DNA from: Bacteroidota bacterium
GTDB taxonomy: Bacteria > Bacteroidota > Ignavibacteria > UBA10030
Direction: 5' to 3'
Assembly: GCA_035574455.1 (NCBI GenBank)
Contig: DATLYT010000110.1
Span: forward strand, 8,882-72,881
Length of the DNA stretch: 64,000 nt
The first letter of the stretch is position 1, and every line of letters starts with the position of its first letter. The notes beneath the pieces were generated by a model. That model did no database searches. It saw only the letters and a list, made by a program, of their open reading frames with translations, and was not told the DNA's origin. Positions 1 through 64,000 of the stretch are shown piece after piece. A program made the translations under genes and the position numbers.

Positions 1-2777
1 TGGATTGTTGTCAGATTCCCCGATTGATTCCACGAGCCTGCAAGCGTCGCGATGTCTATCGTCACATTCCCCCACGAAATGCCTGAAGGTAGAGCCGTTG
101 GGCTTGTTCCTCCATTCGCCCACTTTTTAAAGACGACGGTGCTCGCTGGCTGTAAGATGCGCGTTGTGCCAGGAAAATCCGCGCTGGAGCCGTTTGAAGT
201 GCTTCCGTTGGCGTTATGGATGTACGTTCCGCCGTTGTTCACAGTGAACGTCGTCGCCGTGAACAGAGCCTGCGCCTCCAACGTCGCTCCACTATTGATA
301 GTCACCGCCGATACCGTTGCCGAGGAGGTTAATGTCACAGTATGATTAATGACCACCGACTGATTGGAAAGGGGAACAGTAAGTTGATCCCAGGTCGAAG
401 CATCGCTCCACAGACCGTTTTGGACAGACACGACAGTCGTTGACAACACGACGATCGTACTGCTGGTCGCAGACGCTAAAGTGCCCGAAGATGCAACGAC
501 GGTCCCGCTGCCGGTCGTAGCAGAGCTCAGATTAGTCCAAGACGCGACGCCAGAGCCAGCCGTCTGAGCTAAACCACCAGCATCGGTCGAGGCAAGCGTA
601 AAAGTCGAAGAGGAAAGAGTAACCGTGCCTGCAAAGTCGAGGTCAATATTACCGTTCGCATCTTGAGCAGTCACTTCCACCGGACCGATGTTTTCTCCGA
701 CAAACTTTTGACTCTGGGGTTGTACGGTAAACACAAGCTTCGTCGCCAGAACATCGATGGCATTTTTTCCGCTTGCAGAAACAGCATCGGGAAACGAAGC
801 AAATTGAGAGCTGACCGATGAGTGAGCTGCCGTTACATCACTCGCCCGAACGGCAAAGCGGAAAGCCTGATTGTCTGAGCCTGCTGGTAATGGACTCTTG
901 AGTGAGATTTTAAGAGTGAGAGTTGTCGAGCCATCATCCGGCACTGAAACGGACAAGCCGCTGAATGTAATCGACGTGGTCGAGATTGTTCCACTTGCAC
1001 GATGGGTGCTTCCTTCAAAGAGGTCTGCTGAGAGGATAACGGCACTCCAACTCGCAACGGAGTTTCCCGAAGCCTGTGAAAACGTGATCGCCGTAAGCAA
1101 CGTCGGAAGATTGTCGGTATCAGCAGAGCCGCCGCCATCACGCACACTTATCTGCCACACCTGAACGCCCTGCGAGGTAGAGAGAGGTCCAGCGGTGTTT
1201 TCAAGAGACGAAATTGAATTTGCTTCCGACGAAGGAATAGCGACAACGTCCGAACTTGCGGAGGCGATAACGTTGAAGGACGATGAGAGCGCTTGTGTCA
1301 ACGTTCCGGAGGTCGCTCGAAGTCTCACGCCGTCTTCGACGGTATCGTAACGCAGATCCGTCCACGACGCGACGCCAGCCGTCGGCGAGCGCGTAAGGCC
1401 ACTCACTGCCGAGAGCGTTCCCGTGCCTGTTTCGCGGCTAAGAGTAATATCGGTCGTGTAATCGTGATCGGTATTCTGGTTGGCGTCTTGAGCGGCAACG
1501 GCGACAGAGAAATCAGCATTCAATGGAACCACCGATGGTGGGCTGATCGTAAAAGAAAGCTTCGTTGCAGTGACTTCAATCCGATTTTTGTCACCAGATA
1601 CATCGCTTGTTTGTGCTGAAAACGAAGCAAATCCTGAACTCGTTCCTCCGCTTGCAGCTGACACGTCGCTGCTAGAAATCTGAAATTGGAGCTGCGAATT
1701 ATCGGCGACAGTCGTTTTAAAAGTCAGGTACAGGTCAATCGTTTTCGAGCCGTCGTCCGGAGCTGTGACGCTCGTCCCCGAAAGCCCTGAGAAGACTAAA
1801 CTGGTAGCACCGATGGCGGTTGCATCCGCGATCTTTGTAGACCCATCGAACAACGTCGCTTGACGGATGACTGTGGACCAGTCGGGAATACCATTGTATT
1901 CTCCTTGGGTGATCGTGACAGCAGAGAGAATGGTCGGCAACTCATCGCCGTCCGCGCTCCCACCGCCGTCGCGAATGGTGAAGGACCAGACGCGTACGCC
2001 GTTGGACGTTTCATTGATGGTACTGGATGAGAAGCTCGCATAGTCAATGTTTAGCATCTCGTTATTTGCAGCTTGAATATCAGAAGATGCAGAAAAACCA
2101 TCCGGCGTAAGAGAAAAATCGTCGACGGCAAGACCGTCATCGGAGCCAGAAGCGTCGATGTCAATCCAACGTACCCAAAACGTAGCGCCGTGCGGTAGTG
2201 ACATGCCAGAGATGGTTGAGTTCAATACAACTCGAAACGCAGAGGAATTCCCATCCCTCGAACCTGCTACTCCAGATGTATCCGGGGTTCCAAACGAGAG
2301 ATCCGAAACGGAGGTCCATGTCCCGGTAGTGAGACTCGATGCGTCGAAGCTGACCTCGAATCGAAGTGAATCGAAACGATTTCTCGTCCCTAACCTCCAC
2401 AACTCACCAACATACGAAATGGTAAGTGCCGTTATCGTTCCGTGTGTTATGTTGGTGAAGCTCACACCTATCGTCGGAATCAAACTATTACTTCGCAATC
2501 CCCCAAACGCTCGCTCTGTTGATCCACTCGCACCGAAACTGTAGGTATCCCCAGTTGTACTGCTGCCTGTTCCAGCCGTGTATGTCGTGTTCGCATTCGT
2601 GCCACTTTCACTAAAAGCCCAGCCTGTGGGAAGCGTGCTGGATGGACCTGAATTCGCGAGAGAATTGAAATCCTGATAGTAGGTTGTCCCCAGAGCTGTT
2701 AAACTGACCTGACTCAATCCCGTTGAAGAGAAAGTATAAATGAGCAAACCAAAGACAACGAACAGTGTTCGCCCCAT
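1..2777 (-). CDS. N-terminal part (about 925 aa in window) of a giant secreted repeat protein. The gene continues past the window start and is partial. It has a signal peptide, a lectin-like N-terminal domain and tandem ~170-aa repeats.
   Basis: By-eye translation from the ATG at 2775-2777 (minus) gives MGRTLFVVFGLLIYTFSSTGLSQ..., an open frame all the way to position 1 with no stop. Internal repeats recur in an adhesin-like S/T/G-rich composition (..VRDGGGSADxDxLPTxLxAxTxxQ..SWSxVI..LFxGST..). The ORF track misses it because there is no in-window stop. Confidence 0.55.
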   Translation of the reverse strand, partial: MGRTLFVVFGLLIYTFSSTGLSQVSLTALGTTYYQDFNSLANSGPSSTLPTGWAFSESGTNANTTYTAGTGSSTTGDTYSFGASGSTERAFGGLRSNSLIPTIGVSFTNITHGTITALTISYVGELWRLGTRNRFDSLRFEVSFDASSLTTGTWTSVSDLSFGTPDTSGVAGSRDGNSSAFRVVLNSTISGMSLPHGATFWVRWIDIDASGSDDGLAVDDFSLTPDGFSASSDIQAANNEMLNIDYASFSSSTINETSNGVRVWSFTIRDGGGSADGDELPTILSAVTITQGEYNGIPDWSTVIRQATLFDGSTKIADATAIGATSLVFSGLSGTSVTAPDDGSKTIDLYLTFKTTVADNSQLQFQISSSDVSAASGGTSSGFASFSAQTSDVSGDKNRIEVTATKLSFTISPPSVVPLNADFSVAVAAQDANQNTDHDYTTDITLSRETGTGTLSAVSGLTRSPTAGVASWTDLRYDTVEDGVRLRATSGTLTQALSSSFNVIASASSDVVAIPSSEANSISSLENTAGPLSTSQGVQVWQISVRDGGGSADTDNLPTLLTAITFSQASGNSVASWSAVILSADLFEGSTHRASGTISTTSITFSGLSVSVPDDGSTTLTLKISLKSPLPAGSDNQAFRFAVRASDVTAAHSSVSSQFASFPDAVSASGKNAIDVLATKLVFTVQPQSQKFVGENIGPVEVTAQDANGNIDLDFAGTVTLSSSTFTLASTDAGGLAQTAGSGVASWTNLSSATTGSGTVVASSGTLASATSSTIVVLSTTVVSVQNGLWSDASTWDQLTVPLSNQSVVINHTVTLTSSATVSAVTINSGATLEAQALFTATTFTVNNGGTYIHNANGSTSNGSSADFPGTTRILQPASTVVFKKWANGGTSPTALPSGISWGNVTIDIATLAGSWNQSGNLTTI

Positions 2778-3292
2778 AGCAGTAATAACTGAAGATTGGT
2801 GGTAAAGATACTGGAGAAGAAAAAATTTATTCTGTTAAAATAACGAATGAGATTAAGTATTCTTCACGTAAAACGCAAGTGAAATACTGGCTCAGGGAGG
2901 GGATCTCGAACCACTCCTAACTTACTGCAACCCCTCTCTTTGGCCAATCTGACGTTTGTTTTCAAGACGTGGCCGTGATGCGGGGAGAAAGTGAACCACC
3001 AACAGAACGAAAATTACCTAGCTTTTCACGAAACGGCCTACGAGAACCTTCTAGGGGACGTAAGGATTGAGAATTCTTCGAAACGATTGGAGGGTAATAA
3101 AGTGTGGTGGGAACCTCAAGAAACTACTCATCCCTTTTGAAGGAAGAAAGGGCAATGCAACAGCGATATCTTATTCCGAGAAAAAACTTAGAAGCCGTAC
3201 CTGCAACGAAGGGAGAATTCTTTGAGCCATCATTCAACGCTTTTTGACTCACTCCGAACGTTAAACAAGCGATAAAATCAGCCCGGGGGTGA

Positions 3293-6200
3293 CTATTTCA
3301 TCAGAACCACTTTGCGTGACGCAACAAATCTTCTGCCCGATTCAATCACCACTGCCTCCATCCGCACGAGATAGACACCGCTCGCCTGGTGACTCGCAGC
3401 CCAGACTGTCCTATAGGAACCCGGCCCAACCTGCTCATTGAGAAGTTTCTCGATCGTTCTGCCAAGAAGATTGACGATCTCGATCTTGACCGTACTCCTC
3501 ACTGGCACACCAAACCCGATCGTCGCTACAGGATTGAACGGGTTCGGAAACGGCTCTGTCAGAACAAACTCTGTGGGAACGCTGGCCAGCAACTGTTCAA
3601 CCGCTGTCGGCGGTGTGAGATCGATGGTGAAGGCATTCGGGAGCGTCGCCGTACCGCCACCGGGTGCATTGTTGGTAACGGAAACACTCACCGACCCGGC
3701 AGCGGCAGTCGGTGAAACGGTGATGTTTACCTGCATGCTGGTGAAACTCAACACCGTTTTTGAGTTGACAGTAATGCCGGTGGCAAAACTAGGTTCCGTC
3801 GCATCGGTAAAGAACCCGGTCCCTGTGAAGATCACATTCAGTACGCTCCCCCTTCCCGCGCGGTCAGGAGTGATGCTCGTTAGCGTCGGCACCGGATTCG
3901 TTACGGTGAACGCGTTGGAGAGCGTGGCAACTCCGCCTCCGGGACCGCTATTCGAGACAGAGACCGACCGTGGACCGGTCACAGCGTTCGTATCGATGCT
4001 CACCGTTGCTCTCATTTGCACGCCGCTGAGGATATCCACTGCATGGATGTTGATGCCCGGGCCCAATCCCACAGAACTTATACCAGCGAGGAAATTCGTC
4101 CCGTTGAATAGAACCTGGGCACTTTCCCCACGCGAACCTGAGGTCGGAGCAATGCTGACCAATGTCGGTACAGGATTCAACACTGAAAACGCATTCGGCA
4201 ATGAAGCGACTCCACCGCCCGGAGCTGGATTTGTTACAGTAACCGTAACCGGACCACCGGAGGCAGTCGAGTCAATCCGGATATGCACGCTCAACTGTAC
4301 GGCGCTTACTACTATTAGCGAGTCAACCGTTATTCCTGCCCCAAAGCTGACGGCCAGTCCGGAGACGAACTTCGTTCCGGCAATCGTCACAGTCAGACTT
4401 TGACCTCTCGCACCATTGCTCGGGAGAACAGAAAGAATCGTGGGGATGGGGTTGCCCACCGTGAAGCTATTGACCAGCGTGGCCGTCCCGCCCCCCGGGG
4501 CAGCATTGATGACGGAAACACTATGGGCTCCTAACGCTGCGGTTATGCTAATCCTGGCCCAGACGGTGAGTTGTGTCGGACTTGTTACTCTAACAGAATC
4601 CACCGTAACATCCGCGCCAAAGCTTACCGCAGTGACACCTCCCACAAATCCGGTTCCGGTAATAGTAATGGCAAGGGTATCGCCGCGGGAGCCGCTATTC
4701 GGCGAGATGGTCGTGGCTGTGGGGAGTGCATGAACTGTTGTAAAGCTGAACGGAGCGGAGAATCCACTGAATCCCGACGCATTGGAAGCCCCAACGCGCC
4801 AAGAGTACTGTGTGCTAAAGTTTAATCCCGCCACGGCAAATGCGGTCGTTGCGATGTCCGACTGGTCAAGAAACAGCGTGGAAAAGTCGCTTTGCGTCGA
4901 GACCTGAAGCCGATAGGACGTCGCTCCCTCAGAGGCAACCCAACCGAGGATTGTGTTGACAGGAATCCCCGTCGCTCCATTAGCAGGAACACTGAGGGTT
5001 GGTACAGCCGGCGGAGGGGGTGGCTGTGCCGTGGTCGTGAAACTTCGCACGGTTGAGAAGGGACTGGTTTCACTTCCCTTCGACGCACTTACGCGCCAAT
5101 AGTAGACCGTACTAAATACTAATCCTGAGGCGGCATGGGAAGTGGCAATGATCCCAGCCTGATTCACCACAAACGTGGAAAAATCCGACACCAACGACAG
5201 TTGGAAGGTATACGATGTTGCCCCGGTCGCAGCAGTCCAGCTGAAGGTAGGAGCGGTTGAGACATTCATGGCACCGTCGACGGGCGACAGCAACTGCGGT
5301 GCGGCGAGGACGGTGGTGACTGTACGATAGACGGAGAATGCACTGCTTCCTCCCACATTGATCGCGCTCACACGCCAGACGTACTGCGTCCCGTTCGCGA
5401 GCGTGGGCGTCGTCAAGGACGTATCGGCAACATTACTCTGGTCGATCACGAGGACGGAAAAACTTGTGTCGGTAGAAACCTGCACCCGATACGAGGTTGC
5501 ACGACTTGCGGTGAGCCAACGCAACGTGGGGGTAACCGAGACTCCGGTCGCTCCATCGGCAGGAGACTCGAGCGCGGGGATCGCGGGAGCTGCAACCACC
5601 GTCCGAAACATGCGTGGTGCTGAGAAGGGACCTGTTCCTCCTGTGTTTCGTGCACTCGCACGCCAGTAATAGACCGTATCGTTAAGTAGTCCTGACACGG
5701 AATAGGATGTGGAGGCAATACCGCTCTGGTCAAGCACAAGCGACGTAAAGTCAATTGATAGAGAGAGCTGGAGAGTATAGTCCGTCGCTCCCGGTGTGGC
5801 GTTCCAACTCAACGTTGGACTGACCGGGACATTCGCGGCACTATCGACCGGCATGATCAGTGACGGGGCAACGGGCGGTGCAATAACCGTGGTGAAGCCT
5901 CTCGGCGGTGAGAACGCGCTGGAGCCGCCGGCGTTGGAAGCGGCTACACGCCAGTAGTAGAGCGTGCTATTGCTGAGCCCTGTGACATTCAAACTCGTGC
6001 CGACAATTCCTGTCGAATCTACCATCAACGTGTCAAACAGAGCGTTCTTCGACACTTGCAGACGGTAGTGTGTTGCCGTGGCTGAGACATTCCAACTAAG
6101 CGTCGGATTGATGGGGACATCCACCGCCCCGTCAAGCGGCGAGAGCAAGGTTGGAATGGGCGGTACGAGGTTACCGATCGACAATCGTCCATGTAGAAAT

Positions 6201-7933
6201 GTCGCTGTCGGCGTGGAGGGACCTGGCTCGTTGAACCGGAAGAAGACGAAATTCAGATTGCTCGACTGTCCTATGGTCGCAGTCGGAGCCGGCCGGAATC
6301 GGAGTTTGGCGAGCACACCGCTGCCGGCAAGTGCAGTGGAACCAGCGGAAGCAATCCGGAGTGTGTCCAACGTATCCTTGACCGAGACCGTATAGCCTGA
6401 GCTCATTGTCGATGCAAGAACCACGTCCGAGAACAAGACAACCGACCTGTTGTACGTTATTCTGAGCTCGTACGAGAGCACCCCCAGTCCCGTCACATTC
6501 TCGGTAAACAGTGGAACGTCGAGGGAATCTGCCGGCCCGACGAGTGTATCGGGCAGACTGACCCGAATATCGTTGACGACAATGGAGCCCGTCGTGGCCG
6601 AAAAACTAAAAGAATCGACAACCCTGACGTTCGTCGTCCCTCGAGCCAATGCCGTCAGCAATCCGGTCGACGGATTGATGGAGGCAACCGCGGGGTTCGT
6701 TGACGACCAGGTATAGGCCGGTGTGCCTCCGCTCGTGACGTTGAAGCGGAGAGTATCGCCGCGAGTCAGAATCGCCGTATTGGGAGCAATGACCACCGTC
6801 GGTGCGGCAAGCGGGAAAAACGTTCCATTAACGGTAGTGGCATTAATCGATTCATTGAACAGCACATTGGAGAACGCGACTGTGGTGGAGCCGGATGCCG
6901 TCGCACCCACTCGGAATCGTACATAGACAAGGACGCCGCTCCCACTCAACGGCTGTGTTCCCGCCAGAGCAATATCGATCCGCCCACTACTTGCTTGAAA
7001 CGACGGCGCAGACCAGGTAGAGGTCGCGCTGCCCGCCGTCATGACATCAATCGCCTGGAGCAGATTGGCGTTATAGGTTAGGGAAAATTGACCCGCAATG
7101 ATCCCTAGGCCGGTTACATCTGACATGTAGATCGGAAGGTTAAATTCCAACGTTTGGGTAAACGAGGTGTCGCGAACCATCAGCGTCAGGCTTCGCAGGA
7201 GTGCAGAGTTGATCGGAAAGAGGTTTGTCGAATCGGCAAGACCCCGTGCGTCGTTAACAAAAACCTTGAGCTGCCCCACGCCCACTGCGCGGAGTTTTCC
7301 GTTCTGGTCGATCGTTGCCACGGAAGGATTCGACGACGTCCACGACAGAGGAAGCTGCTGGTCGCCGTTCACACTGAACTGCAACGAGTCGCCCACCACG
7401 AGTGTCGTAGGAGGATTCTTCGGAGAGACCGCGATATTGAGATACCGGAAATAGCCATTGTCGATGCTTGCTGTGGGATTGCCCTCGTTCAGGATTGCCG
7501 AGGGGATTTTGATCGAATCGGTAAGTGCCGAGGGGTTCTGCAAGCCCGCAACTTTGAGGTAGACCAGCACTCCGCTACCCGTAATGAGCGAGCTGGATGC
7601 AAAGGCGAGCCGGCGCGTGGTCGTGTTGTAGAGAACGCTGACCGAACCCTGATTGAGGAGCGATCCTCCAATCTCAATGCCATAGACGTTAAGCACACCG
7701 GCATTGAACGAGAGTGTGAACTGTCCGGAATAGATACTGTCCGTTGTTGCGATCGACGATACCCGAATGGGGATGAGCAGCGTATCCCCCTTCTTCGCCG
7801 TCGTATCGGGAATGGTGAACTGAATGATTCCCGAGGGCAGCGACGAAGCGGTCGACGCGACTGCGCCGAGCAACAGGAAGCCGATGGCGAAGGAGCGGCA
7901 AAGTCGTCTAAGCGTCATGGTGTTCTTATTCAT
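3293..7933 (-). CDS. Multidomain T9SS-secreted surface protein (about 1545 aa): three cohesin-like modules alternating with Big_2-like Ig domains, five FN3-like repeats, four IPT/TIG-like repeats and a C-terminal Por_Secre_tail sorting domain.
   Basis: 1551-aa ORF. The signal peptide starts after MNKNTMTLRRL (ATG at 7933 or 7918; the track's 7948 start is TTG). Cohesin-like modules: GQFTLSFNAGVL..GSGVLVYLKV, GQFSLTYNANLL..GSGVLVYVRF, YELRITYNRSVV..GSGVLAKLRF. Five repeats of PxLxSPxDGAxxV..PTLSW..GATxYxLQVS..TxYYWRVxAxNxGG. Four repeats of P.IxSxxPxSGxRG..xVTIxGTxF...VSFGxGxxV.S. C-terminus NPFNP..GSYRTVW..GVYLVRMEAV. Confidence 0.85.
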   Translation of the reverse strand: MNKNTMTLRRLCRSFAIGFLLLGAVASTASSLPSGIIQFTIPDTTAKKGDTLLIPIRVSSIATTDSIYSGQFTLSFNAGVLNVYGIEIGGSLLNQGSVSVLYNTTTRRLAFASSSLITGSGVLVYLKVAGLQNPSALTDSIKIPSAILNEGNPTASIDNGYFRYLNIAVSPKNPPTTLVVGDSLQFSVNGDQQLPLSWTSSNPSVATIDQNGKLRAVGVGQLKVFVNDARGLADSTNLFPINSALLRSLTLMVRDTSFTQTLEFNLPIYMSDVTGLGIIAGQFSLTYNANLLQAIDVMTAGSATSTWSAPSFQASSGRIDIALAGTQPLSGSGVLVYVRFRVGATASGSTTVAFSNVLFNESINATTVNGTFFPLAAPTVVIAPNTAILTRGDTLRFNVTSGGTPAYTWSSTNPAVASINPSTGLLTALARGTTNVRVVDSFSFSATTGSIVVNDIRVSLPDTLVGPADSLDVPLFTENVTGLGVLSYELRITYNRSVVLFSDVVLASTMSSGYTVSVKDTLDTLRIASAGSTALAGSGVLAKLRFRPAPTATIGQSSNLNFVFFRFNEPGPSTPTATFLHGRLSIGNLVPPIPTLLSPLDGAVDVPINPTLSWNVSATATHYRLQVSKNALFDTLMVDSTGIVGTSLNVTGLSNSTLYYWRVAASNAGGSSAFSPPRGFTTVIAPPVAPSLIMPVDSAANVPVSPTLSWNATPGATDYTLQLSLSIDFTSLVLDQSGIASTSYSVSGLLNDTVYYWRASARNTGGTGPFSAPRMFRTVVAAPAIPALESPADGATGVSVTPTLRWLTASRATSYRVQVSTDTSFSVLVIDQSNVADTSLTTPTLANGTQYVWRVSAINVGGSSAFSVYRTVTTVLAAPQLLSPVDGAMNVSTAPTFSWTAATGATSYTFQLSLVSDFSTFVVNQAGIIATSHAASGLVFSTVYYWRVSASKGSETSPFSTVRSFTTTAQPPPPPAVPTLSVPANGATGIPVNTILGWVASEGATSYRLQVSTQSDFSTLFLDQSDIATTAFAVAGLNFSTQYSWRVGASNASGFSGFSAPFSFTTVHALPTATTISPNSGSRGDTLAITITGTGFVGGVTAVSFGADVTVDSVRVTSPTQLTVWARISITAALGAHSVSVINAAPGGGTATLVNSFTVGNPIPTILSVLPSNGARGQSLTVTIAGTKFVSGLAVSFGAGITVDSLIVVSAVQLSVHIRIDSTASGGPVTVTVTNPAPGGGVASLPNAFSVLNPVPTLVSIAPTSGSRGESAQVLFNGTNFLAGISSVGLGPGINIHAVDILSGVQMRATVSIDTNAVTGPRSVSVSNSGPGGGVATLSNAFTVTNPVPTLTSITPDRAGRGSVLNVIFTGTGFFTDATEPSFATGITVNSKTVLSFTSMQVNITVSPTAAAGSVSVSVTNNAPGGGTATLPNAFTIDLTPPTAVEQLLASVPTEFVLTEPFPNPFNPVATIGFGVPVRSTVKIEIVNLLGRTIEKLLNEQVGPGSYRTVWAASHQASGVYLVRMEAVVIESGRRFVASRKVVLMK

Positions 7934-8000
7934 CGTCAAATGAAGCAAACGGTAATCCTCGTGCAGTTTTGAGAACGCGACCGAGTCACACGAGGGCTTG

Positions 8001-11000
8001 CTACTTCACCAAGATCATCTTCTTCGATGCTGCGTATGTCCATCGATCATCGGCTACTGCATCGATGCGATAGAAGTAGACACCGCTGGAGACTGCATGG
8101 CCTGCTGCATTCCTGCCATCCCAGTTGACCCGGTAGACGCCCGCCGGCTGTTCAGAAGCGACGAGGGTCTGAATCTGCTGTCCCAACATATCGTACACTC
8201 GCAGCGTGACACGACTCTGGACGGGCAGATGGTACTCCAGCGTCGTGCTAGGGTTGAACGGATTGGGATAATTCTGCAGCAGCTCGAACGTCGTCGGAAT
8301 CTCTCTCCGTTGCTCCACGTTGACGACCACCGGCCCTGTTTGCGACGTGAGGTTCGTTTCATTCAACAAGAACCTGGTGAAGGTCAAGGAGAAGGCCGGC
8401 GCCTGTTGCTTCACCTTGAATACGATGGTCACCAAATCGCCTTCGTTGCTTGTCGGGACGGTTCCCGCCAAAGCGACTCGTGCAACGAGGGACTGGAAGT
8501 TATGGAAAAGCATCATGCTATCCGACAAGACAGTTTTCCGAACCTCAACAGGAGCGAGCTGTGTAGAGTCATAGGCAAGATGGATTTCCGTCGAATAGAT
8601 CGGTATGGACCCATCCACGCGAAGTGTCAGATGGAGTTCATCAGCGACAGGCCGTGCGGTTCGGAATTCAAACGCCGCGGTTGTCTCGTTGCCGACAAGT
8701 TTTCCAGCCGGGAAGCCCGTAATTAAGCCAACCACGTAGCGCAGAATCAACGAGGCATCGAACGCCGTGACCGTGCCATCGCCACTAACATCGGCGGCGA
8801 TCGTCTGTGACGGGCTGAGGGTATACAAACTAACGACGGACTGCAAGACCAGGGCGGCATCGAACGCCGAGATCGTCCCGTTCTGGCTGACATCCCCAAT
8901 GAGAATACCCGAACGCGCGGTCAGGAATGGGCGGTACGTCACGGCACCGGGATTCAAGAGAATGCGATTCCCTGTGCCGGTCAGATTTTGGTCTGTACCC
9001 TGATTCACAAACGGACCGCTTGCAGCGCCCCAATAGTTGTTGATCGCGTCAATGGTAATGTTGGTGTTATTGTTGAACCCATAGGTACTGTTGTCCCGAA
9101 TGTTGTTGAACCGCAGGACGGGATTCGACGACCCCTGGGTCAGAATCCCTGTGGGGTTGTTGTGAATCTCATTCGCAGAGAGAGCCGGGGATGAGTTCAG
9201 GAGGTACAGACCGTAGTTACTGCTGAATGAAGAGCCACTAGAATCGATCGGCGCCGTCGTACCGTCGAGGCGGATATTGCCGTTGCCCGTACGACCGCCG
9301 TAGCGCACGATCGTGTTAAAGATGTGGGTTGCATTGTTCGAAGCGCCGTTGAGATAGAGCATATCCCAATCCGCCGGGCCCGGAACGGTGGCGTTGGCGT
9401 CCCCGTTCGTATCTCCACCAAACGAATCATCTTTCCACGACGTGAAAACAATCTTGCTTGCGGAGGTCCCTTCGGATTTGAGAACACCATCCACGCGGAA
9501 TCTGCCGTCCCCACCTGCTGCGCCTCCTACATATTCCCGTGGGAATTTGATCACGGTCCCCGGCGCAATCGTGAGGGTCGCTCCATTGGGGACAAAGAGA
9601 CCCCCACGCACAGCCACGACCTTGGATGTATACCCCGGCGGGAAGGACGCACCCAACAGCCCGAACACCGTTTCCTCCGTCACGAGTACATCGTTGTACG
9701 TATTCCCCGAGATCAAGACATTCTGGTACACGTTGCCGTTTGCCGTGCCCGTGCCTGCTAACGAGATTTGCCCCACCGCGCCGATCGCATACCGGTTTCC
9801 TGTAATCGAATCATCCACCACATAGGCACGGGAGGAGAAAAGTCCGGTTATCACATTATTGCGGATCTTCGTATCGGCGACAATCAACAGCGTATCGATG
9901 GCGTCGTTCCGGGCGACCAGATAGAGACCGTGACCGTTATTGTTACTCACGAGATTGCTAATGACAGAGAAGGGAACCGTATTGTTTTCGACGTAGACCC
10001 CCGTTCCGTTATTCCCCACGATTTCGCAATTCGTCATGACTGCGATCTTTGCCTGGCCTTCTACCCAGAGCCCGTACGCCCCCGCGGTTCTGCCGTTGTA
10101 GAGGAGCTTGGAATGCCGCAGCGTGATGTTCGTGCTGACACGGTCGTACGCGCGAATTCCATGCGTATTACTGCTGTCAACCGTTGTGCTGTCAATCGTG
10201 ATCGGCGTATTGTCGATGACAATCCCAGCCGCCATCGAGCGACGGACGAGGTTGTTCGAGAAAACCATCGAACCGTGGTTCCGGTAGATGTAGACGGTCT
10301 GTACATTATCACGACCCCCATACCGAAATTGACAATGACGAATGCGTGAATTTTCGCTTCCGTCCCGGAACGCGAGGTAATACCAGTCTCCCGGCGCCGG
10401 CGGAACGTAATCGTTCACCGCTGTCGTCTTCCCACCTGCCGTACTATCCCGCCACGATGTAAAGATGATCGGGTTGCCAGGAGTCCCTTCTGCTTTGAGC
10501 GTACCGTAGAGATCGAACGTCTGCCAATTGTTCGTTGGAATCTGCTGGAACTTCATAATTACACCGGGCTCTATGACCAGTGTCGTACCGTTGCTGACCT
10601 GAATATCATAGATGGCAACGTACGTTCTCGAAGTGATCGCGGCAGGGAATCGTACGGAAAGAGTATCAGAGATCGGTCCATCCCAAACAGCAATTGCATT
10701 GTTGTAGGTGTTGCCGCTGATAACGTTTCCATCGTTTCCGTTGTTGTCGGTATAGATATTTCCCAGACGGCGCCAAACCGCAAGCGGATAGCGATTGCGT
10801 TGGATGGCGTTGTCGATGAAGCGCGCGCGGCTGCTGAGAACTCCTTCTCCGGAATGGTCGGAGACAGTATTGCCGATGTAGTTGAGGTCGGTTGCAATGA
10901 CCGTGGAGTTGTTATAGATGCCCCCGTACCCGTTGTTCGTGATCGTGTTACCCTGAAAGACCTGGGGAATGGTACCATTATCCACGCCAACCCCCCATCC

Positions 11001-13655
11001 GTCGTTGTACTGCACGAAACAGTTCGACACTTCGCGGAAGGCAGAGTTATTTACTGCCCGGAGTCCTTCATTTCCATTATATCGGATGAAGCTGTTCCTC
11101 GCTGTCACGTCCGATGGGCGATTCCCTTCGACATAGATGCCGTACGAAGCGTTGCTATCGATGGTGCATCCTTCAAAAGTGACTTTGCTATCCCCGATAC
11201 GGATCCCCATGCTGCTTGACCGCCGTGACACAATATTCCGGATCGGTGTCACTAAATCGACATTGTTCTCAATCCAGAGATTCCCAACATTATCCATCCC
11301 TCCGTACTTGAAGAGAACATTACTCAGTACCGAGTTATTCACGGTGTTGATGCGCAACCGAATGTAGCGCCAGTCGTTGGGCGCTGGAGCAGAATTATCC
11401 GTTGCTGCGTTGGTTTTTCCGCCATAAGAGGCGTCACGGTAGGAGGTGAAGACGATGGGATTAGCGCTTGTGGCGTTTGCAATTAACGTCCCTTCCACGC
11501 GCCAGTACTGACCCGGGTTCATCTTGATGATGACGCCTGGTTCAATAACCAGTGTCTCCCCTGGTCGAATACCCCAACCCGCGCTGTTGTCAATCATGAC
11601 ATAGGTCTTCGAGGTCATGCCCGCCGGTAAAGTGGCTTTCAATGTGTCCGAGAAGCTTTCTTCAAAGCGATCGATTCTCAGCGCAAGAGCGTTATTAAAG
11701 GTATTTCCCGATATGGTGTTGCCGCTATACGTGCTGCCGACACGGCCGAACAGAGCGATAGGGTACCGATTGCCCTGAAGGACGTTATTTCTGATGACCG
11801 CCTTCGAGGTCACTATGCCTTCTTGGCCGTTGTTGAGAATCGTGTCTCCTTCAATCGTCACGATGTTATCTACATTATAGCACCAGAGACCATATGCTCC
11901 GTTATTGGCAATGCGGTTGTAGGCGAAGGTCTGAGCGCCGGTCCCGTACCACAAATAGAGTCCACCGTTGATGTTGTTCGATACGTTAGAGCTATCCATC
12001 GAAACAAGCGTTGCACTCGGTGAACCTGCGTCGGCAACAATGCCATAACTATTACCCGTAAAGGTCGATTTTCGGACGGTGAAGCGGCAACTGCCGCTGT
12101 TCGCATAAATTCCATACCGTCCATTATTGACAGCCGAGATTGCATAAAAAGTAGGGCTTGCAGATTGGATTAAAATGCCGTCGAGACTGTTTGATCCAAA
12201 CGAACTGTTCGACACAGAGGCATTCGCGCCATTATAGAAAAACGCTCCGTAGTATGAACTTTGTGTACTCGTCAGGTTAGTAATGGTCGGCGTTGAGCTT
12301 TCCACGCGAACATTGCCATTTCCGCTTGATCCGCCAAACCGGAAGAGACAGTGACTGAGCGCGCTGATGTTATTTCCACCACCCCGGAGCCAGACCATAT
12401 CCCAATTCCCACGTGCAGGCAGCGTTGCACCAGCATCGCCATTCGAATCTCCACCATACGGATCGTCCTTCTCAGAAGTAAACACGATGAGGTTGGCGGA
12501 GGTACCGTTGGCAATAATCGTCCCGTCTACCGTGAGCCGCGCGGTTGCAGCAAACTTGACGATGACACCGGGGAGGATGATCAAGGTATCACCGCTTGTA
12601 ACGTTAACGCTATTCTTCACCCAGAAAACACCACTGCTCCAGGTCGTTGTCGTTGTGATGTTGGCCGTAATGTTCGTAACAGGCAGCGGCGTCGCGAGGA
12701 TAACCCATGGTTGAAAATCGACATTATCGCTTACGCGATCGCCAAGTCCTGTCGGATTCGTGCCGGGATGATACGGACCCAGTTCGCTCCCCCAATAATT
12801 GTTCCGAGCCAAGACCGTAGTTGTGGTACTCGTATTGAGAAATCCCCAGGTGACGTTGTTGCGGATCGTGTCCTGTGAAATCGTCGGTTGTGTAGAACCC
12901 ACCTGTGTGAACTGAATACCGATGTTGTTATAGCGAATATTATTGCGCTGAACGGTCGGAGAAGCGCTGCCGTCGATGAAGATACCGATACCGTTCGAAT
13001 CGATTCGACTGTTCGTAATGGTCGGGGAAGAGTTAATCGGGACGCGTACTCCGCCTGCGGTATTCTGGATAACGGTACACGAATCGACGATGAAGTTCGA
13101 GAGGAGGTCACTGTACACGCCATAGCCGCTGTTTTGTTGAAAGGTCGAATTGGAAATACGAGGCGATGAGGCACGTGTATTAACGCCATGGCCGGCATTC
13201 GAGCGAAAGAGCACGTAGGAGAGGCCGATATTCGGGGCGCCTGTTTTATAGAACATCCCCGCGGCGTTCGTGCCGCCCCCTGCATACTCCACGACGCAAT
13301 GCTGGAGGGCGGAGTTGACGTCGGCGGTACTTTGAAGCTCAACGCCATTCCAGCTCCCCGGCGTAGGAGAACCAAGGTTGGAGGTGAAGACGATAGGGTT
13401 TCCGGATGTGCCCAGGGCAACGATTTTTCCTGCAATCACAAGCATCTTCCCCGCATTGAACTTCACGGTCGTGCCGGGCTGGATCGTGAGGGTTCGCCCA
13501 GAGGGGACGTACACCGAATCCGCGATGACGGTACCCGCGGTCCACGTCGTATCCGATGCAATGGCGCCTGAGATGGGTGTTTGCCCAAAACTCCAGAGTG
13601 GGATGAGTGTGGAGATAGTGAACCCCAGTGCTCCCTTCAAGAGTCTGTTATGCAT
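8001..13655 (-). CDS. Giant (1884 aa) right-handed parallel beta-helix repeat protein with five tandem ~300-aa modules, a C-terminal dockerin-like double repeat, a cohesin-like module and a T9SS C-terminal sorting domain.
   Basis: N-terminal signal peptide MHNRLLKGALGFTISTLIPLWSFGQ. Recurrent PbH1-like turns (NNxGxGIxxxxS). Five copies of the module ..TLxIxPGxxIKF....GxLxAxGTSxNPIVFTSxxDxxxGGxTNxxxxxxPxPxDWxxIxL. Dockerin-like loops DVSQNGTISAFD and DVSGDGTVTAFD (about 8727-8894). Cohesin-like region about 8306-8654. C-terminus NYPNPFNPST..GVYFYRI. Confidence 0.85.
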   Translation of the reverse strand: MHNRLLKGALGFTISTLIPLWSFGQTPISGAIASDTTWTAGTVIADSVYVPSGRTLTIQPGTTVKFNAGKMLVIAGKIVALGTSGNPIVFTSNLGSPTPGSWNGVELQSTADVNSALQHCVVEYAGGGTNAAGMFYKTGAPNIGLSYVLFRSNAGHGVNTRASSPRISNSTFQQNSGYGVYSDLLSNFIVDSCTVIQNTAGGVRVPINSSPTITNSRIDSNGIGIFIDGSASPTVQRNNIRYNNIGIQFTQVGSTQPTISQDTIRNNVTWGFLNTSTTTTVLARNNYWGSELGPYHPGTNPTGLGDRVSDNVDFQPWVILATPLPVTNITANITTTTTWSSGVFWVKNSVNVTSGDTLIILPGVIVKFAATARLTVDGTIIANGTSANLIVFTSEKDDPYGGDSNGDAGATLPARGNWDMVWLRGGGNNISALSHCLFRFGGSSGNGNVRVESSTPTITNLTSTQSSYYGAFFYNGANASVSNSSFGSNSLDGILIQSASPTFYAISAVNNGRYGIYANSGSCRFTVRKSTFTGNSYGIVADAGSPSATLVSMDSSNVSNNINGGLYLWYGTGAQTFAYNRIANNGAYGLWCYNVDNIVTIEGDTILNNGQEGIVTSKAVIRNNVLQGNRYPIALFGRVGSTYSGNTISGNTFNNALALRIDRFEESFSDTLKATLPAGMTSKTYVMIDNSAGWGIRPGETLVIEPGVIIKMNPGQYWRVEGTLIANATSANPIVFTSYRDASYGGKTNAATDNSAPAPNDWRYIRLRINTVNNSVLSNVLFKYGGMDNVGNLWIENNVDLVTPIRNIVSRRSSSMGIRIGDSKVTFEGCTIDSNASYGIYVEGNRPSDVTARNSFIRYNGNEGLRAVNNSAFREVSNCFVQYNDGWGVGVDNGTIPQVFQGNTITNNGYGGIYNNSTVIATDLNYIGNTVSDHSGEGVLSSRARFIDNAIQRNRYPLAVWRRLGNIYTDNNGNDGNVISGNTYNNAIAVWDGPISDTLSVRFPAAITSRTYVAIYDIQVSNGTTLVIEPGVIMKFQQIPTNNWQTFDLYGTLKAEGTPGNPIIFTSWRDSTAGGKTTAVNDYVPPAPGDWYYLAFRDGSENSRIRHCQFRYGGRDNVQTVYIYRNHGSMVFSNNLVRRSMAAGIVIDNTPITIDSTTVDSSNTHGIRAYDRVSTNITLRHSKLLYNGRTAGAYGLWVEGQAKIAVMTNCEIVGNNGTGVYVENNTVPFSVISNLVSNNNGHGLYLVARNDAIDTLLIVADTKIRNNVITGLFSSRAYVVDDSITGNRYAIGAVGQISLAGTGTANGNVYQNVLISGNTYNDVLVTEETVFGLLGASFPPGYTSKVVAVRGGLFVPNGATLTIAPGTVIKFPREYVGGAAGGDGRFRVDGVLKSEGTSASKIVFTSWKDDSFGGDTNGDANATVPGPADWDMLYLNGASNNATHIFNTIVRYGGRTGNGNIRLDGTTAPIDSSGSSFSSNYGLYLLNSSPALSANEIHNNPTGILTQGSSNPVLRFNNIRDNSTYGFNNNTNITIDAINNYWGAASGPFVNQGTDQNLTGTGNRILLNPGAVTYRPFLTARSGILIGDVSQNGTISAFDAALVLQSVVSLYTLSPSQTIAADVSGDGTVTAFDASLILRYVVGLITGFPAGKLVGNETTAAFEFRTARPVADELHLTLRVDGSIPIYSTEIHLAYDSTQLAPVEVRKTVLSDSMMLFHNFQSLVARVALAGTVPTSNEGDLVTIVFKVKQQAPAFSLTFTRFLLNETNLTSQTGPVVVNVEQRREIPTTFELLQNYPNPFNPSTTLEYHLPVQSRVTLRVYDMLGQQIQTLVASEQPAGVYRVNWDGRNAAGHAVSSGVYFYRIDAVADDRWTYAASKKMILVK

Positions 13656-14157
13656 ATCAGCCTACCTTTCTTCAACAAGAAGACTTGGCGATGCTTGAAC
13701 TGCTACAGTATACGAATAGAGAGCTCGTTGACGGAAGAAGTTGCCGTGATGCACGCACCCGTGCTGAGTAGATGTCGAGAGGAAGGATGAGACGGAGCCA
13801 TTCCCCCGTGGCCTGCATCGGATGTCAATTGTCCGCGATGCTATCCGTGTGCTTATCGAAAGAAGTGTTCTGCTCTGCGCGCAGGTCTGCCGAGGTCAGA
13901 AATAGCGCAATCCTCGAATGACATTTTTCAGGAAATATCGACGATTGAGGATACATGAGATGCCTTCGAGACCGAGGGGAGTCCTGACGGCCTGGTCGGT
14001 TACGAGCGAACGTTACTGATCCCCCAATCAAAAATCAAGTCCCTTTTGGTTAAGAGATTGTCATAGAAGGTCGAGGTTGACCTAGAGCACAGGGAAGGTC
14101 GTAAACCACATTCTTGAAAAAAGCATTTCAAGAGAGATTGTTTTCACAAGTGGGCTA

Positions 14158-14994
14158 TTACCACCCAAATGCATAACTAAGCGCAAAGGTAGCGAGAAAT
14201 TGAGTCTTATGCGTTGAAAGCTCAGATTTCGGTGCATAGAGGAAATAGGGGTTAAACGTCAAGGATAGTTTCTGGCTCAGAGAATAAACCGCAATGAGAT
14301 GGAAGCTTACACTGCTCAAGCCGGTCACCGAAACTGTCGTAGCGGCAGTTCCGGCCTTGGGTAAGGCCTTGCCACTTTGACCTTTATTCTTGGCAAGAGT
14401 CGCCAACACCTCCTGTGACATCCAGGTTGCTTGGATGAGCGGAACGAAGGTAAGGTCGCCTAAGTTTTTCACGGTGGAAACGTTCATCCCGAAGTATCTG
14501 GCACCATTCGTCCCGTCATTTGCCCCAAAGAACGTGTCGTAGGAAAGGCCGACACTCACGATGTCGAAATCGGCATCAAGGGAAAATGAAAGGGAGTTCG
14601 AAAGTGAAGAGAGAATGCTGACGGTGTCGCTCTGATACTCGAAATGTGAAACCTCTGCCCCCAGCGTGAGCCAATCGGAAAAGGTGCGCTCGTATTCCAG
14701 TGCAATGGACCATTGCTGAAATCTCCCACCGCCACCGAGTACATAGATACCATCAAGCTCAAGCCCAAACCCGCTCGCGTGTGCGAGGCTGAAGGAGGGC
14801 TGTAAGGCGGAATTCCGATCGCTGAGCTCGATCCCATAACTCACGTACTGGCTTAGAAATCGGGTACCCAGCGTTGCATCCCATTGAGATTCCGGCTCCT
14901 CTTCTTGCGCGATGGTGGGCATTGAAACAACGATGAGAAAGACAGCAAGCATGAACACTCTTTGAGTTCTCAGGGGAATATCTGTTCTCACCAT
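14158..14994 (-). CDS. Hypothetical outer-membrane beta-barrel protein (278 aa).
   Basis: Signal peptide (MVRTDIPLRTQRVFMLAVFLIVVSMPTIAQ). Alternating amphipathic strands and an aromatic C-terminus (..LSYAFGW). No recognisable catalytic motif. Confidence 0.55.
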   Translation of the reverse strand: MVRTDIPLRTQRVFMLAVFLIVVSMPTIAQEEEPESQWDATLGTRFLSQYVSYGIELSDRNSALQPSFSLAHASGFGLELDGIYVLGGGGRFQQWSIALEYERTFSDWLTLGAEVSHFEYQSDTVSILSSLSNSLSFSLDADFDIVSVGLSYDTFFGANDGTNGARYFGMNVSTVKNLGDLTFVPLIQATWMSQEVLATLAKNKGQSGKALPKAGTAATTVSVTGLSSVSFHLIAVYSLSQKLSLTFNPYFLYAPKSELSTHKTQFLATFALSYAFGW

Positions 14995-15021
14995 GGCTTA
15001 GTGTTGAAAGTTAATCTGCGT

Positions 15022-15061
15022 GAAAATAAAAAATCTCTGCCTCGAATACTCGAGACAGAGA
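15022..15061 (-). terminator. Rho-independent terminator downstream of the 15100..15567 gene.
   Basis: Minus strand reads ATCTCTGtctcgagtattcgaggCAGAGAT followed by TTTTTTTATTTTC. Confidence 0.5.
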
Positions 15062-15099
15062 TTGTGAACATCATCATCGTCGGAAAGGCCAAGACCGAA

Positions 15100-15567
15100 T
15101 CAACGATTATTCTTCTTTTCAGCCTGAGCTGCTTTCTTTGCCGCCTTCTTCGCGCTCTTCGCAGCGCTCTTTGCTTCCTTTTCAGCGGCTTTCTCTGCAG
15201 CCTGCTGAGCCTGCTGTTCTTTCTTCTCCGCCTGCTCTAACTTCTTTGCGGCCTGTTCGGTCTTGCCTTTCTCCAGCATTTTCTCAGCTTGCTCACGTTT
15301 CTTCTCCGCTTGCTCCATCTTCTTTTCTGCTTGCTTCTCGTGAGCCTGCTGTTTGGCTTCCTGCTTCGCTTCTTTCTTCTCCATGTTTTGCGCTTTCATT
15401 TCCATACCCTTCTGAGCATTGGGAGAAGGCGTGGCAGGTACAGCTTTCTGCTGTTCAGCCTCCTTCGGCGGAGTTGCCGGAGTCGCAGGCTGAGCTTTAC
15501 TCTTGTCTTGGGCGAGCGCAAGACTCGAGATTAGCAATGCAATCACCAACATCACGAGTTTCTTCAT
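15100..15567 (-). CDS. Secreted low-complexity K/A/E/Q-rich coiled-coil protein (hypothetical periplasmic protein).
   Basis: Signal peptide MKKLVMLVIALLISSLALAQ directly after an AGGAGGG ribosome-binding site. A Pro/Thr-rich linker, then about 100 aa of EKKxEQAEKK / KKAAKKAA repeats. The ATG at 15567 is preferred over the track start at 15609. Confidence 0.55.
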   Translation of the reverse strand: MKKLVMLVIALLISSLALAQDKSKAQPATPATPPKEAEQQKAVPATPSPNAQKGMEMKAQNMEKKEAKQEAKQQAHEKQAEKKMEQAEKKREQAEKMLEKGKTEQAAKKLEQAEKKEQQAQQAAEKAAEKEAKSAAKSAKKAAKKAAQAEKKNNR

Positions 15568-15697
15568 AGCGAACCCTCCTGAAAAAGTAAGTAAACGATG
15601 AACTATCATTAAGTAACCCTAACGCACCGAAAAAGTCAAGCCCCCTGCCTCCTTTGACCCGCAATCGCAGGACAGTTGTGGCGCATATCACACAAAA

Positions 15698-16213
15698 TTA
15701 CTTTGCAGCGGCCACGACCTTCTCTTGTCGAGCAGTAAACGCCGTGAGTTCAAACAACCCGAACATCGCCGCGGTAAACGCCAGGTCTCCCACCACGCTG
15801 TTTTGGAAGAACGGAATGGCTGCGACGTAACAGGCCACGAGGCCCTCCCACGTTTTTGGGTACATCGTTCCGTTCAGCCAGACGGCGAAATTCGTTACGA
15901 TAAAAAAGAGCACTGAACTGGCGAGCGCGGCGCCCACAATCGGCAACGGACGCTTGTGCGAGCGAAGCCAAAGCCCGATGAAGCCTGTTGCGATGAAGCA
16001 TCCGTAGACCCACACCATGCCATCATGGAAGCCGATGAAGTAGTCGCTGATGAGCATTGCGGCAAGCGGGATGATGAATGCATAACGCTTGTCCAGATAG
16101 ACCGCGGAACTCAATGCAATCGCCGCGATGGGGGTAAAGTTCGGCGGATGTGGCAACAACCGCGCCAACGCAGCGGCGAGAACCAATCCAAATCCAAAGA
16201 TGAGATGTTTCAT
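15698..16213 (-). CDS. Small polytopic inner-membrane protein, DUF6580-like / ECF-transporter S-component-like; last gene of the riboswitch-controlled operon.
   Basis: MKHLIFGFGLVLAAALARLLPHPPNFTPIAAIAL... with about five predicted TM helices. AGGAGG ribosome-binding site 7 nt upstream of the ATG at 16213. The start overlaps the upstream gene's stop by 4 nt (16210..16213). Family assignment is from memory of the RLLPHPxNFTPI motif and is not verified. Confidence 0.6.
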   Translation of the reverse strand: MKHLIFGFGLVLAAALARLLPHPPNFTPIAAIALSSAVYLDKRYAFIIPLAAMLISDYFIGFHDGMVWVYGCFIATGFIGLWLRSHKRPLPIVGAALASSVLFFIVTNFAVWLNGTMYPKTWEGLVACYVAAIPFFQNSVVGDLAFTAAMFGLFELTAFTARQEKVVAAAK

Positions 16214-16902
16214 ACGACAACCTCCTGTGTGATAGGTGATGATTGAAGAACAGACCACTCTTGAATATCCAGGCCAACGTATGAATCGTACGCCTGTTTC
16301 TTCCAACGCTCGACCTGCAATTGCCCTTTCATCGCCGGGCTCTGAACAACCAGCGTGTGGTATTCTCCATGCTCTCCGAGAAGGTCAAGCCCCTTCGACC
16401 GGAGTTCATTGTGAAATTCATGATCCACCGCTTGCCCCAACCATCGTTCATGAAGCTTGCCGGTTTCCACCGCGACAATCAAACTTCGGAACTGATGCTG
16501 CTTCTCCAGAATCACTTCCGTCGACCATCCCCACAGCGGAAAAACCGGCGTTACGCCACACTCGTTGCAGACCCGTTCATTCCATACGCGGTGTTCCTCT
16601 AAATGGATATCGCCGAAGATTGCATAGTTGATTTTCTGAGGAGCAAGACTCTGCATGATGGCGCGCAGCCGCTGTTCATATTCCTCGCGGCCCACATACA
16701 CCTCCTGCAAGTACACTCCTGCAAGCCGAGCCTGGTCGCGAAGGACCCGCGGGGGTAGTCGATGCGAGAGCGAGGAACGCGTACGGGCATCAAAGAACGT
16801 CAACGCGAGGGCGATGTCGTACCCTTGAGACTGCGCTTCCATGAACGCCAGGTGGCTGTCTTTTCCACCGCTCCAAAGACAAAATGCTCGTTTGGCTTCC
16901 AT
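16210..16902 (-). CDS. PP-loop ATP pyrophosphatase of the Dph6 / DUF71 (MJ0570-like, diphthine-ammonia ligase-related) family.
   Basis: N-terminal PP-loop CLWSGGKDS and the family motif GEHGEYHTLVVQSP (compare EGGEYET in this family). The ATG lies 3 nt after the stop of the upstream TonB-receptor gene, suggesting translational coupling. Confidence 0.8.
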   Translation of the reverse strand: MEAKRAFCLWSGGKDSHLAFMEAQSQGYDIALALTFFDARTRSSLSHRLPPRVLRDQARLAGVYLQEVYVGREEYEQRLRAIMQSLAPQKINYAIFGDIHLEEHRVWNERVCNECGVTPVFPLWGWSTEVILEKQHQFRSLIVAVETGKLHERWLGQAVDHEFHNELRSKGLDLLGEHGEYHTLVVQSPAMKGQLQVERWKKQAYDSYVGLDIQEWSVLQSSPITQEVVV

Positions 16903-16905
16903 ATG

Positions 16906-19101
16906 TTAAAATGTATGATTCAACAGGTACCGAGCACTCACAAAGAATCCCCGCCCGCGTGTCGTAAAGCCGTTGATCTCAAGATACTTGGTATTGAAGA
17001 CATTTTCCACGCGTGCGGAAATCGACAGCTGGTCGCTCACCGCATAGTTCTGCACGAAGTCAACCACCGTGTAGGCATCGACAGGACGCGTTCCGAGCGC
17101 ACCGTAGGGACCGCGCTGGGCATCGTAGTACACATCCGGCCTTGCACCAGCATGGCGTAGGGCGAGTCGGGACATGAACTCCTCCGTTGGATGAAAGGTC
17201 ACAACCAGATTAGCGGTATTCGGCCTTCGGACGAGCTCCGCAGTTTCAACCGTACGAGTTAAGAACGCGCCGTTACTATAGAGCTGCACATGATGGCCTT
17301 GAGTCTTTTGCCGATCCAGGTTGCTCGGGTCATACCGGAGCTTTCCGGACACGAGGCTGAAGTTGCTGGAAAGCGACCAGACGTCGTTCAACCTTGCGTG
17401 AAGCGTGAATTCAAACCCGTCCGTTGTTTGCCTGCCGAGGTTGAGGTAGGTGTCGCCGCGGAAGTCATTCCGGCGAAAATCCGAGCCGAGCATCTCGATG
17501 GGAATATTTTGATTCCAGAGGTACACGTATTCGATGCTGTTGTTCACAACGGTGTGGAAGTAACTGGTGGTCATGCCAACGTCTTCACTCAGATCGATTT
17601 TCATTCCCAGTTCATACGACGAAGAAGATTCAGGCTGTAAGGCGTTGTTCCCGCGGGTGATGCCGGAAGAGAAATCCCGGTCGGGCGCGTAGAGTTGATA
17701 CAGCGATGGAGCACTGAAACCCATCGAGTACGACGCATACACCAGTCCGTGTTCGCTGACGCGGTAAGACGGATTCAGCTCCACACTGCGGTGATAGCCG
17801 AACGCATTGTGATGGGTCAGTCGAGCTCCAAGGCCGAGATTCCATTTCTGGAGTGCAGGATGGAACAACCCTCCCTTCATATCAAACCGTCCGAAAAGAT
17901 GTTTGACGGTCGCTTTCAGTCCCAGCGTATCGAGGTTTGTGGAAAATTCGAAGGGTCCGAAGATCGAGTTGGAGAAGAAATACGACTGCGAGCTCATGGT
18001 CTCCGCGTAGACTCCGCCGCCGAGAACGACCTCGAAGCGCGGATCCTGAACCACCGCCTGCACCTCGTGGGTGCTCATCGTGCCGGACCAGGCGTTTCGA
18101 GAATAGGTTTGGTCAGTTTTCCCGCTCGCGTCGACGACCGAAGAATCATCAACCGCCGTCCGCTTCATCTCCGAATATCCCCCGAGGAACTTCAAACGAA
18201 ATCGGTCGCTGAACCGATAGGAGGCACCGTAGGTGTACAGATAGCGAGAAAAATCCAACTTGGCGTTGTCATCGTCCCGGTAAGCCGCTTTGTCGATATC
18301 CTTCTCCTGGCGATGCCGTTTGAAGGCAACGTATGCATCCACCTCACGGTTGACAAATCCAACTTTACCGTAAAGATCCAGAGCATCCATTCCGTCCTTG
18401 TCGCGATTCTTGAAGGCAGACATCCGGCTCACGGTGTCGACGGTCGCATCGAGGCCGCGAACCCGATTGTTCACCGCTTCGAAGTTCGTGTAGAACCCGG
18501 ATGCTGTCGTCGCGTTGACAAACAGCTGCTGGCCAAAAAGCGATGTGCCGGATCCAAACGTTCCCGTCCAGATGTCTGCGTCGGCGTGAAGCCCCGGCGT
18601 CCATTGCTTGCGGGTGATCAGGTTGACCACACCGCCGACTGCTGACGAGCCGTAGAGTGTGCTGTGCGATCCGCGAACGATCTCGATGCGGTCAAAGCCA
18701 AACGGCAACAGCTCCGAGAGATCAAGGGCATTGTTCACACCCGACGGGTCGGTGATCCGCACATCATCGACAACGACCGCCGTTTGGTGACTCCCTGCCC
18801 CGCGCAGAAAGAGACTCTGTTGCGCGCCAAAGTTCTGGCCTGTTCCGACAATATACAAACCTTCTTTTTGAGAAATCGCTTCTGCTACGCTGTGGTACAC
18901 CGAACGCTTGACCTCATCGCCAAACAACACGCTCACACTGCGGCCTACCGTGCGCGGATCTCGTTCCGTGCGCGTCGCGGTAACAACGACTTCGGGCAAC
19001 CGGTAGGTTCTTACCGTATCTGGTGATACTGCTGGTTCCTGGGCACGTCCCTCAACCAGGATGAGGGCGCTGACAACCACGAGAAGTACAATGCTCTTCA
19101 T
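16906..19101 (-). CDS. btuB: TonB-dependent outer-membrane receptor, BtuB-like (putative corrinoid transporter).
   Basis: Signal peptide MKSIVLLVVVSALILVEGRAQ after a GGAGG ribosome-binding site. TonB box PEVVVTATR, plug and 22-strand barrel features, C-terminal ...NHTF. Preceded by a cobalamin riboswitch. The ATG at 19101 is preferred over the track start at 19326, which reads through the leader. Confidence 0.8.
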   Translation of the reverse strand: MKSIVLLVVVSALILVEGRAQEPAVSPDTVRTYRLPEVVVTATRTERDPRTVGRSVSVLFGDEVKRSVYHSVAEAISQKEGLYIVGTGQNFGAQQSLFLRGAGSHQTAVVVDDVRITDPSGVNNALDLSELLPFGFDRIEIVRGSHSTLYGSSAVGGVVNLITRKQWTPGLHADADIWTGTFGSGTSLFGQQLFVNATTASGFYTNFEAVNNRVRGLDATVDTVSRMSAFKNRDKDGMDALDLYGKVGFVNREVDAYVAFKRHRQEKDIDKAAYRDDDNAKLDFSRYLYTYGASYRFSDRFRLKFLGGYSEMKRTAVDDSSVVDASGKTDQTYSRNAWSGTMSTHEVQAVVQDPRFEVVLGGGVYAETMSSQSYFFSNSIFGPFEFSTNLDTLGLKATVKHLFGRFDMKGGLFHPALQKWNLGLGARLTHHNAFGYHRSVELNPSYRVSEHGLVYASYSMGFSAPSLYQLYAPDRDFSSGITRGNNALQPESSSSYELGMKIDLSEDVGMTTSYFHTVVNNSIEYVYLWNQNIPIEMLGSDFRRNDFRGDTYLNLGRQTTDGFEFTLHARLNDVWSLSSNFSLVSGKLRYDPSNLDRQKTQGHHVQLYSNGAFLTRTVETAELVRRPNTANLVVTFHPTEEFMSRLALRHAGARPDVYYDAQRGPYGALGTRPVDAYTVVDFVQNYAVSDQLSISARVENVFNTKYLEINGFTTRGRGFFVSARYLLNHTF

Positions 19102-19162
19102 ACAACCTCCGATAAATGATGGGTTGAACATTGGTACTTCGCGTGAACGATGGTTTGACTCC

Positions 19163-19200
19163 ACTATGCTCTCCAACAAAAAGCCCCAACCTTCCGAAGA
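19163..19200 (-). terminator. Intrinsic terminator (riboswitch expression platform) about 60 nt upstream of the btuB-like start codon.
   Basis: Minus strand reads GCCCCAATCTTC-TTCG-GAAGGTTGGGGC followed by TTTTTGTTGG: a 12-bp stem with a UUCG-like tetraloop and a U tract. Confidence 0.65.
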
Positions 19201-19289
19201 AGATTGGGGCAAGACTCGTGCAGAATGAGAATCAGCCACCTTCCCGCGAAGGCTTTCTGAAGATACATCGGCATGATTGAGCCGCCGAT

Positions 19290-19445
19290 GTGTTCGCGTC
19301 TGGCAGGTCTCCTGGCTCATGAGCATGACTGCAGTCGTACTCCCTTCCCATCCTTCGTGTACCTCCGGATAGTGGTTCTTCCGACTTTCTCATTTACAGT
19401 TGCGGGGCAGCTTCCGGTTTTCCGTCTGAAACGGATCACGGAATT
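19290..19445 (-). promoter_or_regulatory. Cobalamin (B12) riboswitch aptamer.
   Basis: Minus strand contains ..CCGGAAGCTGCCCCGCAACTGTAAATGAG.., then ..GGGAAGGGAG.., then the B12 box GAGCCAGGAGACCTGCC. These match conserved Rfam RF00174 core elements. It lies upstream of a TonB receptor with an intrinsic terminator between them. Confidence 0.8.
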
Positions 19446-19523
19446 CCCTTTTCATCCTCATCCCGATCTTAAGATCGGGAGAAGACACCAAACGCAGATG
19501 AAAAAGAACAAATGACCAACGCC

Positions 19524-19552
19524 AATATAGAGAACTTCTCTACCACAGTCAA
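19524..19552 (-). promoter_or_regulatory. Candidate sigma-70-type promoter for the riboswitch-btuB operon.
   Basis: Minus strand reads TTGACT-17 nt-TATATT about 80 nt upstream of the aptamer. It is not known whether this lineage uses this consensus. Confidence 0.3.
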
Positions 19553-19563
19553 GCGGTTACGAA

Positions 19564-19645
19564 GGGCTACCATAATGCCGCCGCCACCGCTGCTGTGATA
19601 ATTTTGTTTGAACTTGTTCTACCAACATTTCGTCCCTACGGGACG
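19564..19645. repeat. Dispersed repeat element, family 3 (GGCTACCATAATGCCGCC ... CTACCAACATTTCGTCCCTACG), copy 1.
   Basis: Shares both end motifs with the element at 26859..26988. Contains the hairpin CGTCCCtacgGGACG. Intergenic, between the ggt 3' end and the btuB promoter. Confidence 0.5.
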
Positions 19646-19663
19646 ACAAGGAAGGATAACTTT

Positions 19664-21373
19664 TCAGTACCCAATTGCCGCACCATCGGCATCGCGTGGG
19701 TCGGATGCACCAAGCCGCAATCCGGTTTTCCAATCGATCATGATCCCCATCGCGCGGCCTTGATAGTCCCGCACACGCGTACGATGGCCAATCATCTGCA
19801 GCAGTCGCTCGGAATCCATCGTCGTCGCGTACGGCTCGATGGTGACAACATTCGGCATCCACTGGTGATGAATACGGCCGGCCGTGATGGCTTGGGAGAT
19901 GTTCATCTGAAAATCGATAACGTTCAGGATGATCTGCAAGACGGTATTGATAATCGTGCGACCGCCCGGCGACCCGATCAACACCCAGGGTTTTCCATCT
20001 TTCGCGACGATGGTTGGCGTCATGCTCGATAACATCCGCTTACCGGGAGCGACGAGATTCGGCTTTGTTCCGATCATTCCGGTGCTGTCCGTTCGTCCCG
20101 GCACAGGGTTGAAGTCCCCCATCTCATTGTTGTAAAGAAAGCCCAGCCCCTCAGCCACGATTCTCGACCCGTACCAGTACTCCAGTGTGTACGTCACCAC
20201 GACGGCGTTCCCTTCGGCATCCACAACCGAATAGTGCGTCGTTTCCGGACTCTCATACGCCTCAGCCACTTCCTTCACATCGATGGTGGAAGCATGGCTG
20301 AGACTAATCGATTTGCGTACTTCCTCTGCGTACGCCTTCGAGATCAGGCGACTGATCGGCATGTCGGGGTTGAAATCCGGATCGCCTAAATATCTCGCAC
20401 GGTCTGCATAGGCGCGACGCATTGCTTCGGTGAGCAGATGCAAATACATCGCCGAATTATGCCCGTATGACTTCAGGTCATAGCCCTCGAGGATATTCAA
20501 CATCTCGATCAGCGCCGTTCCTCCAGAACTTGGAGGGGGCATCGAGTAGATGTCGTAACCCCGGTAGGTTCCGTGCAGAGGAGTTCTTTCCTTCGCTTCG
20601 TACGCTGCGAGGTCGGCTTCGGTAATCAACCCGCCGTTCTTTTTCATGTCTGCCGCAATGAGCCGTGCTGTTTCGCCCTTGTAGAATCCATCCTTGCCGT
20701 AGCGTTGAATGCGCTTCAAGGTCTTGGCCAAATCAGGCTGCTTCCAGATATCATCGGCTTCGTAGGTGAGGGTATCCTTTTTGAAAAATGATTTGACCGA
20801 AGCAGGATATTTTTTGAAATCTTCCTTCAGCGCCTTCAGGTCGTCCGCCAGGTCCCACGTGACGGCAAAGCCCTTTTCTGCAAGCCGCACGGCAGGCTCC
20901 GTCAGTTCTTTCCACGATTTTGTCCCGAAGCGCTTGAGGGCAAGGTCGAATCCCGCCACCGTCCCGGGCACACCGACCGCCAGATAGCCGTCGTGGTTCA
21001 GGTTTCGGATGTAGTTGCCGGCAGAGTCGACATACATCCGTTCATGAGCCGCCGCCGGTGCCTTTTCGCGAAAATCGAAGGCCGTAACCTTTCCGTCCTT
21101 CGTGAAGACAATCATAAACCCGCCGCCGCCAATGTTCCCCGCTCCGGGAAGAACGACCGCCAACGCGAGACCCGTTGCCACGGCGGCGTCCACGGCGTTG
21201 CCACCCTTCTTGAGGACCTCAACGCCGACTTGTGAAGCGAGGAAATGCGAAGAGACGACCATTCCTTTCCGGGCACGGACGGGGTCTTTCGCACCCGAAC
21301 GAAAGGCATACGACACGGGCGTCGCCGCGTTGAACAGCAGCACTACGAGGACAAGCCAGGACAATTTCTTCAT
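19664..21373 (-). CDS. ggt: Gamma-glutamyltranspeptidase.
   Basis: Signal peptide. GGT family N-terminal region (GGNAVDAAVA..NIGGGGFM) and the nucleophile region TTHYSVVD. 569 aa. Confidence 0.9.
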   Translation of the reverse strand: MKKLSWLVLVVLLFNAATPVSYAFRSGAKDPVRARKGMVVSSHFLASQVGVEVLKKGGNAVDAAVATGLALAVVLPGAGNIGGGGFMIVFTKDGKVTAFDFREKAPAAAHERMYVDSAGNYIRNLNHDGYLAVGVPGTVAGFDLALKRFGTKSWKELTEPAVRLAEKGFAVTWDLADDLKALKEDFKKYPASVKSFFKKDTLTYEADDIWKQPDLAKTLKRIQRYGKDGFYKGETARLIAADMKKNGGLITEADLAAYEAKERTPLHGTYRGYDIYSMPPPSSGGTALIEMLNILEGYDLKSYGHNSAMYLHLLTEAMRRAYADRARYLGDPDFNPDMPISRLISKAYAEEVRKSISLSHASTIDVKEVAEAYESPETTHYSVVDAEGNAVVVTYTLEYWYGSRIVAEGLGFLYNNEMGDFNPVPGRTDSTGMIGTKPNLVAPGKRMLSSMTPTIVAKDGKPWVLIGSPGGRTIINTVLQIILNVIDFQMNISQAITAGRIHHQWMPNVVTIEPYATTMDSERLLQMIGHRTRVRDYQGRAMGIMIDWKTGLRLGASDPRDADGAAIGY

Positions 21374-21426
21374 GGAAAAAACCCGGGAATGTAGTTGAGA
21401 AACCTCTGAAAAACTCTCAACACAAT

Positions 21427-21518
21427 GTCATTCTGAGCGAAGTGAAGAACCTTCCCTTCACATCCATCCTGAAAAGCGAGATCTTTCGTCCCCGCCTTCG
21501 GCGGATCCTCTGAATGAC
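21427..21518. repeat. Dispersed inverted-repeat element, family 1 (GTCATTCTGAG ... CTCAGAATGAC type, with an inner GC hairpin), copy with an internal insertion.
   Basis: gtcattctgagcgaagtgaag ... ccgccttcggcgg ... tctgaatgac. Related copies at 27128..27152, 27351..27388 and 35713..35751. The spurious ORF 21417..21719 translates this repeat (..FTSLRMTLC). Confidence 0.5.
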
Positions 21519-21627
21519 AATCTTTTTTCTTTCTTCAGAAGTCTCAGTAGTGAATTGAGGGAAACTTGTGTATTGGTAGCTACGGATGTACACTGTATCG
21601 TCAGAGGCTCTGATGCTACGGGTAACA

Positions 21628-22047
21628 TCAAAACGGGAGGTCGTCGACCTTTTCTGCGCCACCTTCCGGTTGCTGGGAGGGCGTTGGCTCACCAGCCGCA
21701 GGTGCAGCACCTCGAGCATCCAACATCACCAACTGGTCGGCTACAATTTCAGTGACATAACGCTTCACACCATTTTTATCGTCATAACTCCGGTACTGTA
21801 GTCGCCCTTCTAGATATACTTTGCTTCCCTTTTTCAGGTACTCACCGCAAATCTCCGCGAGCTTGCTCCAGGCAACAATGTTATGCCACTCGGTTTTCTC
21901 TTGCACATTTCCACTTGGATCGCGTCGCTGTTCATTCGTTGCGAGGCTGAACGTTGCCACAGCAACGCCGCTGTTGGTGTACCGCAGCTCGGGGTCCTTC
22001 CCTAAGTTTCCAAGCAAAATGACCTTATTTACACTTCGTGACGCCAT
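21628..22047 (-). CDS. ssb: Single-stranded DNA-binding protein.
   Basis: OB-fold SSB consensus ([19 protein letters not shown]..). Gly/Pro-rich tail ending in the acidic motif DDLPF. GGAGGAAAG ribosome-binding site before the ATG at 22047. Confidence 0.9.
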
Positions 22048-22180
22048 ATCGCTTTCCTCCAACCTTGAGTGGATGGTGACAGTGTCTGTAAAAACAACTT
22101 CGAGAAATTAGCGCAAAGGGGTGAGAATGTCAAGCTCTTCCGGCGGTCAGGGCCATAGGTAAATGTTGACCCGGTTTCAT

Positions 22181-23068
22181 TTAAGGCGCGGCGCGAAAGG
22201 TCAACGCCACTAGGTGATGTGGGGTAAGCAGGAGGAGTTTGCCATTCTGCAACACGACATCACGCAAGGGTGCAAGGGGAACGCTTGTAAGAATTGAGGA
22301 GACAAACAGCTTGGTTGTCAGTTTTCCGTCTTTCGAAAACCAATAGAGAACATCATCCGTCACCACCAAAAACCCCTGGGCATCGACGTCGAAGCCGCGG
22401 GCGCCCTGCAACAAACCTTCGCCGATGGTTCGGACAACATTGCCGAAATAATCGAATTCGACGATGCGATGGGGTTCAAGAACGTACACCCGGTCATCGC
22501 GCGACACCAGGATTTTCACGGGCTGCTGAAGCTTGCCCCGCTCCGACTCGATCCCCCCGAACGTGCGTTCCAACTGCAGTCGAGGGGTAAACTTGAGGAC
22601 ACGGGGATTTTCCGTCTCGAGTACGAACAGGTCACCCTGGCGCGAGAGTGCCACGCCCATCGGAAATCCAAACCGGACACGAGCAATGTTGGTGTCACGC
22701 GTCGTGAAGGTTGAGAGAAAATTCAGGTTGCGGTCGAACCGTTGGATACGGTGGTTGTTGTAGTCTGCCACGTAAAGGTTCAACCCGTCCGTTGTCAGAC
22801 CGGTGGGTCGGTCGAACGACGTCGTTCCCCAGCCAAAACCGCCGACCGAACGGGGTTGAGCAGTTGGACTGACGAAGCAATGCACACGATGGTCTTCCGT
22901 ATCGGCAACATAGATCCATCCCTGCGGACTCACGACAACCCGCGTCGCCGACGTAAACGAACCGAGGAAGTATTCTTCCTGGAGGAGGGTATCAGCCGGT
23001 GAGAGACCTTCCAGGTGCCCTGGACATTCTATCCCGACGAACAGCGCTACTGCAACAAGCGCTTCCAT
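22181..23068 (-). CDS. NHL-repeat beta-propeller protein.
   Basis: Repeated motifs of the YVADxxNHRIQRFD type (e.g. LYVADYNNHRIQRFD, DLFVLETENPRVLKF). The start overlaps the upstream GWxTD gene by about 22 nt if the ATG at 23068 is used. Confidence 0.65.
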   Translation of the reverse strand: MEALVAVALFVGIECPGHLEGLSPADTLLQEEYFLGSFTSATRVVVSPQGWIYVADTEDHRVHCFVSPTAQPRSVGGFGWGTTSFDRPTGLTTDGLNLYVADYNNHRIQRFDRNLNFLSTFTTRDTNIARVRFGFPMGVALSRQGDLFVLETENPRVLKFTPRLQLERTFGGIESERGKLQQPVKILVSRDDRVYVLEPHRIVEFDYFGNVVRTIGEGLLQGARGFDVDAQGFLVVTDDVLYWFSKDGKLTTKLFVSSILTSVPLAPLRDVVLQNGKLLLLTPHHLVALTFRAAP

Positions 23069-24411
23069 TCGTCATCCCTGATCTCGCCACGTTTCGTAGA
23101 ATGTACCAGGATGTATTCGCTAAAGCCCGAACGGTCGACAAAGACAAACTCCACACCGTTCTCGATCTGGTAGTAATGCCAGATTTCATGCGGCTTGGCG
23201 TTGCTCTGGCTGGGGAGTCGTTCGATCTCGTCCGGGTCGCCATAGAGAATGTACACCCGCCCGCGATCGGTCGTCCAACCTTCGCGCGTCTGGTTTCCGT
23301 ATCGCTGGTTGGCAATCGAGATACGTTGCAGGTAGTCCGAGCGACGGACAGGATTCTTGCCGGGTTTCCCCTTCTCCACCTCGGCCCAGAACTTCGATAA
23401 GAATTCGCGACGTGCTTCTTCGGTCGTCAACTTCGCGAAGGTTCGAATATCCTCATCCGCCGCGACGTACTGTGCTTTCCGAAATTCTGCGGCCAACTCG
23501 TCGGCGGTCATCCCGGCCAGCTCGCTCGCTTTGAGCGCAGCGGCACTCACCTGCGTCGGTTGAATGTGGGGATTGTAGATGTAGAATGTCTTATTCGTGG
23601 CGTGGAGAACCTTCCCGCCTTCATCCAACAACGAAACGACAAGATGGTACTTACCGGAACTGACCGAGGCCACATTGACCATGCCGACATCGACGGCATT
23701 CCGCACGCCGAATTTCCGCGGCTTGGAAGTTTCTTTCACTACTTTCCTCGACCCGTCAATCACCTGGGATTTGAGTGCATACTGGCGGTTGGGATCAAGG
23801 TTATACAGCTCGAGGTAATGAAAAACGACCGGACTACTCGTGACGCCGAAAACCAACGTGGCGTTTGGGACCACTTCGAGGGAATTCTTGTAAAACGCGT
23901 TGGTTTTATCGTCCGATGATTTGATCTCCGAGCACAGTTCTAAATCGCTCAACGCCGGCTCGCTACCGTAGGGCTTCACCGAAATAGGAACGTCGATGCT
24001 GTCTTGGCGCGAGGGCTGCAAAGAATCCGTCGCAAGCACATGAAGCCGATACTCTCCAAACGGCAACTGATATCCCGCCTGGCTAATGAACGTCGAGCGC
24101 GTGCCATTCCCGCTCGTATCGGCAACGGCAATCGGCAATAGCGACCGCTCGTGTTTGAGGACCTCACCCGTTGTGGCGTTCAACAGACGTACCTGCAGAA
24201 GGACGCCCCCGCGAAACACTCCCCCACTCTGTTCTAACGTGACCAGCCGAGGATAAAACCCGTAGTAGACCTCGACGTATCCACTCTGCTGGTCATACTG
24301 GAATCGGGCATAATCCACGTTGAGCACGAACGAATTCGACGCCGTCTGAGCGTGGAGGAAGCTGGCACAGAAAAATAATGTCACCAGCAAACGTTGAACT
24401 CTCGTGGTCAT
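23047..24411 (-). CDS. GWxTD-domain protein (secreted).
   Basis: Signal peptide MTTRVQRLLVTLFFCASFLHAQ. C-terminal GWxTD domain: ..NQTREGWTTDRGRVYILYGDPDEIERLP..HEIWHY..VFVFVDRSGFSEYILVHS. Confidence 0.7.
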   Translation of the reverse strand: MTTRVQRLLVTLFFCASFLHAQTASNSFVLNVDYARFQYDQQSGYVEVYYGFYPRLVTLEQSGGVFRGGVLLQVRLLNATTGEVLKHERSLLPIAVADTSGNGTRSTFISQAGYQLPFGEYRLHVLATDSLQPSRQDSIDVPISVKPYGSEPALSDLELCSEIKSSDDKTNAFYKNSLEVVPNATLVFGVTSSPVVFHYLELYNLDPNRQYALKSQVIDGSRKVVKETSKPRKFGVRNAVDVGMVNVASVSSGKYHLVVSLLDEGGKVLHATNKTFYIYNPHIQPTQVSAAALKASELAGMTADELAAEFRKAQYVAADEDIRTFAKLTTEEARREFLSKFWAEVEKGKPGKNPVRRSDYLQRISIANQRYGNQTREGWTTDRGRVYILYGDPDEIERLPSQSNAKPHEIWHYYQIENGVEFVFVDRSGFSEYILVHSTKRGEIRDDEWKRLLQ

Positions 24412-24439
24412 CGCTGCACTCCTTTGTCGGTACAATATA

Positions 24440-26790
24440 TCATCGTGCGAGGATGTTTGCAAGCAAGCGGAGGGCTCCCGCATGGATGTTCAACCACTGG
24501 TGCTGCAGGTCGAGGTCGATGTACGAGAAGCGCCCCTGCCCCACCGGTTTTGAAACCACGAGCGGCGTTCCCGTTCGACGTTCTTTCAGAAGCACTTCCC
24601 AGTCAGCGGCAGGGTCAAGACGAACGGTATTATAGCCGAGGCGGTAGAGCCAGAAGGACCAGTCCTCGCCTGTCAGATCGTTCAATGTTCGCAGAACCGG
24701 GTGAGAATGATCTATCACTACGGAGGATTGGGTACTCAAAGCAAGGGACCGTTCAAGGGTTATACCGCCAAGAATAGGGCGAGCATTCCAGGTGCGGTCA
24801 TCCTGTGGAAGAACCACGACATGACCACCCCTGCGAGCAAACTCTTCAATCTCAGTACTACGCTCCCGAATATCGGGTACCAATGTCCATACTCGCTGAT
24901 CGATCAGCAGCACGTCAAGGTCTCGGAGTTGTTCACTGAGATTGCCCGAAACGGCAATCATCCGCGCCGGAAGTCTGAGCCGACGCAAGGCATCCAAGGT
25001 CGGCGATGAGGAAACTCCAGGAATCATGCCGATCCGTTTCGTCGAATCCACACGAACCGAAAAACTCCGTACCACATACTGCGCGACCGAATCTTCACCG
25101 ATCTTCAGCGGCATCAGATAGCTTCCCTCCGGGAGCGGAGCAGGCCAGTTCAGCAACAGGGTGTCGGTCTGGGACGCCCCCTTCTGGCTCAGCCGGAACA
25201 TATGACGCGAGGAAGTGATGCGAACGTCATTGGCGTGGAGTGTATCGCGAACACCGTCACGCGAGTTATTCGTCAGACGAACGATCAACCGCTCGTCGGA
25301 AACCGTGTAGACAATCGGCGTCAATACCTCGATCGTGAAGCGAGGAGCAAATTGAAATGGGACAACTGTTCGGTGGACGAAATTTTCCTCTCGCCGCGCG
25401 GCTTTGTGAATAATAAAGACATAGAATGGCCGGAACAGCGAATGCTCCTGGAGACCGTATTGCCCGTGTGGTAACAGGTAGGGTTTTGCATCTTGCACGA
25501 CGAGGCGGTATGCTTCTTTGAGTTTCAGGGGGAAACGATTCTCCAACGCTTCGTTCAAAATCCAGCCCCGTCCGACCGCGGGGAAGAGAATTTCCGTTGT
25601 TCCGTTCGCGCTCAACCCCGTTACCGTATCGATCGCAAAATAGGTGATCTGATTGTCGGTCAGCACATACTCAGTATTGGTGTAGCGCACCGTAACACCA
25701 AGCAGAGCGAGGCGCAGGTTTTCGAGCCCCTCTTTCCACTGCAAGAGGACTTTGCGCTCGGCGGCCTGGGATTCGTACGCGCGGGCAAGCTGAACGTCTA
25801 CGGCATCGATCAGATCGGCGAGTTGAGTAAAAACTCTCGATGAACGTTGCGGGGCATTGACCTTACCCGGCGACTGTACGTACGGACGCGTGAGTGCATC
25901 GATCTGGTCGGCAAGAGGTTTGAGGGTCGCAGGGACGGCTTGCGGTAATCCCTGGTCGGGTCTGCGCAGTGCGGTAAGACTGCGAGGATGGATTGCCTGA
26001 TACCGCCTCGTCTGCTGCCAGAGAGAGCGCTGGATAGACAGCGACGCGTACTGTGCGGCGGCGTCATTGCCGATTGTCTCGTAACTTTTCTTCCAGAGCG
26101 GGTGAACGTCCTGAAGAGGGAAAGACAATCCTCGCTCAGAGCCATCCTCGACCAAAACGCGCCCGACTGACCAGAGGGGAAACGGAGGTAACTCGCGGGG
26201 CATTTTGCCACTCGGGTGAAACGAGAGGCGCTCAACAGCTCGAAGAATATCCTGTCGCATTCCTTCCCACCGGATACTCTGGCCCCGACTTTCTCGGTCG
26301 GCTGCAATCAGAATAACGTCGGGGCGAATTGTCGAAATTAACCGCATCAGTCGATACTGCACGCTATCACGAGGCCACTGTTGCCGAAGCTCTGTCGTAT
26401 CAGCTACTGCCGCGAGGTCCGGCAGGTTGAGAAAATAGACCTCTCCTCCAAGTACTCGTAACGCACTCGCCGCCTCCTCGCGTCGGACCGCAGCGAGGTG
26501 ATGCGGATACTCCGCGCGCAGGTCGCTTTCGCCCGCTTCGCCGTTGGTTACATAGGCACTTGTGATCTTCGCTCCTCGAGCGAAACGGAAATAGGCCAAT
26601 GCGGCCAAGTCTTCAAATCCGGGCTGGAGTGCAATGGAGAGCACCTGGAGCCGGCTGCGTACATCCACTGCACGCTGATAGATTGCCTCAGGTCCCGTTT
26701 CCGGGAAATACGTCGTTGACTTGGTTTGAGAGAAAAGATGGGGAGCCACAACGAGAATTGCGGCGGCTAAGAGGAGTTGAAAGAGACGCA
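24440..26790 (-). CDS. Large secreted protein (about 780 aa) with a degenerate LmbE/PIG-L-like deacetylase-fold N-terminal domain and a ThuA/class-I glutamine amidotransferase-like C-terminal region. Function unknown.
   Basis: Signal peptide MRLFQLLLAAAILVVAPHLFSQ (ATG at 26790 preferred over the track start at 26953). LmbE-like spacing with the first HPDDE motif replaced by QPGFED, followed by ..TNGEAGE..HHLAAVRREEAASALRVLG... C-terminal ..GGHVVVLPQDDRTW... Confidence 0.5.
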
Positions 26791-26858
26791 TAGTGCTGTC
26801 TAAATTCTGGAATAATGCTTTGGTATGCAAGACAAAATATGAACGACCTTGCTTTACG

Positions 26859-26988
26859 AGGGCTACCATAATGTCGCCGCTACCGCGGCTACCATTCATA
26901 ATGTTGTTTGGGCTACTACCATAATGCCGCCCCTGACGGGGCTTCCATCTCAACGCTCTTGATATGCTACCAACATTTCGTCCCTACG
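26859..26988. repeat. Dispersed repeat element, family 3, copy 2 (with an internal duplication of the GGCTACCATAATG(C/T)CGCC motif).
   Basis: Shares the GGGCTACCATAATG.CGCC and CTACCAACATTTCGTCCCTACG ends with 19564..19645. Confidence 0.5.
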
Positions 26989-26995
26989 AAACTAT

Positions 26996-27330
26996 TCTTT
27001 GCGCCCTTTGCGGTTATTTCCTTAACCGCCAAAAACGCAAAGAGCGCTAAGGTGAAAAACCAGCCTCTTTTTTCAAACGCTCTGCGTCGAAACGGCACCG
27101 GCAAGAGCCCTACACTGCCTTTTTTGAGATTCTTCGCTTCGCTCAGAATGACAAGAGACTGCGGTTCTTTGCACCCTTTGTGGTTAACTCCCTAATCGCC
27201 AAGAACGCAAAGGACGCTAAGGTGAAAAGCCAGCTATTTTTTCCCACGCTCCGCGTAGGAACACTGGGGGAAGACGTCCCTTTCCGTTCAGACGGAGACC
27301 GTCGGAACGAGAAAAACAAAAGGCTGTCCC
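26996..27330. repeat. Tandem direct repeat (two ~165-bp units, about 75-80% identical), each built from nested inverted repeats and carrying a family-2-like segment.
   Basis: Unit 1 begins ctttgcgccctttgcggttatttccttaaccgccaaaaacgcaaagagcgctaaggtgaaaaaccagc... Unit 2 begins ctttgcaccctttgtggttaactccctaatcgccaagaacgcaaaggacgctaaggtgaaaagccagc... The spurious ORFs 26908..27195 and 27180..27419 both translate AKNAK.AKVK.Q. Confidence 0.55.
27243..27314. repeat. Dispersed repeat element, family 2 (two hairpins: GTTCCCACGCgGAGCGTGGGAAC and TTCCGTTCCGACGGTCTCcGTCGGAACGGAA), copy 1.
   Basis: Reverse-complement match to 38744..38824. Both spurious ORFs translate the peptide PTLRVGTL...PFRSD.DRRNEK. 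Confidence 0.55.
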
Positions 27331-27350
27331 GAGCAATCGGAACAGCCTTT

Positions 27351-27388
27351 GACATTCTGAGCAGGCGAAGAAGGACATCTTCGCCTGC
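27351..27388. repeat. Family-1-related hairpin element (gacattctgagcaggcgaaga-aggacatc-ttcgcctgc).
   Basis: Shares the (g)tcattctgag arm. Sits just downstream of the PorP/SprF-like gene stop and may act as its terminator. Confidence 0.4.
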
Positions 27389-27402
27389 CACAGAGGGTTT
27401 TC

Positions 27403-28449
27403 TTAGAACCCTAACTTAATCGAGATCACCTGGTTGGCGTCGAAGAATTCCACCTGGCGGTATGCATAGTCGAGCATAATGTCCAGGCCGGACGCCATGT
27501 AGCCGAATCCGAACCCGAACGTGCCGCCGAAGATGTTCTCCTTCTCTTCCGCCTGAGGAACCATGCCAAGACCGGCACGACCGAAGATGCGGAGCGATTC
27601 CATCGTGATACCCACCTCGCCGCCGAGACGATACTCGTCAAGGTAGAGGTTGTTGTTCGTGAAGGAACCAGCCAGATTCCACGTCATATTGTCGGCCATT
27701 GTGCCGGAATAACCCAGACCGATCTCGACAATCGACGGTAACTCGAAGCTCGCTGCTTCGCTCTTGAAGCGCTGCTCCGGGCGTTGACCTTCCGTCGGAC
27801 GTGCGGATCGGTACAAACCGGACCCGTCGTACTTCATCTGCGGACCGATGTTCTTCACGGTCACGCCGAGGTTCAGGCCGGGCACACCGACCAAGCCATG
27901 GTACTGCACGCCGAAGTCGAGTGCAAAACCGGAAGCGCTTACCCGGTCGATCTGCTCCGAAATGATTTTCGCCGTGATACCGGCAGAGACCGCATCCGTT
28001 AGCGCACGGGAGTAGCTCATCCCGACCGTCACGAACGTCGGTGAGAAGAAGCGGCCGGCGGTATTCTCCGGGTCGTCTTCCGTTGTGAGCGGAATGTCAC
28101 CAAAGTTGAGCGCCTTCACACTCAATGCGATCACACCGAAGTCCCCAAACGACGCTCCCACTGCACCGTAGTTGACCGCAATATCGGCGATATAGCTCAT
28201 ATTCGAAAACATACCCTCGGCGGAATGGGCCATCCGGCCAAGTCCTGCCGGGTTCCAGTGGATCGCTTCCAACCCGCTGGTGGTAGCAATACTGGAGCCA
28301 CCCATCGCGAGGTCGCGACCACCGACCGGAATCAGCAGCTCAGGAGCCGCTGCCGTTCCGATCCTTTTATTCTGCGCGCTGACGCTCTCCACCACGACCG
28401 CAAGCGCCACGCAGAGGACCACTGCTGTCAGAAAAAGTTTCTTACTCAT
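27403..28449 (-). CDS. T9SS-associated outer-membrane beta-barrel protein, PorP/SprF-like (alternatively PorV-like).
   Basis: Signal peptide MSKKLFLTAVVLCVALAVVVESVSAQ after an AAGGAGA ribosome-binding site. N-terminal ..AIHWNPAGLG.. motif (NPA-type motif of the PorP/SprF family). Beta-barrel-like alternating pattern, C-terminal ..ISIKLGF. Encoded immediately downstream of a large T9SS cargo gene, as with sprB-sprF. Confidence 0.6.
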   Translation of the reverse strand: MSKKLFLTAVVLCVALAVVVESVSAQNKRIGTAAAPELLIPVGGRDLAMGGSSIATTSGLEAIHWNPAGLGRMAHSAEGMFSNMSYIADIAVNYGAVGASFGDFGVIALSVKALNFGDIPLTTEDDPENTAGRFFSPTFVTVGMSYSRALTDAVSAGITAKIISEQIDRVSASGFALDFGVQYHGLVGVPGLNLGVTVKNIGPQMKYDGSGLYRSARPTEGQRPEQRFKSEAASFELPSIVEIGLGYSGTMADNMTWNLAGSFTNNNLYLDEYRLGGEVGITMESLRIFGRAGLGMVPQAEEKENIFGGTFGFGFGYMASGLDIMLDYAYRQVEFFDANQVISIKLGF

Positions 28450-28562
28450 GGTTGTTTCTCCTTGTTTTCTATTTCGGTTCATGAACATAGCGTTGCCCGC
28501 CAGAATGTGTAGCGGGCTGGCCCGCCTCTCCGCCAGAGGCGGAGAGGCGGACTCTGCGTGGC

Positions 28563-31500
28563 TTAGTACGAATCAAGAACTTCCTGTTCTTGAATGATCG
28601 CTAGCTTCAGAACCTTCGTCACGCCGAGATCCGGCATGTCGATGTGAACAATGTAGATACCGCTGGCCACCGGGAACTGCGCGTGGTTGTTCAGATCCCA
28701 GCGGAAGAATTGCGACGCATCGTCTTTTTCCAGCGTGCGCACCAACTGGCCGGCAAGGTTGAAGATGCGGAAAGTCGCCTTGCGTGGCAGGTTGTTGAAC
28801 GTCACGAACCGGAAGAAGCGGTTGGTTTCCGCCGCGTTAAACGCATAATACGGATTCGGGAAGACGCCAACCTTCTCGGCACTCGCCTTCTCCAACTCTA
28901 AGCCGGACTGCGGTGCGGGTGTAGTGTACGTGAAGACCGTCGACGGCGTATTCACATGGTTCGCGTAGATCTGGAACTCATTCGTGCCCGTCGGCTCATC
29001 CCACCGGTTGTCCGCCCGACGATTGAATGTTGCCCACCACATAACAGGCAGACCGTTGTTGATGATGTTCACCTGCAACGTTGGATCCGGCGTGGAACCC
29101 GTATAGGGCTTGTTGAAAATAAAGAGCCATTCGCGTGGTCCGGATGTTGCCACGTTGTCCTGTACGCCGTTCGAAGGCGGGTAGTACCTGCCATCCACCA
29201 AACCACCGGCGACGTTATTCTCCAGATGGCCCACCGCCAATCGCTGCGGAGGATTGGCCTCCGTATTCCACGCTGAGAGAGGCACACTGATTTTGTAATC
29301 ATTGTAACCGTATGATCCCTGCGTATGATTCGTCAGGTAAGGAGCGAACTCCGGCCTTGCTGGCGATGTCCCACCTCGTACATAGCGATAGCCATACGAA
29401 AAGTTGGGGTCTGTGCTCGTATTGAGATCCCAACCACCATAGGGACTCGACCCATTCGTCTGTGTCGAGGCGCTGGCCTGTCCAAACCGCAAGAGAACGT
29501 CCTTCAATTCATGCGCCTTAACAGTTCGGTCTGTTGTACTCCCAAAATAGTGTGCAGGATCATCCCAACCAATCGTACCTTCAAACCCTTCGAATCCCAA
29601 ACCTTGAGCATCGGCAAACGTGATGCGACGGTTTCCTTTCGGTACCGCCCAGTCTTTCATGCCGGGAGGGGGACCCTCGACCTTCAGGAAGATACCGCCT
29701 TCGACGATCTTGTAGTTCTCGTCGCCGCTCTGGTTAGTTTCACCCGAGAGGATCGTTCGGTTCTGTGTCTTGTTGATGAGGCTCCACGTTGTATTGCCAC
29801 CGCCGGCATCGGCGAATCGGATCTCATATGTATGGCCAGTGCTCGCGGTTGGGTCGACGACGATCGGACGAGCCGTACCATCGCTCACACCAGTCTTCGT
29901 CACTCGCAACGTATCGCCAAACTTCGCGCCGTAAACCTTGCCAAACGGTACTTTGGGTCGGACAGTCAACACGATGGCATCGGACTCCAGCACAGAAGGC
30001 AAGAAGCCCGGCACCGTGGCAACACTGTACGCCGTTACGGCAAGGTAATATTCCTGACCGTTGTAAATCTTTTCGATGTCTCGGAGGTAATCCCGCTTGA
30101 AGTTGAAGAAGCGCACAACACCGCTGTTCGAACCGAACTGCACGGGTAGTCTCAAGATCTGCCCGGAGTTCTGGTCGAACTGCTCATCCAGAACAACGGT
30201 CGGGTCTGCTGGCGTATCATAGGTAACGATACGTTTCGCTTCGGAGAGCCTCGCACCGCGGCTCGGGAGCTGATACACATTGTATCCCTCAAAGCGGTAT
30301 GCACCGGGTTGAGCGATACGGTTTTCAATATCACTCACACGCTGCAGGTTGCTGCCCCACTCGATAATAACCTGACCGTCAAGCTCAGCCACCTTCACGT
30401 CTGGCGGCAAGGGCGGCTTCGGTACCTGGAACAGTGCGTTGAAGGTGTTCTGTACAAAGCGGTCGTTAAATTTCATCACAGCAACGCTGGAGAGACGGTC
30501 CGCGCCGAGACCGGCGACGGTACCAATATAGATTTCCTGCGTATCACCGGGCGCCATGCGGAAAGGACCGGTGTTCAACAGAATACGGCGATCGCCGGGA
30601 GCGAAGGAATAGAGCGTTCCCTGACCATCAAGGAATCCTGTGCGGTTCACAGGGTCGCCGGACAGTGGGAACTTCGTGATGCTCGCTCCGGGAGGATGGT
30701 TGTACGGCTGATCCGGGTCGGTAATGGAACCCAACGGAGCAAAACCGCGTAACATCTTATACCAACGGCCTGTGCCGAGTGAATACGCACCAGAGCCGCC
30801 GGGAGGGTCGGAGTACGGACTGCCGGCGGAGAAGTAAGCAAAGGACGACATGCCGAGATTCCTGAAGCCCGGCCGATACTTCAAGTCAAACACCGCCGTG
30901 CTATTGGCATCCGGAACGAGCGGTCCCGCGAGGAAGTCGTACGCAGCCGAGGGCGGCGCCAGACCGAACTTGCGGAACGTATCGTCGTTTGCATTGCCGT
31001 TGTAAATGAAACCAATGCTCAAGGTACTGTCGCAACCCGCTAAGTCATCACTGAACGATCCGAGGTCGGGGTCGGACCACTGGCAGACATACATCTCATC
31101 GATATGGAAGGCGCCCTTTTGCCCGCCACCGATGTCGACACCGCCTTTGTTGATGATCTTGTAACGGGAAAAGTAAAGGTTGCCAAGAGCGTCGGTGCGT
31201 TTGTATGCCCAGACGGTCTTTTGGATCTCGAGACCGATCGGCTCAGAACCGACGAAGCCCAAGGCCTGGCTCCGGTCGAGGTCGTTGTACACCGTCCAGA
31301 TGACCTGGTCGGCTGGGGAATTCGGGTCGGCACCCGCAACACCCGGCTCGTCCCGATTCTGTGCAATCAAGCTGTCGACAGTGAAGGTTGCGCTAAATGC
31401 GGGCGGAGGATCATAGCGTCCGTTACCGTTGCGGTCGATGTATGGCGCGCCGAGGTCGACCGGCCATTCTTTCCAGTCCTTGTCATACTGGGCAATCATC

Positions 31501-32066
31501 GCAGCGATGGCCGCGTCGGAGACTTCCGTCGGAGTTGTTTCGTTGTAGTATGCGGCATCCTGTCGCGCTTCTGTTGCGGACATGGAGGCATAATCCCTAC
31601 GGATACGGTATATGCGTGCACGGGCATCATTGGGGTTAACGGCTGCTGCCGTTGCTCCAAGGCCTGTGACCCAGCCTTCTTTCGTACCGACGCCGTATGT
31701 TCCACCGCCGACTCGGATGGGTTGCAAGGAAGCAGGAGTTCCACCCGCGCCGGGGAATCCACCGACATAGACACGACCGCCGAAGACAACACCATCTTGG
31801 TAAATGACGTTACCTGTGCCCTTCGGGTAGTACATCCCGTTGTCGGCTCCCGGTGAGTGGTTGGACTGTCCGTCACTTCGGAACCACGCCGTGAGGTTGT
31901 TAATGCTAATGAGACCGTAGCGAGGTGTGCCTGCCGCTTTATACAGCGACTGCTTCTCGCCCGGCTTGGTCTTATCCGGTCCGTCAGACGCAAATGCGAA
32001 CGACCATGCGAGGACGCTCAGCACAGCGACTGTCAGAGCCGGAATTGCAATGGATATTTTTCTCAT
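28563..32066 (-). CDS. Large (about 1167 aa) T9SS cargo protein of unknown function with a C-terminal Por_Secre_tail domain.
   Basis: Signal peptide MRKISIAIPALTVAVLSVLAWSFAFA after an AAGGAG ribosome-binding site. C-terminus ..GVFPNPYYAFNAAETN..ATFRIFNLAGQLVRTL..GIYIVHIDMP... No recognisable catalytic domain. Confidence 0.8.
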   Translation of the reverse strand: MRKISIAIPALTVAVLSVLAWSFAFASDGPDKTKPGEKQSLYKAAGTPRYGLISINNLTAWFRSDGQSNHSPGADNGMYYPKGTGNVIYQDGVVFGGRVYVGGFPGAGGTPASLQPIRVGGGTYGVGTKEGWVTGLGATAAAVNPNDARARIYRIRRDYASMSATEARQDAAYYNETTPTEVSDAAIAAMIAQYDKDWKEWPVDLGAPYIDRNGNGRYDPPPAFSATFTVDSLIAQNRDEPGVAGADPNSPADQVIWTVYNDLDRSQALGFVGSEPIGLEIQKTVWAYKRTDALGNLYFSRYKIINKGGVDIGGGQKGAFHIDEMYVCQWSDPDLGSFSDDLAGCDSTLSIGFIYNGNANDDTFRKFGLAPPSAAYDFLAGPLVPDANSTAVFDLKYRPGFRNLGMSSFAYFSAGSPYSDPPGGSGAYSLGTGRWYKMLRGFAPLGSITDPDQPYNHPPGASITKFPLSGDPVNRTGFLDGQGTLYSFAPGDRRILLNTGPFRMAPGDTQEIYIGTVAGLGADRLSSVAVMKFNDRFVQNTFNALFQVPKPPLPPDVKVAELDGQVIIEWGSNLQRVSDIENRIAQPGAYRFEGYNVYQLPSRGARLSEAKRIVTYDTPADPTVVLDEQFDQNSGQILRLPVQFGSNSGVVRFFNFKRDYLRDIEKIYNGQEYYLAVTAYSVATVPGFLPSVLESDAIVLTVRPKVPFGKVYGAKFGDTLRVTKTGVSDGTARPIVVDPTASTGHTYEIRFADAGGGNTTWSLINKTQNRTILSGETNQSGDENYKIVEGGIFLKVEGPPPGMKDWAVPKGNRRITFADAQGLGFEGFEGTIGWDDPAHYFGSTTDRTVKAHELKDVLLRFGQASASTQTNGSSPYGGWDLNTSTDPNFSYGYRYVRGGTSPARPEFAPYLTNHTQGSYGYNDYKISVPLSAWNTEANPPQRLAVGHLENNVAGGLVDGRYYPPSNGVQDNVATSGPREWLFIFNKPYTGSTPDPTLQVNIINNGLPVMWWATFNRRADNRWDEPTGTNEFQIYANHVNTPSTVFTYTTPAPQSGLELEKASAEKVGVFPNPYYAFNAAETNRFFRFVTFNNLPRKATFRIFNLAGQLVRTLEKDDASQFFRWDLNNHAQFPVASGIYIVHIDMPDLGVTKVLKLAIIQEQEVLDSY

Positions 32067-32158
32067 AACTCGAAACTCCTTGATTGTGTTGGTGAAACTG
32101 ATTGATCGTGATAAGATGGACTCCACCTCGAAGGTAGAGCCCATCTTCTCCGCGTCTG

Positions 32159-35100
32159 CTACATTTCGAGTTTTAACCCGACGATGATCTGTCGCGGGGG
32201 ACCGAAGAGGTCACCACCAGCCTGTTGACCAAGACCGCCACCTGCACCAATGCTGGTGTAGGCATACCGGTTGTTCAGGTTAATGGCGCGATAGAATGCC
32301 TCGTAGTTCGGGATTTCCCGGTACGGGGTGGCAAACGGACTTTTCAGCCAGCCATCGTCGTACGGTGTTCCGGTCGTCGGATACACATTGAGAATCTGTT
32401 TCGTGTTGAACAAGTTCAGCACGCGAGCATAGAGCTCCACATTGCCAAAGTCCATGAAGAAGACCTTGCTCACGTTCAGGTCAACGTTGAACACCCACGG
32501 TGTCGTGGATGCGTTAATCGGCTCCACGGGGTTACGGCCGCGAGAGTCTTGCAACGCTCGAACGCCGATGAACCAGGGGCTGGCCTGACCCAGGTTGTGT
32601 GGCTCACGAATCTTCGTGTAGTTATGCCCGCTGTTGAAGGTGAGCAGGAAGTTCGCTCCCATCCCCTCTAAAATTGCTCCACCGTCGCCCTTGCCAAAGC
32701 GGTAGTCCACAAAGATCGTCCCTTTGTGCGTCTGGTTGTAATCCAAGGGGTTGATGAAGTTCGGGAAGCGTGCACTGGCTTCGTCCGTCACGGCGTTCTG
32801 TGAAGAACGGGAAGTCGAACCTGTTCCGCGTGCGTCGGAAAGCGTGTAGTTCACGCGCGCCGCCAAACGATTCGTGCGGCGGAGCTCAAGCGTCAACTCC
32901 AGCCCCTTGACGGTACCGAAATCTTCGTTAAAGAATCCGACGGAGATCGGGAGACCCTGGGAGTTGAAAATTCTCCGAAGTTGGAGCTGGTCTTTCAGGT
33001 CTTTATAGAAACCGGAAACGGTGAGGGCAAAGTTATCCGTCAAGGTCTGTCGGATACCCATCTCGTACTGCGTATTGCGCTCCGGTTTTGCTGTGAACGG
33101 AACGGCGGAAGCACCGAGGTTGTAGGGCGTCCGTGTTGACGGGTTCAAGCGTTGGCTCAACGTCACGTTGTCCATAATCAGCTGGTCCATGCTGGGAAGC
33201 TGCGCGTACTTGCCGTATTGAGCGTAGAACACGGTTTTGTCAGTCACCGGGAAGGCAAAGTTCAACCGCGGCAGCAGATAGCTGAACGGCTCGGACTCTG
33301 TGATCTTATCTTCCTCGATGATACCCAACGCAGCATCAACCGGTGGTTCATTATAATCCGGCTGGCCGGTAATCGGGTTGATCGTCATCGGAACGGTCGG
33401 AATCTTCGGTGAGAAGTATTCAAACCGGGCACCGATGTTGAGAATCAAGTCGCGGTACTCGAACTTGTTCTGAATGTATGCAGCGGCAAACAGAGGCGTC
33501 CGCGGTCCATCAAGCGTTGCACTCCGGCCACCACCCAAATCGTAGGTCTGACCATCCGACTCATTGCCATCGAGATCGTAACCGATGTTGGTAATGGTCG
33601 CACGCTGCAGCCGCACACGGCGCTCATATTCGCTCGCAAACGTACGGTCAATCACACCATCGCGGTTCGGGTCGAGGAAGATCCAGTAAGTCTGCGCATT
33701 CACACTAAATGTGCGGTACGTCCATGAATCGATACTGCCGCCCGCCTTCAACTCCCATCGAGGATTGATCTGCGACGTAAAGTCTAACGTCACGCCAAAT
33801 TGTCGAGTATTGCTTTTACCGTAGCCTGTATTGGGAGAGAAAGGATGGGGGAAACCTGCTGAACTGGGGAACTGGAAGATCGTGCTATAGCCGAATGGGC
33901 CTTCGTAGCGATTACGCCATTCGTTCGTAGGATATCCTTTGGCAGCGTACGCCACGCTGTCGGAATAGGATTTCCAGTCGTCCTGGAAGTCCTGGTCAAA
34001 ACTCCGGCCGAAGCGGTTCTGATAGGAAAGACCGACTTCGTAAAACGTGGTTGGACCGAGAATGTGCGTTAAGCGGACGTTTCCAAAGACCGTCTCGACT
34101 TCACTGTGCGATAATGTCCGCGGATCTCGGAAGTAGTTGACTAAATTTCCTGGCCACGAGGTGCCGTTGGGCGAACGAAAATACGAATAGCTACCACTGA
34201 ATTTCACCTTCAACGGGAGTTGGGACATCTGGTTCAGATCGAACAAGAGTGTTCCGATACCCGAGTTCGTGTATGTCCAGTTGTTGTACAGGTAGTTGCG
34301 TTTATACTCAATAGTGCCGTCATAGTTGCCGTCGCCGTCGGCATCCCGCGGGAGGAACAGACCTTCCGGCCGGTTGCCCAGAGCATCCGTCTTGAGACCC
34401 TCAAACTTGAACGGTTCGATGAACCTCCTGTCGGATTGGCGCGTGTAATTGTGCTGACCGGTCAGGAAGAAGCGGATACCGCTGGTCAGCGGGCCGCCGA
34501 CCGTCAACACGGCGTTGCGGTAGCCAAATGCCGTCGTGCCGAGGAACGTGTCGCCGGGCTTGGCAAAATCATCCGTCTGATAATCTAATGTCCATTTTAG
34601 TTCAGGACCCCCAGTGCGGAGGGATGTACGGACGACACCGGATGCCGCACCGCCAAACTCTGCCGTGTAACCGCCGGACTGGAGTTGGAATTCCTCAATC
34701 GCTTCTTGAATGACCCCAACGTTTTGAGAATTGGTGATGGGATTCGTCACGTTTGCACCATCGATAAAGTACGCCACCTCACCCGCTCGACCGCCACGGA
34801 CATACAGCCGTCCGTCACGCTCCACAACACCCGCTTCGAGAGCAAGGAAGTTGCCCAAACCGCGCAGCGGTAAGTTTCTGATATTCTCTTGGGTGTTGAT
34901 ACGGACGGTGTTGGTGGTATTGCGTTGAATGAGGGGACGCTCGGCAACGACTTCGATTTCCCGTGTCTGGATAGCGGTACTGGAGAGCTGGAAATCCTGG
35001 GTCGTTGTCAGGTTTGCACTGACGCGGACGTTGGCGACCGTAACCGCCGAGTAGCCGATATACGATGCCTTCACTGAATAGGCACCGGGCGGCACACTCA

Positions 35101-35290
35101 GAATGATGTACTCGCCGTTGACATCCGTGGAGGAGCCAAGTGTCGTACCTTCAATGATCACGTTGGCACCGATGAGCGGCTCGCCCGTTTGACTGTCCGT
35201 CACCCGGCCACGCAACTTCCCTTCCTGTGCAAACAGGAATGCCGGGAGGACAAGCAACAGGGTCAAAGCCATCAAGAGCTTGCGGTACAT
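32159..35290 (-). CDS. TonB-dependent-receptor-like outer-membrane protein (SusC/RagA-like architecture) with an N-terminal carboxypeptidase-regulatory-like domain. No SusD partner.
   Basis: Signal peptide MYRKLLMALTLLLVLPAFLFAQ after an AAGGAGG ribosome-binding site. CarbopepD_reg motif GRVTDSQTGEPLIGANVII, then a plug region (..NIRNLPLRGLGNFLALEAGV..RGGRAGEVAYFIDG) and a long barrel. 1043 aa. Confidence 0.8.
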   Translation of the reverse strand: MYRKLLMALTLLLVLPAFLFAQEGKLRGRVTDSQTGEPLIGANVIIEGTTLGSSTDVNGEYIILSVPPGAYSVKASYIGYSAVTVANVRVSANLTTTQDFQLSSTAIQTREIEVVAERPLIQRNTTNTVRINTQENIRNLPLRGLGNFLALEAGVVERDGRLYVRGGRAGEVAYFIDGANVTNPITNSQNVGVIQEAIEEFQLQSGGYTAEFGGAASGVVRTSLRTGGPELKWTLDYQTDDFAKPGDTFLGTTAFGYRNAVLTVGGPLTSGIRFFLTGQHNYTRQSDRRFIEPFKFEGLKTDALGNRPEGLFLPRDADGDGNYDGTIEYKRNYLYNNWTYTNSGIGTLLFDLNQMSQLPLKVKFSGSYSYFRSPNGTSWPGNLVNYFRDPRTLSHSEVETVFGNVRLTHILGPTTFYEVGLSYQNRFGRSFDQDFQDDWKSYSDSVAYAAKGYPTNEWRNRYEGPFGYSTIFQFPSSAGFPHPFSPNTGYGKSNTRQFGVTLDFTSQINPRWELKAGGSIDSWTYRTFSVNAQTYWIFLDPNRDGVIDRTFASEYERRVRLQRATITNIGYDLDGNESDGQTYDLGGGRSATLDGPRTPLFAAAYIQNKFEYRDLILNIGARFEYFSPKIPTVPMTINPITGQPDYNEPPVDAALGIIEEDKITESEPFSYLLPRLNFAFPVTDKTVFYAQYGKYAQLPSMDQLIMDNVTLSQRLNPSTRTPYNLGASAVPFTAKPERNTQYEMGIRQTLTDNFALTVSGFYKDLKDQLQLRRIFNSQGLPISVGFFNEDFGTVKGLELTLELRRTNRLAARVNYTLSDARGTGSTSRSSQNAVTDEASARFPNFINPLDYNQTHKGTIFVDYRFGKGDGGAILEGMGANFLLTFNSGHNYTKIREPHNLGQASPWFIGVRALQDSRGRNPVEPINASTTPWVFNVDLNVSKVFFMDFGNVELYARVLNLFNTKQILNVYPTTGTPYDDGWLKSPFATPYREIPNYEAFYRAINLNNRYAYTSIGAGGGLGQQAGGDLFGPPRQIIVGLKLEM

Positions 35291-35644
35291 AGAATGCCTC
35301 CTTAACTATGTGGTAGTGAGGTACTGATGGGAGTTTCTACTGCGTGCCGATGATTAGGAGATGCCACCGGCGAGCATTCGAAGGAAACTTTATCAATTGT
35401 CCCGTTTCTTACACTGTCAACATCTTAGCGCCGACAGCTAAGGTGAGCCTCACCTCCTAACTTGAAGAACAACGGGTGATAGGGATGTTTTGAGTTGCAA
35501 AAATATACAGGACGACTTCTTCTTTGTCAAGTCTTTTCTACGCCTTTAAAAAAGCTTCGAACCGTAGAAAACAAGAAAAATTTGCCTTTTTCGTCAAAAA
35601 TATCGTTTTCAAGAAAAAAAGTAACTACTCAGCGTAAATAAAAA

Positions 35645-35683
35645 CCACAGATTACACTGATTTAACTTTTGTGAAATCTGTGG
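35645..35683. repeat. Inverted repeat (CCACAGATT ... AATCTGTGG, about 21-nt spacer) inside an AT-rich intergenic region.
   Basis: aaccacagattacactgatttaacttttgtgaaatctgtggtt. Possible operator or structural element upstream of the 35290 operon. Confidence 0.35.
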
Positions 35684-35712
35684 TTGAGACTTCTGAAAAA
35701 TGAAATAGGAAT

Positions 35713-35751
35713 GTCATTCTGAGGATCCGCCTGAGGCGGACTCAGAATGAC
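35713..35751. repeat. Family-1 palindromic element (GTCATTCTGAG-gatccgcctgaggcgga-CTCAGAATGAC). Possible bidirectional terminator downstream of serA.
   Basis: Perfect 11-bp outer inverted repeat around an inner CCGCC/GGCGG hairpin. On the minus strand it is followed by TCCTATTTCATTTTT. Confidence 0.5.
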
Positions 35752-35857
35752 AAGAGACTTGGAATTTTTCAGAAGTCTCGCGGTTACATTTTTTTCTCGG
35801 TGTTTTTGAGCAAATCAGTTTAACGTTAAAAATACGCTGAGTGGATACGAAAAAACG

Positions 35858-37435
35858 TTACAATCGGACGACCTTAACTTCAAAAACTCCGTCAATTCTC
35901 TCTAACTGTCTGAGAACGTGAACAGGAATTTCGTTATCCACACTAATAATCGTGAGCGCACGCTGGCCGGGTTGATCGCGTCCGAGCGAAAGACCGGCAA
36001 TATTAATTCCCGCCTGTGCAAGAATAGACCCGACCGTGGCAAGCATGCCTGGCCTGTCAATGTTCTTGTAAAAGAGAAGAATCCCTTCCGGTGTCATCTC
36101 CAGATGATAGTCATCGATCCGGACGACCTTGAGATGTGAATGACCAAAGACCGTACCGAACAATCGTCTCTTCTCGTTCAACGTCTCATATTCAACCGCG
36201 AGAAGATGGGTATAAACCTCATGTTCGGATTCCTTTTCTTCCACAAGAACAATTCCCAACTCTTTTGCAATAACCGGAGCGTTGATCAGATTGACCGGCT
36301 CCGACATCAAACGACCGAGCACTCCTTTGAGAACGGCAGCGGAGAAAAGTTCGCTCGACTGCGTGAGAAAATCGCCGCGCGAAATGACCGACAGTTTACG
36401 CAATTGGCCCCTCATCAGTTGAGCAACGAGGCTGCCTAACCGCTCCGCGAGCAGGACAAACGGTTTGATTTCTTTCCGTGTAGCGAGGCGGATGACTTCC
36501 GCATTGACGGCTCCGGTCACTCCCCGCTCTTTTAAGAAGTCCGCCACCTGCTGGGCAATCTGTATGGCGACCTTTTCCTGCGCTTCTTCCGTTGAGGCGC
36601 CGAGGTGAGGAGTAGCAATGACCTTAGGATGCTTGAGGAGGGGATGATTGCCCGGAGGCTCCTGCTCGAAGACGTCGAGAGCAGCGCCGGCGACCTTGCC
36701 TGATTCTAATGCCCGGAGAAGGGCTTCCTCATCCACAATTCCACCGCGAGCGCAGTTGATGATCCGTACGCCGGTCTTACACTTCGCCAACGCCTGCTCG
36801 GAAATCAATCGTCGGGTATCCTCTGTGAGCGGCGTATGAACCGTGAGAAAATCCGAGCGAGCATACAGCTCATCCAGAGCAACAAGCTCAATGTTGAGCC
36901 TGACCGCGACTTCCGGCGAGAGAACCGGGTCGTATCCGATCGTCACCATCCCGAACGCTTGCGCCCGTAACGCCACTTCCCGCCCTACTTTACCCAAGCC
37001 GATAATGCCGATGGTCTTCCCCTGTAGCTCTGTACCGACAAATTTCTTCCGCTCCCATTTCCCCTGGCGAAGCGACTCAAAGGCTGCCGGGATGTTGCGG
37101 GAAAGCGACAGCAACAACGACAGGGTATGTTCAGCTGTAGAGACGGTATTCCCCCCGGGCGTATTCATGACCACGATGCCCTTCCGTGTAGCCGCATCGA
37201 CGTCGATATTATCCACGCCTGCTCCAGCGCGACCGACAACTTTGAGAGACGATGCCGCGGTCAGAATGTCGGCGGTGACATTCGTTGCGCTCCGCACAAT
37301 CAACGCATCGTAGCCGTTGATGACGTTGCGGAGCTGATCGGGCGGAAGCGTTGGCAGGACGTCTACTTTGAAGCCTTCGGCGCTGAGAAGTTCTGCACAG
37401 GGTTTCTCGACAGAGTCTGTGATGAGGATTTTCAT
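35858..37435 (-). CDS. serA: D-3-phosphoglycerate dehydrogenase.
   Basis: 2-hydroxyacid dehydrogenase NAD-binding motif GIIGLGKVGREVA. Catalytic-domain conservation and a C-terminal ACT domain. 525 aa from the ATG at 37435; the track start at 37444 is TTG. Confidence 0.9.
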   Translation of the reverse strand: MKILITDSVEKPCAELLSAEGFKVDVLPTLPPDQLRNVINGYDALIVRSATNVTADILTAASSLKVVGRAGAGVDNIDVDAATRKGIVVMNTPGGNTVSTAEHTLSLLLSLSRNIPAAFESLRQGKWERKKFVGTELQGKTIGIIGLGKVGREVALRAQAFGMVTIGYDPVLSPEVAVRLNIELVALDELYARSDFLTVHTPLTEDTRRLISEQALAKCKTGVRIINCARGGIVDEEALLRALESGKVAGAALDVFEQEPPGNHPLLKHPKVIATPHLGASTEEAQEKVAIQIAQQVADFLKERGVTGAVNAEVIRLATRKEIKPFVLLAERLGSLVAQLMRGQLRKLSVISRGDFLTQSSELFSAAVLKGVLGRLMSEPVNLINAPVIAKELGIVLVEEKESEHEVYTHLLAVEYETLNEKRRLFGTVFGHSHLKVVRIDDYHLEMTPEGILLFYKNIDRPGMLATVGSILAQAGINIAGLSLGRDQPGQRALTIISVDNEIPVHVLRQLERIDGVFEVKVVRL

Positions 37436-37509
37436 GGAATTCAAACTACCGGGGTAATGTCCTATGGATGGGATTTTTTAAAATCCTTCAGCTTACCAGA
37501 TCGGGTGTT

Positions 37510-38643
37510 CTATTGCCAATAGACCCGTTGTGCCGCTTGCAGACCGGCGCCCGGTTCGAACTTGTAGCCACAATCACGCAGTGTCATCTCGAGCGCGGAA
37601 ACCATGGCAATCATATCGAGTTCATCGTAATAGCCTAGGTGGGCGATACGGAAAATCTTGTCCGTGAGATGTCCTTGACCGCCGGCAATCGTGATCTGGT
37701 ACTTCTCCTTCAGAGTCTTGTTGAACTTCTTTGCATCGAGTCCTTTCGGAATCCAAACGGCCGTCAGGGCATTCGAAGGAAACACGGCAAGCGGTTTGAG
37801 ACCCAACGCCAGAACTGCCGACCGCACGGCTCGGGCGAGTCGATCATGCCGCGCCCAGACGTTTTCAATCCCCTCTGCTCGAATCATTTCCAGCGCGACA
37901 TCCACACCAATGAGTAAGCTTACGGCTGGAGTCCACGGCGTGTCATTACTCTTCAACGATTCGCGTGCTTTGACAAGACTAAAATAGTACTTGGGCAGGC
38001 TCGACGTTTCCACTCGCTTCCAAGCTCGCTCGCTGAGGGCGATAAAAGAGAGGCCGGGAGGAATCATCAAACCTTTCTGGGAGCCGGTCACACAAACATC
38101 GATCCCCCATTCGTCCATCCGCATCTCCATCGCCCCGACAGCCGTAATTCCATCAACCACGGTGAGCGCGCTGGAGTGTTCTCGTACGATCGAGGCGATC
38201 GTTTTCACATCCGTCGCCGCGCCTGTAGACGTTTCGCTGTGCGTCAGATACACTGCGCTGGCGTGGGGATGCGCCTTCAGCGCTTTGGCGACCTGCTGCG
38301 GCTCCACAGAAGTTCCCCATTCAACGGACAATTCGACGGGCGTAATACCATAAGCCTTCAGCAATTCGCCCCACCGCTCGCCAAATTTTCCGCCGTTGAC
38401 GAAGAGTGCAGTATCGCCGGGGGAGTGAAGATTACAGACAGCCGCTTCCATTGCCCCCGTGCCGGATGAGGTAAGTGTTACAACACGCTGTGCAGTTTGG
38501 AACAGGTATTGAAGATTGGCATTAACGCGAGTAAACAGCTCTTGAAATTCGGGATGGCGGTGATGGATAATCGGCTCCGCCATTGTTAACATCACCTGTT
38601 CGGGAACCGGGGTAGGACCGGGTGTAAAGAGGCGCTTTTTCAA
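37510..38643 (-). CDS. Class V (PLP) aminotransferase, serine-glyoxylate / archaeal-type phosphoserine aminotransferase-like. A likely SerC analogue given its serA neighbour.
   Basis: MKKRLFTPGPTPVP... and the PLP-lysine region SQKGLMIPPG. TTG start at 38643 with a GAGGGA ribosome-binding site. Confidence 0.75.
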   Translation of the reverse strand: MKKRLFTPGPTPVPEQVMLTMAEPIIHHRHPEFQELFTRVNANLQYLFQTAQRVVTLTSSGTGAMEAAVCNLHSPGDTALFVNGGKFGERWGELLKAYGITPVELSVEWGTSVEPQQVAKALKAHPHASAVYLTHSETSTGAATDVKTIASIVREHSSALTVVDGITAVGAMEMRMDEWGIDVCVTGSQKGLMIPPGLSFIALSERAWKRVETSSLPKYYFSLVKARESLKSNDTPWTPAVSLLIGVDVALEMIRAEGIENVWARHDRLARAVRSAVLALGLKPLAVFPSNALTAVWIPKGLDAKKFNKTLKEKYQITIAGGQGHLTDKIFRIAHLGYYDELDMIAMVSALEMTLRDCGYKFEPGAGLQAAQRVYWQ

Positions 38644-38743
38644 GAAATCCCTCTGTTTTCGGTAAGAAAATCCCTGTCAAAGTAGCATATGATTGAGAGA
38701 GATGCAAGAAGCAGGTAAGAGGAAAGTACGTTGCGCGAGGCCC

Positions 38744-38824
38744 TTTCTCGTTCCGACGGTCTCTGTCGGAACGGAAAGGGGGTGTCCCCCACTTCAGTGT
38801 TCCCACGCGGAGCGTGGGAACGAG
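38744..38824. repeat. Dispersed repeat element, family 2, copy 2 (inverted orientation).
   Basis: ttctcgttccgacggtctctgtcggaacggaaaggg...gttcccacgcggagcgtgggaacgag is the reverse complement of 27243..27314. Confidence 0.55.
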
Positions 38825-38928
38825 ATCAGGCCTCTGTGCGTGCACACCTACGCTTCGGGAAAAGACCTTAACAAAACAGAACGACCCCGGATTCCGGGGT
38901 CGTTCGTTGGTTTCATCGTTGCAGATAC

Positions 38929-39558
38929 TTAGACGGCTTCCTTTTTCCGTTGGGGTTTTGTGTCCAAATGGTTTTCGATCAGCTTGAGCAACTCGGCTCG
39001 TCCATCGCCCGAGACGATCGAGAACGGAACGATGCCGTGGCAGCTCCCCTCAGTAAGGTTTGTCTTGAAGCGCTCCTTGTATGCGTCAATTTGCTTCAAC
39101 AGCTTGCTGTGCGGAAGCTTGTCGGCTTTCGTAAGCACGAGGAGATAGGGAACCTCGTAGTACTCGAGCCAATCCATCATCATCAGATCGAGCGGCGTGG
39201 GCTCCTGACGTGAATCGATCAACTGCATCGCCAACGCGATCGGTTCGCCGCGCTTGAGGAAATCTTCAATCAACCGCTTCCAACCCGCCCGCATCTGCTC
39301 CGGCACCTTGGCATAGCCATACCCCGGCAGATCCACAAAATAGAACGAATTGTTGATGATGTAGTAGTTGATCTCGCGGGTTTTACCCGGAGTGGCGCTG
39401 GAGCGGGCAAGATTCTTGCGGTTGCACATCTTGTTCAGCAAGGATGACTTGCCGACGTTCGACCGACCGATAAACAGAACTTCGCGGAGCTGGTTTTTCG
39501 GGAGCTGGCGTAAATCCGCCACCCCTTGAAGAAATTCGGCTGACACAATTTTAAGCAT
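38929..39558 (-). CDS. engB: Ribosome biogenesis GTPase YihA/EngB.
   Basis: G1 motif GRSNVGKSSLLN, ..TPGKTREINYY.., VDLPGYGYAKV. Confidence 0.9.
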   Translation of the reverse strand: MLKIVSAEFLQGVADLRQLPKNQLREVLFIGRSNVGKSSLLNKMCNRKNLARSSATPGKTREINYYIINNSFYFVDLPGYGYAKVPEQMRAGWKRLIEDFLKRGEPIALAMQLIDSRQEPTPLDLMMMDWLEYYEVPYLLVLTKADKLPHSKLLKQIDAYKERFKTNLTEGSCHGIVPFSIVSGDGRAELLKLIENHLDTKPQRKKEAV

Positions 39559-39614
39559 AGCGCTCTCCTATTGTTTGAACATCACATCGAGAGAGAATCA
39601 CTACCGATGAGCTG

Positions 39615-40148
39615 TTATCCTTCGGCTGAAGCTGCGGCTTTTTCCTGCTTTGCGGCTTCCGACGCTTCCTTTTGTTCCTTCGCTTCTCTCTTTTCTTTCT
39701 CAGACGCTTTCTTGCGGGCTTTCGCCGCCACTTTTGCCGTCGCTCTTTCGACGTTTGCGGCATTGTAATCAACCAACTCGATCAGTGCGAGGGGCGCGCC
39801 ATCACCGTGACGCTGACCCAGCTTGACGACACGCGTGTAGCCACCCGGACGGGTGGCCACTTTCGGCGCAATCTCATTGAATAACGTCTTCACCGCCTCA
39901 CGGTCGCGCAAAAACGAAAATACCTGACGGCGTGCGTGGACATTCTTCGGCTTCCCTTCGCCTTCATTCAAAACGGCGCGTTTTGCTCGGGTGATCAGTC
40001 GCTCCACCACGCGACGCGTTTCCTTCGCTTTTGCTTCCGTCGTTTGAATCTTCTTATGCTGAATCAACGAAACGCTCAACGCCGAGAGTGTGGCTTTCCG
40101 ATGACTGTGTGTGCGTTTGAGTTTTCGCCCTTTTTTCCTGTGTCGCAT
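39615..40148 (-). CDS. rplQ: 50S ribosomal protein L17 (with a Lys/Ala/Glu-rich C-terminal extension).
   Basis: [44 protein letters not shown], then ..[17 protein letters not shown]... 177 aa. Confidence 0.95.
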
Positions 40149-40165
40149 ACCTTGTTTCCTTTACG

Positions 40166-41155
40166 CTACTCGTTGCCGTCCTTCAGATATTTGTCGACAT
40201 CCATGCCGAAGCTCAAACCGAGTTCATCCACAATGGCGGAAAGCTCCGCCAGAGACTTGCGGCCAAAATTACGGAACTTCAACAGTTCCGACTCACTGCG
40301 GCGCACAAGGTCGGCCAACGTCTTGATGTTCGCCGAGCGCAGACAGTTGTGCGAGCGAACGGAGAGTTCGAGTTCATCCACCGACATCATCAGGTTCTTG
40401 CGGATGCGTGCGATTTCTGCTTCCTGCTCGCTCTGCGGCTTCTCGGTTTCGGGCTCTGCACCAAAGTTGATGAAGAGTTGCACGTGATCGCGCAAAATCT
40501 TGCCCGCGTGTGTCAGCGCATCCTCCGGTGTCATCGAGCCGTCGGTTTCGATCTCGAGAATCAGCTTCTCGAAGTCGATTTGCCCGCCGACGCGCGTCGT
40601 TTCGACGAAGTAGCGCACATTCTTGATCGGTGAGAAGATCGAGTCGATGGCAATCATGCCGATCGGCTGGTCGGGCGATTTGTTCTCATCCGCTGACACG
40701 TAGCCACGACCGCGGCCGAGGCGAAGTTCGATCTCAAAGTTTGCGTCCTTATTGAGCGTGGCAATGACCAGATCAGGATTGAGAATTTCGATTTCGCTCG
40801 TGACTTTCTGGATGTCGCCCGCCGTAAATTTTCCCGGCCCCTTCACCGGCACGACGAGCTTCGTCAGCTTTTTGTTAATGGCTCGGATGCGCACCTGCTT
40901 AAGATTGAGAATCATATCCGAGACATCTTCGACCACGCCTTTGATGGTAGAGAATTCATGCTGTACGCCTTCAATCCGGATGGCCGTAATGGCCGAGCCG
41001 GGAAGCGACGAAAGCAGTACACGGCGGATCGAATTTCCCAACGTCACGCCGAACCCTTTCTCCAGCGGCTGAACAACAAACCGCCCGAAGGTATTCGACT
41101 TTGAGGATTCCTCTAACTCAACCTGCTCCGGCATTTGCAAAACTGGGTTGCTCAT
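40166..41155 (-). CDS. rpoA: DNA-directed RNA polymerase alpha subunit.
   Basis: Conserved N-terminal region (FGRFVVQPLEKGFGVTLGNSIRRVLLSSLPG) and C-terminal-domain region; 329 aa. Confidence 0.95.
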   Translation of the reverse strand: MSNPVLQMPEQVELEESSKSNTFGRFVVQPLEKGFGVTLGNSIRRVLLSSLPGSAITAIRIEGVQHEFSTIKGVVEDVSDMILNLKQVRIRAINKKLTKLVVPVKGPGKFTAGDIQKVTSEIEILNPDLVIATLNKDANFEIELRLGRGRGYVSADENKSPDQPIGMIAIDSIFSPIKNVRYFVETTRVGGQIDFEKLILEIETDGSMTPEDALTHAGKILRDHVQLFINFGAEPETEKPQSEQEAEIARIRKNLMMSVDELELSVRSHNCLRSANIKTLADLVRRSESELLKFRNFGRKSLAELSAIVDELGLSFGMDVDKYLKDGNE

Positions 41156-41277
41156 AATCTTCTTTCCTCCTCGAATTTCTCGAGGTCAACAGTCGTCAAC
41201 GCGTGCTCTCGTCAACGACCGATACACAATGGATTCAACTCAATGAACTATGCACCGCTTCCCGCATCCGGGAGAGA

Positions 41278-41907
41278 TTACTTCGAATACAACTCAACGA
41301 TCAATTGTTCGTTCGCATTGAGCGGAACGTCGGCACGTTCCGGAATCTGGAGGAACGTCCCGGTCAGACTCGCTTTATCCAAACTCAACCACGGAAGCAT
41401 CGCTGTATCTTTCATCCGTTTCATCGATGAATGAATCAACTCGAGCTTCTTGCTTTTCTCTCGCACCTGCACCACATCACCCGGATTCAACAGGTAGGAT
41501 GGAACATCGACCACCTTGTTATTCACGAGAAAATGGCCATGTAGCACAAGCTGTCGCGCGGCTTTGCGTGACGGTGCAAAACCCATCCGATAGACCACAT
41601 TATCCAACCGTCGCTCTAACAACTTCACCAAGGTATCGCCCGTACGGCCGGTCTGCTTCAACGAACGCTCATAGTAATTGCGGAATTGGCGCTCTAAAAT
41701 TCCATACATGCGACGAACCTTTTGCTTTTCACGCAATTGCTGGCCGTACTCGGAAATCTTCGACCGGCGACTCTGCCCATGTTGGCCGGGAGGATAGTTC
41801 CTCCGGTCGACAGGACATTTTTCCGTGTAGCACTTCGTCCCCTTCAAAAACAGCTTCTGCCGTTCTCGCCGGCACAGTTTGCAACTGGCATCAATGTATC
41901 TCGCCAT
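41278..41907 (-). CDS. rpsD: 30S ribosomal protein S4.
   Basis: MARYIDASCKLCRRERQKLFLKGTKC... Confidence 0.95.
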   Translation of the reverse strand: MARYIDASCKLCRRERQKLFLKGTKCYTEKCPVDRRNYPPGQHGQSRRSKISEYGQQLREKQKVRRMYGILERQFRNYYERSLKQTGRTGDTLVKLLERRLDNVVYRMGFAPSRKAARQLVLHGHFLVNNKVVDVPSYLLNPGDVVQVREKSKKLELIHSSMKRMKDTAMLPWLSLDKASLTGTFLQIPERADVPLNANEQLIVELYSK

Positions 41908-41999
41908 GCTTCTCCTAATGATGGTTGATGTACGATTTCAATTTTCGAGTTGAAGAGAGAGAATCATCGTCTATCGAAAATCGACAATCGTCAATGTTC

Positions 42000-42398
42000 T
42001 TACACTCTCCGACGCTTGGGCGGCCTGCAGCCGTTGTGCGGGATGGGGGTGATATCCCGAATCATCGTGATCTCCAACCCCGCCTGCTGTAGCGACCGCA
42101 CCGCGGCTTCCCGTCCAGCTCCCGGACCTTTGATATACACCTCCACCTTACGCAAGCCAAGTTCATATGCCTCACGTGCCGCCGCTTCCGCAGAAACCTG
42201 AGCTGCAAACGGCGTATTCTTCCGCGAGCCCTTGAACTGGTTCCTACCTGCCGACGACCATGCGATCACGTTGCCGTACTGGTCGGTCAACGTCACAATC
42301 ACATTGTTGAAGGTTGCCTTCACATACGCCTTGCCGTTGGCGTCGACGTGGAGCTTTTTCCTTTTTTTGGTAACCGGGGCCGTTGCTGGTTTTGCCAC
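42000..42398 (-). CDS. rpsK: 30S ribosomal protein S11.
   Basis: ..GVAHIKATFNN-type core ([24 protein letters not shown]). Confidence 0.95.
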
Positions 42399-42426
42399 GT
42401 TATTTTCTCCAAGCTATTGAATACAA

Positions 42427-42768
42427 TCAGTTCTTTTCGACTCTCAAGGTCGGCGGATTCCCCGTTGCCACCACCACGGTATACTTCTCATCCTTTACGG
42501 CGTCAAATGTGGTTGTTGGCGAGACGGATTCGTTCTGAATCGATGCCGTTGCCTCAACACGCCCCTCGGCTACTTCTTGATAATTCGTCAGCTGGCCGGG
42601 CGCGACATCGTTGATGTTCACCGTGCTGCCGCCGGACGTTTTTAATTGCAGATTGGCTTTCGTCGCCCTGTCATTGCGAATGCGAATCTCAGGCGGCTCC
42701 TGTGAGCACGCCGTAAGACCAATGGCCAGAATTGCGAAAAGCGCATATCGTGTGGTTCGGTTCATCAT
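42427..42768 (-). CDS. Small lipoprotein of unknown function (113 aa) inserted between rpsM and rpsK.
   Basis: Lipoprotein signal MMNRTTRYALFAILAIGLTAC|SQE. Beta-rich mature part (..EKYTVVVATGNPPTLRVEKN). Confidence 0.6.
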   Translation of the reverse strand: MMNRTTRYALFAILAIGLTACSQEPPEIRIRNDRATKANLQLKTSGGSTVNINDVAPGQLTNYQEVAEGRVEATASIQNESVSPTTTFDAVKDEKYTVVVATGNPPTLRVEKN

Positions 42769-42797
42769 CGCTCCTACTCCTTTTATTATTTATAGTG

Positions 42798-43181
42798 TTA
42801 TTTCTTCTCGAGCGCTTTCTTCTTGCCGGCGACGGTCTTCCTCTTGCCCTTACGCGTTCGGGCGTTCGTGCGCGTCCGTTGCCCCCGAACCGGCAAGCCC
42901 TTCCGATGTCGCAAGCCGCGGTAGCTACCAATATCCATCAGACGCTTGATGTTCATCTGCACCTCGCTTCGGAGCGCGCCTTCGACTTTGTAATCGGACT
43001 GGATGACGGATCGAATGCTGGCGACCTCTTCATCGGACAGTTCACTGACCCGGCGATTCGGGTCCACCTTTGCCTTCTGCAGAATATCGCGCGCGCTGCT
43101 CATCCCGATGCCGTAAATGTACGTCAAACCCACTTCCACACGCTTGTTTTTTGGTAAATCGACTCCTGCGATACGTGCCAC
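42798..43181 (-). CDS. rpsM: 30S ribosomal protein S13.
   Basis: [26 protein letters not shown]... Confidence 0.95.
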
Positions 43182-43199
43182 GGTACGAATTCTCCTCGT

Positions 43200-43313
43200 T
43201 TAACCTTGACGCTGCTTGTGCTTCGGATTTTTGCAAATGACATGCACGACACCTTTGCGCCGGATGACTTTGCAGTGTTCACAGAGTTTTTTGACTGACG
43301 ACCGAACTTTCAT
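43200..43313 (-). CDS. rpmJ: 50S ribosomal protein L36 (zinc-binding form). Not in the ORF track.
   Basis: Manual translation gives [37 protein letters not shown] (37 aa); ATG at 43311-43313. Confidence 0.85.
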
Positions 43314-43329
43314 GGTGCACTCCGCTCCT

Positions 43330-43548
43330 CTACTTATACCGATAGGTGATACGACCTTTGGTCAAATCATACGGCGACATTTCTACGGTTACTTTGTCGC
43401 CGACTAAAATCTTGATGAAGTTCATGCGCATCTTGCCGGAGATGTGCGCTAAGATTTCATGCCCGTTGTCCAGCTTTACCCGAAACGTCGCGTTGGGTAA
43501 GGTTTCGGTAATTACGCCGTCGAGTTTTATCGGACCCTGTTTTGCCAT
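43330..43548 (-). CDS. infA: Translation initiation factor IF-1.
   Basis: [41 protein letters not shown]... Confidence 0.95.
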
Positions 43549-43550
43549 GC

Positions 43551-44312
43551 TTATGCGACTGTGAGGATTTCCGGCTTTCCGTTCACGATGGCAATCGTGT
43601 GCTCAAAATGCGCCGAGGGTTGCCCGTCTTCGGTGACGACCGTCCAGCCGTCGGCAAGCACTTTCACTTTCCAGGTTCCGTAGTTCACCATCGGTTCGAT
43701 GGCTAATGTCATCCCCTCTTTGAGTTTCATACCGGTGCCGGGTTTGCCGTAGTTGGGCACCGCCGGCTCTTCGTGCAATTCCTTTCCGACGCCATGTCCG
43801 ACAAGATCACGCACGACGTTGAAGCCGTTTGCCTCAACATACTGCTGGACGGCATGGCCGATATCGTGGACCGAATTCCCCACCACTGCCTGTTCAATCC
43901 CTTTGTACAGCGAATCCTCAGTGACTTTCAGCAAGCGTTCCTTCTCCGCGGACACTTGCCCCACGCGAAACGACGCCGCTCCATCCGCATAGTACCCGTC
44001 CTTCACAACGCCGACGTCAACCGAAAGAATTTCCCCTTCCCGTAATCTCCGATTCGCTGGAATTCCGTGAACGACTTCTTCGTCAATCGATGTGCAGAGC
44101 GTCGCGGGAAAACGATTATGCTTCGAACTTCCGTATCCCTTAAACGCCGGCTCAGCGCCGCACGACCGGATGTAGTCTTCAGCAAGTCGGTCGAGTTCCA
44201 GCGTCGTGACACCCGGTTTCGTGTGTGCGCCAATAAGCTTCAACACCTCAGCAACAATCTTTCCCGCTTCACGAATCCGCTCAATCTCTTGTTTACTTTT
44301 CAGCCGCACCAT
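43551..44312 (-). CDS. map: Methionine aminopeptidase type I.
   Basis: Metal-ligand regions (..[14 protein letters not shown].., ..[11 protein letters not shown].., ..TLAIEPM..). Confidence 0.95.
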
Positions 44313-44323
44313 GAGCCGTGATC

Positions 44324-45667
44324 TTAATAGCCGCGTCGGCCCTTCAGTTTGCCGCTCTTCATAAAGCCGTCGTAGTGACGCATCAACAGGTGTGCTTCGA
44401 CCTGTTGCAGGGTATCGAGCGCAACGCCGACAATAATCAACAAACTTGTTCCACCGAAGAACGACGCAAAGCTCGGTGTAATACCCATCTTGACCATCGC
44501 GGTGGGCAGAATCGCAATCACGGCCAAGAAGACCGAACCGGGGAGCGTGATCTTCGTCAGGATGTTATCGACAAACTCTGCCGTGTGTGCGCCCGGACGA
44601 ATACCCGGAATAAAGCCGCCCTGCTTCTTCATGTTATCCGCAACGTCCTTCGGGTTGAAGGCGATGGCGGTATAGAAATAGGTAAAGAAAATAATCATCA
44701 ACGCGTAGACGATCGAATACGTCCACGAATCGTAACTGAACCACTCGGTCGTGAGTTCCGACACAAAATCGCTTTCCGGAAAGAACGAGAAGACGATTTG
44801 CGGGAGAAACATCAACGCTTGAGCAAAGATAATCGGCATCACACCCGCTGTGTTGACACGTAACGGAATATATTGTGTCACGCCGCCGTAGACTTTGCGA
44901 CCGACGACCCGCTTCGCGTACTGTACGGGAATGCGTCGCGTTCCCTGTGTCACCAACACGACGCCGGCCACGATGAAACCCATCATCACAAAGATGACCA
45001 GCTCGATAATCAAGTTCCGCGCCCCCGACTGCACCAGCTGAAACTCGTCCAAAATGGCATGAGGGAACCGCGCGATGATACCGATAAAGATGATCAGGGA
45101 GATGCCGTTTCCGATACCACGCTCGGTGATCTGTTCCCCAAGCCACATCATGAAAATCGTACCCGCCGTCAGGACAATCACTGTACTCAACGCAAACCCG
45201 AAACCCTGCACGGCCACCGGAACGATCGGTCCTTCCGGCGTTGTCGTGTTCACCAGCTTCACCACCACTCCACTTGCCTGCAACGCGGCAATCAACACAG
45301 TGCCATAGCGAGTATATTGCGTGAGCTTTTTCCGACCGTCTTCGCCTTCCTTCTGAAGCTTCTGGAAGTAGGGAACAACGGCTCCCAGCAACTGAATGAC
45401 GATCGACGAGCTGATGTAGGGCATAATGCCCAACGCAAACACGGCGGCGTTACTGAACGCCCCACCGACAAAGAGGTCGTACAGACCAAAGAGTGTTCCC
45501 TCCGACGTCCGGCGGATCGTATCTGCCAGCAACACGGCATCGACACCGGGAAGAGTAACGTGGGAACCGATACGAACGACTATCAACAACGCTGCCGTGA
45601 ATAACAACCGCTCGCGCAGCTCTTGGATCTTAAAAATATTGGTAAAGGTCTCTGTAAGCTTCGACAT
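44324..45667 (-). CDS. secY: Preprotein translocase subunit SecY.
   Basis: 447 aa, 10-TM SecY consensus (..GIMPYISSSIVIQLL..). Confidence 0.95.
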   Translation of the reverse strand: MSKLTETFTNIFKIQELRERLLFTAALLIVVRIGSHVTLPGVDAVLLADTIRRTSEGTLFGLYDLFVGGAFSNAAVFALGIMPYISSSIVIQLLGAVVPYFQKLQKEGEDGRKKLTQYTRYGTVLIAALQASGVVVKLVNTTTPEGPIVPVAVQGFGFALSTVIVLTAGTIFMMWLGEQITERGIGNGISLIIFIGIIARFPHAILDEFQLVQSGARNLIIELVIFVMMGFIVAGVVLVTQGTRRIPVQYAKRVVGRKVYGGVTQYIPLRVNTAGVMPIIFAQALMFLPQIVFSFFPESDFVSELTTEWFSYDSWTYSIVYALMIIFFTYFYTAIAFNPKDVADNMKKQGGFIPGIRPGAHTAEFVDNILTKITLPGSVFLAVIAILPTAMVKMGITPSFASFFGGTSLLIIVGVALDTLQQVEAHLLMRHYDGFMKSGKLKGRRGY

Positions 45668-45682
45668 TCATTCCTTTCGAAA

Positions 45683-46156
45683 TCAGCTGAGGACCGTAAC
45701 CTTCCCGCCCGCCGCTTCGATTTTTGTCTTCGCGGATTTGCTGAACGCATGAGCGGAAATTTCCAACTTACTCGTCAACTCCCCTTCACCCAAAATTTTG
45801 ACCGGCTCGTTTTTCTTGGAAATCGCACCCGCCTGATAGAGAACCTCGGGCGACACCACGCCGCCATCGATGCGCTTGTTCGCGACCAGCTGTTCGATGG
45901 TTCGGACGTTGACAACCTGGTACTCCACATGAGCGCGGGGCTTGAAACCAAACTTCGGCACACGGCGCGTCAAAGGCATCTGACCGCCTTCGAACCAATA
46001 CTTGAACGTAAAGCCTGAGCGGGACTTGGCGCCCTTATGTCCTCGCGTGGCCGTCCCCCCGTGCCCCGAACCCTGGCCGCGACCGATCCGCTTCACACGT
46101 TTGCGGGAGCCTTTTGCCGGTCGGAGATTACTTAACACATTCGTTGCCATGTTCAT
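45683..46156 (-). CDS. rplO: 50S ribosomal protein L15.
   Basis: ..RKRVKRIGRGQGSGHGGTATRGHKG... Confidence 0.9.
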   Translation of the reverse strand: MNMATNVLSNLRPAKGSRKRVKRIGRGQGSGHGGTATRGHKGAKSRSGFTFKYWFEGGQMPLTRRVPKFGFKPRAHVEYQVVNVRTIEQLVANKRIDGGVVSPEVLYQAGAISKKNEPVKILGEGELTSKLEISAHAFSKSAKTKIEAAGGKVTVLS

Positions 46157-46172
46157 TCCTTCCCCGTTGGGG

Positions 46173-46364
46173 TTACTTCACTTCTTCGACTTTGACCAGA
46201 TGGCGCACGCGTTCGATCATGCCCCGAATCTGCGGTGTATCGTTATGAATGACGCTATAATTCGGCCGTCCGAGTTTCAGCGCTTCGATCGTCCGCTTCA
46301 TCCGCTCCTTCTCGTCAATGACGCTGCGGATCTGAGTGATTTTAATTTTCTTTATTGCCGCCAT
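46173..46364 (-). CDS. rpmD: 50S ribosomal protein L30.
   Basis: MAAIKKIKITQIRSVID... Confidence 0.9.
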   Translation of the reverse strand: MAAIKKIKITQIRSVIDEKERMKRTIEALKLGRPNYSVIHNDTPQIRGMIERVRHLVKVEEVK

Positions 46365-46369
46365 AGTCG

Positions 46370-46882
46370 TTACTTACTATTCTGTTGGAATAACTCCTGC
46401 ATCGATATGCCGCGCCGTTGAGCGACCGTGTAGGCATCTTGCAGGCTCAGTAGCGCTTTCAACGTCGCTTTGACGACGTTATGAGGATTCGGCGAACCCA
46501 GTTGCTTGGTTAACACATCTTTGATGCCCGCCGATTCCAGCACGGCACGCACACCACCGCCGGCGATGAGTCCGGTTCCGGGTGAAGCAGGTTTCAAGAG
46601 TACCTTACCAGCACCGAATTTGCCGATCACTTCGTGTGGAATGGTTCCCTTGATGACCGGTACTTTCACCACATTTTTCTTCGCGTCGTCCGCACCTTTG
46701 GCGATGGCGTCAGCTACCTCGTTCGCCTTCCCTAAGCCGATACCGACGTGACCTTTGCCGTCACCGACAACGACGATCGCATTGAAACTGAAGCGCCGAC
46801 CGCCTTTGACGACCTTGGCAACGCGGTTGATGTGGACAAGCCGTTCTTTGAGTTCTAATTCGCCTGCTTTGATTCTGGACAT
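46370..46882 (-). CDS. rpsE: 30S ribosomal protein S5.
   Basis: ..[33 protein letters not shown]... Confidence 0.95.
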
Positions 46883-46909
46883 TGTTTCCTGGGTTCGAGT
46901 AAGAGATCG

Positions 46910-47278
46910 TTAGAATTTCAACCCTGCTTCGCGTGCACCATCCGCCACCGCCTTCACGCGACCGTGGTAGAGATAGCCATTCCGGTCGAACACGACACGC
47001 TCGATGTTACGCTCCAGCGCTTTCTGCCCTGCGAGCTTACCGACAATCTTCGCCACTTCAGTTCGATTGCGGAGACCTTTGATCTGATCGCGCAACTCTT
47101 TCGACAACGTCGACGCCGCCACAAGGGTTTTGCCCGTTGTGTCGTCAATCAACTGCGCGTAGATGTGGTTCAAGCTCCGGTAGACCGTCAATCGTGGGCA
47201 CTGGCCGGTACCTACGATTTTCTTTCGGATTCTGAATTTTTTCTTGAGTCGTCGCTCAAGCGTATTTTTGATAATCAT
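46910..47278 (-). CDS. rplR: 50S ribosomal protein L18.
   Basis: ..[18 protein letters not shown]... Confidence 0.95.
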
Positions 47279-47322
47279 AGTCTGCTCATTCGATCCTACT
47301 TGGCGCTCCTAACTTGGCGCTT

Positions 47323-47874
47323 TTACTTGGCAGCACCCGTAGCGGCGGCCTTACCAGCCTTGCGACGGATGTATTCGTTTTCATACTTGATGCCCTTGCC
47401 TTTGTACGGCTCGGGTGGTTTAAAGGAACGAATCTTCGCCGCCACCAATCCCACCAGCTGCTTGTCAATGCCGCTCACGATGATATTTGTTTGTGTGGGG
47501 GCTTCAATGCTAATGCCTTCCGGCGCACCGAATACGATTGGATGAGAGTAGCCCAATTGGAGTTGGAGCTTCTTTCCTTTCATCTCCGCCCGGTAGCCTA
47601 CGCCGACGATTTCGAGTTTCTTGGAGTAGCCCGTCGTTACCCCTGTAATCATGTTCTGAATCAACGCACGCCACAAGCCGTGGAGGGCTTTAACCTCTTT
47701 TTCCTCAGACTTGCGCGTCACGATTACTTCGTTGTCTTTCACTTCCACCGCTATGGCGGGGTGAATGTTGGCTCGCAGCTCGCCCTTGGGTCCCTTGACC
47801 ACCACCGCTCCATTCTGTGAAGTGATGGTCACGCCTTTTACTACGGGAATCGGTTTTCGTCCAACTCGTGACAC
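47323..47874 (-). CDS. rplF: 50S ribosomal protein L6.
   Basis: MSRVGRKPIPVVKGVTIT... Confidence 0.95.
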   Translation of the reverse strand: MSRVGRKPIPVVKGVTITSQNGAVVVKGPKGELRANIHPAIAVEVKDNEVIVTRKSEEKEVKALHGLWRALIQNMITGVTTGYSKKLEIVGVGYRAEMKGKKLQLQLGYSHPIVFGAPEGISIEAPTQTNIIVSGIDKQLVGLVAAKIRSFKPPEPYKGKGIKYENEYIRRKAGKAAATGAAK

Positions 47875-47914
47875 AGTAGAATCTCCTCAGTGTACAACAA
47901 TCGTATTCGATATC

Positions 47915-48310
47915 TTACCAGACATACGCGATCACTTCGCCGCCGACGTTCTCTTTACGTGCCTGCGCATCCGTCATCACTCCTTTGGATGTGGAGACGA
48001 TGGCAACGCCGAGCCCGCCTAAAACGCGCGGCAGCTCGCGCGCCGGTTTGTATTGCCGAATCCCGGGCCGACTGACGCGACGCAGACCAGTAATTACCGG
48101 CTTACCGTTGTAGTATTTCAATTGAATGCGAATAACACCCTGCCGCTTATCGTCCAGCACGGAATACCCGGCGATGAACTTCTGGTCCAGTAAAATCTGC
48201 GTAATCGCTTTCTTAAGCTTTGACGCCGGGATATCCACGCGTTTGTGCTTTGCCTTTGCCGCATTGCGGATACGCGTGAGATAGTCTGCTATCGGATCGG
48301 TCATCGACAT
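47915..48310 (-). CDS. rpsH: 30S ribosomal protein S8.
   Basis: [17 protein letters not shown]... Confidence 0.95.
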
Positions 48311-48353
48311 TGAATCGTTACTCCTGAAGAACGCTTTCGTTGGTTATAGAAGA

Positions 48354-48539
48354 TCACCAGCTCGCCTTGCGTACGCCGGGAATCTTTCCATCCAGCGCAA
48401 GGTTGCGGAAACAGATACGGCAAACGCCAAACTTGCGGTAGTACGCACGAGGCCGCCCGCAGATACCGCAGCGGTTATGCTGCCGCACTTTATACTTTGG
48501 CGTTTTCTTTGCCTTCACGATCATTGCTAAACGTGCCAC
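48354..48539 (-). CDS. rpsZ: 30S ribosomal protein S14 type Z (zinc-binding, 61 aa).
   Basis: ..[22 protein letters not shown]... Confidence 0.95.
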
Positions 48540-48554
48540 AGAGGATCCCTTTCT

Positions 48555-49293
48555 TTAGGCTTCCACCGGAGCAGGAGCCGGTGTCTGTTGCTGAACCACT
48601 TCCTGACGTTTCACAAACGGCATTCCCAACGCCTTCAACAGTTCGTACGCCTCGATATCGGTCTTCGCGGTTGTCACAAAGGTGATGTCCATCCCGGTGA
48701 TACGCGAAACTTTATCGACATCGATTTCCGGGAAGATAATCTGCTCTTTGATTCCGAGCGTGTAATTGCCGTGGCCGTCGAACGATTTATCGGGTACACC
48801 GCGGAAGTCGCGAACACGAGGCAGTGCAACATTGATTAATCGATCCAGAAATTCGTACATCCGCGCGCGACGGAGCGTTACGCGGCATCCGATCGGCAAA
48901 TTCTCGCGCAGCTTAAAGTTCGAGATCGATTTTTTCGCCTTCGTGATGACCGGCTTTTGGCCGACAATCTGCTCCAGCTCCTTCACCGCCGCGTCGAGCA
49001 ACTTCGGGTCCTGCGTTGCTTTCCCTACGCCGATGTTCACCGCAATCTTTTCGAGCCTCGGCACCTGCATGATGTTCTTATACTGGAACCGCTTCATCAT
49101 CTGCCCCACGACTTCTTTCTTGTAGTGTAGCCAGAGACGTGGCGGTGCGACCGGTTCCTGCGGCTCGACTTTTTGGGCCTTCCCCGCGTCCTGCTCGGCG
49201 CCTTTCTGCTTCTTCTCTTTCTGTCCCATCGGCTCTTTCGCGGCTTTGGTTTCTTTCGCTTCCTGAGCCGTCTCTTTGGTTTCTTTCGCCATG
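48555..49293 (-). CDS. rplE: 50S ribosomal protein L5 with an N-terminal Lys/Glu-rich extension of about 50 aa and a short Pro/Ala C-terminal tail.
   Basis: ATG at 49293 ([21 protein letters not shown]...), then the L5 core ..[32 protein letters not shown]... The track start at 49379 is further upstream. Confidence 0.9.
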
Positions 49294-49302
49294 ATGAATT
49301 CC

Positions 49303-49638
49303 TTAGAACATCTCGTGACAATTCTTACAGACCCGCATTGTTTTCTTCTTGTTCTTCGAAGGGTCAATGACGTGCGCATGACCCACCCGCGACGCCTTGT
49401 TGCATTTCGGGCAGATGACCATCACGTTGGACGCGTGAATGGATGCTTCTTTCTGCACAACGCCGCCCTGAGGATTCTTTTGCGAGGGGCGGGTATGACG
49501 CTTGACAATATTGACATTCTCGACGATCACCCTGTGCTCCGTCGGGAACACCTTCAATACTTTACCCTGCTTGCCGCGGGCGTTACCGGCGATGACGAGA
49601 ACGTTGTCGTTCTTATGTACGTGAAGGTTCAGTGCCAT
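49303..49638 (-). CDS. rplX: 50S ribosomal protein L24 with a C-terminal CxxC...CxxC zinc-ribbon-like tail.
   Basis: KOW core (..[18 protein letters not shown]..), then ..[41 protein letters not shown]. Confidence 0.9.
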
Positions 49639-49644
49639 AGTCTC

Positions 49645-50013
49645 TTAGAGTACCTCGGGTGCTAGGGAAACGATTTTCATGAATTGCCGCTCACGGAGTT
49701 CGCGTGCCACCGGACCGAAGATACGCGTACCGCGTGGCTCGCCTTGTGGCGTCAGGAGAACGGCGGCGTTCTCGTCGAAGCGGATGTATGAGCCATCTTT
49801 GCGACGCGTTTCCTTCTTCGTGCGTACAACAACGGCACGGGAGACATCACCTTTCTTCACCGGCGCACCGGGGATGGCACTCTTCACCGAGACGACAATG
49901 AGGTCGCCCACGCCTGCATAGCGCTTGTCGTGTCCACCCAACACGCGAATGCAGCGCACTTTTTTTGCGCCGGAATTATCGGCGACGACTAAATTCGTTT
50001 CTTCCTGGATCAT
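49645..50013 (-). CDS. rplN: 50S ribosomal protein L14.
   Basis: [27 protein letters not shown]... Confidence 0.95.
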
Positions 50014-50055
50014 TGCACGTCACTCCTGATATCCCTCGCCAGCGTGCGAAGGCTG

Positions 50056-50331
50056 CTATTTTGCTTTTTCAACAATTTCGACCAAGCGCCACCGCTTGCG
50101 TTTGCTCAGCGGCCGCGTTTCCATCACTTTCACCAGATCGCCAATGCCCGCCTCGTTCTTTTCATCGTGCGCCATCAGCGTTGATGTCGAACGAAAGTAC
50201 TTCTTATAGATAGGATGAGGCACCTTGCGCTCAATCGCCACCACGATACTTTTCTGCATCTTGTTACTGATGACTTTGCCGATACGAACCTTGCGACGGC
50301 CACGTGCCTCTGTCTGCGTTTGCGTCTCCAT
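50056..50331 (-). CDS. rpsQ: 30S ribosomal protein S17.
   Basis: ..[34 protein letters not shown]... Confidence 0.95.
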
Positions 50332-50333
50332 GC

Positions 50334-50579
50334 TTAGACTTTCTCTTCTTTCTTGTCAGCCTGATCAGTGCCCGAAGTTACAACTTGACCCTTGATTTGT
50401 CGCTCACGCAAAATCGTTCTCATGCGAGCGATGTCGCGCCGTGTCAGCATGATCTTCATCGGATTTTCGAGCTGACTGATGACTTTCTGGAATCGAAGGT
50501 GGGCGAGATTTTCTTCCGCCTCCTGAATTCGTTTTTGTAATTCTGCATCCGAGAGCTGTCGCAATTCAAACGCTTTCAT
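50334..50579 (-). CDS. rpmC: 50S ribosomal protein L29.
   Basis: [31 protein letters not shown]... Confidence 0.9.
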
Positions 50580-50584
50580 CGCCT

Positions 50585-51004
50585 TTACCCTTCGTAGTCC
50601 AATCGAGTAACCAACTTTGTTTTAATGGGCAGCTTGTGTGCTGCGATGTGGAACGCTTCATCCGCCAACTCCCGCGTCACACCGCCCAATTCGAACAAGA
50701 CACGCCCCGGTTTCACCACCGCCACCCAGAATTCCGGCGCACCCTTTCCACCACCTTGACGAGTCTCGGCAGGCTTTTTCGTGACCGGCTTGTCGGGGAA
50801 AATGCGAATCCACACTTTGCCTTCGCGTTTCATCATACGCGTCAGCGCGACGCGGGAGGCTTCAATCTGCCGCTGGGTAATCCAACCCGGCTCGAGTGCC
50901 TTCAACCCGAAGTCACCAAACGCTACGTAGTTGCCGCGGGTGGCCTTTCCGCGCATCCGACCGCGCTGGGCTTTACGATACTTTACTCGTTTCGGCATCA
51001 GCAT
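50585..51004 (-). CDS. rplP: 50S ribosomal protein L16.
   Basis: [25 protein letters not shown]... Confidence 0.95.
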
Positions 51005-51047
51005 AACGACAAACTCTCCTCAATCTCTCCGTTGTTTTTCGACGTTG

Positions 51048-51689
51048 TTATGAGCGGGCTGCCACGTTGAGAATTTCGCCCTTGCAAATCCATACCTTCA
51101 CACCGATGGCGCCATAGATCGTGCGAGCCGTGGCCGTCGCATAATCGATGTCTGCGCGGATCGTCTGTAACGGGATCCGTCCATCCTTATAATGCTCGGT
51201 GCGGGCGATTTCCGCTCCACCCAACCGGCCTGCACACATGACGCGAATTCCTTCTGCTCCCATCCGCATGGCGGCGGTAATCGCCTGCTTCATGGCACGG
51301 CGGAATGAAATGCGCCCTTCCAACTGCGTCGCAACGTTTTCTGCCACAAGCTGTGCATCAAGCTCGGGCCGTTTGATTTCGTGAATCAAAATCTTGACTT
51401 CTTTCGAGGTGACCTTCTTGAGTTCTTCTTCCAACTGCGCGATTTCTTTTCCGCTCTTGCCAATCACGATTCCGGGTCGGGAGGTGTGAATGGTGATCAC
51501 TGCCCGTTTTGGCGTCCGCTCGATCTGAATTTTCGAGATTCCTGCTTTCTTCAACCGGTTGCGGATGTAGTTGCGAACCACCAAGTCTTCCTGCAACTTG
51601 CCCGCATAGCTTTTGCTATCGAACCAGTTCGAATCCCAGCTTTTCGTGATGCCGAGACGAAATCCGTTTGGATTGGTTTTTTGACCCAA
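51048..51689 (-). CDS. rpsC: 30S ribosomal protein S3.
   Basis: [22 protein letters not shown]... Confidence 0.95.
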
Positions 51690-51711
51690 GAGTTCCTCCG
51701 AAAGAATTCAA

Positions 51712-52209
51712 CTACGACTGTGGTGTTTCTGCTTTGGTTTTCTTCTTTGCCGTTGCTGCTGGTGTTTTCTTTGCTTTGGCTTCTTTCTGCTCGCTCGGTT
51801 TTACCGCCGCCTTCGGCTCCGGTTGTGTCGCCTTGGCCCGACGGGCGACCGAGGGCTTCACACTCTGTTCACGCTGTGCGATCACAATCGTGATATGATT
51901 CGAGCGCTTACGAATCCGGTACGCGCGTCCCATCGGCGCCGGAGAAATGCGCTTGAGCATCGGACCGCCGTCCACGAAGGCTTCCTTCACGTACAGCGTC
52001 GCCGTGTCCACGCGCCCCGACTCTTCTTTGTTTTGGAAATTCGAGATCGCCGACCGCAGAACCTTCTCCGCCGTTTTTGCCGCATGCTTGGGGACAAAAT
52101 GGAGAATATTCAGGGCCTCGTCCACACCTTTCCCGCGAATCAAATCAATGACCAACCGCATCTTGCGCGGTGATGTCCCGACATATCGATTGATGGCTCG
52201 TGCTTCCAT
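51712..52209 (-). CDS. rplV: 50S ribosomal protein L22 (with a Lys/Ala-rich C-terminal extension).
   Basis: MEARAINRYVGTSPRKMRLVIDLIRGK..., then ..AKATQPEPKAAVKPSEQKEAKAKKTPAATAKKKTKAE. Confidence 0.95.
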   Translation of the reverse strand: MEARAINRYVGTSPRKMRLVIDLIRGKGVDEALNILHFVPKHAAKTAEKVLRSAISNFQNKEESGRVDTATLYVKEAFVDGGPMLKRISPAPMGRAYRIRKRSNHITIVIAQREQSVKPSVARRAKATQPEPKAAVKPSEQKEAKAKKTPAATAKKKTKAETPQS

Positions 52210-52221
52210 AGTTTGCTTGTC

Positions 52222-52512
52222 TTAGCTTGCAGGACTCGTTGTTTGTTCCGTCTTAATGCCCGGATGACCGCGGAAGATGCGTGTCGGGGCAAACTCGCCC
52301 AACTTGTGTCCCACCATCGCCTCCTGGATGTAGACGGGAATAAACTTGTTGCCGTTGTGCACGGCGAACGTATGCCCGACGAACTCTGGAATGATGGTGC
52401 AATCGCGCGCCCAGGTCTTGATGACGCGCTTCTGGTTCGCTTTGTTCAGCGCTTCGACTTTCTTCTGCAGTTTTGGGTCGACGTACGGACCCTTCTTCAG
52501 TGAACGACTCAT
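52222..52512 (-). CDS. rpsS: 30S ribosomal protein S19.
   Basis: [31 protein letters not shown]... Confidence 0.95.
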
Positions 52513-52539
52513 AAGTGCTTTCTATCCAATACCGCTCAG

Positions 52540-53373
52540 TTATTTGCGACGCTTCACAATCAGTTTGTTAGAGGGATTCTTCCGCTTGCGCGTTTTGAGA
52601 CCCTTGGCATATTTGCCCCACGGCGATTCTGGATGCTGCCAGCCACCACCGCTCTTGGAACGGCCTTCACCGCCACCCATCGGATGATCGACCGGGTTCA
52701 TGGCCATACCGCGCGTCTGGGGACGGATGCCAAGCCAGCGCGAACGACCAGCCTTTCCGAGACTGATATTCTCATGGTCCGCGTTGCCAACAACGCCAAT
52801 CGTCGCATAGCAATCAATCGGCACTTTACGGACTTCACCCGAGGGCATCTTGAGTGTAGCAAAATTGCCTTCTTTTGCCATCAGCTGAATCGAGTTTCCT
52901 GCACTCCGGCCTAACTGACCGCCTTTACCGGGTCGAAGCTCGACGGTATTGACAAATGTGCTGACCGGAATTTCACGCAACGGCAACGCATTACCAACCT
53001 GCACCTCCACACCGGGGCCTGAGACGACGGTTGAACCGACTTTCAATCCCTCCGGTGCAATGATGTAGCGCTTTTCACCATCTTTGTAATGCAGAAGCGC
53101 AATGCGAGCCGAGCGGTTCGGGTCGTACTCAATCGCCGCAACTTTCGCTTCGATGCCGTGTTTATCGCGCTTGAAGTCGATGATGCGGTACATCCGCTTG
53201 TGTCCACCGCCGCGATGGCGCGAGGTAATGCGCCCCAAGTTGTTGCGCCCGCCCGACTTCTTATTCGGCACCAGGAGTGACTTCTCCGGCTCCTTCTTCG
53301 TGATCTCCTCAAACGTGGAGACCGAGAAGAAGCGGGTGCCGGGTGTAATCGGTCGTAATTTTCTGATTCCCAT
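52540..53373 (-). CDS. rplB: 50S ribosomal protein L2.
   Basis: 277 aa, ..[26 protein letters not shown]... Confidence 0.95.
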
Positions 53374-53389
53374 GGGTTAATTCTTTCGC

Positions 53390-53680
53390 TCAAACATTCT
53401 CGAAGTAATCGATCTTGTCGCCTTCCTTCAACGTGACAATAGCCTTCTTCCACGAGCGTGTACGACCTTGAAAGCGGCCTGAACGTGTCAACTGGGTACG
53501 CTTTTTCCCGCCCACGCGCATCGTGCGGACGCTTTCGACCGTCACGTTAAACTTCTTCTCTACCGCCCTACCGATTTCGATCTTGTTGGCGTTCGGGTCA
53601 ACTTCGAACGCATACTGGCGTTTGTCCTGCAGCAAGGTAATCTTTTCTGTAATGATCGGGCGTCGGATAATTCCTAACAT
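53390..53680 (-). CDS. rplW: 50S ribosomal protein L23.
   Basis: MLGIIRRPIITEKITLLQ..; GGAG-type ribosome-binding site before the ATG at 53680 (the track start at 53704 would overlap rplD). Confidence 0.9.
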   Translation of the reverse strand: MLGIIRRPIITEKITLLQDKRQYAFEVDPNANKIEIGRAVEKKFNVTVESVRTMRVGGKKRTQLTRSGRFQGRTRSWKKAIVTLKEGDKIDYFENV

Positions 53681-53687
53681 GGCGACC

Positions 53688-54332
53688 TCAACTCCTCTCT
53701 CCATTCTTCAATAAAGAGTTTTCAAGAACGCCGAGAGCACTTTTCTGAAAGACCAGCACATCCGCGTTCAGAATCTCAAACGTCGAAGCCTTATCTGCCG
53801 GACGGATGTTGAGGGTCGGGATGTTGCGCCCGGATTTCGTCAGGACACCGTTTGCGCCCGGCGTCATCAACAGCGTCTTCTTACCGTAGACCGAAAGGGC
53901 TTTCAAGACGGAGACGATCTGCTTTGTCTTGATCTGGTCGAACGTGAAATCTTCAACAACCATCACAGCTTGATCCTGCGCTTTGTAGCTGAGGGCGGAC
54001 TTGCGAGCAAGTTTCCGCATCTTTGTGGGAACGTCAACCACGTAATCATGCGGCATCGGACCAAAGATCGAGCCACCGCCCACCATGAGGGGAGAACGGA
54101 TCGTTCCTTGCCGTGCGTTACCCGTTTTCTTTTGTCGGAACGGTTTTTTGCCGCCACCGCGGACTTCGTTACGCGGCTTTACTTTGTGTGTCCCCTGTCG
54201 CTGATTCGCTTGAATCGACCGCACCACCATGTAGATGGCATGGTCGTTCGGCTTCACCCCGAAGATCTCCGGGGAGAGCGTTGCTTTTTCGCCGCTCGGT
54301 GAACCGTCTATTTTATACACATCCACTTGCAT
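53688..54332 (-). CDS. rplD: 50S ribosomal protein L4.
   Basis: MQVDVYKIDGSPSGEKATLSPEIFG... Confidence 0.95.
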   Translation of the reverse strand: MQVDVYKIDGSPSGEKATLSPEIFGVKPNDHAIYMVVRSIQANQRQGTHKVKPRNEVRGGGKKPFRQKKTGNARQGTIRSPLMVGGGSIFGPMPHDYVVDVPTKMRKLARKSALSYKAQDQAVMVVEDFTFDQIKTKQIVSVLKALSVYGKKTLLMTPGANGVLTKSGRNIPTLNIRPADKASTFEILNADVLVFQKSALGVLENSLLKNGERS

Positions 54333-54349
54333 CGGTCGTAATCCTTCGG

Positions 54350-54976
54350 TTAACCCTCTTTGACGATCTGGACATAGCTGTTGATCGCGCCCGGAATCGA
54401 ACCCTTCAGGATGAGAATATTGGATTCGGGGATCACCTTGACAACTCGCAGGTTGCGAATGGTGACCTGATCGTACCCCATGCGACCCGCCATACGCTGA
54501 CCCTTGAACACGCGTGACGGAAACGAACTGGCCCCAATGGAGCCGGGTGCGCGCACACGGTCGGACGCCCCGTGCGTTGTCATGCCAACGCCGCCGAAAT
54601 GGTGCCGCTTCACGACACCTTGAAAGCCGCGGCCCTTGGACCGGCCGGTCACATGGACGGTATCCCCTTGACTGAAAAGATCGACACGAACTTCTGCGCC
54701 GACTTCGCGGGGGAAACCGTTCGAAGCTTTGAACTCGCGAACGAAACGAACCGGCTTTACCTTCGCCTTGGCAAAATGTCCCTTCAACGGTTTGTTGACA
54801 AGACGCTCCGGCTTCGGGTCAAAGCCGAGCTGGACGGCATCGTAGCCGTCGCGCTCCTTGGTTTTCACCTGTGTCACGTAACACGGGCCCGCTTCGATGA
54901 TCGTGCAGGGTATTGCCTCACCCTTCTCATCGAAGAGACTCGTCATCCCAAGTTTTTTACCGAGTATGCCACTCAC
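54350..54976 (-). CDS. rplC: 50S ribosomal protein L3.
   Basis: [39 protein letters not shown]... Confidence 0.95.
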
Positions 54977-55020
54977 TGTGATCCACCTCCATGATAGTCG
55001 TCGTTACCGCGAGAGCTTCG

Positions 55021-55329
55021 TTAGACCTTGATCTCGACATCGACACCAGCCGGCAACTCGAGTTTCATCAACGAGTCAACCGTTTTGCTGGTGGAGTTGA
55101 GAATATCGATCAGCCGCTTGTGTGCGCGGGTCTCGAACTGTTCCCGCGACTTTTTGTCGACGTGCGGCGACCGAAGCACGGTAAAGAGAGACCGTTTCGT
55201 CGGCAGAGGAATCGGTCCCGAGACGACGGCACCCGTCGACTTCACCGTTTTGATGATCTTCTCGGCGGATTTGTCGATCAGGTTATGGTCGTACGACTTC
55301 AGTTTGATGCGTATTCTTTGACCAGCCAC
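55021..55329 (-). CDS. rpsJ: 30S ribosomal protein S10.
   Basis: [26 protein letters not shown]... Confidence 0.95.
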
Positions 55330-55405
55330 GCGCGTTCCTTGCGTTAAGAGCTACGTGTGAAAGAGTAAAAAAGAAGTTCCGACCGAATCGATCGGAACCT
55401 CGTTG

Positions 55406-56617
55406 TTATTCAATGATCTTTGTCACGACACCTGCACCGACGGTACGGCCTCCTTCACGAATAGCAAACCGGAGACCTTCTTCCATCGCGATCGGCGAGA
55501 TGAGCTCGATGTTGATGGCATCGAGGTTGTCGCCGGGCATCACCATCTCGACGCCCTGCGGCAGCGTCACAACACCCGTTACGTCCGTCGTGCGGAAATA
55601 GAATTGGGGACGATAACCCGTTAAGAACGGCGTATGGCGTCCACCTTCTTCTTTCTTCAGCACGTACACCTGGGCGGTGAACTTCTTATGCGGGGTAATC
55701 GAACCCGGCTTGGCGATGACCATGCCACGCTCAAGGTCTGTTTTCTCGATACCGCGCAGCAACAAGCCGGCGTTGTCTCCCGCGATGACTTCATCAAGTT
55801 CCTTGCGGAACATCTCCGCTCCCGTCACCACGGTCTTCTTGTGCTGGCCGAGACCAATGATCTCTACTTCGTCGCCAACCTTGCAACGACCGCGCTCGAC
55901 ACGACCGGTGCCGACCGTTCCACGACCGGTGATCGAGAAGACGTCTTCGACCGGCATGAGGAACGGCTTATCGACGTCGCGCTGGGGCAGAGGAATATAG
56001 GAATCGACCGCATCCATCAATTTGTAAATGCACTCGAATGCAGGATCGTCGGGCTTGGAATCAGGGCGCAACGCTGCTTCCATCGCCTTCAGCGCGGAAC
56101 CGCGGATAATGGGGATCTCATCGCCGGGGAATTCGTACTTTTTCAAGAGATCGCGCAGCTCTAACTCCACGAGGTCGAGCAATTCAGGGTCGTCCACGGC
56201 GTCCACTTTGTTCATGAACACAACGATCTTCGGCACACCAACCTGACGGGCCAAGAGAATGTGCTCACGGGTTTGCGGCATGGGACCGTCCGTTGCTGCG
56301 ACGACGAGGATCGCACCGTCCATCTGTGCGGCGCCAGTGATCATGTTCTTCACGTAATCGGCGTGGCCCGGGCAGTCGACGTGCGCGTAATGGCGTTTGT
56401 CAGTCGAATATTCGACGTGCGCGGTTGCAATTGTAATACCGCGTGCACGCTCTTCGGGCGCATTGTCGATCGAGTCGAACGTGCGAACTTCGGACAATCC
56501 TTTCTTCGCCAACACCATAGTGATGGCAGCCGTCAGGGTTGTCTTGCCGTGGTCAACGTGTCCGATCGTCCCGACGTTGACGTGCGGCTTGCTGCGATCA
56601 AATTTTCCTTTTGCCAT
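55406..56617 (-). CDS. tuf: Elongation factor Tu.
   Basis: ..[15 protein letters not shown].. and full-length EF-Tu conservation; 403 aa. Confidence 0.97.
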
Positions 56618-56676
56618 AGGACGGGTCTCCTTGTATTAGGGTCTAGTGTCGTCTGTGAACAATCGTACATCCAACG

Positions 56677-58779
56677 TCATGCTGGAACTGCTTCTTTACC
56701 TTTGACTTTCTCGATGATCTGGTCTGAGATCGAACGCGGTGCCTGCTCGTAGTGCGAGAATTGCATAGTGTAGAGTGCACGGCCCTGCGTCATCGACCGG
56801 AGGATCGTGGCGTAGCCAAACATCTCCGCCAGGGGAACCATCGCTCGAACCACCTGTGCGTCTTTGCGCGGCGTCATTCCTTCGATCTTTCCGCGACGGG
56901 AATTCAAATCGCCCATCACGTCACCCAGATACTCTTCCGGCGTTACGACTTCTACTGCCATGATGGGCTCGAGAAGAATTGGCCCGGCTTTCTTCGCGCC
57001 TTCTTTGAAGGCAATCGAGCCGGCAATCTTGAACGCCATCTCAGACGAGTCCACAGGATGGAATGAACCGTCAATGAGCTTCACTTTCACATCCTCAACC
57101 GGATAACCGGCGAGCACACCATTCCGCATCGCCTCCACAATGCCTTGCTCTGTCGGTTTGATGTATTCTTTCGGAACTACGCCGCCGACAATGGCATTCT
57201 CAAATTCGAAGCCTTTGCCTTTCTCGTTGGGCTCCATTTCGATAACCACATGGCCATACTGACCGCGACCGCCGGATTGGCGAACGAACTTACCTTCAGC
57301 GGTCACTTTCTTCGTGATCGTCTCCTTGTACGCAACCTGCGGCTTGCCAACGTTCGCCTCAACCTTAAACTCACGTTTCATCCGGTCAATAATAATCTCC
57401 AGATGGAGCTCGCCCATTCCGCTAATGATCGTCTGGCCTGTCTCCTCGTTGGAAGAAATGCGGAATGTTGGGTCTTCTTCCGCGAGTTTCTGCAGTGCTT
57501 CACCCAATTTTTCCTGATCAGCCTTTGTCTTCGGTTCAATAGCAACGTCAATCACCGGCTCGGGGAACGTCATCTTCTCAAGGATAATCGGGTCGCCCTC
57601 ATCCGTAAGGGTATCGCCCGTGCGCGTATGCTTGAGGCCAATGGCCGCTACAATGTCTCCGGCGTATGCTTCAGCAACTTCCTCGCGATGGTTTGCGTGC
57701 ATACGGAGGATACGGGCAACGCGCTCCTTCCGATCGGCGGTAGCATTGTAGACATAGGAACCCGCGGTAAGCGTTCCCGAGTAGACACGGAAATACGTGA
57801 GACGCCCGACAAACGGGTCGCTCATGATCTTGAACGCAAGCGCTGTAAACTTTTCGTTATCCGACACTTTGCGGACCACGTCATCATGCCGGTGGGGATG
57901 ATGCCCGTGAATTTCGCCGTTCGTGATGTCAAGCGGGGACGGGAGGAAATCCACCACAGCATCAAGAAGCAGTTGAACTCCTTTATTCTTAAAGGAAGAA
58001 CCGCAGAGTACGGGAATGATGCGGACTTTTAAACATGCCTGACGGAGCACTGCACGGATTTCGTCCGGTGAGATTTCCTGACCGTTGAGGTACTTCTCGA
58101 GCAGCGTGTCATCCTCGTCGGCAACGGCTTCCAACATCTTCATGCGATACTCGCTGGCTTTCTGCTTGAGTGAAGCCGGAATCTCAATGTCATCCCACGT
58201 CGTGCCGGCAGAATCTTCATGATACATGCGGGCTTTCATCGTGATAAGATCGATAATCCCCGCAAACATATCGCCTTCACCGACTGGCAGTTGAACCGGG
58301 ACAGCGTTAGCGGCAAGACGCGTCTTCATCATGTCCACAACGCCCAAGAAGTCAGCACCCGCGCGATCCATCTTGTTGACAAACGCGATACGAGGCACGC
58401 CGTACTTATCTGCTTGACGCCAGACTGTTTCCGATTGTGGCTCAACACCGCCCACGGAGCAGAACAAAGCCACAGCACCGTCGAGCACACGGAGTGATCG
58501 TTCGACTTCGATGGTGAAGTCCACATGACCCGGCGTGTCGATGATGTTGATGCGGTGATTGCGCCAGAAACAGGTAGTTGCCGCGCTCGTAATGGTGATC
58601 CCGCGCTCCTTCTCCTGCTCCATCCAATCCATCGTTGCGGCGCCGTCATGAACCTCGCCCATGCGGTGCAGGCGACCTGTGTAGAACAGGATGCGTTCCG
58701 TCGTGGTCGTCTTCCCGGCATCGATGTGTGCCATGATGCCGATGTTGCGAGTTTTTTCTAATGAGTATTCTCGAGGCAT
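56677..58779 (-). CDS. fusA: Elongation factor G.
   Basis: [31 protein letters not shown]...; ATG at 58779 preferred over the track start at 58809. Confidence 0.97.
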
Positions 58780-58928
58780 AAAGTTCCCTTCAACTTCTCC
58801 ATCCAGCACAAGTCCGCTGCGGGCTGTCTAGCCTACGTAGCCGTTAGCTACTCTGGCGGCCAGGCCCGATGTCGTCGTTGCAAAAGCTCCTAATATAATT
58901 TCGTGTGTATGGTGTTCCGAAGAACGTC

Positions 58929-59396
58929 TTACCACTTAAAGTGGGCAAAAGCTTTATTGGCTTCTGCCATCCGATGCACATCTTCCTTCTTCTTAATCGC
59001 TCCACCTTCACCCGCTGCTGCAGCGATAAATTCGGCTGCGAGCTTATGTGCCATCGATTTATCCGAGCGTTCTTGAGCGTTGGTAATTAACCAGCGGATA
59101 GCAAGAGCGGTTCGCCGCTCGGGACGAACTTCTGTGGGTACTTGATAGGTAGCTCCACCGACTCTTCGAGCACGCACCTCGATTAACGGCGATGCGTTGT
59201 CGAGTGCTTTCTTAAATACTTCCAACGGAGTTTTCTTGGTTCGTTCTTGAATCAAGTCGAACGCTTCATATAGAATGCGACGCGCGAGATGTTTCTTTCC
59301 GCGCTTTAATAAGGCGTTCGTAAATCGACTGACCATCACGTCGTTAAACTTCGGGTCCGGGGTTGTAATTCGTCGTATTGCTCGTTTCTTGCGCAT
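58929..59396 (-). CDS. rpsG: 30S ribosomal protein S7.
   Basis: MRKKRAIRRITTPDPKFNDVMVSRFTN... Confidence 0.95.
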   Translation of the reverse strand: MRKKRAIRRITTPDPKFNDVMVSRFTNALLKRGKKHLARRILYEAFDLIQERTKKTPLEVFKKALDNASPLIEVRARRVGGATYQVPTEVRPERRTALAIRWLITNAQERSDKSMAHKLAAEFIAAAAGEGGAIKKKEDVHRMAEANKAFAHFKW

Positions 59397-59402
59397 AGGT
59401 TT

Positions 59403-59777
59403 TTACTGCTTGGGCTTTTTCGCTCCGTATTTCGACCTTCCCTGCTTACGATCCTGGACTCCTTGCGTATCAAGGCTACCACGGATGATGTGGTATCGAA
59501 CGCCCGGGAGGTCCTTGACCCTACCGCCTCGAATTAAGACAATCGAGTGTTCCTGAAGGTTATGACCTTCACCGGGAATATAGGCCGTGACCTCGATACC
59601 ATTTGTCAATCGCACGCGGGCAACTTTCCTGAGAGCTGAATTCGGCTTCTTCGGAGTTGTCGTGTAAACACGCGTGCAAACCCCCCGCTTCTGGGGACTT
59701 CCCTGCAGAGCTGGGGACTTACTTTTCCAGGTAATCTTCTCCCGACTTAAACGAACAAGCTGGTTAATTGTTGGCAA
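59403..59777 (-). CDS. rpsL: 30S ribosomal protein S12.
   Basis: [52 protein letters not shown]... Confidence 0.97.
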
Positions 59778-59873
59778 TCAGTGTTTCTCCGTTAGAAAGC
59801 GCTTCAATTTTTGTGAAAGCTTTTCAATGTAGTAAATTTTGAGGAAAATGTCAACAAACTCTTCCTCAAAATC

Positions 59874-62800
59874 TTAGGAAGCAACGGCCTTCACACGTTT
59901 CCGCTCCTTCGTCGACTCATCCACTTGCTCTTCGGCAGGTACCCCCACCCCGGATACTTCTTTCGAGGAAACCACCAGATCCCTGAACTTCTTCTGTCCC
60001 GTACCAGCCGGGATTAAGTGACCGATGATGACATTCTCCTTCAATCCCAACAGATAGTCGACCTTGCCTTCGATCGCTGCATCGGTAAGTACTTTCGTCG
60101 TCTCCTGGAATGAGGCAGCCGAGAAAACACTGTCTGTCGTCAACGATGCCTGAGTGATACCGAGGAGAATCGGCTCAAACGTTGCCGGTTCGGCATCCCG
60201 AACTTCAGCGACCTTTTTGCCTTTCTTCTTGAGGTCGGCGTTGATTTCTCGTACCATTTTCTTGGAAACAATCTGACCGTTTTTCAGCTTCGAATCGCCC
60301 TTGCTCACGACAACCACCTTGCCCTTGAGGCTCTCGTTTTCATCCTGCAGGCGTGCTTTATCAACGTTGTCCCCCTCCAGATATCGAGTATCACCGGGGT
60401 CGAGGATGCGAACTTTTTGCATCATCATTCGCACGATCACCTCAATGTGCTTGTCGTTGATCTTTACACCCTGCATGCGATATACTTCCTGGATCTCATT
60501 CACGAGATACTCTTGCACTGCGGTCGTGCCCTTGATCCGTAAGATATCGTGCGGGTCGATTGCTCCAGCGGAAAGCCGCTCGCCTGCCCGAACAACATCA
60601 TGATCCTGAACGAGGATATGTTTGCCGAGCGGGATGAGATACGTCCGTTTGTCTTTTCCATCGTGGCTCGTCACATGAACCTCGCGCGACCCGCGCTTGG
60701 GTTGGCCGATACTCACAATCCCATCAATCTCAGTGACGACGGCTGGATCGCCAGGCCGACGAGCTTCGAAGAGTTCCGTCACACGAGGCAAGCCACCGGT
60801 GATGTCACGCGTTTTCCCGATATCGCGTGGAATTTTAACGAGCACCCTGCCCGCTTCAATCTCCTCACCGTCATCCACCGTCAGGTGCGCTCGTGTTGGA
60901 ACTGGGTAGCTCGCTAATTTCTGACCCTTAGCATTGACGATGCTAATAGCGGGGATCAGGCTTTTCTCGCGACTGTCAATGACCACTTTCTGGATATGCC
61001 CTGTCTGCTCATCCGGCTCCTCGCGGAAGGTAACACCCTCTTTGAGATCGACGTACTTCACCACACCACTATGTTCAGAAATAATCACTGCATTGTACGG
61101 ATCCCATTCGTAGATCATCTCACCACGGGTAACCTTCTGGTTATTCTTGACCTGAAGAATTGCGCCGTAGGGTACGTCATATTTCGTCAACACACGGTTA
61201 TCGTCATCGATGATGTTGATAACACCGCTCCGGCCGGAGGCAATGGCTTTCTTGCCTTCGTCATCGCCGATCTCGATTGTCTTCAGGCCATCGAATTTCA
61301 CCCGGCCATCAAACTTCGAGGCGATCTGCGACTGAGCCGCTATCAAACTTGCCGTGCCGCCAGTATGGAAGGTTCGCAGGGTCAATTGCGTTCCCGGTTC
61401 GCCGATGGATTGAGCGGCGATAACACCGACTGCGGTTCCGGGCTCAACAAGTTTCCCCGTGGTCAAATCGCGGCCATAGCATTTTGCACAAAGACCGCGG
61501 CGAGATTCACACGTGAGCACCGAGCGAATTTCGACAGCTTCGATCGAGGATTCAGAAATCCGCAGCGCCTTATCCTCGTCGATAATCTCACCCGCTTCTA
61601 CAATGATCTCATTCGTGAGAGGATCATAGACATCATGCACTGACACTCGACCAAGAATACGCTCCGAGAGTGGTTCCTTCACATCCTCGCCCTCTTTCAG
61701 TGCACCTGTCAGTACCCCTCGGATCGTTCCGCAGTCTTCCTGGGAGATAATGGCATCTTGGGCAACGTCGATGAGGCGACGTGTCAGATAACCCGCATCT
61801 GCCGTCTTCAATGCCGTATCGGCGAGACCTTTCCGAGCGCCGTGGGTTGAAATGAAGTACTCGAGAATCGACAGACCCTCGCGGAAATTTGCAATGATGG
61901 GGTTCTCAATGAGTTCTCCCGTAGCTCCTGAGAGACTCTTTTGCGGCTTTGCCATGAGACCGCGCATCCCTGCGAGCTGACGAACCTGCTCCTTCGAACC
62001 ACGAGCGCCAGAATCGACCATCATAAAGAGCGAGTTAAAGCCCTCGCGGTCGCGTTGCAGCTCGTCGATCAACTTTTCTGCAATTCTGCTCGTTGCACGA
62101 GTCCAGATATCAATCACGCGGTTGTACCGCTCGCCGTTGGTGATGAAACCACGGAAATATTGATTTTCGACAGCCTCGATATCGCGCTGTGCTTTTCCGA
62201 TGATCTCCGCTTTCTCTTTGGGAATGATCACATCGCCAATGGAAACCGAGAGGCCGCCTTTTGTAGCGTACGTGAAGCCCAGAGTTTTCAGTTGATCCAG
62301 GAACTGTGCCGTGACCAAGTTCCCACAACGACGGAACACGGTTGCGATGATCTGAACAAGCCGCTTTTTATTCAGCAGCTCGTTGATGAACGGGATTTCG
62401 GGTGGCAAAATCTGGTTGAACAGCACACGCCCGATGGTCGTTTCCACCAGCTTCCCCTCTACCCGCACTTTGACTCGAGCATGCAGACCCACCTTGCCAT
62501 GGTCGAAGGCAATTACCGCCTCTTGCGGCGAAGAGAAGATCATCCCTTCACCTTTGTCACCGGCTTTGGACTTCGTCAAGTAGTAGCAACCCAAAACTTG
62601 ATCCTGTGTTGGGGTGACGATAGGAGCACCGTTGGCCGGCGAAAGAATGTTATGGCTCGAGAGCATCAACATGCGCGCTTCGAGCTGCGCTTCATACGAG
62701 AGCGGTACGTGGACCGCCATCTGGTCGCCGTCGAAGTCGGCATTAAACGCCGTGCACACCATCGGGTGAATACGGATGGCTTTACCCTCGATGAGCACCG

Positions 62801-64000
62801 GCTGAAACGCCTGAATGCCCAAGCGGTGCAATGTCGGCGCGCGGTTGAGCAATACCGGATGTCCATCGATGATGTGGTCAAGAATATCCCACACCTCGGG
62901 GCCTTTTTTATCCACCATCTTCTTGGCGCTCTTAACGGTTTTGACCAGCCCACGCTCGATGAGTTTGCGAATGATATGCGGTTTAAACAGCTCAACTGCC
63001 ATATCTTTTGGCAGTCCGCATTCGTGCAGCTTTAATTCAGGTCCGACCACAATAACAGAGCGACCGGAGTAATCGACGCGCTTTCCGAGTAAGTTCTGAC
63101 GGAAGCGTCCCTGTTTGCCCTTCAACATGTCGGAGAGAGACTTCAGGGCGCGGTTGTTGTCGCTGCGGACGGCATTGACACGACGCGAGTTGTCAAACAA
63201 CGCATCGACCGCTTCCTGTAACATACGCTTCTCGTTGCGCAGGATGACTTCGGGAGCCTTAATCTCGATGAGCCGTTTCAAACGATTGTTCCGGATGATG
63301 ACGCGACGGTAGAGGTCGTTCAAGTCCGACGTTGCAAACCGCCCGCCTTCAAGAGGAACGAGCGGACGAAGCTCGGGCGGAATAACCGGAATGACATCAA
63401 GCACCATCCACTCAGGCTTATTCGGCGCCGTCTCATTACTTTTACGGAAGGATTCAATCACGCGCAGCCGCTTCAAAGCCTCTGCCTTTTTCTGCATCGA
63501 TGTTTCACTTTTCACTTGCGCCCGTAACTCGTTAGCCAGCTCTTCGATATTCACCCGTTTCAGAAGGTCTTTCACCGCATCACCGCCCATCTTCGCGATG
63601 AACTTCTTCGGGTCGTTGTCGTCCAGCTCACTGTTGCTTTCCGGGAGCGACGAGAGGATTTCGAGGTACTGCTCCTCCGAAATCAAATCTTGTTTCTGCA
63701 ACCCCGTTGTGCCGGGATTGATAACGACGTACGACTCGTAATAAATGATCTTCTCCAGCTCTTTGCTGGACAGGCCGAGCACGTAGCCAATCTTGCTGGG
63801 TAAGGAACGGAAGTACCAAATATGAACGACGGGGACGGCAAGCGAAATGTGTCCCATCCGCTCGCGACGAACGCTCTTTTGGGTTACCTCCACACCGCAA
63901 CGGTCGCACGTAATACCCTTGTATCGGATCCGTTTGTATTTTCCGCAATGGCATTCCCAGTCGCGAACCGGGCCAAAGATCTTCTCGCAGAAGAGACCGT
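59874..64000 (-). CDS. rpoC: DNA-directed RNA polymerase beta-prime subunit. The N-terminus lies beyond the window end, so the gene is partial.
   Basis: The track ORF starts at an internal Met ([16 protein letters not shown]..). Manual reverse translation of 63894-64000 continues in frame (..[41 protein letters not shown]..), which is the conserved RpoC N-terminal zinc-binding region. Confidence 0.95.

Follow-up and report, generated by a model that had tools for sequence, protein, structure and literature searches.

Two adjacent genes on one strand of a 64-kb stretch of DNA, the whole of which was analyzed and is referred to here as the window, are best explained as a conserved two-gene surface module of Ignavibacteria-type bacteria. 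The upstream gene, P1 (8001-13655, (-)), encodes a giant protein of 1884 aa that is predicted to be secreted, and P2 (3293-7933, (-)) encodes a tri-cohesin protein of 1546 aa, likewise predicted to be secreted, in which a long stalk of Ig-like domains leads to a T9SS CTD; both were established from the ORFs, their translations and Pfam and NCBIfam profiles. As the pair has been kept together in about 20 related genomes, it probably builds a protein complex on the outer membrane. The reading of this complex that we tentatively favor is a T9SS-exported surface assembly in which the three cohesins of P2 would capture the dockerin of P1, and in which the cohesin that P1 itself carries may cap this dockerin or extend the network.

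The arrangement is strictly kept. In all informative homologous loci (20/20) the two genes are adjacent on the same strand, with the P1 ortholog directly upstream of the P2 ortholog (20/20), over a range of P2 identities of 29-63%, and the P1 orthologs are beta-helix proteins of 1607-1960 aa with dockerin, cohesin and CTD (Doc-Coh-CTD) at their end. The loci stem mostly from MAGs labelled Ignavibacteria-type or 'Bacteroidota bacterium', others being labelled Kryptonia or Cloacimonetes; one locus, L009, bears the label Ignavibacterium album. Gene content was listed for seven loci, and in all of these the flanking genes differ. The original prediction that P1 and P2 act jointly is strongly reinforced by this adjacency, whereas the contact between dockerin and cohesin is one that we still infer. 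The pair is probably bicistronic: its spacer measures 67 nt from the P2 ATG (7934-8000, (-)) and shows no terminator-like hairpin, much as had been anticipated (66 nt, no terminator), and the spacers flanking the pair are about 500 nt each (13656-14157 and 2778-3292). The large gene further downstream (2-2777, (-)) was considered as a third member and rejected; it is missing from all homologous loci and therefore lies outside the module. Variants of the locus do occur. In the Cloacimonetes-labelled locus L023 the P2 ortholog is reduced to a tri-cohesin head and an FN3-like tail, with no recognizable CTD found, and both here and in L011 an additional single-cohesin gene lies between P1 and P2; in view of these variants, the cohesins are the conserved currency of the locus.

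P1, which was found as originally described, a beta-helix protein of 1884 aa, consists of a signal peptide, five beta-helix units, a dockerin, a cohesin and a T9SS type-A CTD, in this order. The predicted signal peptide (MHNRLLKGALGFTISTLIPLWSFG, followed by Q; 13584-13655, (-)) was inferred by reading the translation. Behind it lies a passenger of five tandem right-handed parallel beta-helix units (8961-13583, (-)), delimited by Pfam, self-BLAST and motif positions; the units are about 330 aa each, start near aa 32, 331, 696, 1018 and 1342, and share a conserved '..NPIVFTS..D..GGD.NGD' segment. On the whole protein, Pfam yields 189.7 bits for Beta_helix in six stretches and 89.7 bits for NosD. 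Sequence comparison found no solved relative of the passenger, and an exact look-up of P1 in the assembly index gave no match. Most plausibly, the passenger is a glycan-binding adhesin or a polysaccharide-active protein.

The dockerin of P1 (aa 1587-1641; 8733-8897, (-)) is of type I, as evidenced by PF00404 (38.9 bits for the full-length protein, 45.4 bits for the module by itself, with a cut-off of 22.9), by matches to solved dockerins with E values from 2e-12 to 1e-4 and by an AlphaFold2 (AF2) model with three helices (H23-33, H41-47 and H57-67). It contains two 12-residue EF-hand-like calcium-loop repeats, DVSQNGTISAFD at 8859-8894 (ligand positions D1 S3 N5 S9 D12) and DVSGDGTVTAFD at 8757-8792 (D1 S3 D5 T9 D12), which are 34 codons apart, are each followed by a helix and both carry the motif 'AFDA(A/S)L(V/I)L'. 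In a scan of all six frames of the 64-kb window for the EF-hand/dockerin loop pattern, only these two loops matched, so that their earlier placement at about 8727-8894 was right. Both loops retain the calcium ligands at positions 1, 3, 5, 9 and 12, which most orthologs conserve, and the P1 dockerin is predicted to bind calcium.

The P1 cohesin (aa ~1658-1786; 8298-8684, (-)) directly precedes the CTD. It scores 24.9 bits against PF00963 in the whole protein and 30.2 bits alone (cut-off 24.1), and for a profile built on the family of Doc-Coh-CTD cassettes the best solved cohesin is 2xdh from A. fulgidus (E 2.9e-13). The AF2 model of the module is a beta-sandwich of 8-9 strands with a pLDDT above 90, and a Foldseek search with this model returned many cohesin chains, the single-domain cohesins 2vo8, 2jh2, 3ul4_A, 5nrm_A and 2xdh among them at TMt 0.60-0.68, in a list in which multidomain and unrelated Ig-like chains rank high too. 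Matches to 8jmw (a Bacillus Vpr fibril), C5a peptidase, integrin and chains of this sort were discounted as generic Ig-like and uninformative. For the P1 cohesin, on which this comparison was made, the modeled fold agrees with that of solved cohesins.

AlphaFold2 further places the dockerin and the cohesin of P1 in one fixed unit. The cohesin begins 20 residues past the dockerin, the linker is ordered in the model (pLDDT 79-88), and the pTM reaches 0.89 when Doc-Coh is modeled by itself (216 aa), compared with 0.74 for Doc-Coh-CTD. The P1 dockerin may therefore be self-occupied and perhaps unavailable to P2. Taken to its conclusion, this would mean that the dockerin sits permanently on its own cohesin and that the two form a rigid pedestal close to the membrane, set between passenger and CTD/LPS anchor; the cohesins of P2 would then recruit other dockerin-bearing T9SS cargo or nothing, and P1 and P2 would be neighbors through a shared substrate or surface, not through docking. 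A pTM of 0.89 would indeed be unreachable if domains of 70 aa and 125 aa were placed independently, the proline of a 'GFP' motif just past the dockerin is nearly invariant in 111 cassette proteins from several phyla, and the cassette is found again and again as a unit whose end lies about 94 aa short of the C-terminus. We nevertheless regard a purely intramolecular role as somewhat unlikely. AlphaFold2 groups co-evolving domains whether the true contact lies within a chain or between chains. Moreover, among close orthologs the P1 cohesin evolves faster than any other module (33% mean identity, with 5 of 139 columns invariant) and the dockerin more slowly than any (70%), which is odd for an obligate pair, and the strict adjacency of P1 and P2 over such divergence would be left without a reason.

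P2 had been described as a protein of 1551 aa. This ORF is present with a TTG start (3293-7948), but an ATG start (MNKN...) is more likely and shortens the product to 1546 aa. A signal peptide is followed by a Coh-Big_2-Coh-Big_2-Coh head, five FN3 domains, four TIG-like domains and the CTD. The head comprises cohesin 1 (aa ~30-166; 7436-7846, (-)), Big_2 domain a (7214-7426, (-)), cohesin 2 (aa ~241-376; 6806-7213, (-)), Big_2 domain b (6584-6808, (-)) and cohesin 3 (aa ~450-582; 6188-6586, (-)), the Big_2 domains being recognized by Pfam and self-BLAST. It is followed by a stalk of five tandem FN3 domains with a mutual identity of 47-52% (4715-6178, (-); Pfam and self-BLAST) and four tandem TIG-like repeats with a mutual identity of 45-52% (3623-4726, (-); Pfam, NCBIfam and self-BLAST), for which the NCBIfam name is CoaZ_rpt_PGGG (109 bits). 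Pfam scores for the whole protein are 100.7 bits for Cohesin in three stretches, 60.0 for Big_2 in two, 73.7 for fn3 and 33.5 for TIG. Self-BLAST confirms the repeat numbers, three cohesins, two Big_2, five FN3 and four TIG-like, and the earlier account of three cohesin-like modules interleaved with Big_2 domains and followed by 5 FN3 and 4 IPT/TIG repeats is thereby borne out. The same gene is also called in the Logan contig SRR7882662.

The P2 cohesins are assigned by sequence profile. Scanned alone, cohesins 1, 2 and 3 score 44.5, 45.2 and 37.4 bits against PF00963, so that all four cohesins of the pair exceed the cut-off, and at each of the three positions a profile of the P2 family finds solved cohesins of type I, including CipC cohesin 2vn5_A at cohesin 1 (E 4.9e-9) and 5nrk_A and 4ums_A at cohesin 3. 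The profile searches thus returned Cohesin, Dockerin_1 and the T9SS CTD as first proposed, and not other beta-sandwich families. In self-BLAST all four cohesins lie at a similar distance from each other (26-30% identity), and for this reason the sequence gives no hint as to which of them the dockerin prefers. Each P2 cohesin matches its positional counterpart in the P2 orthologs, and the three are kept at 48-59% identity among close orthologs, near the rest of P2, with cohesin 2 the most conserved (mean identity 0.59, 11 close orthologs).

These figures also bear on whether the modules have a binding partner at all. They might be structural relics, beta-sandwich and EF-hand spacers that help the protein to fold or to pass the T9SS. 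T9SS cargo commonly has an Ig-like domain ahead of its CTD, and the poorly conserved P1 cohesin stands in just this place; in addition, both modules are degenerate in the most divergent P1 ortholog, that of locus L006, where the dockerin (14.5 bits) and the cohesin (19.1 bits) remain sub-threshold. We nonetheless consider modules without a binding role very unlikely, given the intact calcium-ligand positions in both loops, conserved in most orthologs, and given the positional orthology and identity that the P2 cohesins retain at the membrane-distal N-terminal end, where a spacer makes little sense.

Both proteins end in a T9SS type-A CTD with PNPFNP and GVY motifs and a basic-hydrophobic terminus. 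In P1 (QNYPNPFNP ... SGVYFYRI ... KKMILVK; 8004-8270, (-)) the domain reaches 32.9 bits with TIGR04183 (cut-off 23), 41.9 bits with FlgD_ig and, alone, 29.4 bits with Por_Secre_tail (cut-off 27). The CTD of P2 (FPNPFNP ... SGVYLVRM ... RKVVLMK; 3296-3565, (-)) scores 31.0 bits with Por_Secre_tail (PF18962) when scanned alone, again with a cut-off of 27, and TIGR04183 on the whole of P2 gives 20.9, just under its cut-off of 23. The Por_Secre_tail originally assigned to both proteins was thus recovered in each CTD. Outside the pair, the window also holds a gene for a PorV/PorQ-family T9SS outer-membrane protein (27403-28488, (-); NF033709 145.5 bits with a cut-off of 90, Pfam PorV 37.9), and a T9SS is therefore encoded in the same genome, with the remaining machinery outside the 64 kb. 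A 1193-aa protein adjoining this gene has a CTD as well.

In the assembly that we propose, P1 and P2 would cross the inner membrane by Sec, directed by the signal peptides at their N-termini, and would then pass the outer membrane through the T9SS, which would recognize their CTDs. By analogy with characterized T9SS type-A cargo, the CTD would be cut off and the new C-terminus linked to anionic LPS, so that both proteins would stay on the cell surface. P2 would act as the scaffold, its nine Ig-like domains (5 FN3 and 4 TIG-like) forming a stalk that keeps the N-terminal head, with three type-I-like cohesins and Big_2 spacers, away from the membrane. P1 would be the client, with a passenger 1,540 aa long that is built of five beta-helix units and a two-repeat, near-symmetrical calcium-loop dockerin that plugs into the cohesins of P2; as these are three, up to three P1 could be held per P2. 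The P1 cohesin may cap the dockerin until a P2 cohesin takes its place, or may take the dockerin of another molecule and so extend the assembly. Several observations speak against a capture of P1 by P2: AlphaFold2 holds the P1 dockerin with its own cohesin, the cassette is generic, and the L006 modules are sub-threshold. Furthermore, as P1 and P2 would each be anchored independently, P1 would stay on the cell even without a dockerin tether.

The generic nature of the cassette became clear from its distribution. With 1,153 cluster representatives at E<=1e-10, the P1-type Doc-Coh-CTD tail is widespread in FCB-group bacteria (Ignavibacteria, Kryptonia, Cloacimonetes, Marinimicrobia, Zixibacteria, KSB1, Latescibacteria and Rhodothermia) and is borne by hundreds of different, unrelated passengers in host proteins of 283-4626 aa. 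Among the recorded passengers it is Ig-like, PKD, VCBS, beta-propeller and beta-helix domains, rather than CAZymes, that predominate. Given a cassette that is generic on so many passengers, the dockerin of P1 is no P2-specific adaptation. It is conceivable, although we find it doubtful, that the tail represents a general self-complementary plug-and-socket pedestal that links varied T9SS cargo, with P2-like tri-cohesins as hubs and the P1-P2 operon as its core; cohesin-dockerin chemistry would then be a widespread organizer of the Gram-negative surface and not a cellulosome speciality. We found no discussion of the dockerin-cohesin-T9SS CTD architecture in the searchable literature.

With both modules present in each of thousands of cargo proteins, the dockerin of one might also bind the cohesin of the next, giving rise to chains or a surface layer in which dockerin-less multi-cohesin proteins such as P2 are hubs or branch points. 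The putative recognition positions 'A[FY]DAS', conserved throughout the family and in both dockerin repeats, suggest promiscuous dual-mode binding, L006 has further cassette genes clustered close to the pair, and self-recognition with multimerization has been shown experimentally for the Amy4 protein (PMC4611034). This evidence is however purely architectural, and the 20-residue linker is long enough for binding in cis, a competitor of chain formation; we therefore consider such a lattice unlikely. If the modules do bind as predicted, this would explain the organization of many T9SS cargo proteins on the outer membrane and provide new orthogonal pairs of cohesin and dockerin with which proteins could be displayed on the surface of Bacteroidota-type hosts, and if binding occurs in cis only, the cassette would exemplify a cohesin-dockerin pair turned to structural use within a single chain.

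The description of the pair as cellulosome-style holds for its architecture and not for its function, as enzyme and carbohydrate-binding domains were not found in it. P2 has the form of a non-catalytic multi-cohesin scaffoldin, with three cohesins and no catalytic domain found, but no CBM such as scaffoldins carry is present among its Pfam/NCBIfam matches at E<=0.1. Likewise, the 64-kb window holds no dockerin-bearing carbohydrate-active enzyme; its sole dockerin carrier is P1, which matches Beta_helix/NosD only and no GH, PL or CE. In common with clostridial and ruminococcal cellulosomes (C. thermocellum CipA/OlpA; C. cellulolyticum CipC, PDB 2vn5), the pair employs the PF00963 and PF00404 families, a dockerin with two near-symmetrical calcium-loop repeats as in type-I pairs and, as in anchoring scaffoldins, several N-terminal cohesins ahead of a C-terminal surface anchor. 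It differs from them in its Gram-negative FCB-group host, in an anchor that is a T9SS CTD (LPS-linked by analogy) and not SLH or sortase, in the own cohesin of P1 and in having one dockerin gene nearby. Beta-helix folds include pectate lyases and further polysaccharide-active enzymes, and P2 might accordingly be a scaffoldin that gathers dockerin-bearing polysaccharide-degrading enzymes, P1 among them, into a true multi-enzyme machine for plant or algal polymers. The combination of multi-cohesin scaffold, dockerin partner and surface anchor follows the logic proposed for Ca. Stygibacter (PMC8542988). With a single dockerin in 64 kb, no GH, PL, CE or CBM found in P1 or P2, a passenger without a solved relative by sequence and mostly non-CAZyme passengers on record for the cassette, we consider this very unlikely. 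In the Melioribacter genome paper, the cellulases are without dockerins.

Nearly all characterized cases of cohesin-dockerin assembly come from Gram-positive bacteria that produce cellulosomes or amylosomes, and for the Gram-negative FCB group there are in-silico proposals only. The 'cellulosome-like' system described in silico for Ca. Stygibacter (Cloacimonadota) by Williams et al. 2021 has a 3,755-aa scaffoldin with tandem cohesins, CBM2/CBM3 and a T9SS CTD, and its clients are a chitinase, an amylase and peptidases (PMC8542988). Both systems, known in silico, combine an FCB-group lineage, a tandem-cohesin scaffold with a T9SS CTD and dockerin-bearing secreted proteins, and P2 orthologs are present in Cloacimonetes-labelled MAGs. 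Unlike the Ca. Stygibacter system, P1-P2 consists of two genes in a fixed arrangement, with a beta-helix giant that looks non-catalytic and a Doc-Coh cassette in cis. While T9SS-anchored cohesin scaffolds had thus been proposed in silico, the conserved adjacency of P1 and P2, the widespread Doc-Coh-CTD cassette, the predicted fixed Doc-Coh unit and the fast-evolving P1 cohesin are new. With two genes, one dockerin and four cohesins, conserved over deep divergence, the locus is a compact test case.

A close parallel to a dockerin and a cohesin in one secreted polypeptide, a combination that P1 shares with A. fulgidus AF2375, is the R. bromii amylosome protein Amy4, which has a C-terminal dockerin and the cohesin Coh1. 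The cohesin of Amy4 binds its own dockerin as well as those of other proteins, and a separate anchoring cohesin protein, Sca2, provides Amy4 with a further docking site (Ze et al. 2015, PMC4611034), so that the logic proposed here for P1 and P2, a self-cohesin plus a separate cohesin protein, resembles that of Amy4/Sca2. In contrast to Amy4, in the arrangement described in that paper, P1 has a tight cassette of dockerin, 20 aa, cohesin and CTD; Amy4 is Gram-positive and sortase-anchored, and its self-recognition was measured, whereas that of P1 is predicted. The cohesins of the Clostridium perfringens toxin complex (NagJ/NagH; PDB 2jh2, 2vo8, 2w1n) are likewise non-cellulosomal and reside in large secreted multidomain proteins. 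Note that NagJ/NagH are Firmicute glycosidase toxins with FIVAR-dockerin partners and, unlike P1, lack both a T9SS CTD and a dockerin in cis; C. perfringens cohesins are nevertheless among the best structural matches to the P1 cohesin in Foldseek, with TMt values of 0.65-0.68.

The two long minus-strand reading frames of the region in the ORF listing encode P1 (8001-13655, 1884 aa) and P2 (3293-7933). The original prediction took them for a dockerin-bearing protein and a multi-cohesin scaffold exported by type IX secretion (T9SS), and its description of both proteins proved accurate in every checkable detail. The translated N-terminus of P1 is signal-peptide-like, and the passenger is built from five tandem right-handed beta-helix units of about 330 aa that are mutually 28-39% similar by self-comparison; Pfam assigns P1 to Beta_helix (189.7 bits, six stretches) and NosD (89.7 bits). 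The passenger shows no catalytic signature in Pfam and no solved relative by sequence, and it is interpreted here as an adhesin that binds glycans or as a polysaccharide-active protein of a kind not yet characterised.

At the C-terminal end of P1 follow, in this order, a dockerin (45.4 bits against a curated Pfam cut-off of 22.9), a cohesin (30.2 against 24.1) and a T9SS sorting domain (Por_Secre_tail, 29.4 against 27). In both calcium loops of the dockerin, DVSQNGTISAFD (8859-8894, minus strand) and DVSGDGTVTAFD (8757-8792, minus strand), the residues at positions 1, 3, 5, 9 and 12 are acceptable ligands, and a six-frame scan of the 64-kb window for this kind of loop gave no match beyond these two. 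P2, most likely starting at the ATG at 7933 and thus 1546 aa long, has a Coh-Big_2-Coh-Big_2-Coh head after its signal peptide. There follow five FN3 domains, a set of four TIG-like repeats that NCBIfam assigns to CoaZ_rpt_PGGG (109 bits) and, at the C-terminus, a sorting domain. The three P2 cohesins, Coh1, Coh2 and Coh3, score 44.5, 45.2 and 37.4 bits (cut-off 24.1), and the P2 Por_Secre_tail 31.0 bits (cut-off 27), so that each dockerin, cohesin and Por_Secre_tail module of the pair stands above its curated threshold when scanned alone. With TIGR04183 the expected sorting signal was recovered for P1 (32.9, cut-off 23), but whole P2 remained below the cut-off at 20.9. The spacer of about 66 nt between the two genes was likewise borne out (67 nt counted from the ATG), and the terminator scan found no terminator-like hairpin within it.

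These assignments were reproduced by independent means. The last 319 residues of P1 match solved dockerins directly by sequence (E 2e-12 to 1e-4), and a profile built from 111 homologous tails recovers dockerins and cohesins as well as FlgD-Ig and PorU CTD folds, the best cohesin being the non-cellulosomal Archaeoglobus fulgidus 2xdh (E 2.9e-13). AlphaFold2 on the same alignment yielded, with confidence (pLDDT 90.9), three helices, a sandwich of 8-9 strands and a 7-strand C-terminal domain (CTD). A Foldseek search of the PDB with this model returned many cohesin chains, although chains of multidomain and of unrelated Ig-like proteins also stand high in the list; the single-domain cohesins (C. 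perfringens NagJ/NagH, OlpA, ScaB, A. fulgidus) reach a TMt of 0.60-0.68. A profile of P2 homologs matches solved type-I cohesins separately at the positions of Coh1, Coh2 and Coh3.

About 60 full-length homologs (29-57% identity) make up the family defined by the tri-cohesin N-terminal head of P2. The named relatives of P2 mostly derive from MAGs under the labels Ignavibacteriales, Ignavibacteriaceae or Ignavibacterium album, or under the plain name 'Bacteroidota bacterium'. Seven contigs of the family were examined by gene context, and 15 genome loci by tblastn with parts of P1 and P2. At 20 of the 20 independent loci with sufficient upstream sequence (L013 was too short and was left out), a beta-helix protein of 1607-1960 aa ending in the dockerin-cohesin-CTD (Doc-Coh-CTD) cassette is encoded directly upstream on the same strand, while flanking genes differ in all loci for which genes were listed. 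Among these loci are one from a Kryptonia-labelled MAG (L004) and one from a Cloacimonetes-labelled MAG (L023). Two loci carry an extra gene between P1 and P2. In L011 it encodes 427 aa (2055-3338, plus strand) with a signal peptide, a cohesin-like module and an FN3 domain, the cohesin-like module being called by tblastn similarity to P2 Coh3 with no Pfam cohesin at E<=0.01; in L023 it encodes 279 aa (9146-9985, plus strand) with a signal peptide, a cohesin and a CTD. The P2 ortholog of L023 (10001-11929) consists of the tri-cohesin head and an FN3-like tail without a recognisable CTD. Because of these variants and the strict adjacency, sequence comparison identifies the beta-helix giant with its Doc-Coh-CTD tail and the tri-cohesin head as the conserved core, and the stalk and anchor of P2 as the variable parts of the module.

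By architecture, the 279-aa protein of L023 is a minimal outer-membrane-anchored single cohesin. Three distant P2 orthologs (P0153, P0152 and P0147; L023 10001-11929) combine the tri-cohesin head with one FN3-like domain and end in '..FYYVTAVN' or similar, with no recognisable T9SS CTD; two of the three derive from Cloacimonetes-labelled MAGs or were found alongside them. Locus L006 encodes two more cassette proteins less than 9 kb from the pair (14611-15450 and 17846-18670, minus strand), one a 1036-aa protein containing ASH/HYDIN Ig domains, the other 636 aa long; the P1 of this locus has a degenerate dockerin (14.5 bits) and a degenerate cohesin (19.1 bits).

We propose that P1 and P2 would be exported by Sec and then T9SS and be retained on the outer membrane, where the nine Ig-like domains of P2 would form a stalk presenting its three cohesins to the near-symmetrical dockerin of P1. 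The motif 'AFDA[AS]L', present in each dockerin repeat, suggests dual-mode binding. P1's own cohesin might cap the P1 dockerin or take up another dockerin. AlphaFold2 on the Doc-Coh part alone (216 aa) gave a pLDDT of 91.8 and a pTM of 0.89, a value beyond the reach of independently placed domains of 70 and 125 aa, so that according to the model dockerin and P1 cohesin belong together, in a contact that fits a within-chain or a between-chain arrangement alike. The 20-residue linker is ordered (pLDDT 79-88), and in the 'GFP' motif directly after the dockerin the proline is nearly invariant family-wide. Mean pairwise identity among 11 close orthologs is 0.70 for the dockerin and 0.59, 0.50 and 0.48 for Coh2, Coh3 and Coh1, respectively, but only 0.33 for P1's own cohesin, where just 5 of 139 columns are invariant. 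In P1, the beta-helix part from the window shares 55-68% identity with that of these orthologs. As judged from these identities, P1's own cohesin is under less constraint than any other part of the system. The P2 cohesins retain positional orthology and normal constraint. This asymmetry mildly favours them as functionally important sockets; a cis clasp is still compatible with it.

The P1 tail extends far beyond this pair. Among 8,000 scored candidates, more than 5,400 proteins match the 319 residues at E<=1e-3, with source names including Ignavibacteriae, Marinimicrobia, KSB1, Zixibacteria, Latescibacterota, Poribacteria, Rhodothermaceae and Bacteroidota, and with N-terminal domains as varied as Beta_helix, PKD, VCBS, CarboxypepD_reg, Big_9, LVIVD and propellers. 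An exhaustive search of 1.84 billion cluster representatives with Doc-Coh alone gave 9,961 matches at E<=1e-3, of which 1,153 reach E<=1e-10. Among the best 150, about 90 cover both modules, dockerin and cohesin, in a single stretch ending some 94 residues before the C-terminus, in proteins of 283-4,626 aa; the remaining 60 or so are multi-dockerin proteins with 3-11 dockerins. By its matches, the Doc-Coh-CTD tail is a common and very widespread cassette. Many metagenomic proteins (P0206, P0211, P0212, P0214, P0217 and others) carry 5-11 tandem copies of the P1-type dockerin, with ten dockerin stretches in the 762 aa of P0206; this arrangement is inverse to that of a scaffoldin, and such proteins could cross-link many cohesins.

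Cohesin-dockerin pairs outside cellulosomes are already known. The logic proposed here is that of R. bromii Amy4, which unites a cohesin and a dockerin in one protein. For Amy4, self-recognition and docking to Sca2, an anchoring cohesin protein, are both established experimentally (PMC4611034); for P1 and P2 the corresponding contacts are inferred. For Ca. Stygibacter (Cloacimonadota), a cohesin scaffoldin anchored by a T9SS CTD, together with dockerin-bearing enzymes, has been proposed, in silico only (PMC8542988), and the general idea is therefore not new. Unlike a cellulosome, the P1-P2 system has no CBM and no dockerin-bearing CAZymes in view, and thus lacks two defining features. No description of the Doc-Coh-CTD cassette was found in the literature searched. 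New are the strictly conserved two-gene module, the recognition of the P1 tail as a very widespread cassette, and the prediction from the structural model that this cassette forms a fixed unit.

The T9SS reading of the C-terminal domains of P1 and P2 is consistent with the genome, as a PorV/PorQ-family protein (145.5 bits against a cut-off of 90) is encoded in the window and, preceding it within 27403-32144 (minus strand), an adjoining protein of 1193 aa, which has a T9SS CTD and matches the PorZ C-terminus weakly but no other family. By its position, the latter may be a divergent PorU/PorZ-like component of the attachment complex. On either side of the P1-P2 pair lies a non-coding spacer of unusual length, about 500 nt (13656-14157 and 2778-3292); neither holds a sigma-70-like promoter on the coding (minus) strand in a scan that excludes Bacteroidota-type promoters. 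A third large secreted protein (2-2777, minus strand) lies 515 nt downstream of P2 and runs off the window start; its at least 925 aa include a signal peptide and an internal duplication of about 275 aa (43% identity), with no Pfam or NCBIfam match and no counterpart of the gene in any homologous locus. An envelope-type run of genes (22181-26953, minus strand), placed between a gamma-glutamyltranspeptidase gene and the T9SS genes, encodes an NHL-repeat protein, a protein with a GWxTD domain (93 bits) and an 837-aa protein with a PIG-L-like deacetylase domain. By protein comparison, housekeeping proteins encoded in the window have identical counterparts in a TPA MAG, 'Bacteroidota bacterium' (HXG38184-HXG38216; contig of 83,878 bp). 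The minus strand from about 38900 to 63900 holds ordinary housekeeping genes, a cluster for ribosomal proteins, SecY, RpoA, EF-Tu and EF-G, within which a 1339-aa reading frame is found at 59874-63893.

Follow-up and report, generated by a model that had tools for sequence, protein, structure and literature searches.

The 64,000-nucleotide stretch of DNA analysed here (the window) carries a cobalamin riboswitch on its minus strand, followed by three tightly packed genes encoding a BtuB-like TonB-dependent receptor, a DUF71 PP-loop ATPase and a small membrane protein of the DUF6580 family (Table 1). The operon probably serves cobalamin-repressed corrinoid acquisition, in which corrinoids would be taken up by the receptor, imported by DUF6580 and processed by the ATPase in an ATP-dependent manner. 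The wider reading, that DUF6580 (PF20221) is an unrecognised major family of prokaryotic B12 importers, solitary and driven by trapping, with the roles given below, is evenly poised between right and wrong. A sequence-only reading had described the locus as an undescribed module; this does not hold for DUF71, for which a link to B12 was predicted in 2012 (PMC3541065). The new part is the link between DUF6580 and B12, on which no literature was found.

Table 1. Features of the operon and its flanks in the window.
Feature	Position	Strand	Basis or remark
Sigma-70-like promoter, TTGACT-17 nt-TATATT	19524..19552	-	Consensus scan, 10/12 matches
Cobalamin riboswitch aptamer (RF00174)	19285..19507	-	cmscan, full-length model match 1-189
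Intrinsic-terminator-like expression platform	19174..19210	-	Terminator scan
TonB-dependent outer-membrane receptor, BtuB-like, 731 aa	16906..19101	-	Pfam Plug + barrel
DUF71-B12 subfamily PP-loop ATP pyrophosphatase, 230 aa, no signal peptide	16210..16902	-	PF01902
DUF6580 membrane protein, 171 aa, six helices, candidate inner-membrane corrinoid transporter	15698..16213	-	PF20221
Secreted Lys/Glu/Ala-rich low-complexity protein, 155 aa	15100..15567	-	Operon membership uncertain
Strong terminator-like hairpin, 14 pairs + T run	15032..15063	-	Terminator scan

The aptamer was identified by the Infernal/Rfam scan that had been proposed as a check; it scored 94.0 bits (E = 4.4e-22), well above the gathering score of 31.5, and is the sole Rfam match across the window. 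The B12 box and core elements claimed for the leader were located by direct reading of the sequence: GAGCCAGGAGACCTGCC, GGGAAGGGAG and CCCGCAACTGTAA are present, the B12 box spans 19302-19318 (GCCAGGAGACCTGCC = 19302-19316), and GGGAA and GCCACU elements appear in the RF00174 alignment of the aptamer. The putative promoter, ∼17 nt upstream of the point where the aptamer begins, is a pattern match; the region holds two such sites, and shuffled sequence would be expected to give 2.2. The terminator scan returned a 12 bp stem (19210-19183, seven G-C pairs, loop TTCG) followed by TTTTTGTT, and the 12-pair hairpin is present in both the MFE and the centroid folds of the leader. The stem is as previously described, but not its distance of ∼60 nt from the start codon, since the stem ends ∼82 nt and the T tract ∼73 nt before it. 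This hairpin is the sole element seen downstream of the aptamer, no antiterminator being resolved in the leader, and riboswitch and terminator would together act as an OFF switch.

Downstream of the aptamer the receptor gene comes first, which would place it under the control of the riboswitch. Its start was assigned to ATG 19101, on which the gene calls of three identical contigs agree; a longer open reading frame starting at 19326 was rejected on the same calls. Matches to Plug (PF07715, 69 bits) and TonB_dep_Rec_b-barrel (PF00593, 117.5 bits) and a signal peptide followed by the BtuB-like TonB box that had been pointed out (PEVVVTATR) correspond to the plug, 22-strand barrel and N-terminal TonB box of BtuB. 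The best NCBIfam match is TonB-B12 (TIGR01779) at 168 bits, far under the cutoff of 599.7, and NF007926 was matched at 144 bits (cutoff 836), so that similarity to characterised BtuB stays below equivalog level with both models; against the PDB, Cir (78 bits) scored higher than E. coli BtuB (68 bits). Full-length orthologues with 47-56% identity occur in four riboswitch-controlled DUF6580 loci (L004, L008, L009 and L011), and a truncated one in L015.

The coordinates give the spacing that had been reported, with 3 nt between the receptor stop and the DUF71 start and a 4 nt ATGA overlap between DUF71 and DUF6580. The data support a three-gene transcription unit under a B12 riboswitch, with a receptor of the BtuB type. 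As in the Btu systems of E. coli and Bacteroides (BtuB, BtuG, BtuFCD and cobalamin riboswitches), a riboswitch-controlled TonB-dependent receptor heads the operon. However, the BtuFCD ABC importer is missing from it, and DUF6580 sits where the inner-membrane step is expected. No btuFCD or btuG gene was found anywhere in the 64 kb window, in keeping with the earlier statement that the downstream genes lie outside this classical set, and cbiB- and cbiZ-like genes are likewise absent from the window.

The DUF6580 protein matches PF20221 with 180.9 bits and carries the RLLPHPPNFTPI motif, as the sequence-only reading had recognised; the five transmembrane segments given there are to be replaced by six helices, which in the structure model adopt S-component topology. 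Structural comparison of the model ranked the cobalamin transporter BtuM first and ECF S-components next, and the suggested S-component-like character is thereby borne out. At the sequence level no relationship was detected with BtuM, with CbrT or with any chain in the PDB, phmmer and profile searches against the PDB sequences (including 8OVV) yielding no match at E values of up to 10. BtuM from Thiobacillus denitrificans (PDB entries 6FFV/8OVV) is a solitary S-component-like cobalamin transporter of a different Pfam family. Its hallmark, the invariant cobalt-ligating Cys80 in loop 3, has no counterpart in DUF6580: the only conserved cysteine is C128 in helix 6, which is 81% conserved (Cys in 66, Ser in 12 and Ala in three of 81 sequences). 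BtuM has 131 homologues, mostly in alpha-, beta- and gamma-proteobacteria (PMC6072759), against ∼4,600 clusters of DUF6580 in metagenome-assembled genomes labelled Bacteroidota, Ignavibacteria, Patescibacteria, Nanoarchaeia, Planctomycetota and others. An S-component fold also serves B12 import in the ECF-CbrT cobalamin transporter, as is proposed here for DUF6580.

The genomic context of DUF6580 was surveyed in 80 reference-genome loci, which ranked highest among 588 matches to an alignment biased towards Ignavibacteria and do not sample the ∼4,600 clusters at random; all counts of DUF6580 loci given here refer to these best 80 of 588. A cobalamin-clan riboswitch is present in 54 of the 80. 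It forms the same-strand leader of the DUF6580 unit in 41, lies immediately downstream at the head of the next btuB unit in seven, is adjacent and divergent in four and nearby in two. Three classes are represented (RF00174, RF01689 and RF01482), only five of more than 60 riboswitch matches lie on the opposite strand, and all 12 strict B12-box matches that were re-tested proved to be RF00174 (77-121 bits). Some B12 context, taken as a BtuB-like receptor, BtuG, DUF71, DUF4430, PduO adenosyltransferase or class II ribonucleotide reductase, accompanies ∼65 of the 80 loci; 26 are without a riboswitch and ∼15 without any such context. TonB-dependent receptors (37 loci) and PduO-type adenosyltransferases directly downstream (nine) give a BtuM-like co-localisation. 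Further neighbours are DUF71 (nine), NrdR with class II ribonucleotide reductase (11), a BtuG-like propeller (14) matching PDB entry 8BLW and its relatives, which are BtuG (PMC10404256), and, directly upstream in 14, DUF4430, a domain found at the transcobalamin C terminus (PMC4350170). In five loci DUF6580 adjoins a BtuF-like binding protein, a neighbour not expected of a carrier of the S-component type.

DUF71 and DUF6580 might be operon passengers with no corrinoid role, as the ∼15 DUF6580 loci lacking B12 context and four of seven sampled His-motif DUF71 homologues with neither B12 context nor a riboswitch around them would suggest. This is already very unlikely, since the association recurs in metagenome-assembled genomes labelled as many phyla, in different gene orders and with three riboswitch classes, and several loci have a riboswitch dedicated to DUF6580 alone. 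Import of cobalt, a lower-ligand base or alpha-ribazole (as by CblT), or a role as a membrane-bound protein for corrinoid processing or hand-over, is quite unlikely. The module in loci labelled Patescibacteria and Nanoarchaeia consists of a riboswitch, in some cases DUF4430, DUF6580 and PduO beside a TSCPD-containing ribonucleotide reductase, which from its Pfam domains would be a B12-dependent class II enzyme. No biosynthetic or remodelling gene accompanies this adenosyltransferase and reductase in the 16 kb loci, and a precursor would be useless to organisms unable to make B12, as these lineages are assumed to be; the arrangement suggests that a complete corrinoid is taken up rather than a precursor. 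The partners BtuB, BtuG, DUF4430 and BtuF are, moreover, known or expected corrinoid binders.

Corrinoid import by DUF6580 could also be ATP-driven rather than solitary, if the protein were an ECF S-component proper, analogous to CbrT, and served by a shared EcfAA'T module with its genes at another site. ORFs resembling ABC ATPases were seen in no more than seven of the 80 loci and in no case within the operon, no DUF6580 operon contains an EcfT-like gene, and no EcfT/EcfAA' module is adjacent to DUF6580 in the 16 kb loci. In group II ECF transporters the gene for the S-component frequently lies apart from those for the ECF module, and for this reason loci of this size do not allow ATPase independence to be judged. 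About half of the loci, however, belong to Bacteroidota, Ignavibacteria or Proteobacteria with BtuB, diderm bacteria in which ECF modules are expected to be uncommon. ECF transporters occur mainly in Gram-positive bacteria, and the adenosyltransferase beside DUF6580 mirrors the BtuM-BtuR arrangement associated with 'metabolic trapping' (PMC6072759). Dependence on a shared module is judged unlikely.

The DUF71 protein matches PF01902 with 125 bits and contains the PP-loop SGGKDS (within CLWSGGKDSHL) and the GEHGEYHT motif, both correctly noted before; it is homologous to PF0828 and PH1257, of which structures are available (3RJZ, E = 6e-15, and 2D13). Among 120 homologues the exact SGGKDS is retained in 94 and E-x-G-E-[YF]-H-T in 117. 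De Crecy-Lagard et al. (2012) delineated the DUF71-B12 subfamily from the tendency of its genes to cluster with cbiB and with genes for B12 transport; in its signature, ENGE[F/Y]H, His replaces the catalytic Glu188 of Dph6 (PMC3541065). The window protein, which carries this His (GEHGEYH) and is encoded inside a riboswitch-led btuB operon, is a member of this subgroup and has in common with it the PF01902 fold, SGGKDS, E-x-G-E-[FY]-H and a B12 uptake operon. It differs in its partner, DUF6580 instead of BtuFCD or cbiB, and in the second motif residue, which is His (as in 22 of the 120 homologues) instead of Asn. Dph6 of archaea and eukaryotes is a homologous PP-loop ATP pyrophosphatase, but assignment of the window protein as Dph6 was rejected on the basis of GEHGEYH in place of EGG[E/D]xE188 and a score of 100.9 against the Dph6 equivalog TIGR03679 (cutoff 197.3). 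Diphthamide is absent from bacteria (PMC3541065), and the label 'diphthine--ammonia ligase' on bacterial DUF71 homologues is an over-annotation.

Conservation of the ATP-binding PP-loop makes re-amidation of corrinoid carboxylates by DUF71 plausible. The proposal made in 2012 was a different one, a CbiZ-like role in the salvage of pseudo-B12, according to which DUF71-B12 would replace bacterial CbiZ and cleave or remodel adenosyl-pseudo-B12 or cobinamide to feed CbiB, with no amidating ligase involved; no biochemical follow-up was found in the literature. The strict anti-correlation of DUF71-B12 with CbiZ in bacteria, its co-occurrence with CbiB and the replacement of Glu188 by His (PMC3541065) argue for such a role. 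DUF71 is present in three riboswitch-led salvage clusters (L085, L089, also with DUF6580, and L090), and in L085 it lies between cbiB/cobD and btuF-cobA-btuCD-cobUTS. Amide hydrolysis, however, does not need ATP, yet the PP-loop is conserved, and no cbiB or nucleotide-loop genes are near the window operon or most loci with both DUF6580 and DUF71. The CbiZ-like role is considered unlikely here.

In the mechanism proposed, the aptamer would bind cobamide when its intracellular level is high and the 12 bp terminator would halt transcription; at low cobamide a single mRNA for the three proteins would be made. The receptor would carry corrinoids across the outer membrane, and DUF6580, probably acting as a carrier on its own and with no dedicated ATPase, across the cytoplasmic membrane. 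The cytoplasmic DUF71-B12 enzyme, predicted to be translationally coupled to DUF6580, would adenylate a carboxylate of the imported corrinoid at the expense of ATP and then convert it, most simply by amidation, which would repair or remodel the corrinoid and trap it in the cell. If the family-wide reading is true, DUF6580 would be the inner-membrane step behind BtuB/BtuG in many diderms without BtuFCD in the operon (Bacteroidota, Ignavibacteria and others) and the only means by which genome-reduced Patescibacteria and DPANN archaea take up B12. The driving force of uptake would then be metabolic trapping in the cytoplasm, either by PduO adenosylation or by ATP-dependent modification by DUF71-B12.

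In Patescibacteria-type loci the PduO adenosyltransferase beside DUF6580 occupies a position equivalent to that of DUF71. The gene for the 155-residue protein begins 130 nt past DUF6580 with no terminator in between; a TTGACT-like box at ∼15640 could serve as its own promoter. The protein has no Pfam family and is not conserved beside DUF6580 in the other loci examined. The 14-pair hairpin beyond it, strong and terminator-like, is the first such hairpin 3' of the operon on the minus strand.

Within the 64 kb window the Rfam scan returned a single match, a full-length cobalamin riboswitch aptamer (RF00174) on the minus strand with a score of 94.0 bits (E = 4.4e-22) against a gathering score of 31.5. 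A cobalamin riboswitch had been proposed by the sequence-only reading, and the B12 box and other core strings quoted there were found in the sequence. The leader contains a σ70-like promoter and a terminator-like 12-pair hairpin, which was recovered in both the minimum-free-energy and centroid folds. The terminator described in that reading was retained as a 12-pair hairpin with a T tract, but it lies about 75–80 nt from the start codon and not ∼60 nt; the minimum-free-energy fold of the leader confirms the terminator only, with no antiterminator found. The pairing of a riboswitch with a receptor is ordinary.

The receptor (731 aa) has the same start called on three identical public contigs and comprises Plug and barrel domains; NCBI tag VNL36_05300 denotes a protein identical to one from the window. 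The best NCBIfam matches of the receptor were two BtuB models (168 versus a cutoff of 599.7 and 144 versus a cutoff of 836), far under both equivalog cutoffs, and among solved structures Cir (78 bits) scored a little higher than E. coli BtuB (68 bits), so that the assignment of the receptor to B12 depends mainly on the riboswitch. Full-length receptor orthologues (47–56% identity) were found in four riboswitch-controlled DUF6580 loci (L004, L008, L009 and L011) and a truncated one in L015. The gene packing was as originally read: the 230-aa PF01902 (DUF71) gene begins 3 nt past the receptor stop and is overlapped by the 171-aa PF20221 (DUF6580) gene through ATGA. No BtuFCD, BtuG, CobA/PduO, CbiB or CobUST was found in the 64 kb window.

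DUF71/COG2102 has been divided into Dph6 and a second subgroup, DUF71-B12, found in bacteria and archaea and recognized by an ENGE[F/Y]H motif that has His instead of the catalytic Glu188 of Dph6; 75 of 102 members lie beside B12 transporters and 18 of 102 beside cbiB, the subgroup is anti-correlated with CbiZ in bacteria, and a CbiZ-like role in pseudo-B12 salvage was cautiously proposed (de Crecy-Lagard et al., 2012; PMC3541065). The family assignment made previously for the window protein was borne out by its PF01902 match and SGGKDS motif; since it also carries GEHGEYH and scores under the Dph6 equivalog cutoff, it is by its sequence a member of DUF71-B12. Among its 120 best homologues, E-x-G-E-[YF]-H-T occurs in 117 and the exact PP-loop in 94. 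Hydrolysis of an amide does not need ATP, and because the ATP-binding PP-loop is nevertheless conserved the published replacement of CbiZ by DUF71-B12 is considered rather unlikely; on the same grounds, the favoured chemistry is one in which a corrinoid carboxylate would be adenylated and then amidated. The description of the whole module as undescribed was wrong for DUF71, since a 2012 paper (PMC3541065) had predicted its role in B12. Later experimental work on DUF71-B12 was not found in the searchable literature.

The recurrence of DUF71 with B12 riboswitches held in part: of seven other homologue contexts sampled, three are riboswitch-led B12 clusters but four have no B12 context, so that the His motif is no assurance of a connection to B12. 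Part of the family may have a second role outside B12 metabolism: two loci with a His-motif DUF71 outside a B12 context (L084 and L087) have in common two conserved neighbours of 82–87 and 281–286 aa without a Pfam match. The gene order is BtuB, CbiB, CobD, Asn_synthase, DUF71, BtuF, CobA, BtuC, BtuD, CobU, CobT, CobS in L085; DUF4430, then riboswitch, TonB-dependent receptor, BtuF, TP_methylase, DUF6580, Asn_synthase, DUF71 in L089; and riboswitch, DUF71, BtuF, CobA, BtuCD in L090. In the first two, which are unrelated B12 clusters, the Asn_synthase-domain protein (PF00733, 302–330 aa), a second PP-loop enzyme of amidotransferase type, is encoded directly upstream of DUF71 and overlaps it; as a general companion of DUF71 it was rejected, being missing from the window and from all 80 DUF6580 loci. 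The tetrapyrrole-methylase family gene (PF00590) of L089 belongs to an uptake operon led by a riboswitch. The NCBI and JGI records give the name 'diphthine--ammonia ligase' to many bacterial DUF71 proteins, a systematic over-annotation because diphthamide is absent from bacteria (PMC3541065) and the catalytic Glu of Dph6 is missing from these proteins.

DUF6580 was surveyed in one genome per GTDB species, giving 588 confirmed relatives, and the best 80 loci, ranked by similarity and hence not random, were kept; the family comprises 4620 clusters at 50% identity (E up to 1e-10). Labels among the best 80 of 588 include Ignavibacteria, Bacteroidota, many Patescibacteria, Proteobacteria, Planctomycetota, Acidobacteria, Marinimicrobia, Omnitrophota, Leptospira and one Nanoarchaeia MAG, and some of the MAG labels look unreliable. 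Three 'Gammaproteobacteria' bins (L020, L022 and L030) show the Patescibacteria-type arrangement of NrdR, putative class II ribonucleotide reductase, DUF6580 and PduO, to which L020 and L030 add DUF4430; these bins may be wrongly labelled.

Riboswitches were located by Rfam scans and a strict search for the B12 box; all 12 boxes that were re-tested are RF00174 (77–121 bits). The association proposed from the window recurs: among the best 80 of 588 loci, a riboswitch is the same-strand leader of the DUF6580-containing unit in 41, lies immediately downstream of DUF6580 and leads the next btuB unit in seven, is adjacent and divergent in four, lies elsewhere in the locus in two and was not detected in 26. 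The classes are RF00174, RF01689 or RF01482; only five of more than 60 matches are on the opposite strand, and with one exception all are within ∼4.3 kb of DUF6580. As 11 of the 26 riboswitch-less loci keep B12-type neighbours, ∼65 of the best 80 of 588 are B12-linked; in about a fifth of the 80 no B12 context was found. Tandem cobalamin riboswitches ∼0.8–0.9 kb apart occur in L006, L011, L031, L035 and L044, where the first serves DUF6580 alone and the second the next unit (DUF71 and a TonB-dependent receptor in L011; in the other four a receptor, mostly accompanied by BtuG).

Neighbour clustering and Pfam annotation of the best 80 of 588 loci gave a TonB-dependent receptor near DUF6580 in 37, a BtuG-like propeller in 14 (matching PDB entry 8BLW and relatives, which are BtuBG structures; PMC10404256), DUF4430, also present at the C-terminus of transcobalamins (PMC4350170), directly upstream in 14, NrdR with a putative class II ribonucleotide reductase in 11 and a PduO-type adenosyltransferase directly downstream in nine. 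DUF71 with the B12 motif adjoins or lies near DUF6580 in nine of these best 80 of 588, under labels of six or more phyla, and L089 is a further case; that both downstream genes of the window are passengers is thought highly improbable. The unit labelled Patescibacteria or Nanoarchaeia consists of the riboswitch, (DUF4430), DUF6580 and PduO, with the reductase alongside. These organisms are assumed to make no B12 and their reductase to be the B12-dependent class II enzyme; on that assumption DUF6580 would import a complete corrinoid there, because the module would otherwise make no sense. That DUF6580 carries a precursor, or is itself a processing protein, is judged quite improbable. In loci lacking DUF71, PduO often takes its place directly beside DUF6580, which suggests a shared theme of a carrier lacking an energy source of its own and an ATP-consuming cytoplasmic enzyme that would modify, and so retain, the corrinoid. 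ABC-ATPase-like ORFs, sought with a crude Walker-A plus LSGGQ regular expression, occur in seven of the best 80 of 588 loci and never inside the operon; dependence of DUF6580 on an ECF module encoded elsewhere is deemed unlikely. The preferred reading, judged reasonably probable, is that B12 would repress transcription of the operon, corrinoids would cross the outer membrane through the BtuB-like receptor and the inner membrane through DUF6580, and DUF71-B12 would process them in an ATP-dependent manner.

BtuF-like periplasmic binding proteins (Peripla_BP_2) adjoin DUF6580 in five loci without BtuC or BtuD, a hint that an S-component-like carrier may receive B12 from a binding protein, an unusual arrangement if so. 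P0366, a 685-aa protein with DUF6580 and DUF71 in one frame, was considered as a Rosetta-stone fusion and was counted as adjacency, not as a proven fusion: the ORF is continuous in L091, the junction keeps DUF71's own Met, the C-terminal 240 aa resemble out-of-frame high-GC read-through, and this single sequence is known from one contig with no riboswitch. The joined ORF may be an assembly or read-through artefact.

BtuM is a characterized solitary S-component-like cobalamin transporter, the gene of which sits with btuB and the adenosyltransferase gene btuR, thought to trap the vitamin intracellularly (PMC6072759). DUF6580 follows the same genomic logic, with receptor and adenosyltransferase neighbours, but shares no sequence similarity with BtuM, at profile level included; searches of all PDB chains with a single sequence and a 63-sequence profile gave no match, so the relation is one of modelled fold and DUF6580 is not a member of the BtuM family. 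The invariant cobalt-binding cysteine of BtuM has no counterpart: C128, considered as a Co–S ligand and rejected, varies across the family, with Cys in 66 of 81 sequences and Ser or Ala in the other 15. The protein is modelled with six helices and not the five transmembrane segments first counted. Residues R18, P21, H22, N25, P49, D57, F103, T107, N108, W112, Y118, G124, P134 and F135 are invariant in 81 of 81. Going by the secondary structure of the model and its positive-inside topology, most of them would fall within loop 1 or, for helices 3, 5 and 6, within the outer half of the helix, the region in which substrates are bound in S-components.

Most B12-dependent microbes have to import the vitamin. 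As far as can be seen, DUF6580 as a putative B12-linked, BtuM-like carrier is new, and is well supported by comparative genomics and the modelled structure. NCBI names it only 'putative transport protein', and no description of the family was found in the searchable literature, including that on DUF4430 and cobalamin, BtuM reviews and novel B12 transporters; this literature leaves out most subscription journals, and an earlier description may exist. For the inner-membrane step in Bacteroides, reviews up to 2026 give only BtuFCD (PMC13616437), and the other characterized importers found in the searchable literature are ECF-CbrT, BacA and BtuM (PMC10960864, PMC6072759). If the assignment is true, DUF6580 (∼4600 clusters, from Patescibacteria/Nanoarchaeia to Bacteroidota MAGs) would close a large part of the B12-import gap, improve predictions of auxotrophy and cross-feeding from metagenomes and represent a second, independent S-component fold acting without an ECF module; the pairing of the two also provides a concrete way of approaching DUF71-B12.

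Positions of features in the window and in the named comparison loci
Feature	Locus	Position	Strand	Remark
Dockerin_1 beta-helix gene	window	8001-13655	-	L001 5966-11620
Cohesin gene	L001	11688 onward		
Terminator	window	15032-15063		
155-aa protein gene	window	15100-15567	-	
TTGACT-like promoter	window	near 15640		possible
Receptor start codon	window	19101	-	ATG
Leader hairpin	window	19210-19174	-	GCCCCAATCTTC-TTCG-GAAGGTTGGGGC plus T tract
RF00174 aptamer	window	19285-19507	-	
σ70-like promoter	window	19552-19524	-	TTGACT-17-TATATT, sequence pattern
Second TonB-dependent-receptor-like match	window	~32828-33130	-	
BtuF-like protein	L008	6992-7990		
BtuF-like protein	L033	6889-7917		
BtuF-like protein	L039	5247-6308		
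BtuF-like protein	L043	4235-5155		
BtuF-like protein	L089	2880-3797		
Tandem riboswitches	L011	6682-6856, 7594-7770		
Group I intron	L018	14215-14418		
Group I intron	L073	15763-15952		
DUF71 outside B12 context	L084	6756-8520		
DUF71 outside B12 context	L087	5741-7566		
Asn_synthase-domain gene	L085	6096-7004		
Asn_synthase-domain gene	L089	5015-6007		
Tetrapyrrole-methylase family gene	L089	3782-4528		between BtuF and DUF6580
P0366	L091	6001-8058		

The gene 130 nt past DUF6580 encodes a secreted Lys/Glu/Ala-rich low-complexity protein; no terminator was found between the two, the gene may have its own promoter and no conservation of the protein was found in related loci. Group I intron matches (RF00028, 83 bits) are present in two Patescibacteria loci. 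Elsewhere in the window, a beta-helix protein of 1884 aa bears a Dockerin_1 domain, and the gene following it downstream on the same strand encodes a protein of 1546 aa in which several Cohesin, Big_2 and Por_Secre_tail domains occur. The two make up a cohesin–dockerin pair carrying type IX secretion tails, here in an Ignavibacteria-like MAG.

Follow-up and report, generated by a model that had tools for sequence, protein, structure and literature searches.

A TonB-dependent transporter, a T9SS-type surface protein and a PorV/PorQ-family barrel encoded as a conserved three-gene module

Results and Discussion

Organization of the locus

The three genes analysed here, g1, g2 and g3, lie on a 64,000-nucleotide stretch (the window) of contig DATLYT010000110.1 from the Bacteroidota bacterium assembly GCA_035574455.1. 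Their open reading frames (32159-35290, 28563-32144 and 27403-28488, all on the minus strand) are co-oriented, with outer coordinates exactly as claimed in a sequence-only reading of the same DNA, and all three proteins have a signal peptide. The features of the locus and its downstream neighbours are as follows.

35502..35530, minus strand: sigma-70-like promoter candidate, TTGACA-17-TATATT, ~210 nt upstream of the g1 start, 11/12 consensus positions matched
35451..35460, minus strand: extended Shine-Dalgarno-like box TTAGGAGGTG, 167 nt before the g1 ATG within the 5' leader and not followed by a start codon
32159..35290, minus strand: g1, 1043-aa TonB-dependent transporter (Pfam, AF2 model, Foldseek)
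34982-35221, minus strand: g1 N-terminal extension, CarboxypepD_reg, residues 24-103 (PF13620, 70 bits)
34616-34927, minus strand: g1 plug, about residues 122-225 (Pfam Plug, 25.6 bits)
g1 residues 232-1043, minus strand: barrel of about 22 strands, part of the g1 architecture
28563-32066, minus strand: g2, 1167-aa all-beta surface protein, start codon with a ribosome-binding site
28566..28874, minus strand: g2 C-terminal T9SS sorting domain (CTD), residues about 1065-1167 (TIGR04183, 28.3 bits)
28495..28552, minus strand: two GC-rich hairpins in the g2-g3 spacer, no U-tract (RNA fold -50.1 kcal/mol, z = -5.69)
27403..28449, minus strand: g3, 348-aa PorV/PorQ-family outer-membrane barrel (signal peptide, WNPAG motif, C-terminal Phe)
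27319..27350, minus strand: intrinsic-terminator-like hairpin, a 14-bp stem then a T-run, ending the three-gene unit
24440-26953, minus strand: PIG-L-like exported protein (Pfam/NCBIfam matches)
23047-24483, minus strand: GWxTD-domain protein (Pfam/NCBIfam matches)
22181-23068, minus strand: NHL-repeat protein (Pfam/NCBIfam matches)

The AAGGAG ribosome-binding site that had been attributed to each gene was found before ATG 35290 (g1), ATG 32066 (g2) and ATG 28449 (g3), and not before ATG 32144, the start that would give g2 a length of 1193 aa. Because the site sits at ATG 32066, g2 is 1167 aa long; its homologues align starting at this codon, and public gene calls give the same length in two of three identical contigs. 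When the starts with ribosome-binding sites are used, the intergenic gaps are 92 nt and 113 nt and not the 11-70 nt given earlier, and the description of the arrangement as "fused to" a TonB-type import barrel is inaccurate, as g1, g2 and g3 are three separate genes.

The sigma-70-like site upstream of g1 is a promoter candidate by consensus match only, and its TTGACAAAG...TATATTTTT arrangement aligns likewise in loci L069 and L084. Of 52 orthologous g1 leaders, 16 carry a distal GGAGGTG box, where ~0.035 per leader would be expected, and the leader box may be a STAB-SD-type element that stabilises the mRNA or binds 30S subunits. In RNA folding of the g2-g3 spacer hairpins, none of 200 shuffles folded equally well; the terminator scan made no call there (28495..28552), and the sole T-tailed terminator-like site that it found was 3' of g3 (27350-27319). 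With a promoter-like site 5' of g1, three ribosome-binding sites and a T-tailed terminator-like site 3' of g3, the g1-g2-g3 unit appears operon-like.

g1 is predicted to be a TonB-dependent transporter

By its predicted fold, g1 is a plug-and-barrel TonB-dependent transporter. The AF2 model (pLDDT 81.4, pTM 0.77) matched PirA, PfeA, FusA and HasR in Foldseek searches, with E = 1e-27 to 1e-30 and TM (target) of 0.63-0.80, and a disordered linker with the TonB-box-like segment EIEVVAERP lies between the N-terminal extension and the plug. Orthologues share 52-92% identity. The earlier description of g1 as a SusC-like barrel of 1043 aa held for the transporter class and the SusC-type N-terminal extension; membership of the SusC family itself was ruled out, as TIGR04056, with a cutoff of 368 bits, gave a score of 64 and matched the first ~125 residues only.

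The g1 N-terminal extension co-occurs with g3 (47/48 vs 0/5). Oar-type transporters have an N-terminal CarboxypepD_reg domain and a length of about 1000-1100 aa, both shared with g1, and in Myxococcus Oar is needed for PopC secretion. These likenesses, together with the co-occurrence of the extension and g3, would suit an outward-working, Oar-like g1, a TonB-dependent barrel that helps to export or assemble g2. However, g2 already has a way to be exported through its own T9SS sorting domain, relatives of g2 are known without any adjoining transporter, and g1 had no match to the Oar-like barrel family (PF25183) at E <= 0.1, so that we consider an outward role very unlikely.

g3 belongs to the PorV/PorQ family

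The 348-aa length of g3, also given by public gene calls, and its NPAG motif (as WNPAG) were confirmed. Its assignment as a PorP/SprF-like barrel was not: g3 had no match to the PorP/SprF models TIGR03519 and PF11751 at E <= 0.1, and scored 145.5 bits against the PorV/PorQ family model NF033709 (cutoff 90). The Pfam PorV score was 37.9 bits and the Flavobacterium johnsoniae PorV structure (6h3i_F) was matched at E = 3.7e-12, while the PorV, PorQ and PorV2 equivalog models each scored g3 below their own cutoffs. These profile scores place g3 in the PorV/PorQ family, and not in PorP/SprF.

It follows that the fitting precedent is PorQ-PorZ and not SprF-SprB, whose cargo has a type B CTD. The order of a cargo gene then its own small outer-membrane barrel gene does resemble sprB-sprF of F. 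johnsoniae, where the SprF-type cognate barrel determines secretion and final localisation of the cargo (PMC12618676), and PorP/SprF proteins have been described as PorV-like barrels (PMC10202324). PorP/SprF shuttles, however, serve type B CTDs (PMC12618676), whereas the g2 CTD is type-A-like (TIGR04183), and SprB-SprF includes no transporter. With family membership already refuted, a PorP/SprF-type role of g3 towards g2, as of SprF towards SprB, is extremely improbable. What survives, within the explanation that we prefer below, is the broader notion of a shuttle or anchor specific to one cargo.

A FadL/PorV-like barrel of 14 strands is also the fixed platform for a surface protein in the BamG-BamH pair of the Bacteroidota BAM complex (PMC12578637). 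This system differs in that BamH is a lipoprotein and not a T9SS cargo, its function is outer-membrane protein assembly, and the BamG score of g3 reached only 27 bits (cutoff 250).

g2 has a conserved, PorZ-like C-terminal domain

The domains of g2 are a central galactose-mutarotase-like supersandwich, Ig/FN3-like domains and a type-A-like T9SS CTD. By sequence the CTD alone is recognisable, in agreement with the earlier view of g2 as a protein with no recognisable catalytic domain. Its labelling as Por_Secre_tail stood with TIGR04183 (28.3 bits, cutoff 23) and not with the Pfam Por_Secre_tail model (15 vs 27 bits). The CTD is the best-conserved region of g2, with a mean top-residue frequency of 0.76 compared with 0.54-0.72 elsewhere, and carries a conserved 9-residue tail, QEQEVLDSY, beyond the last strand. 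This conservation and the extra tail are more readily explained by a permanent protein-protein interface than by a signal that is discarded. The sole PDB sequence match of g2 was the CTD of PorZ (5m11), and the PorZ model NF052228 matched g2 in the CTD region only (E = 4e-9).

The likeness to PorQ-PorZ, a sub-complex of the Porphyromonas gingivalis T9SS attachment complex in which a PorV-family barrel serves a single T9SS-exported protein, with the retained CTD of that protein as the anchor, lies in the g2 CTD, most like that of PorZ, and in the family of g3. The PorZ CTD is retained and PorQ-bound, and cognate PorV-like barrels have been proposed to shield CTDs from cleavage (PMC10947112, PMC10202324). 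The systems differ in that g2 is related to PorZ through its CTD only, the g2 body lacking beta-propellers, g3 is below the PorQ equivalog cutoff (84 vs 220 bits), and g2 and g3 are encoded adjacently, together with a TonB-dependent transporter, are multi-copy in some genomes and occur mainly outside class Bacteroidia.

The resemblance to PorZ raises the alternative that g2 and g3 are T9SS machinery in non-Bacteroidia, a functional analogue of PorZ-PorQ or PorU-PorV in which g2 binds LPS or a surface glycan and presents it for the attachment of cargo, with g1 as an accompanying outer-membrane component and not a nutrient importer. In Bacteroidota porU and porV are adjacent in that order, and g2 is about PorU-sized and followed by a PorV-family gene; its sugar-binding-type fold could bind an LPS glycan, and the very high conservation and the conserved housekeeping position beside ribosomal, rpoA and serA genes would also agree. 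However, g2 is not a PorU-type sortase, as conserved Cys and His residues and a caspase-like alpha/beta domain are missing, and it lacks PorZ-type beta-propellers (PorZ model 35 bits against a cutoff of 260, CTD only). Several diverged copies in one genome, tandem duplication and a subclass without g3 are atypical of single-copy core machinery, and the tight coupling to a TonB-dependent transporter is left unexplained. We regard a machinery role as unlikely. PorU itself was rejected as an identity for g2, the 6za2 match having E = 9e-4 only and TM 0.07.

The triad is conserved and duplicated as a unit

More than 2,500 relatives of g2 (50%-identity clusters) were found, occurring in MAGs of Ignavibacteria, KSB1, Calditrichota, Marinimicrobia, Latescibacterota and Gemmatimonadota, and homologues across several phyla are 35-89% identical. 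For a protein that binds nutrients at the surface this is very high conservation, and it would fit a structural or machinery role as well. Synteny proved to be conserved in relatives: of the 73 copies that could be assessed, 64 have g1 directly upstream of g2 and 58 have g3 directly downstream, and the linkage spans Ignavibacteria, KSB1, Calditrichota, Marinimicrobia, Latescibacterota and Gemmatimonadaceae. Carriers of the triad that are in culture include Ignavibacterium album and Melioribacter roseus (loci L045 and L062). Duplication involves the triad as a whole, in tandem and with comparable divergence of the three genes (60/68/61% identical in locus L004), pairwise identities of g1, g2 and g3 co-vary (r = 0.86-0.89), and several genomes hold 2-3 copies; one subclass of g1-g2 pairs is entirely without g3. 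Judged from gene order and sequence identity, g1-g2-g3 is a strongly conserved module, more so than chance would give, and by analogy its multiple copies resemble nutrient-uptake loci, unlike single-copy machinery. The three-component architecture (identities, folds, operon-like arrangement, linkage and co-duplication) is demonstrated.

The triad neighbours are housekeeping genes (serA, serC, rpoA cluster) and the PIG-L-like and GWxTD proteins. The PIG-L-like, GWxTD and NHL-repeat genes (22181..26953, minus strand) are conserved downstream neighbours in a separate transcription unit; they follow the triad in many loci, PIG-L in those of the closer relatives and GWxTD in Melioribacter, Caldithrix and Calditrichia as well. 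Unlike in a classical polysaccharide utilisation locus, the flanks of the triad held no glycoside hydrolases or sugar-catabolic genes.

In distant relatives the g2 body is fused to modules of the BNR/sortilin, PKD, dockerin and Ig kinds. Such modules are characteristic of binding or degradative proteins of the cell surface and may hint at the ligand. The body also occurs without an adjacent transporter, alone in P0362 and in a cohesin/dockerin cluster in P0297; hence docking to a transporter is not an intrinsic property of the body, which has an autonomous function and need not have a transporter as its partner.

A proposed role in ligand capture

We propose, with about an even chance of being right, that g2 is a surface protein, held by g3, whose task is to capture or process a ligand (probably a glycan) that g1 then imports. 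In this scheme g2 would pass the inner membrane via Sec and be exported by the T9SS, its CTD would be left uncut and stay bound to the cognate g3 barrel, and g3 would tether g2 at the cell surface, like PorQ with PorZ. The surface-exposed, beta-rich body would then bind or process an external ligand, and the product would be imported through the neighbouring, TonB-powered g1. A glycan is suggested because the supersandwich domain is of a carbohydrate-enzyme type, and the hand-over from g2 to g1 is proposed from gene linkage only. We infer CTD retention, g2-g3 binding, g2-g1 cooperation and the nature of the ligand. Of the cargo-specific adaptor arrangement envisaged earlier, a T9SS-exported surface protein with a dedicated barrel, coupled to a TonB-type importer, was upheld by cross-phyla synteny and triad duplication, and the PorP/SprF identity was lost.

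Alternatively, g2 may be a structural surface protein, an adhesin or coat component held by g3, with the g1 linkage reflecting outer-membrane co-assembly, g1 acting as a platform, and not import. The all-beta, Ig/FN3-rich composition of g2, its high conservation, a leader Shine-Dalgarno-like box that would suit a very abundant, stable mRNA, and relatives in cohesin/dockerin/cadherin surface-assembly clusters are consistent with this. We consider it unlikely, as g1 keeps a complete plug, TonB-box-like segment and N-terminal extension, as maintained in active transporters, and the supersandwich domain in the middle of g2 is of a kind usual in sugar-handling proteins rather than in coats.

Our literature search found no paper describing the g1-g2-g3 module. 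If the ligand-capture proposal is correct, the triad, conserved in many little-studied phyla, may be the counterpart there of the SusC/SusD nutrient-capture pairs of gut Bacteroides, analogous to a SusC/SusD or SusC/surface-enzyme pair, with the surface partner anchored via the T9SS and a PorV paralogue and not via a lipid. As in SusC/SusD (RagA/RagB) of Bacteroidota, the gene immediately upstream of that for the surface partner encodes a TonB-dependent transporter of ~1000 aa whose N-terminal extension is carboxypeptidase-regulatory-like, and the pairs have undergone paralogous expansion and are passed on as units. In contrast to that system, g1 fails the SusC/RagA model, its barrel being nearer to classical siderophore- or protein-binding transporters, and g2 is all-beta, not alpha-helical TPR like SusD, is not a lipoprotein and would be anchored by its CTD.

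Two further giant T9SS cargo proteins are encoded in the same window, which indicates that the organism uses a T9SS.

Gene Organization of the Triad

The three genes of the triad are co-oriented on the minus strand, and the elements relevant to their expression are as follows:

32159-35290 (-), g1, the TonB-dependent transporter gene (ORF of 1043 aa)
28563-32144 (-), g2, the T9SS surface protein gene (ORF of 1193 aa; likely product of 1167 aa)
27403-28488 (-), g3, the PorV/PorQ-family barrel gene (ORF of 361 aa; likely product of 348 aa)
35530-35502 (-), near-consensus promoter-like site, TTGACA-17-TATATT, ~210 nt upstream of g1
27350-27319 (-), T-tailed hairpin after g3

Our reading of the ORFs in the window agreed with the sequence-only reading on the three co-oriented genes, whose outer coordinates were exact. 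The AAGGAG-type ribosome-binding sites claimed for each gene were also present, 6-9 nt 5' of ATG 35290, ATG 32066 and ATG 28449, but the g2 site precedes a start that yields a product of 1167 rather than 1193 aa. Based on the placement of these sites, the likely products have 1043, 1167 and 348 aa. The g2 homologues align from the methionine of the 1167-aa start, and public gene calls on identical contigs gave 1167 aa for g2 in two of three cases and 348 aa for g3. With these starts the genes are separated by 92 and 113 nt, which replaces the gaps of 11-70 nt first claimed. All three products start with a signal peptide, and none has a lipobox cysteine. The T-tailed hairpin was the only such hairpin found by the terminator scan, and the layout fits a single predicted transcription unit for g1-g2-g3, in which internal attenuation or processing would be possible.

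G1 Is a TonB-Dependent Transporter with a SusC-Type Extension

Pfam searches assigned the N terminus of g1 (residues 26-103) to the CarboxypepD_reg type with 70 bits and also identified a Plug domain (PF07715, 25.6 bits against a cutoff of 23.9). The AlphaFold2 model (pLDDT 81.4, pTM 0.77) comprised, in order, the N-terminal extension, a disordered linker, the plug and a barrel of ~22 strands. In Foldseek this fold matched the classical TonB-dependent transporters PirA, PfeA, FusA, HasR and BtuB (E = 1e-26 to 1e-30, target TM 0.63-0.80). As modeled, g1 is a TonB-dependent transporter with its plug within a ~22-strand beta-barrel. The linker between extension and plug contains a TonB-box-like EIEVVAERP, identified by eye at residues ~110-118; R118 was invariant, and A116, P119, L120 and I121 were conserved in at least 90% of sequences.

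The description of g1 as a SusC-like barrel was correct with regard to the TonB-type barrel and the SusC-type N-terminal extension, which was also found in PDB sequence matches to RagA and a SusC homologue, but not with regard to the SusC family itself. The SusC/RagA model TIGR04056 scored 64.1 bits against a cutoff of 368, over residues 25-149 (the N-terminal extension) only, and g1 is therefore considered a TonB-dependent transporter bearing a SusC-type extension and not a SusC-family member. SusC/RagA chains were absent from the top 50 structural matches of g1. The statement that the transporter has no SusD partner held, as g2 has no SusD_RagB match, no lipobox cysteine and is all-beta. An Oar-like role, in which g1 would serve in export, is very improbable; the Oar-like family PF25183 gave no Pfam match to g1 at E <= 0.1.

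G3 Belongs to the PorV/PorQ Family

The third gene had been read as a PorP/SprF-like barrel of 348 aa with an NPAG motif. The length was confirmed and NPAG aligns to the WNPA of PorV, but the family was not PorP/SprF. In profile searches of Pfam and NCBIfam, neither TIGR03519 nor PF11751 matched g3 at E <= 0.1, and the PorV/PorQ family model NF033709 matched instead with 145.5 bits (cutoff of 90) over profile positions 1-325 of 326. These results refute, at the family level, the possibility that g3 is a PorP/SprF adaptor of g2. In addition, g3 exceeded the cutoff of the Pfam PorV model (37.9 vs 27) and matched the solved PorV of F. johnsoniae (6h3i_F, E = 3.7e-12). Its scores were below the equivalog cutoffs for PorV (66.7 vs 250), PorQ (83.8 vs 220) and PorV2 (64.8 vs 325). 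Since g3 passes the family model and falls below the equivalog cutoffs, it represents a distinct branch of the PorV/PorQ family.

G2 Is an All-Beta Protein with a PorZ-Like Sorting Domain

In Pfam and NCBIfam, g2 was recognizable by sequence only in its C-terminal T9SS sorting domain (CTD), for which TIGR04183 scored 28.3 bits against a cutoff of 23. Pfam PF18962 was below threshold (15 vs 27), and the CTD is therefore divergent. A signal peptide was visible from M27 (numbering of the 1193-aa ORF). The proposal of a signal peptide plus a Por_Secre_tail-type CTD with no sequence-recognizable catalytic domain was thus upheld, and g2 qualifies by profile and signal peptide as a predicted T9SS type A sorting-domain cargo. 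The remainder of the protein (the g2 body) gave no match when searched by sequence in Pfam, NCBIfam and the PDB, and no Pfam or NCBIfam model covers it.

The AlphaFold2 model of g2 was confident (pLDDT 87.7, pTM 0.70), multidomain and almost entirely beta, with the CTD forming a beta-sandwich. Whole-chain Foldseek returned only Ig/FN3/macroglobulin-type matches, PorZ and, weakly, PorU. The modeled body has a central galactose-mutarotase-like supersandwich domain, a predicted fold typical of sugar-handling proteins, and no (alpha/alpha)6 or other catalytic domain was present beside it. The best-conserved part of the body contains an invariant acidic cluster (D332, D334, D340, D341, D346 and D361).

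The most conserved region of the protein was the CTD (mean top-residue frequency of 0.76 vs 0.54-0.72 elsewhere). The PorZ CTD was the sole PDB sequence match of a profile built from 71 g2 sequences, and the PorZ model NF052228 matched g2 at E = 4e-9 over the CTD only, with no full-length match of the PorZ type (two beta-propellers plus CTD). The PorZ CTD stops at its final strand, whereas that of g2 continues into a conserved tail of nine residues:

28566-28592 (-), g2 CTD tail QEQEVLDxY, the last 9 codons, beyond the final beta-strand

Within this tail Q1159 was invariant and E1160 and E1162 were conserved in at least 90% of sequences. The cognate barrel could use this tail as an additional recognition element.

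Distribution and Linkage of the Triad

Word-sharing relatives of g2 numbered 699, and the best 120 of the 699 were all 52-89% identical to it and ~1160 aa long. An exhaustive profile search identified 2,586 clusters (50% identity) at E <= 1e-30; the proteins of this family are labelled in their sources as "hypothetical" or "T9SS type A sorting domain-containing". At least 567 g2 loci were found in a scan of one genome per species, and 80 of these loci were kept. They derive from Ignavibacteria (including Ignavibacterium album and Melioribacter), KSB1, Calditrichota, Marinimicrobia, Latescibacterota, Gemmatimonadaceae, Handelsmanbacteria and many MAGs labelled "Bacteroidota".

The loci kept contain 89 copies of g2, of which 73 had room upstream and 73 had room downstream for gene order to be assessed. 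An orthologue of g1 was directly upstream in 64/73 assessable copies and one of g3 directly downstream in 58/73, demonstrating conserved synteny in related genomes. Pairwise identities of g1, g2 and g3 co-varied (r = 0.86-0.89), which is expected for co-inherited units, with phylogeny as a confounder. A second class of pair had a g1 without the N-terminal extension (~900-930 aa), no g3, and a g2 often without residues ~800-1030. When loci L015, L016, L036, L046, L066 and L082 were compared with 47 full triads, the g1 extension occurred with g3 in 47/48 vs 0/5 cases (Fisher p = 2e-6, with counts that are not phylogenetically independent). This association may simply reflect two subfamilies, or the extension and the PorV paralogue may be functionally connected.

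In an Ignavibacteria MAG (L004, 6891-23168) the triad is duplicated in tandem, the copies being 60, 68 and 61% identical for g1, g2 and g3, respectively. Tandem duplication of whole triads or of g2 alone was also seen in L008, L030, L037, L053, L075 and L078, the last of which (Calditrichota) bears two additional g2-like genes after its triad, and several assemblies yielded two or three loci in the scan. The multi-copy occurrence of the triad bears on the possibility that g2 and g3 are part of the T9SS machinery, analogous to PorZ-PorQ or PorU-PorV. Despite the PorZ-like CTD of g2, we consider such a role quite unlikely, as g2 is without catalytic residues or propellers and the linked transporter would be left unexplained. 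A PorU-like sortase was considered separately: g2 had no PorU or Peptidase_C25 match and no catalytic fold of this kind, the structural match to PorU (6za2) had E = 9e-4 and TM 0.07, and no Cys or His was invariant or at least 90% conserved in the 71 g2 sequences, which excludes a PorU-type cysteine sortase.

Distant relatives of the g2 body were fused to BNR/sortilin propellers, to PKD and dockerin, or to Ig modules, and had ordinary CTDs. The neighborhoods of two of these were examined and neither adjoins a transporter, one being solitary and the other among cohesin/dockerin/cadherin cargo, which argues that the body has an activity of its own.

A Proposed Model for Surface Capture and Import

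Type A cargo is described as relying on PorV as its single general shuttle, PorQ-PorZ being treated as a special case (PMC12618676; PMC10202324). In P. gingivalis, PorZ retains its CTD, and the PorV paralogue PorQ anchors it at the cell surface; cognate PorV-like barrels have been proposed to protect CTDs from cleavage (PMC10947112; PMC10202324). For type B CTDs, cognate PorP/SprF shuttles set secretion and localization, whereas type A CTDs are described as all using PorV (PMC12618676). The g2-g3 pair resembles PorQ-PorZ in that the CTD of g2 is PorZ-like and its most conserved region, and in that a private PorV-family gene duplicates together with g2. Based on these features and on the nine-residue tail, g3 would be the dedicated shuttle and surface anchor of g2, with the g2 CTD retained.

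In the model that we propose, g2 on the cell surface would capture or process a ligand, the product of which would be imported through the TonB-powered g1. The identities, folds and linkage of the components were demonstrated; CTD retention, contact of g2 with both g3 and g1, and the class of ligand are our inference. Functionally the arrangement would be similar to SusC/SusD or SusC/SusG, with the difference that T9SS anchoring takes the place of lipoprotein anchoring. We give this reading, a capture or processing protein that feeds an importer and is anchored by g3, about an even chance of being correct. It is the most economical, as g1 is an apparently functional transporter and the invariant partner of g2, and the g2 body has a sugar-handling fold. 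A structural or adhesin role for g2, with g1 as its platform, appears unlikely. The capture and import model is weakened by the occurrence of the g2 body away from transporters, by a degree of g2 conservation that is unusual in surface proteins that bind nutrients, and by the lack of glycoside hydrolases or sugar-catabolic genes flanking the triad.

Full-text literature searches returned no description of the triad. Each component is of a known kind or resembles one; the novelty lies in how they are combined and in the principle of anchoring. We tentatively speculate, with somewhat less than even confidence, that many lineages of the FCB superphylum outside class Bacteroidia (Ignavibacteria, KSB1, Calditrichota, Marinimicrobia, Latescibacterota and Gemmatimonadota) assemble a transporter with its surface partner in a way that departs from the lipoprotein-based SusC/SusD arrangement. 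If so, cargo-specific PorV-family anchors would be a general principle for type-A-like CTDs beyond PorQ-PorZ, the very large and uncharacterized g2 family (more than 2,500 clusters at 50% identity) would stand as a novel class of proteins that capture or process ligands at the surface, and the periplasmic N-terminal extension of the transporter would be tied to possession of the PorV paralogue. The widespread pairing of type-A-like cargo with a dedicated PorV paralogue would mean that cognate anchoring is common, and would be a natural system in which to ask what protects a CTD from cleavage. The triad also points to a way in which phyla that lack surface lipoproteins of the SusD type could provide their TonB-dependent transporters with a partner at the surface. 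Two carriers, Ignavibacterium album and Melioribacter, are cultured, and the model is therefore directly testable.

Genomic Neighborhood

The triad follows closely on a housekeeping block (38929-63893, minus strand) with a large ribosomal-protein/RNA-polymerase cluster, a GTPase, serC and serA. This position below rpoA/rplQ/serC/serA is kept in several relatives (e.g., L004, L007, L029 and L034) and is unusual for an accessory nutrient-uptake locus. On its other side, the triad is often followed, in many phyla, by genes for three further proteins:

22181-26953 (-), PIG-L-like, GWxTD-domain and NHL-repeat genes, recurring in L001, L011, L013, L027-L029, L034, L043, L053 and others

The PIG-L-like exported protein has an 837-aa ORF with a likely start at M55, where its signal peptide begins. 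By eye, its usual HPDD metal-binding motif reads QPGFED, and the protein may therefore be inactive. PDB sequence searches of the PIG-L-like and GWxTD proteins gave no informative match, and no mention of GWxTD was found in the full-text literature.

Elsewhere in the window, a cobalamin riboswitch (RF00174, 94 bits, 19285-19507, minus strand) is directly upstream of a BtuB-like TonB-dependent receptor of 806 aa (16906-19326, minus strand), and together (16906-19507) these are an ordinary B12-uptake unit. Two giant T9SS cargo proteins are encoded adjacent to one another (3293-7948 and 8001-13655, both minus strand). One, of 1551 aa, has three cohesin domains, FN3, Big_2 and IPT, and the other, of 1884 aa, has beta-helix/NosD repeats, a dockerin and a cohesin. 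Their domain content is suggestive of a cellulosome-like surface assembly that is based on cohesin and dockerin and exported by the T9SS, here in a non-Firmicute. The dockerin-bearing distant relative of g2 lies in a similar cluster (L091).

Spacer Hairpins and the g1 Leader

Three further elements were identified in the g2-g3 spacer and upstream of g1:

28495-28552 (-), pair of GC-rich hairpins in the g2-g3 spacer, of very high stability (-50 kcal/mol, z = -5.7) and lacking a U-tract
35700-35760 (-), hairpin just downstream of serA, with an 11-mer at 35733-35743
35460-35451 (-), extended Shine-Dalgarno-like box TTAGGAGGTG in the g1 leader, 167 nt upstream of the g1 start

The first spacer hairpin and the serA-side hairpin have the exact 11-mer GAGTCCGCCTC in common, of which there were only two copies in the window, and no repeat family was defined. 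These hairpins may act in attenuation or as processing sites, or may be REP-like elements. An Rfam scan identified no known RNA elements in the g1 leader or the spacers, its only match being the unrelated cobalamin riboswitch, and the g1 leader as a whole folded no better than shuffled sequence (z = -1.2). The TTAGGAGGTG box is complementary to almost all of the 16S 3' end, and no start codon or ORF follows it. A distal GGAGGTG box was present in 16 of 52 orthologous g1 leaders, against ~0.035 expected per leader. The TTAGGAGGTG box in the g1 leader could be a STAB-SD-like mRNA stabilizer or a ribosome standby site; it resembles the STAB-SD elements that stabilize mRNA in Bacillus.
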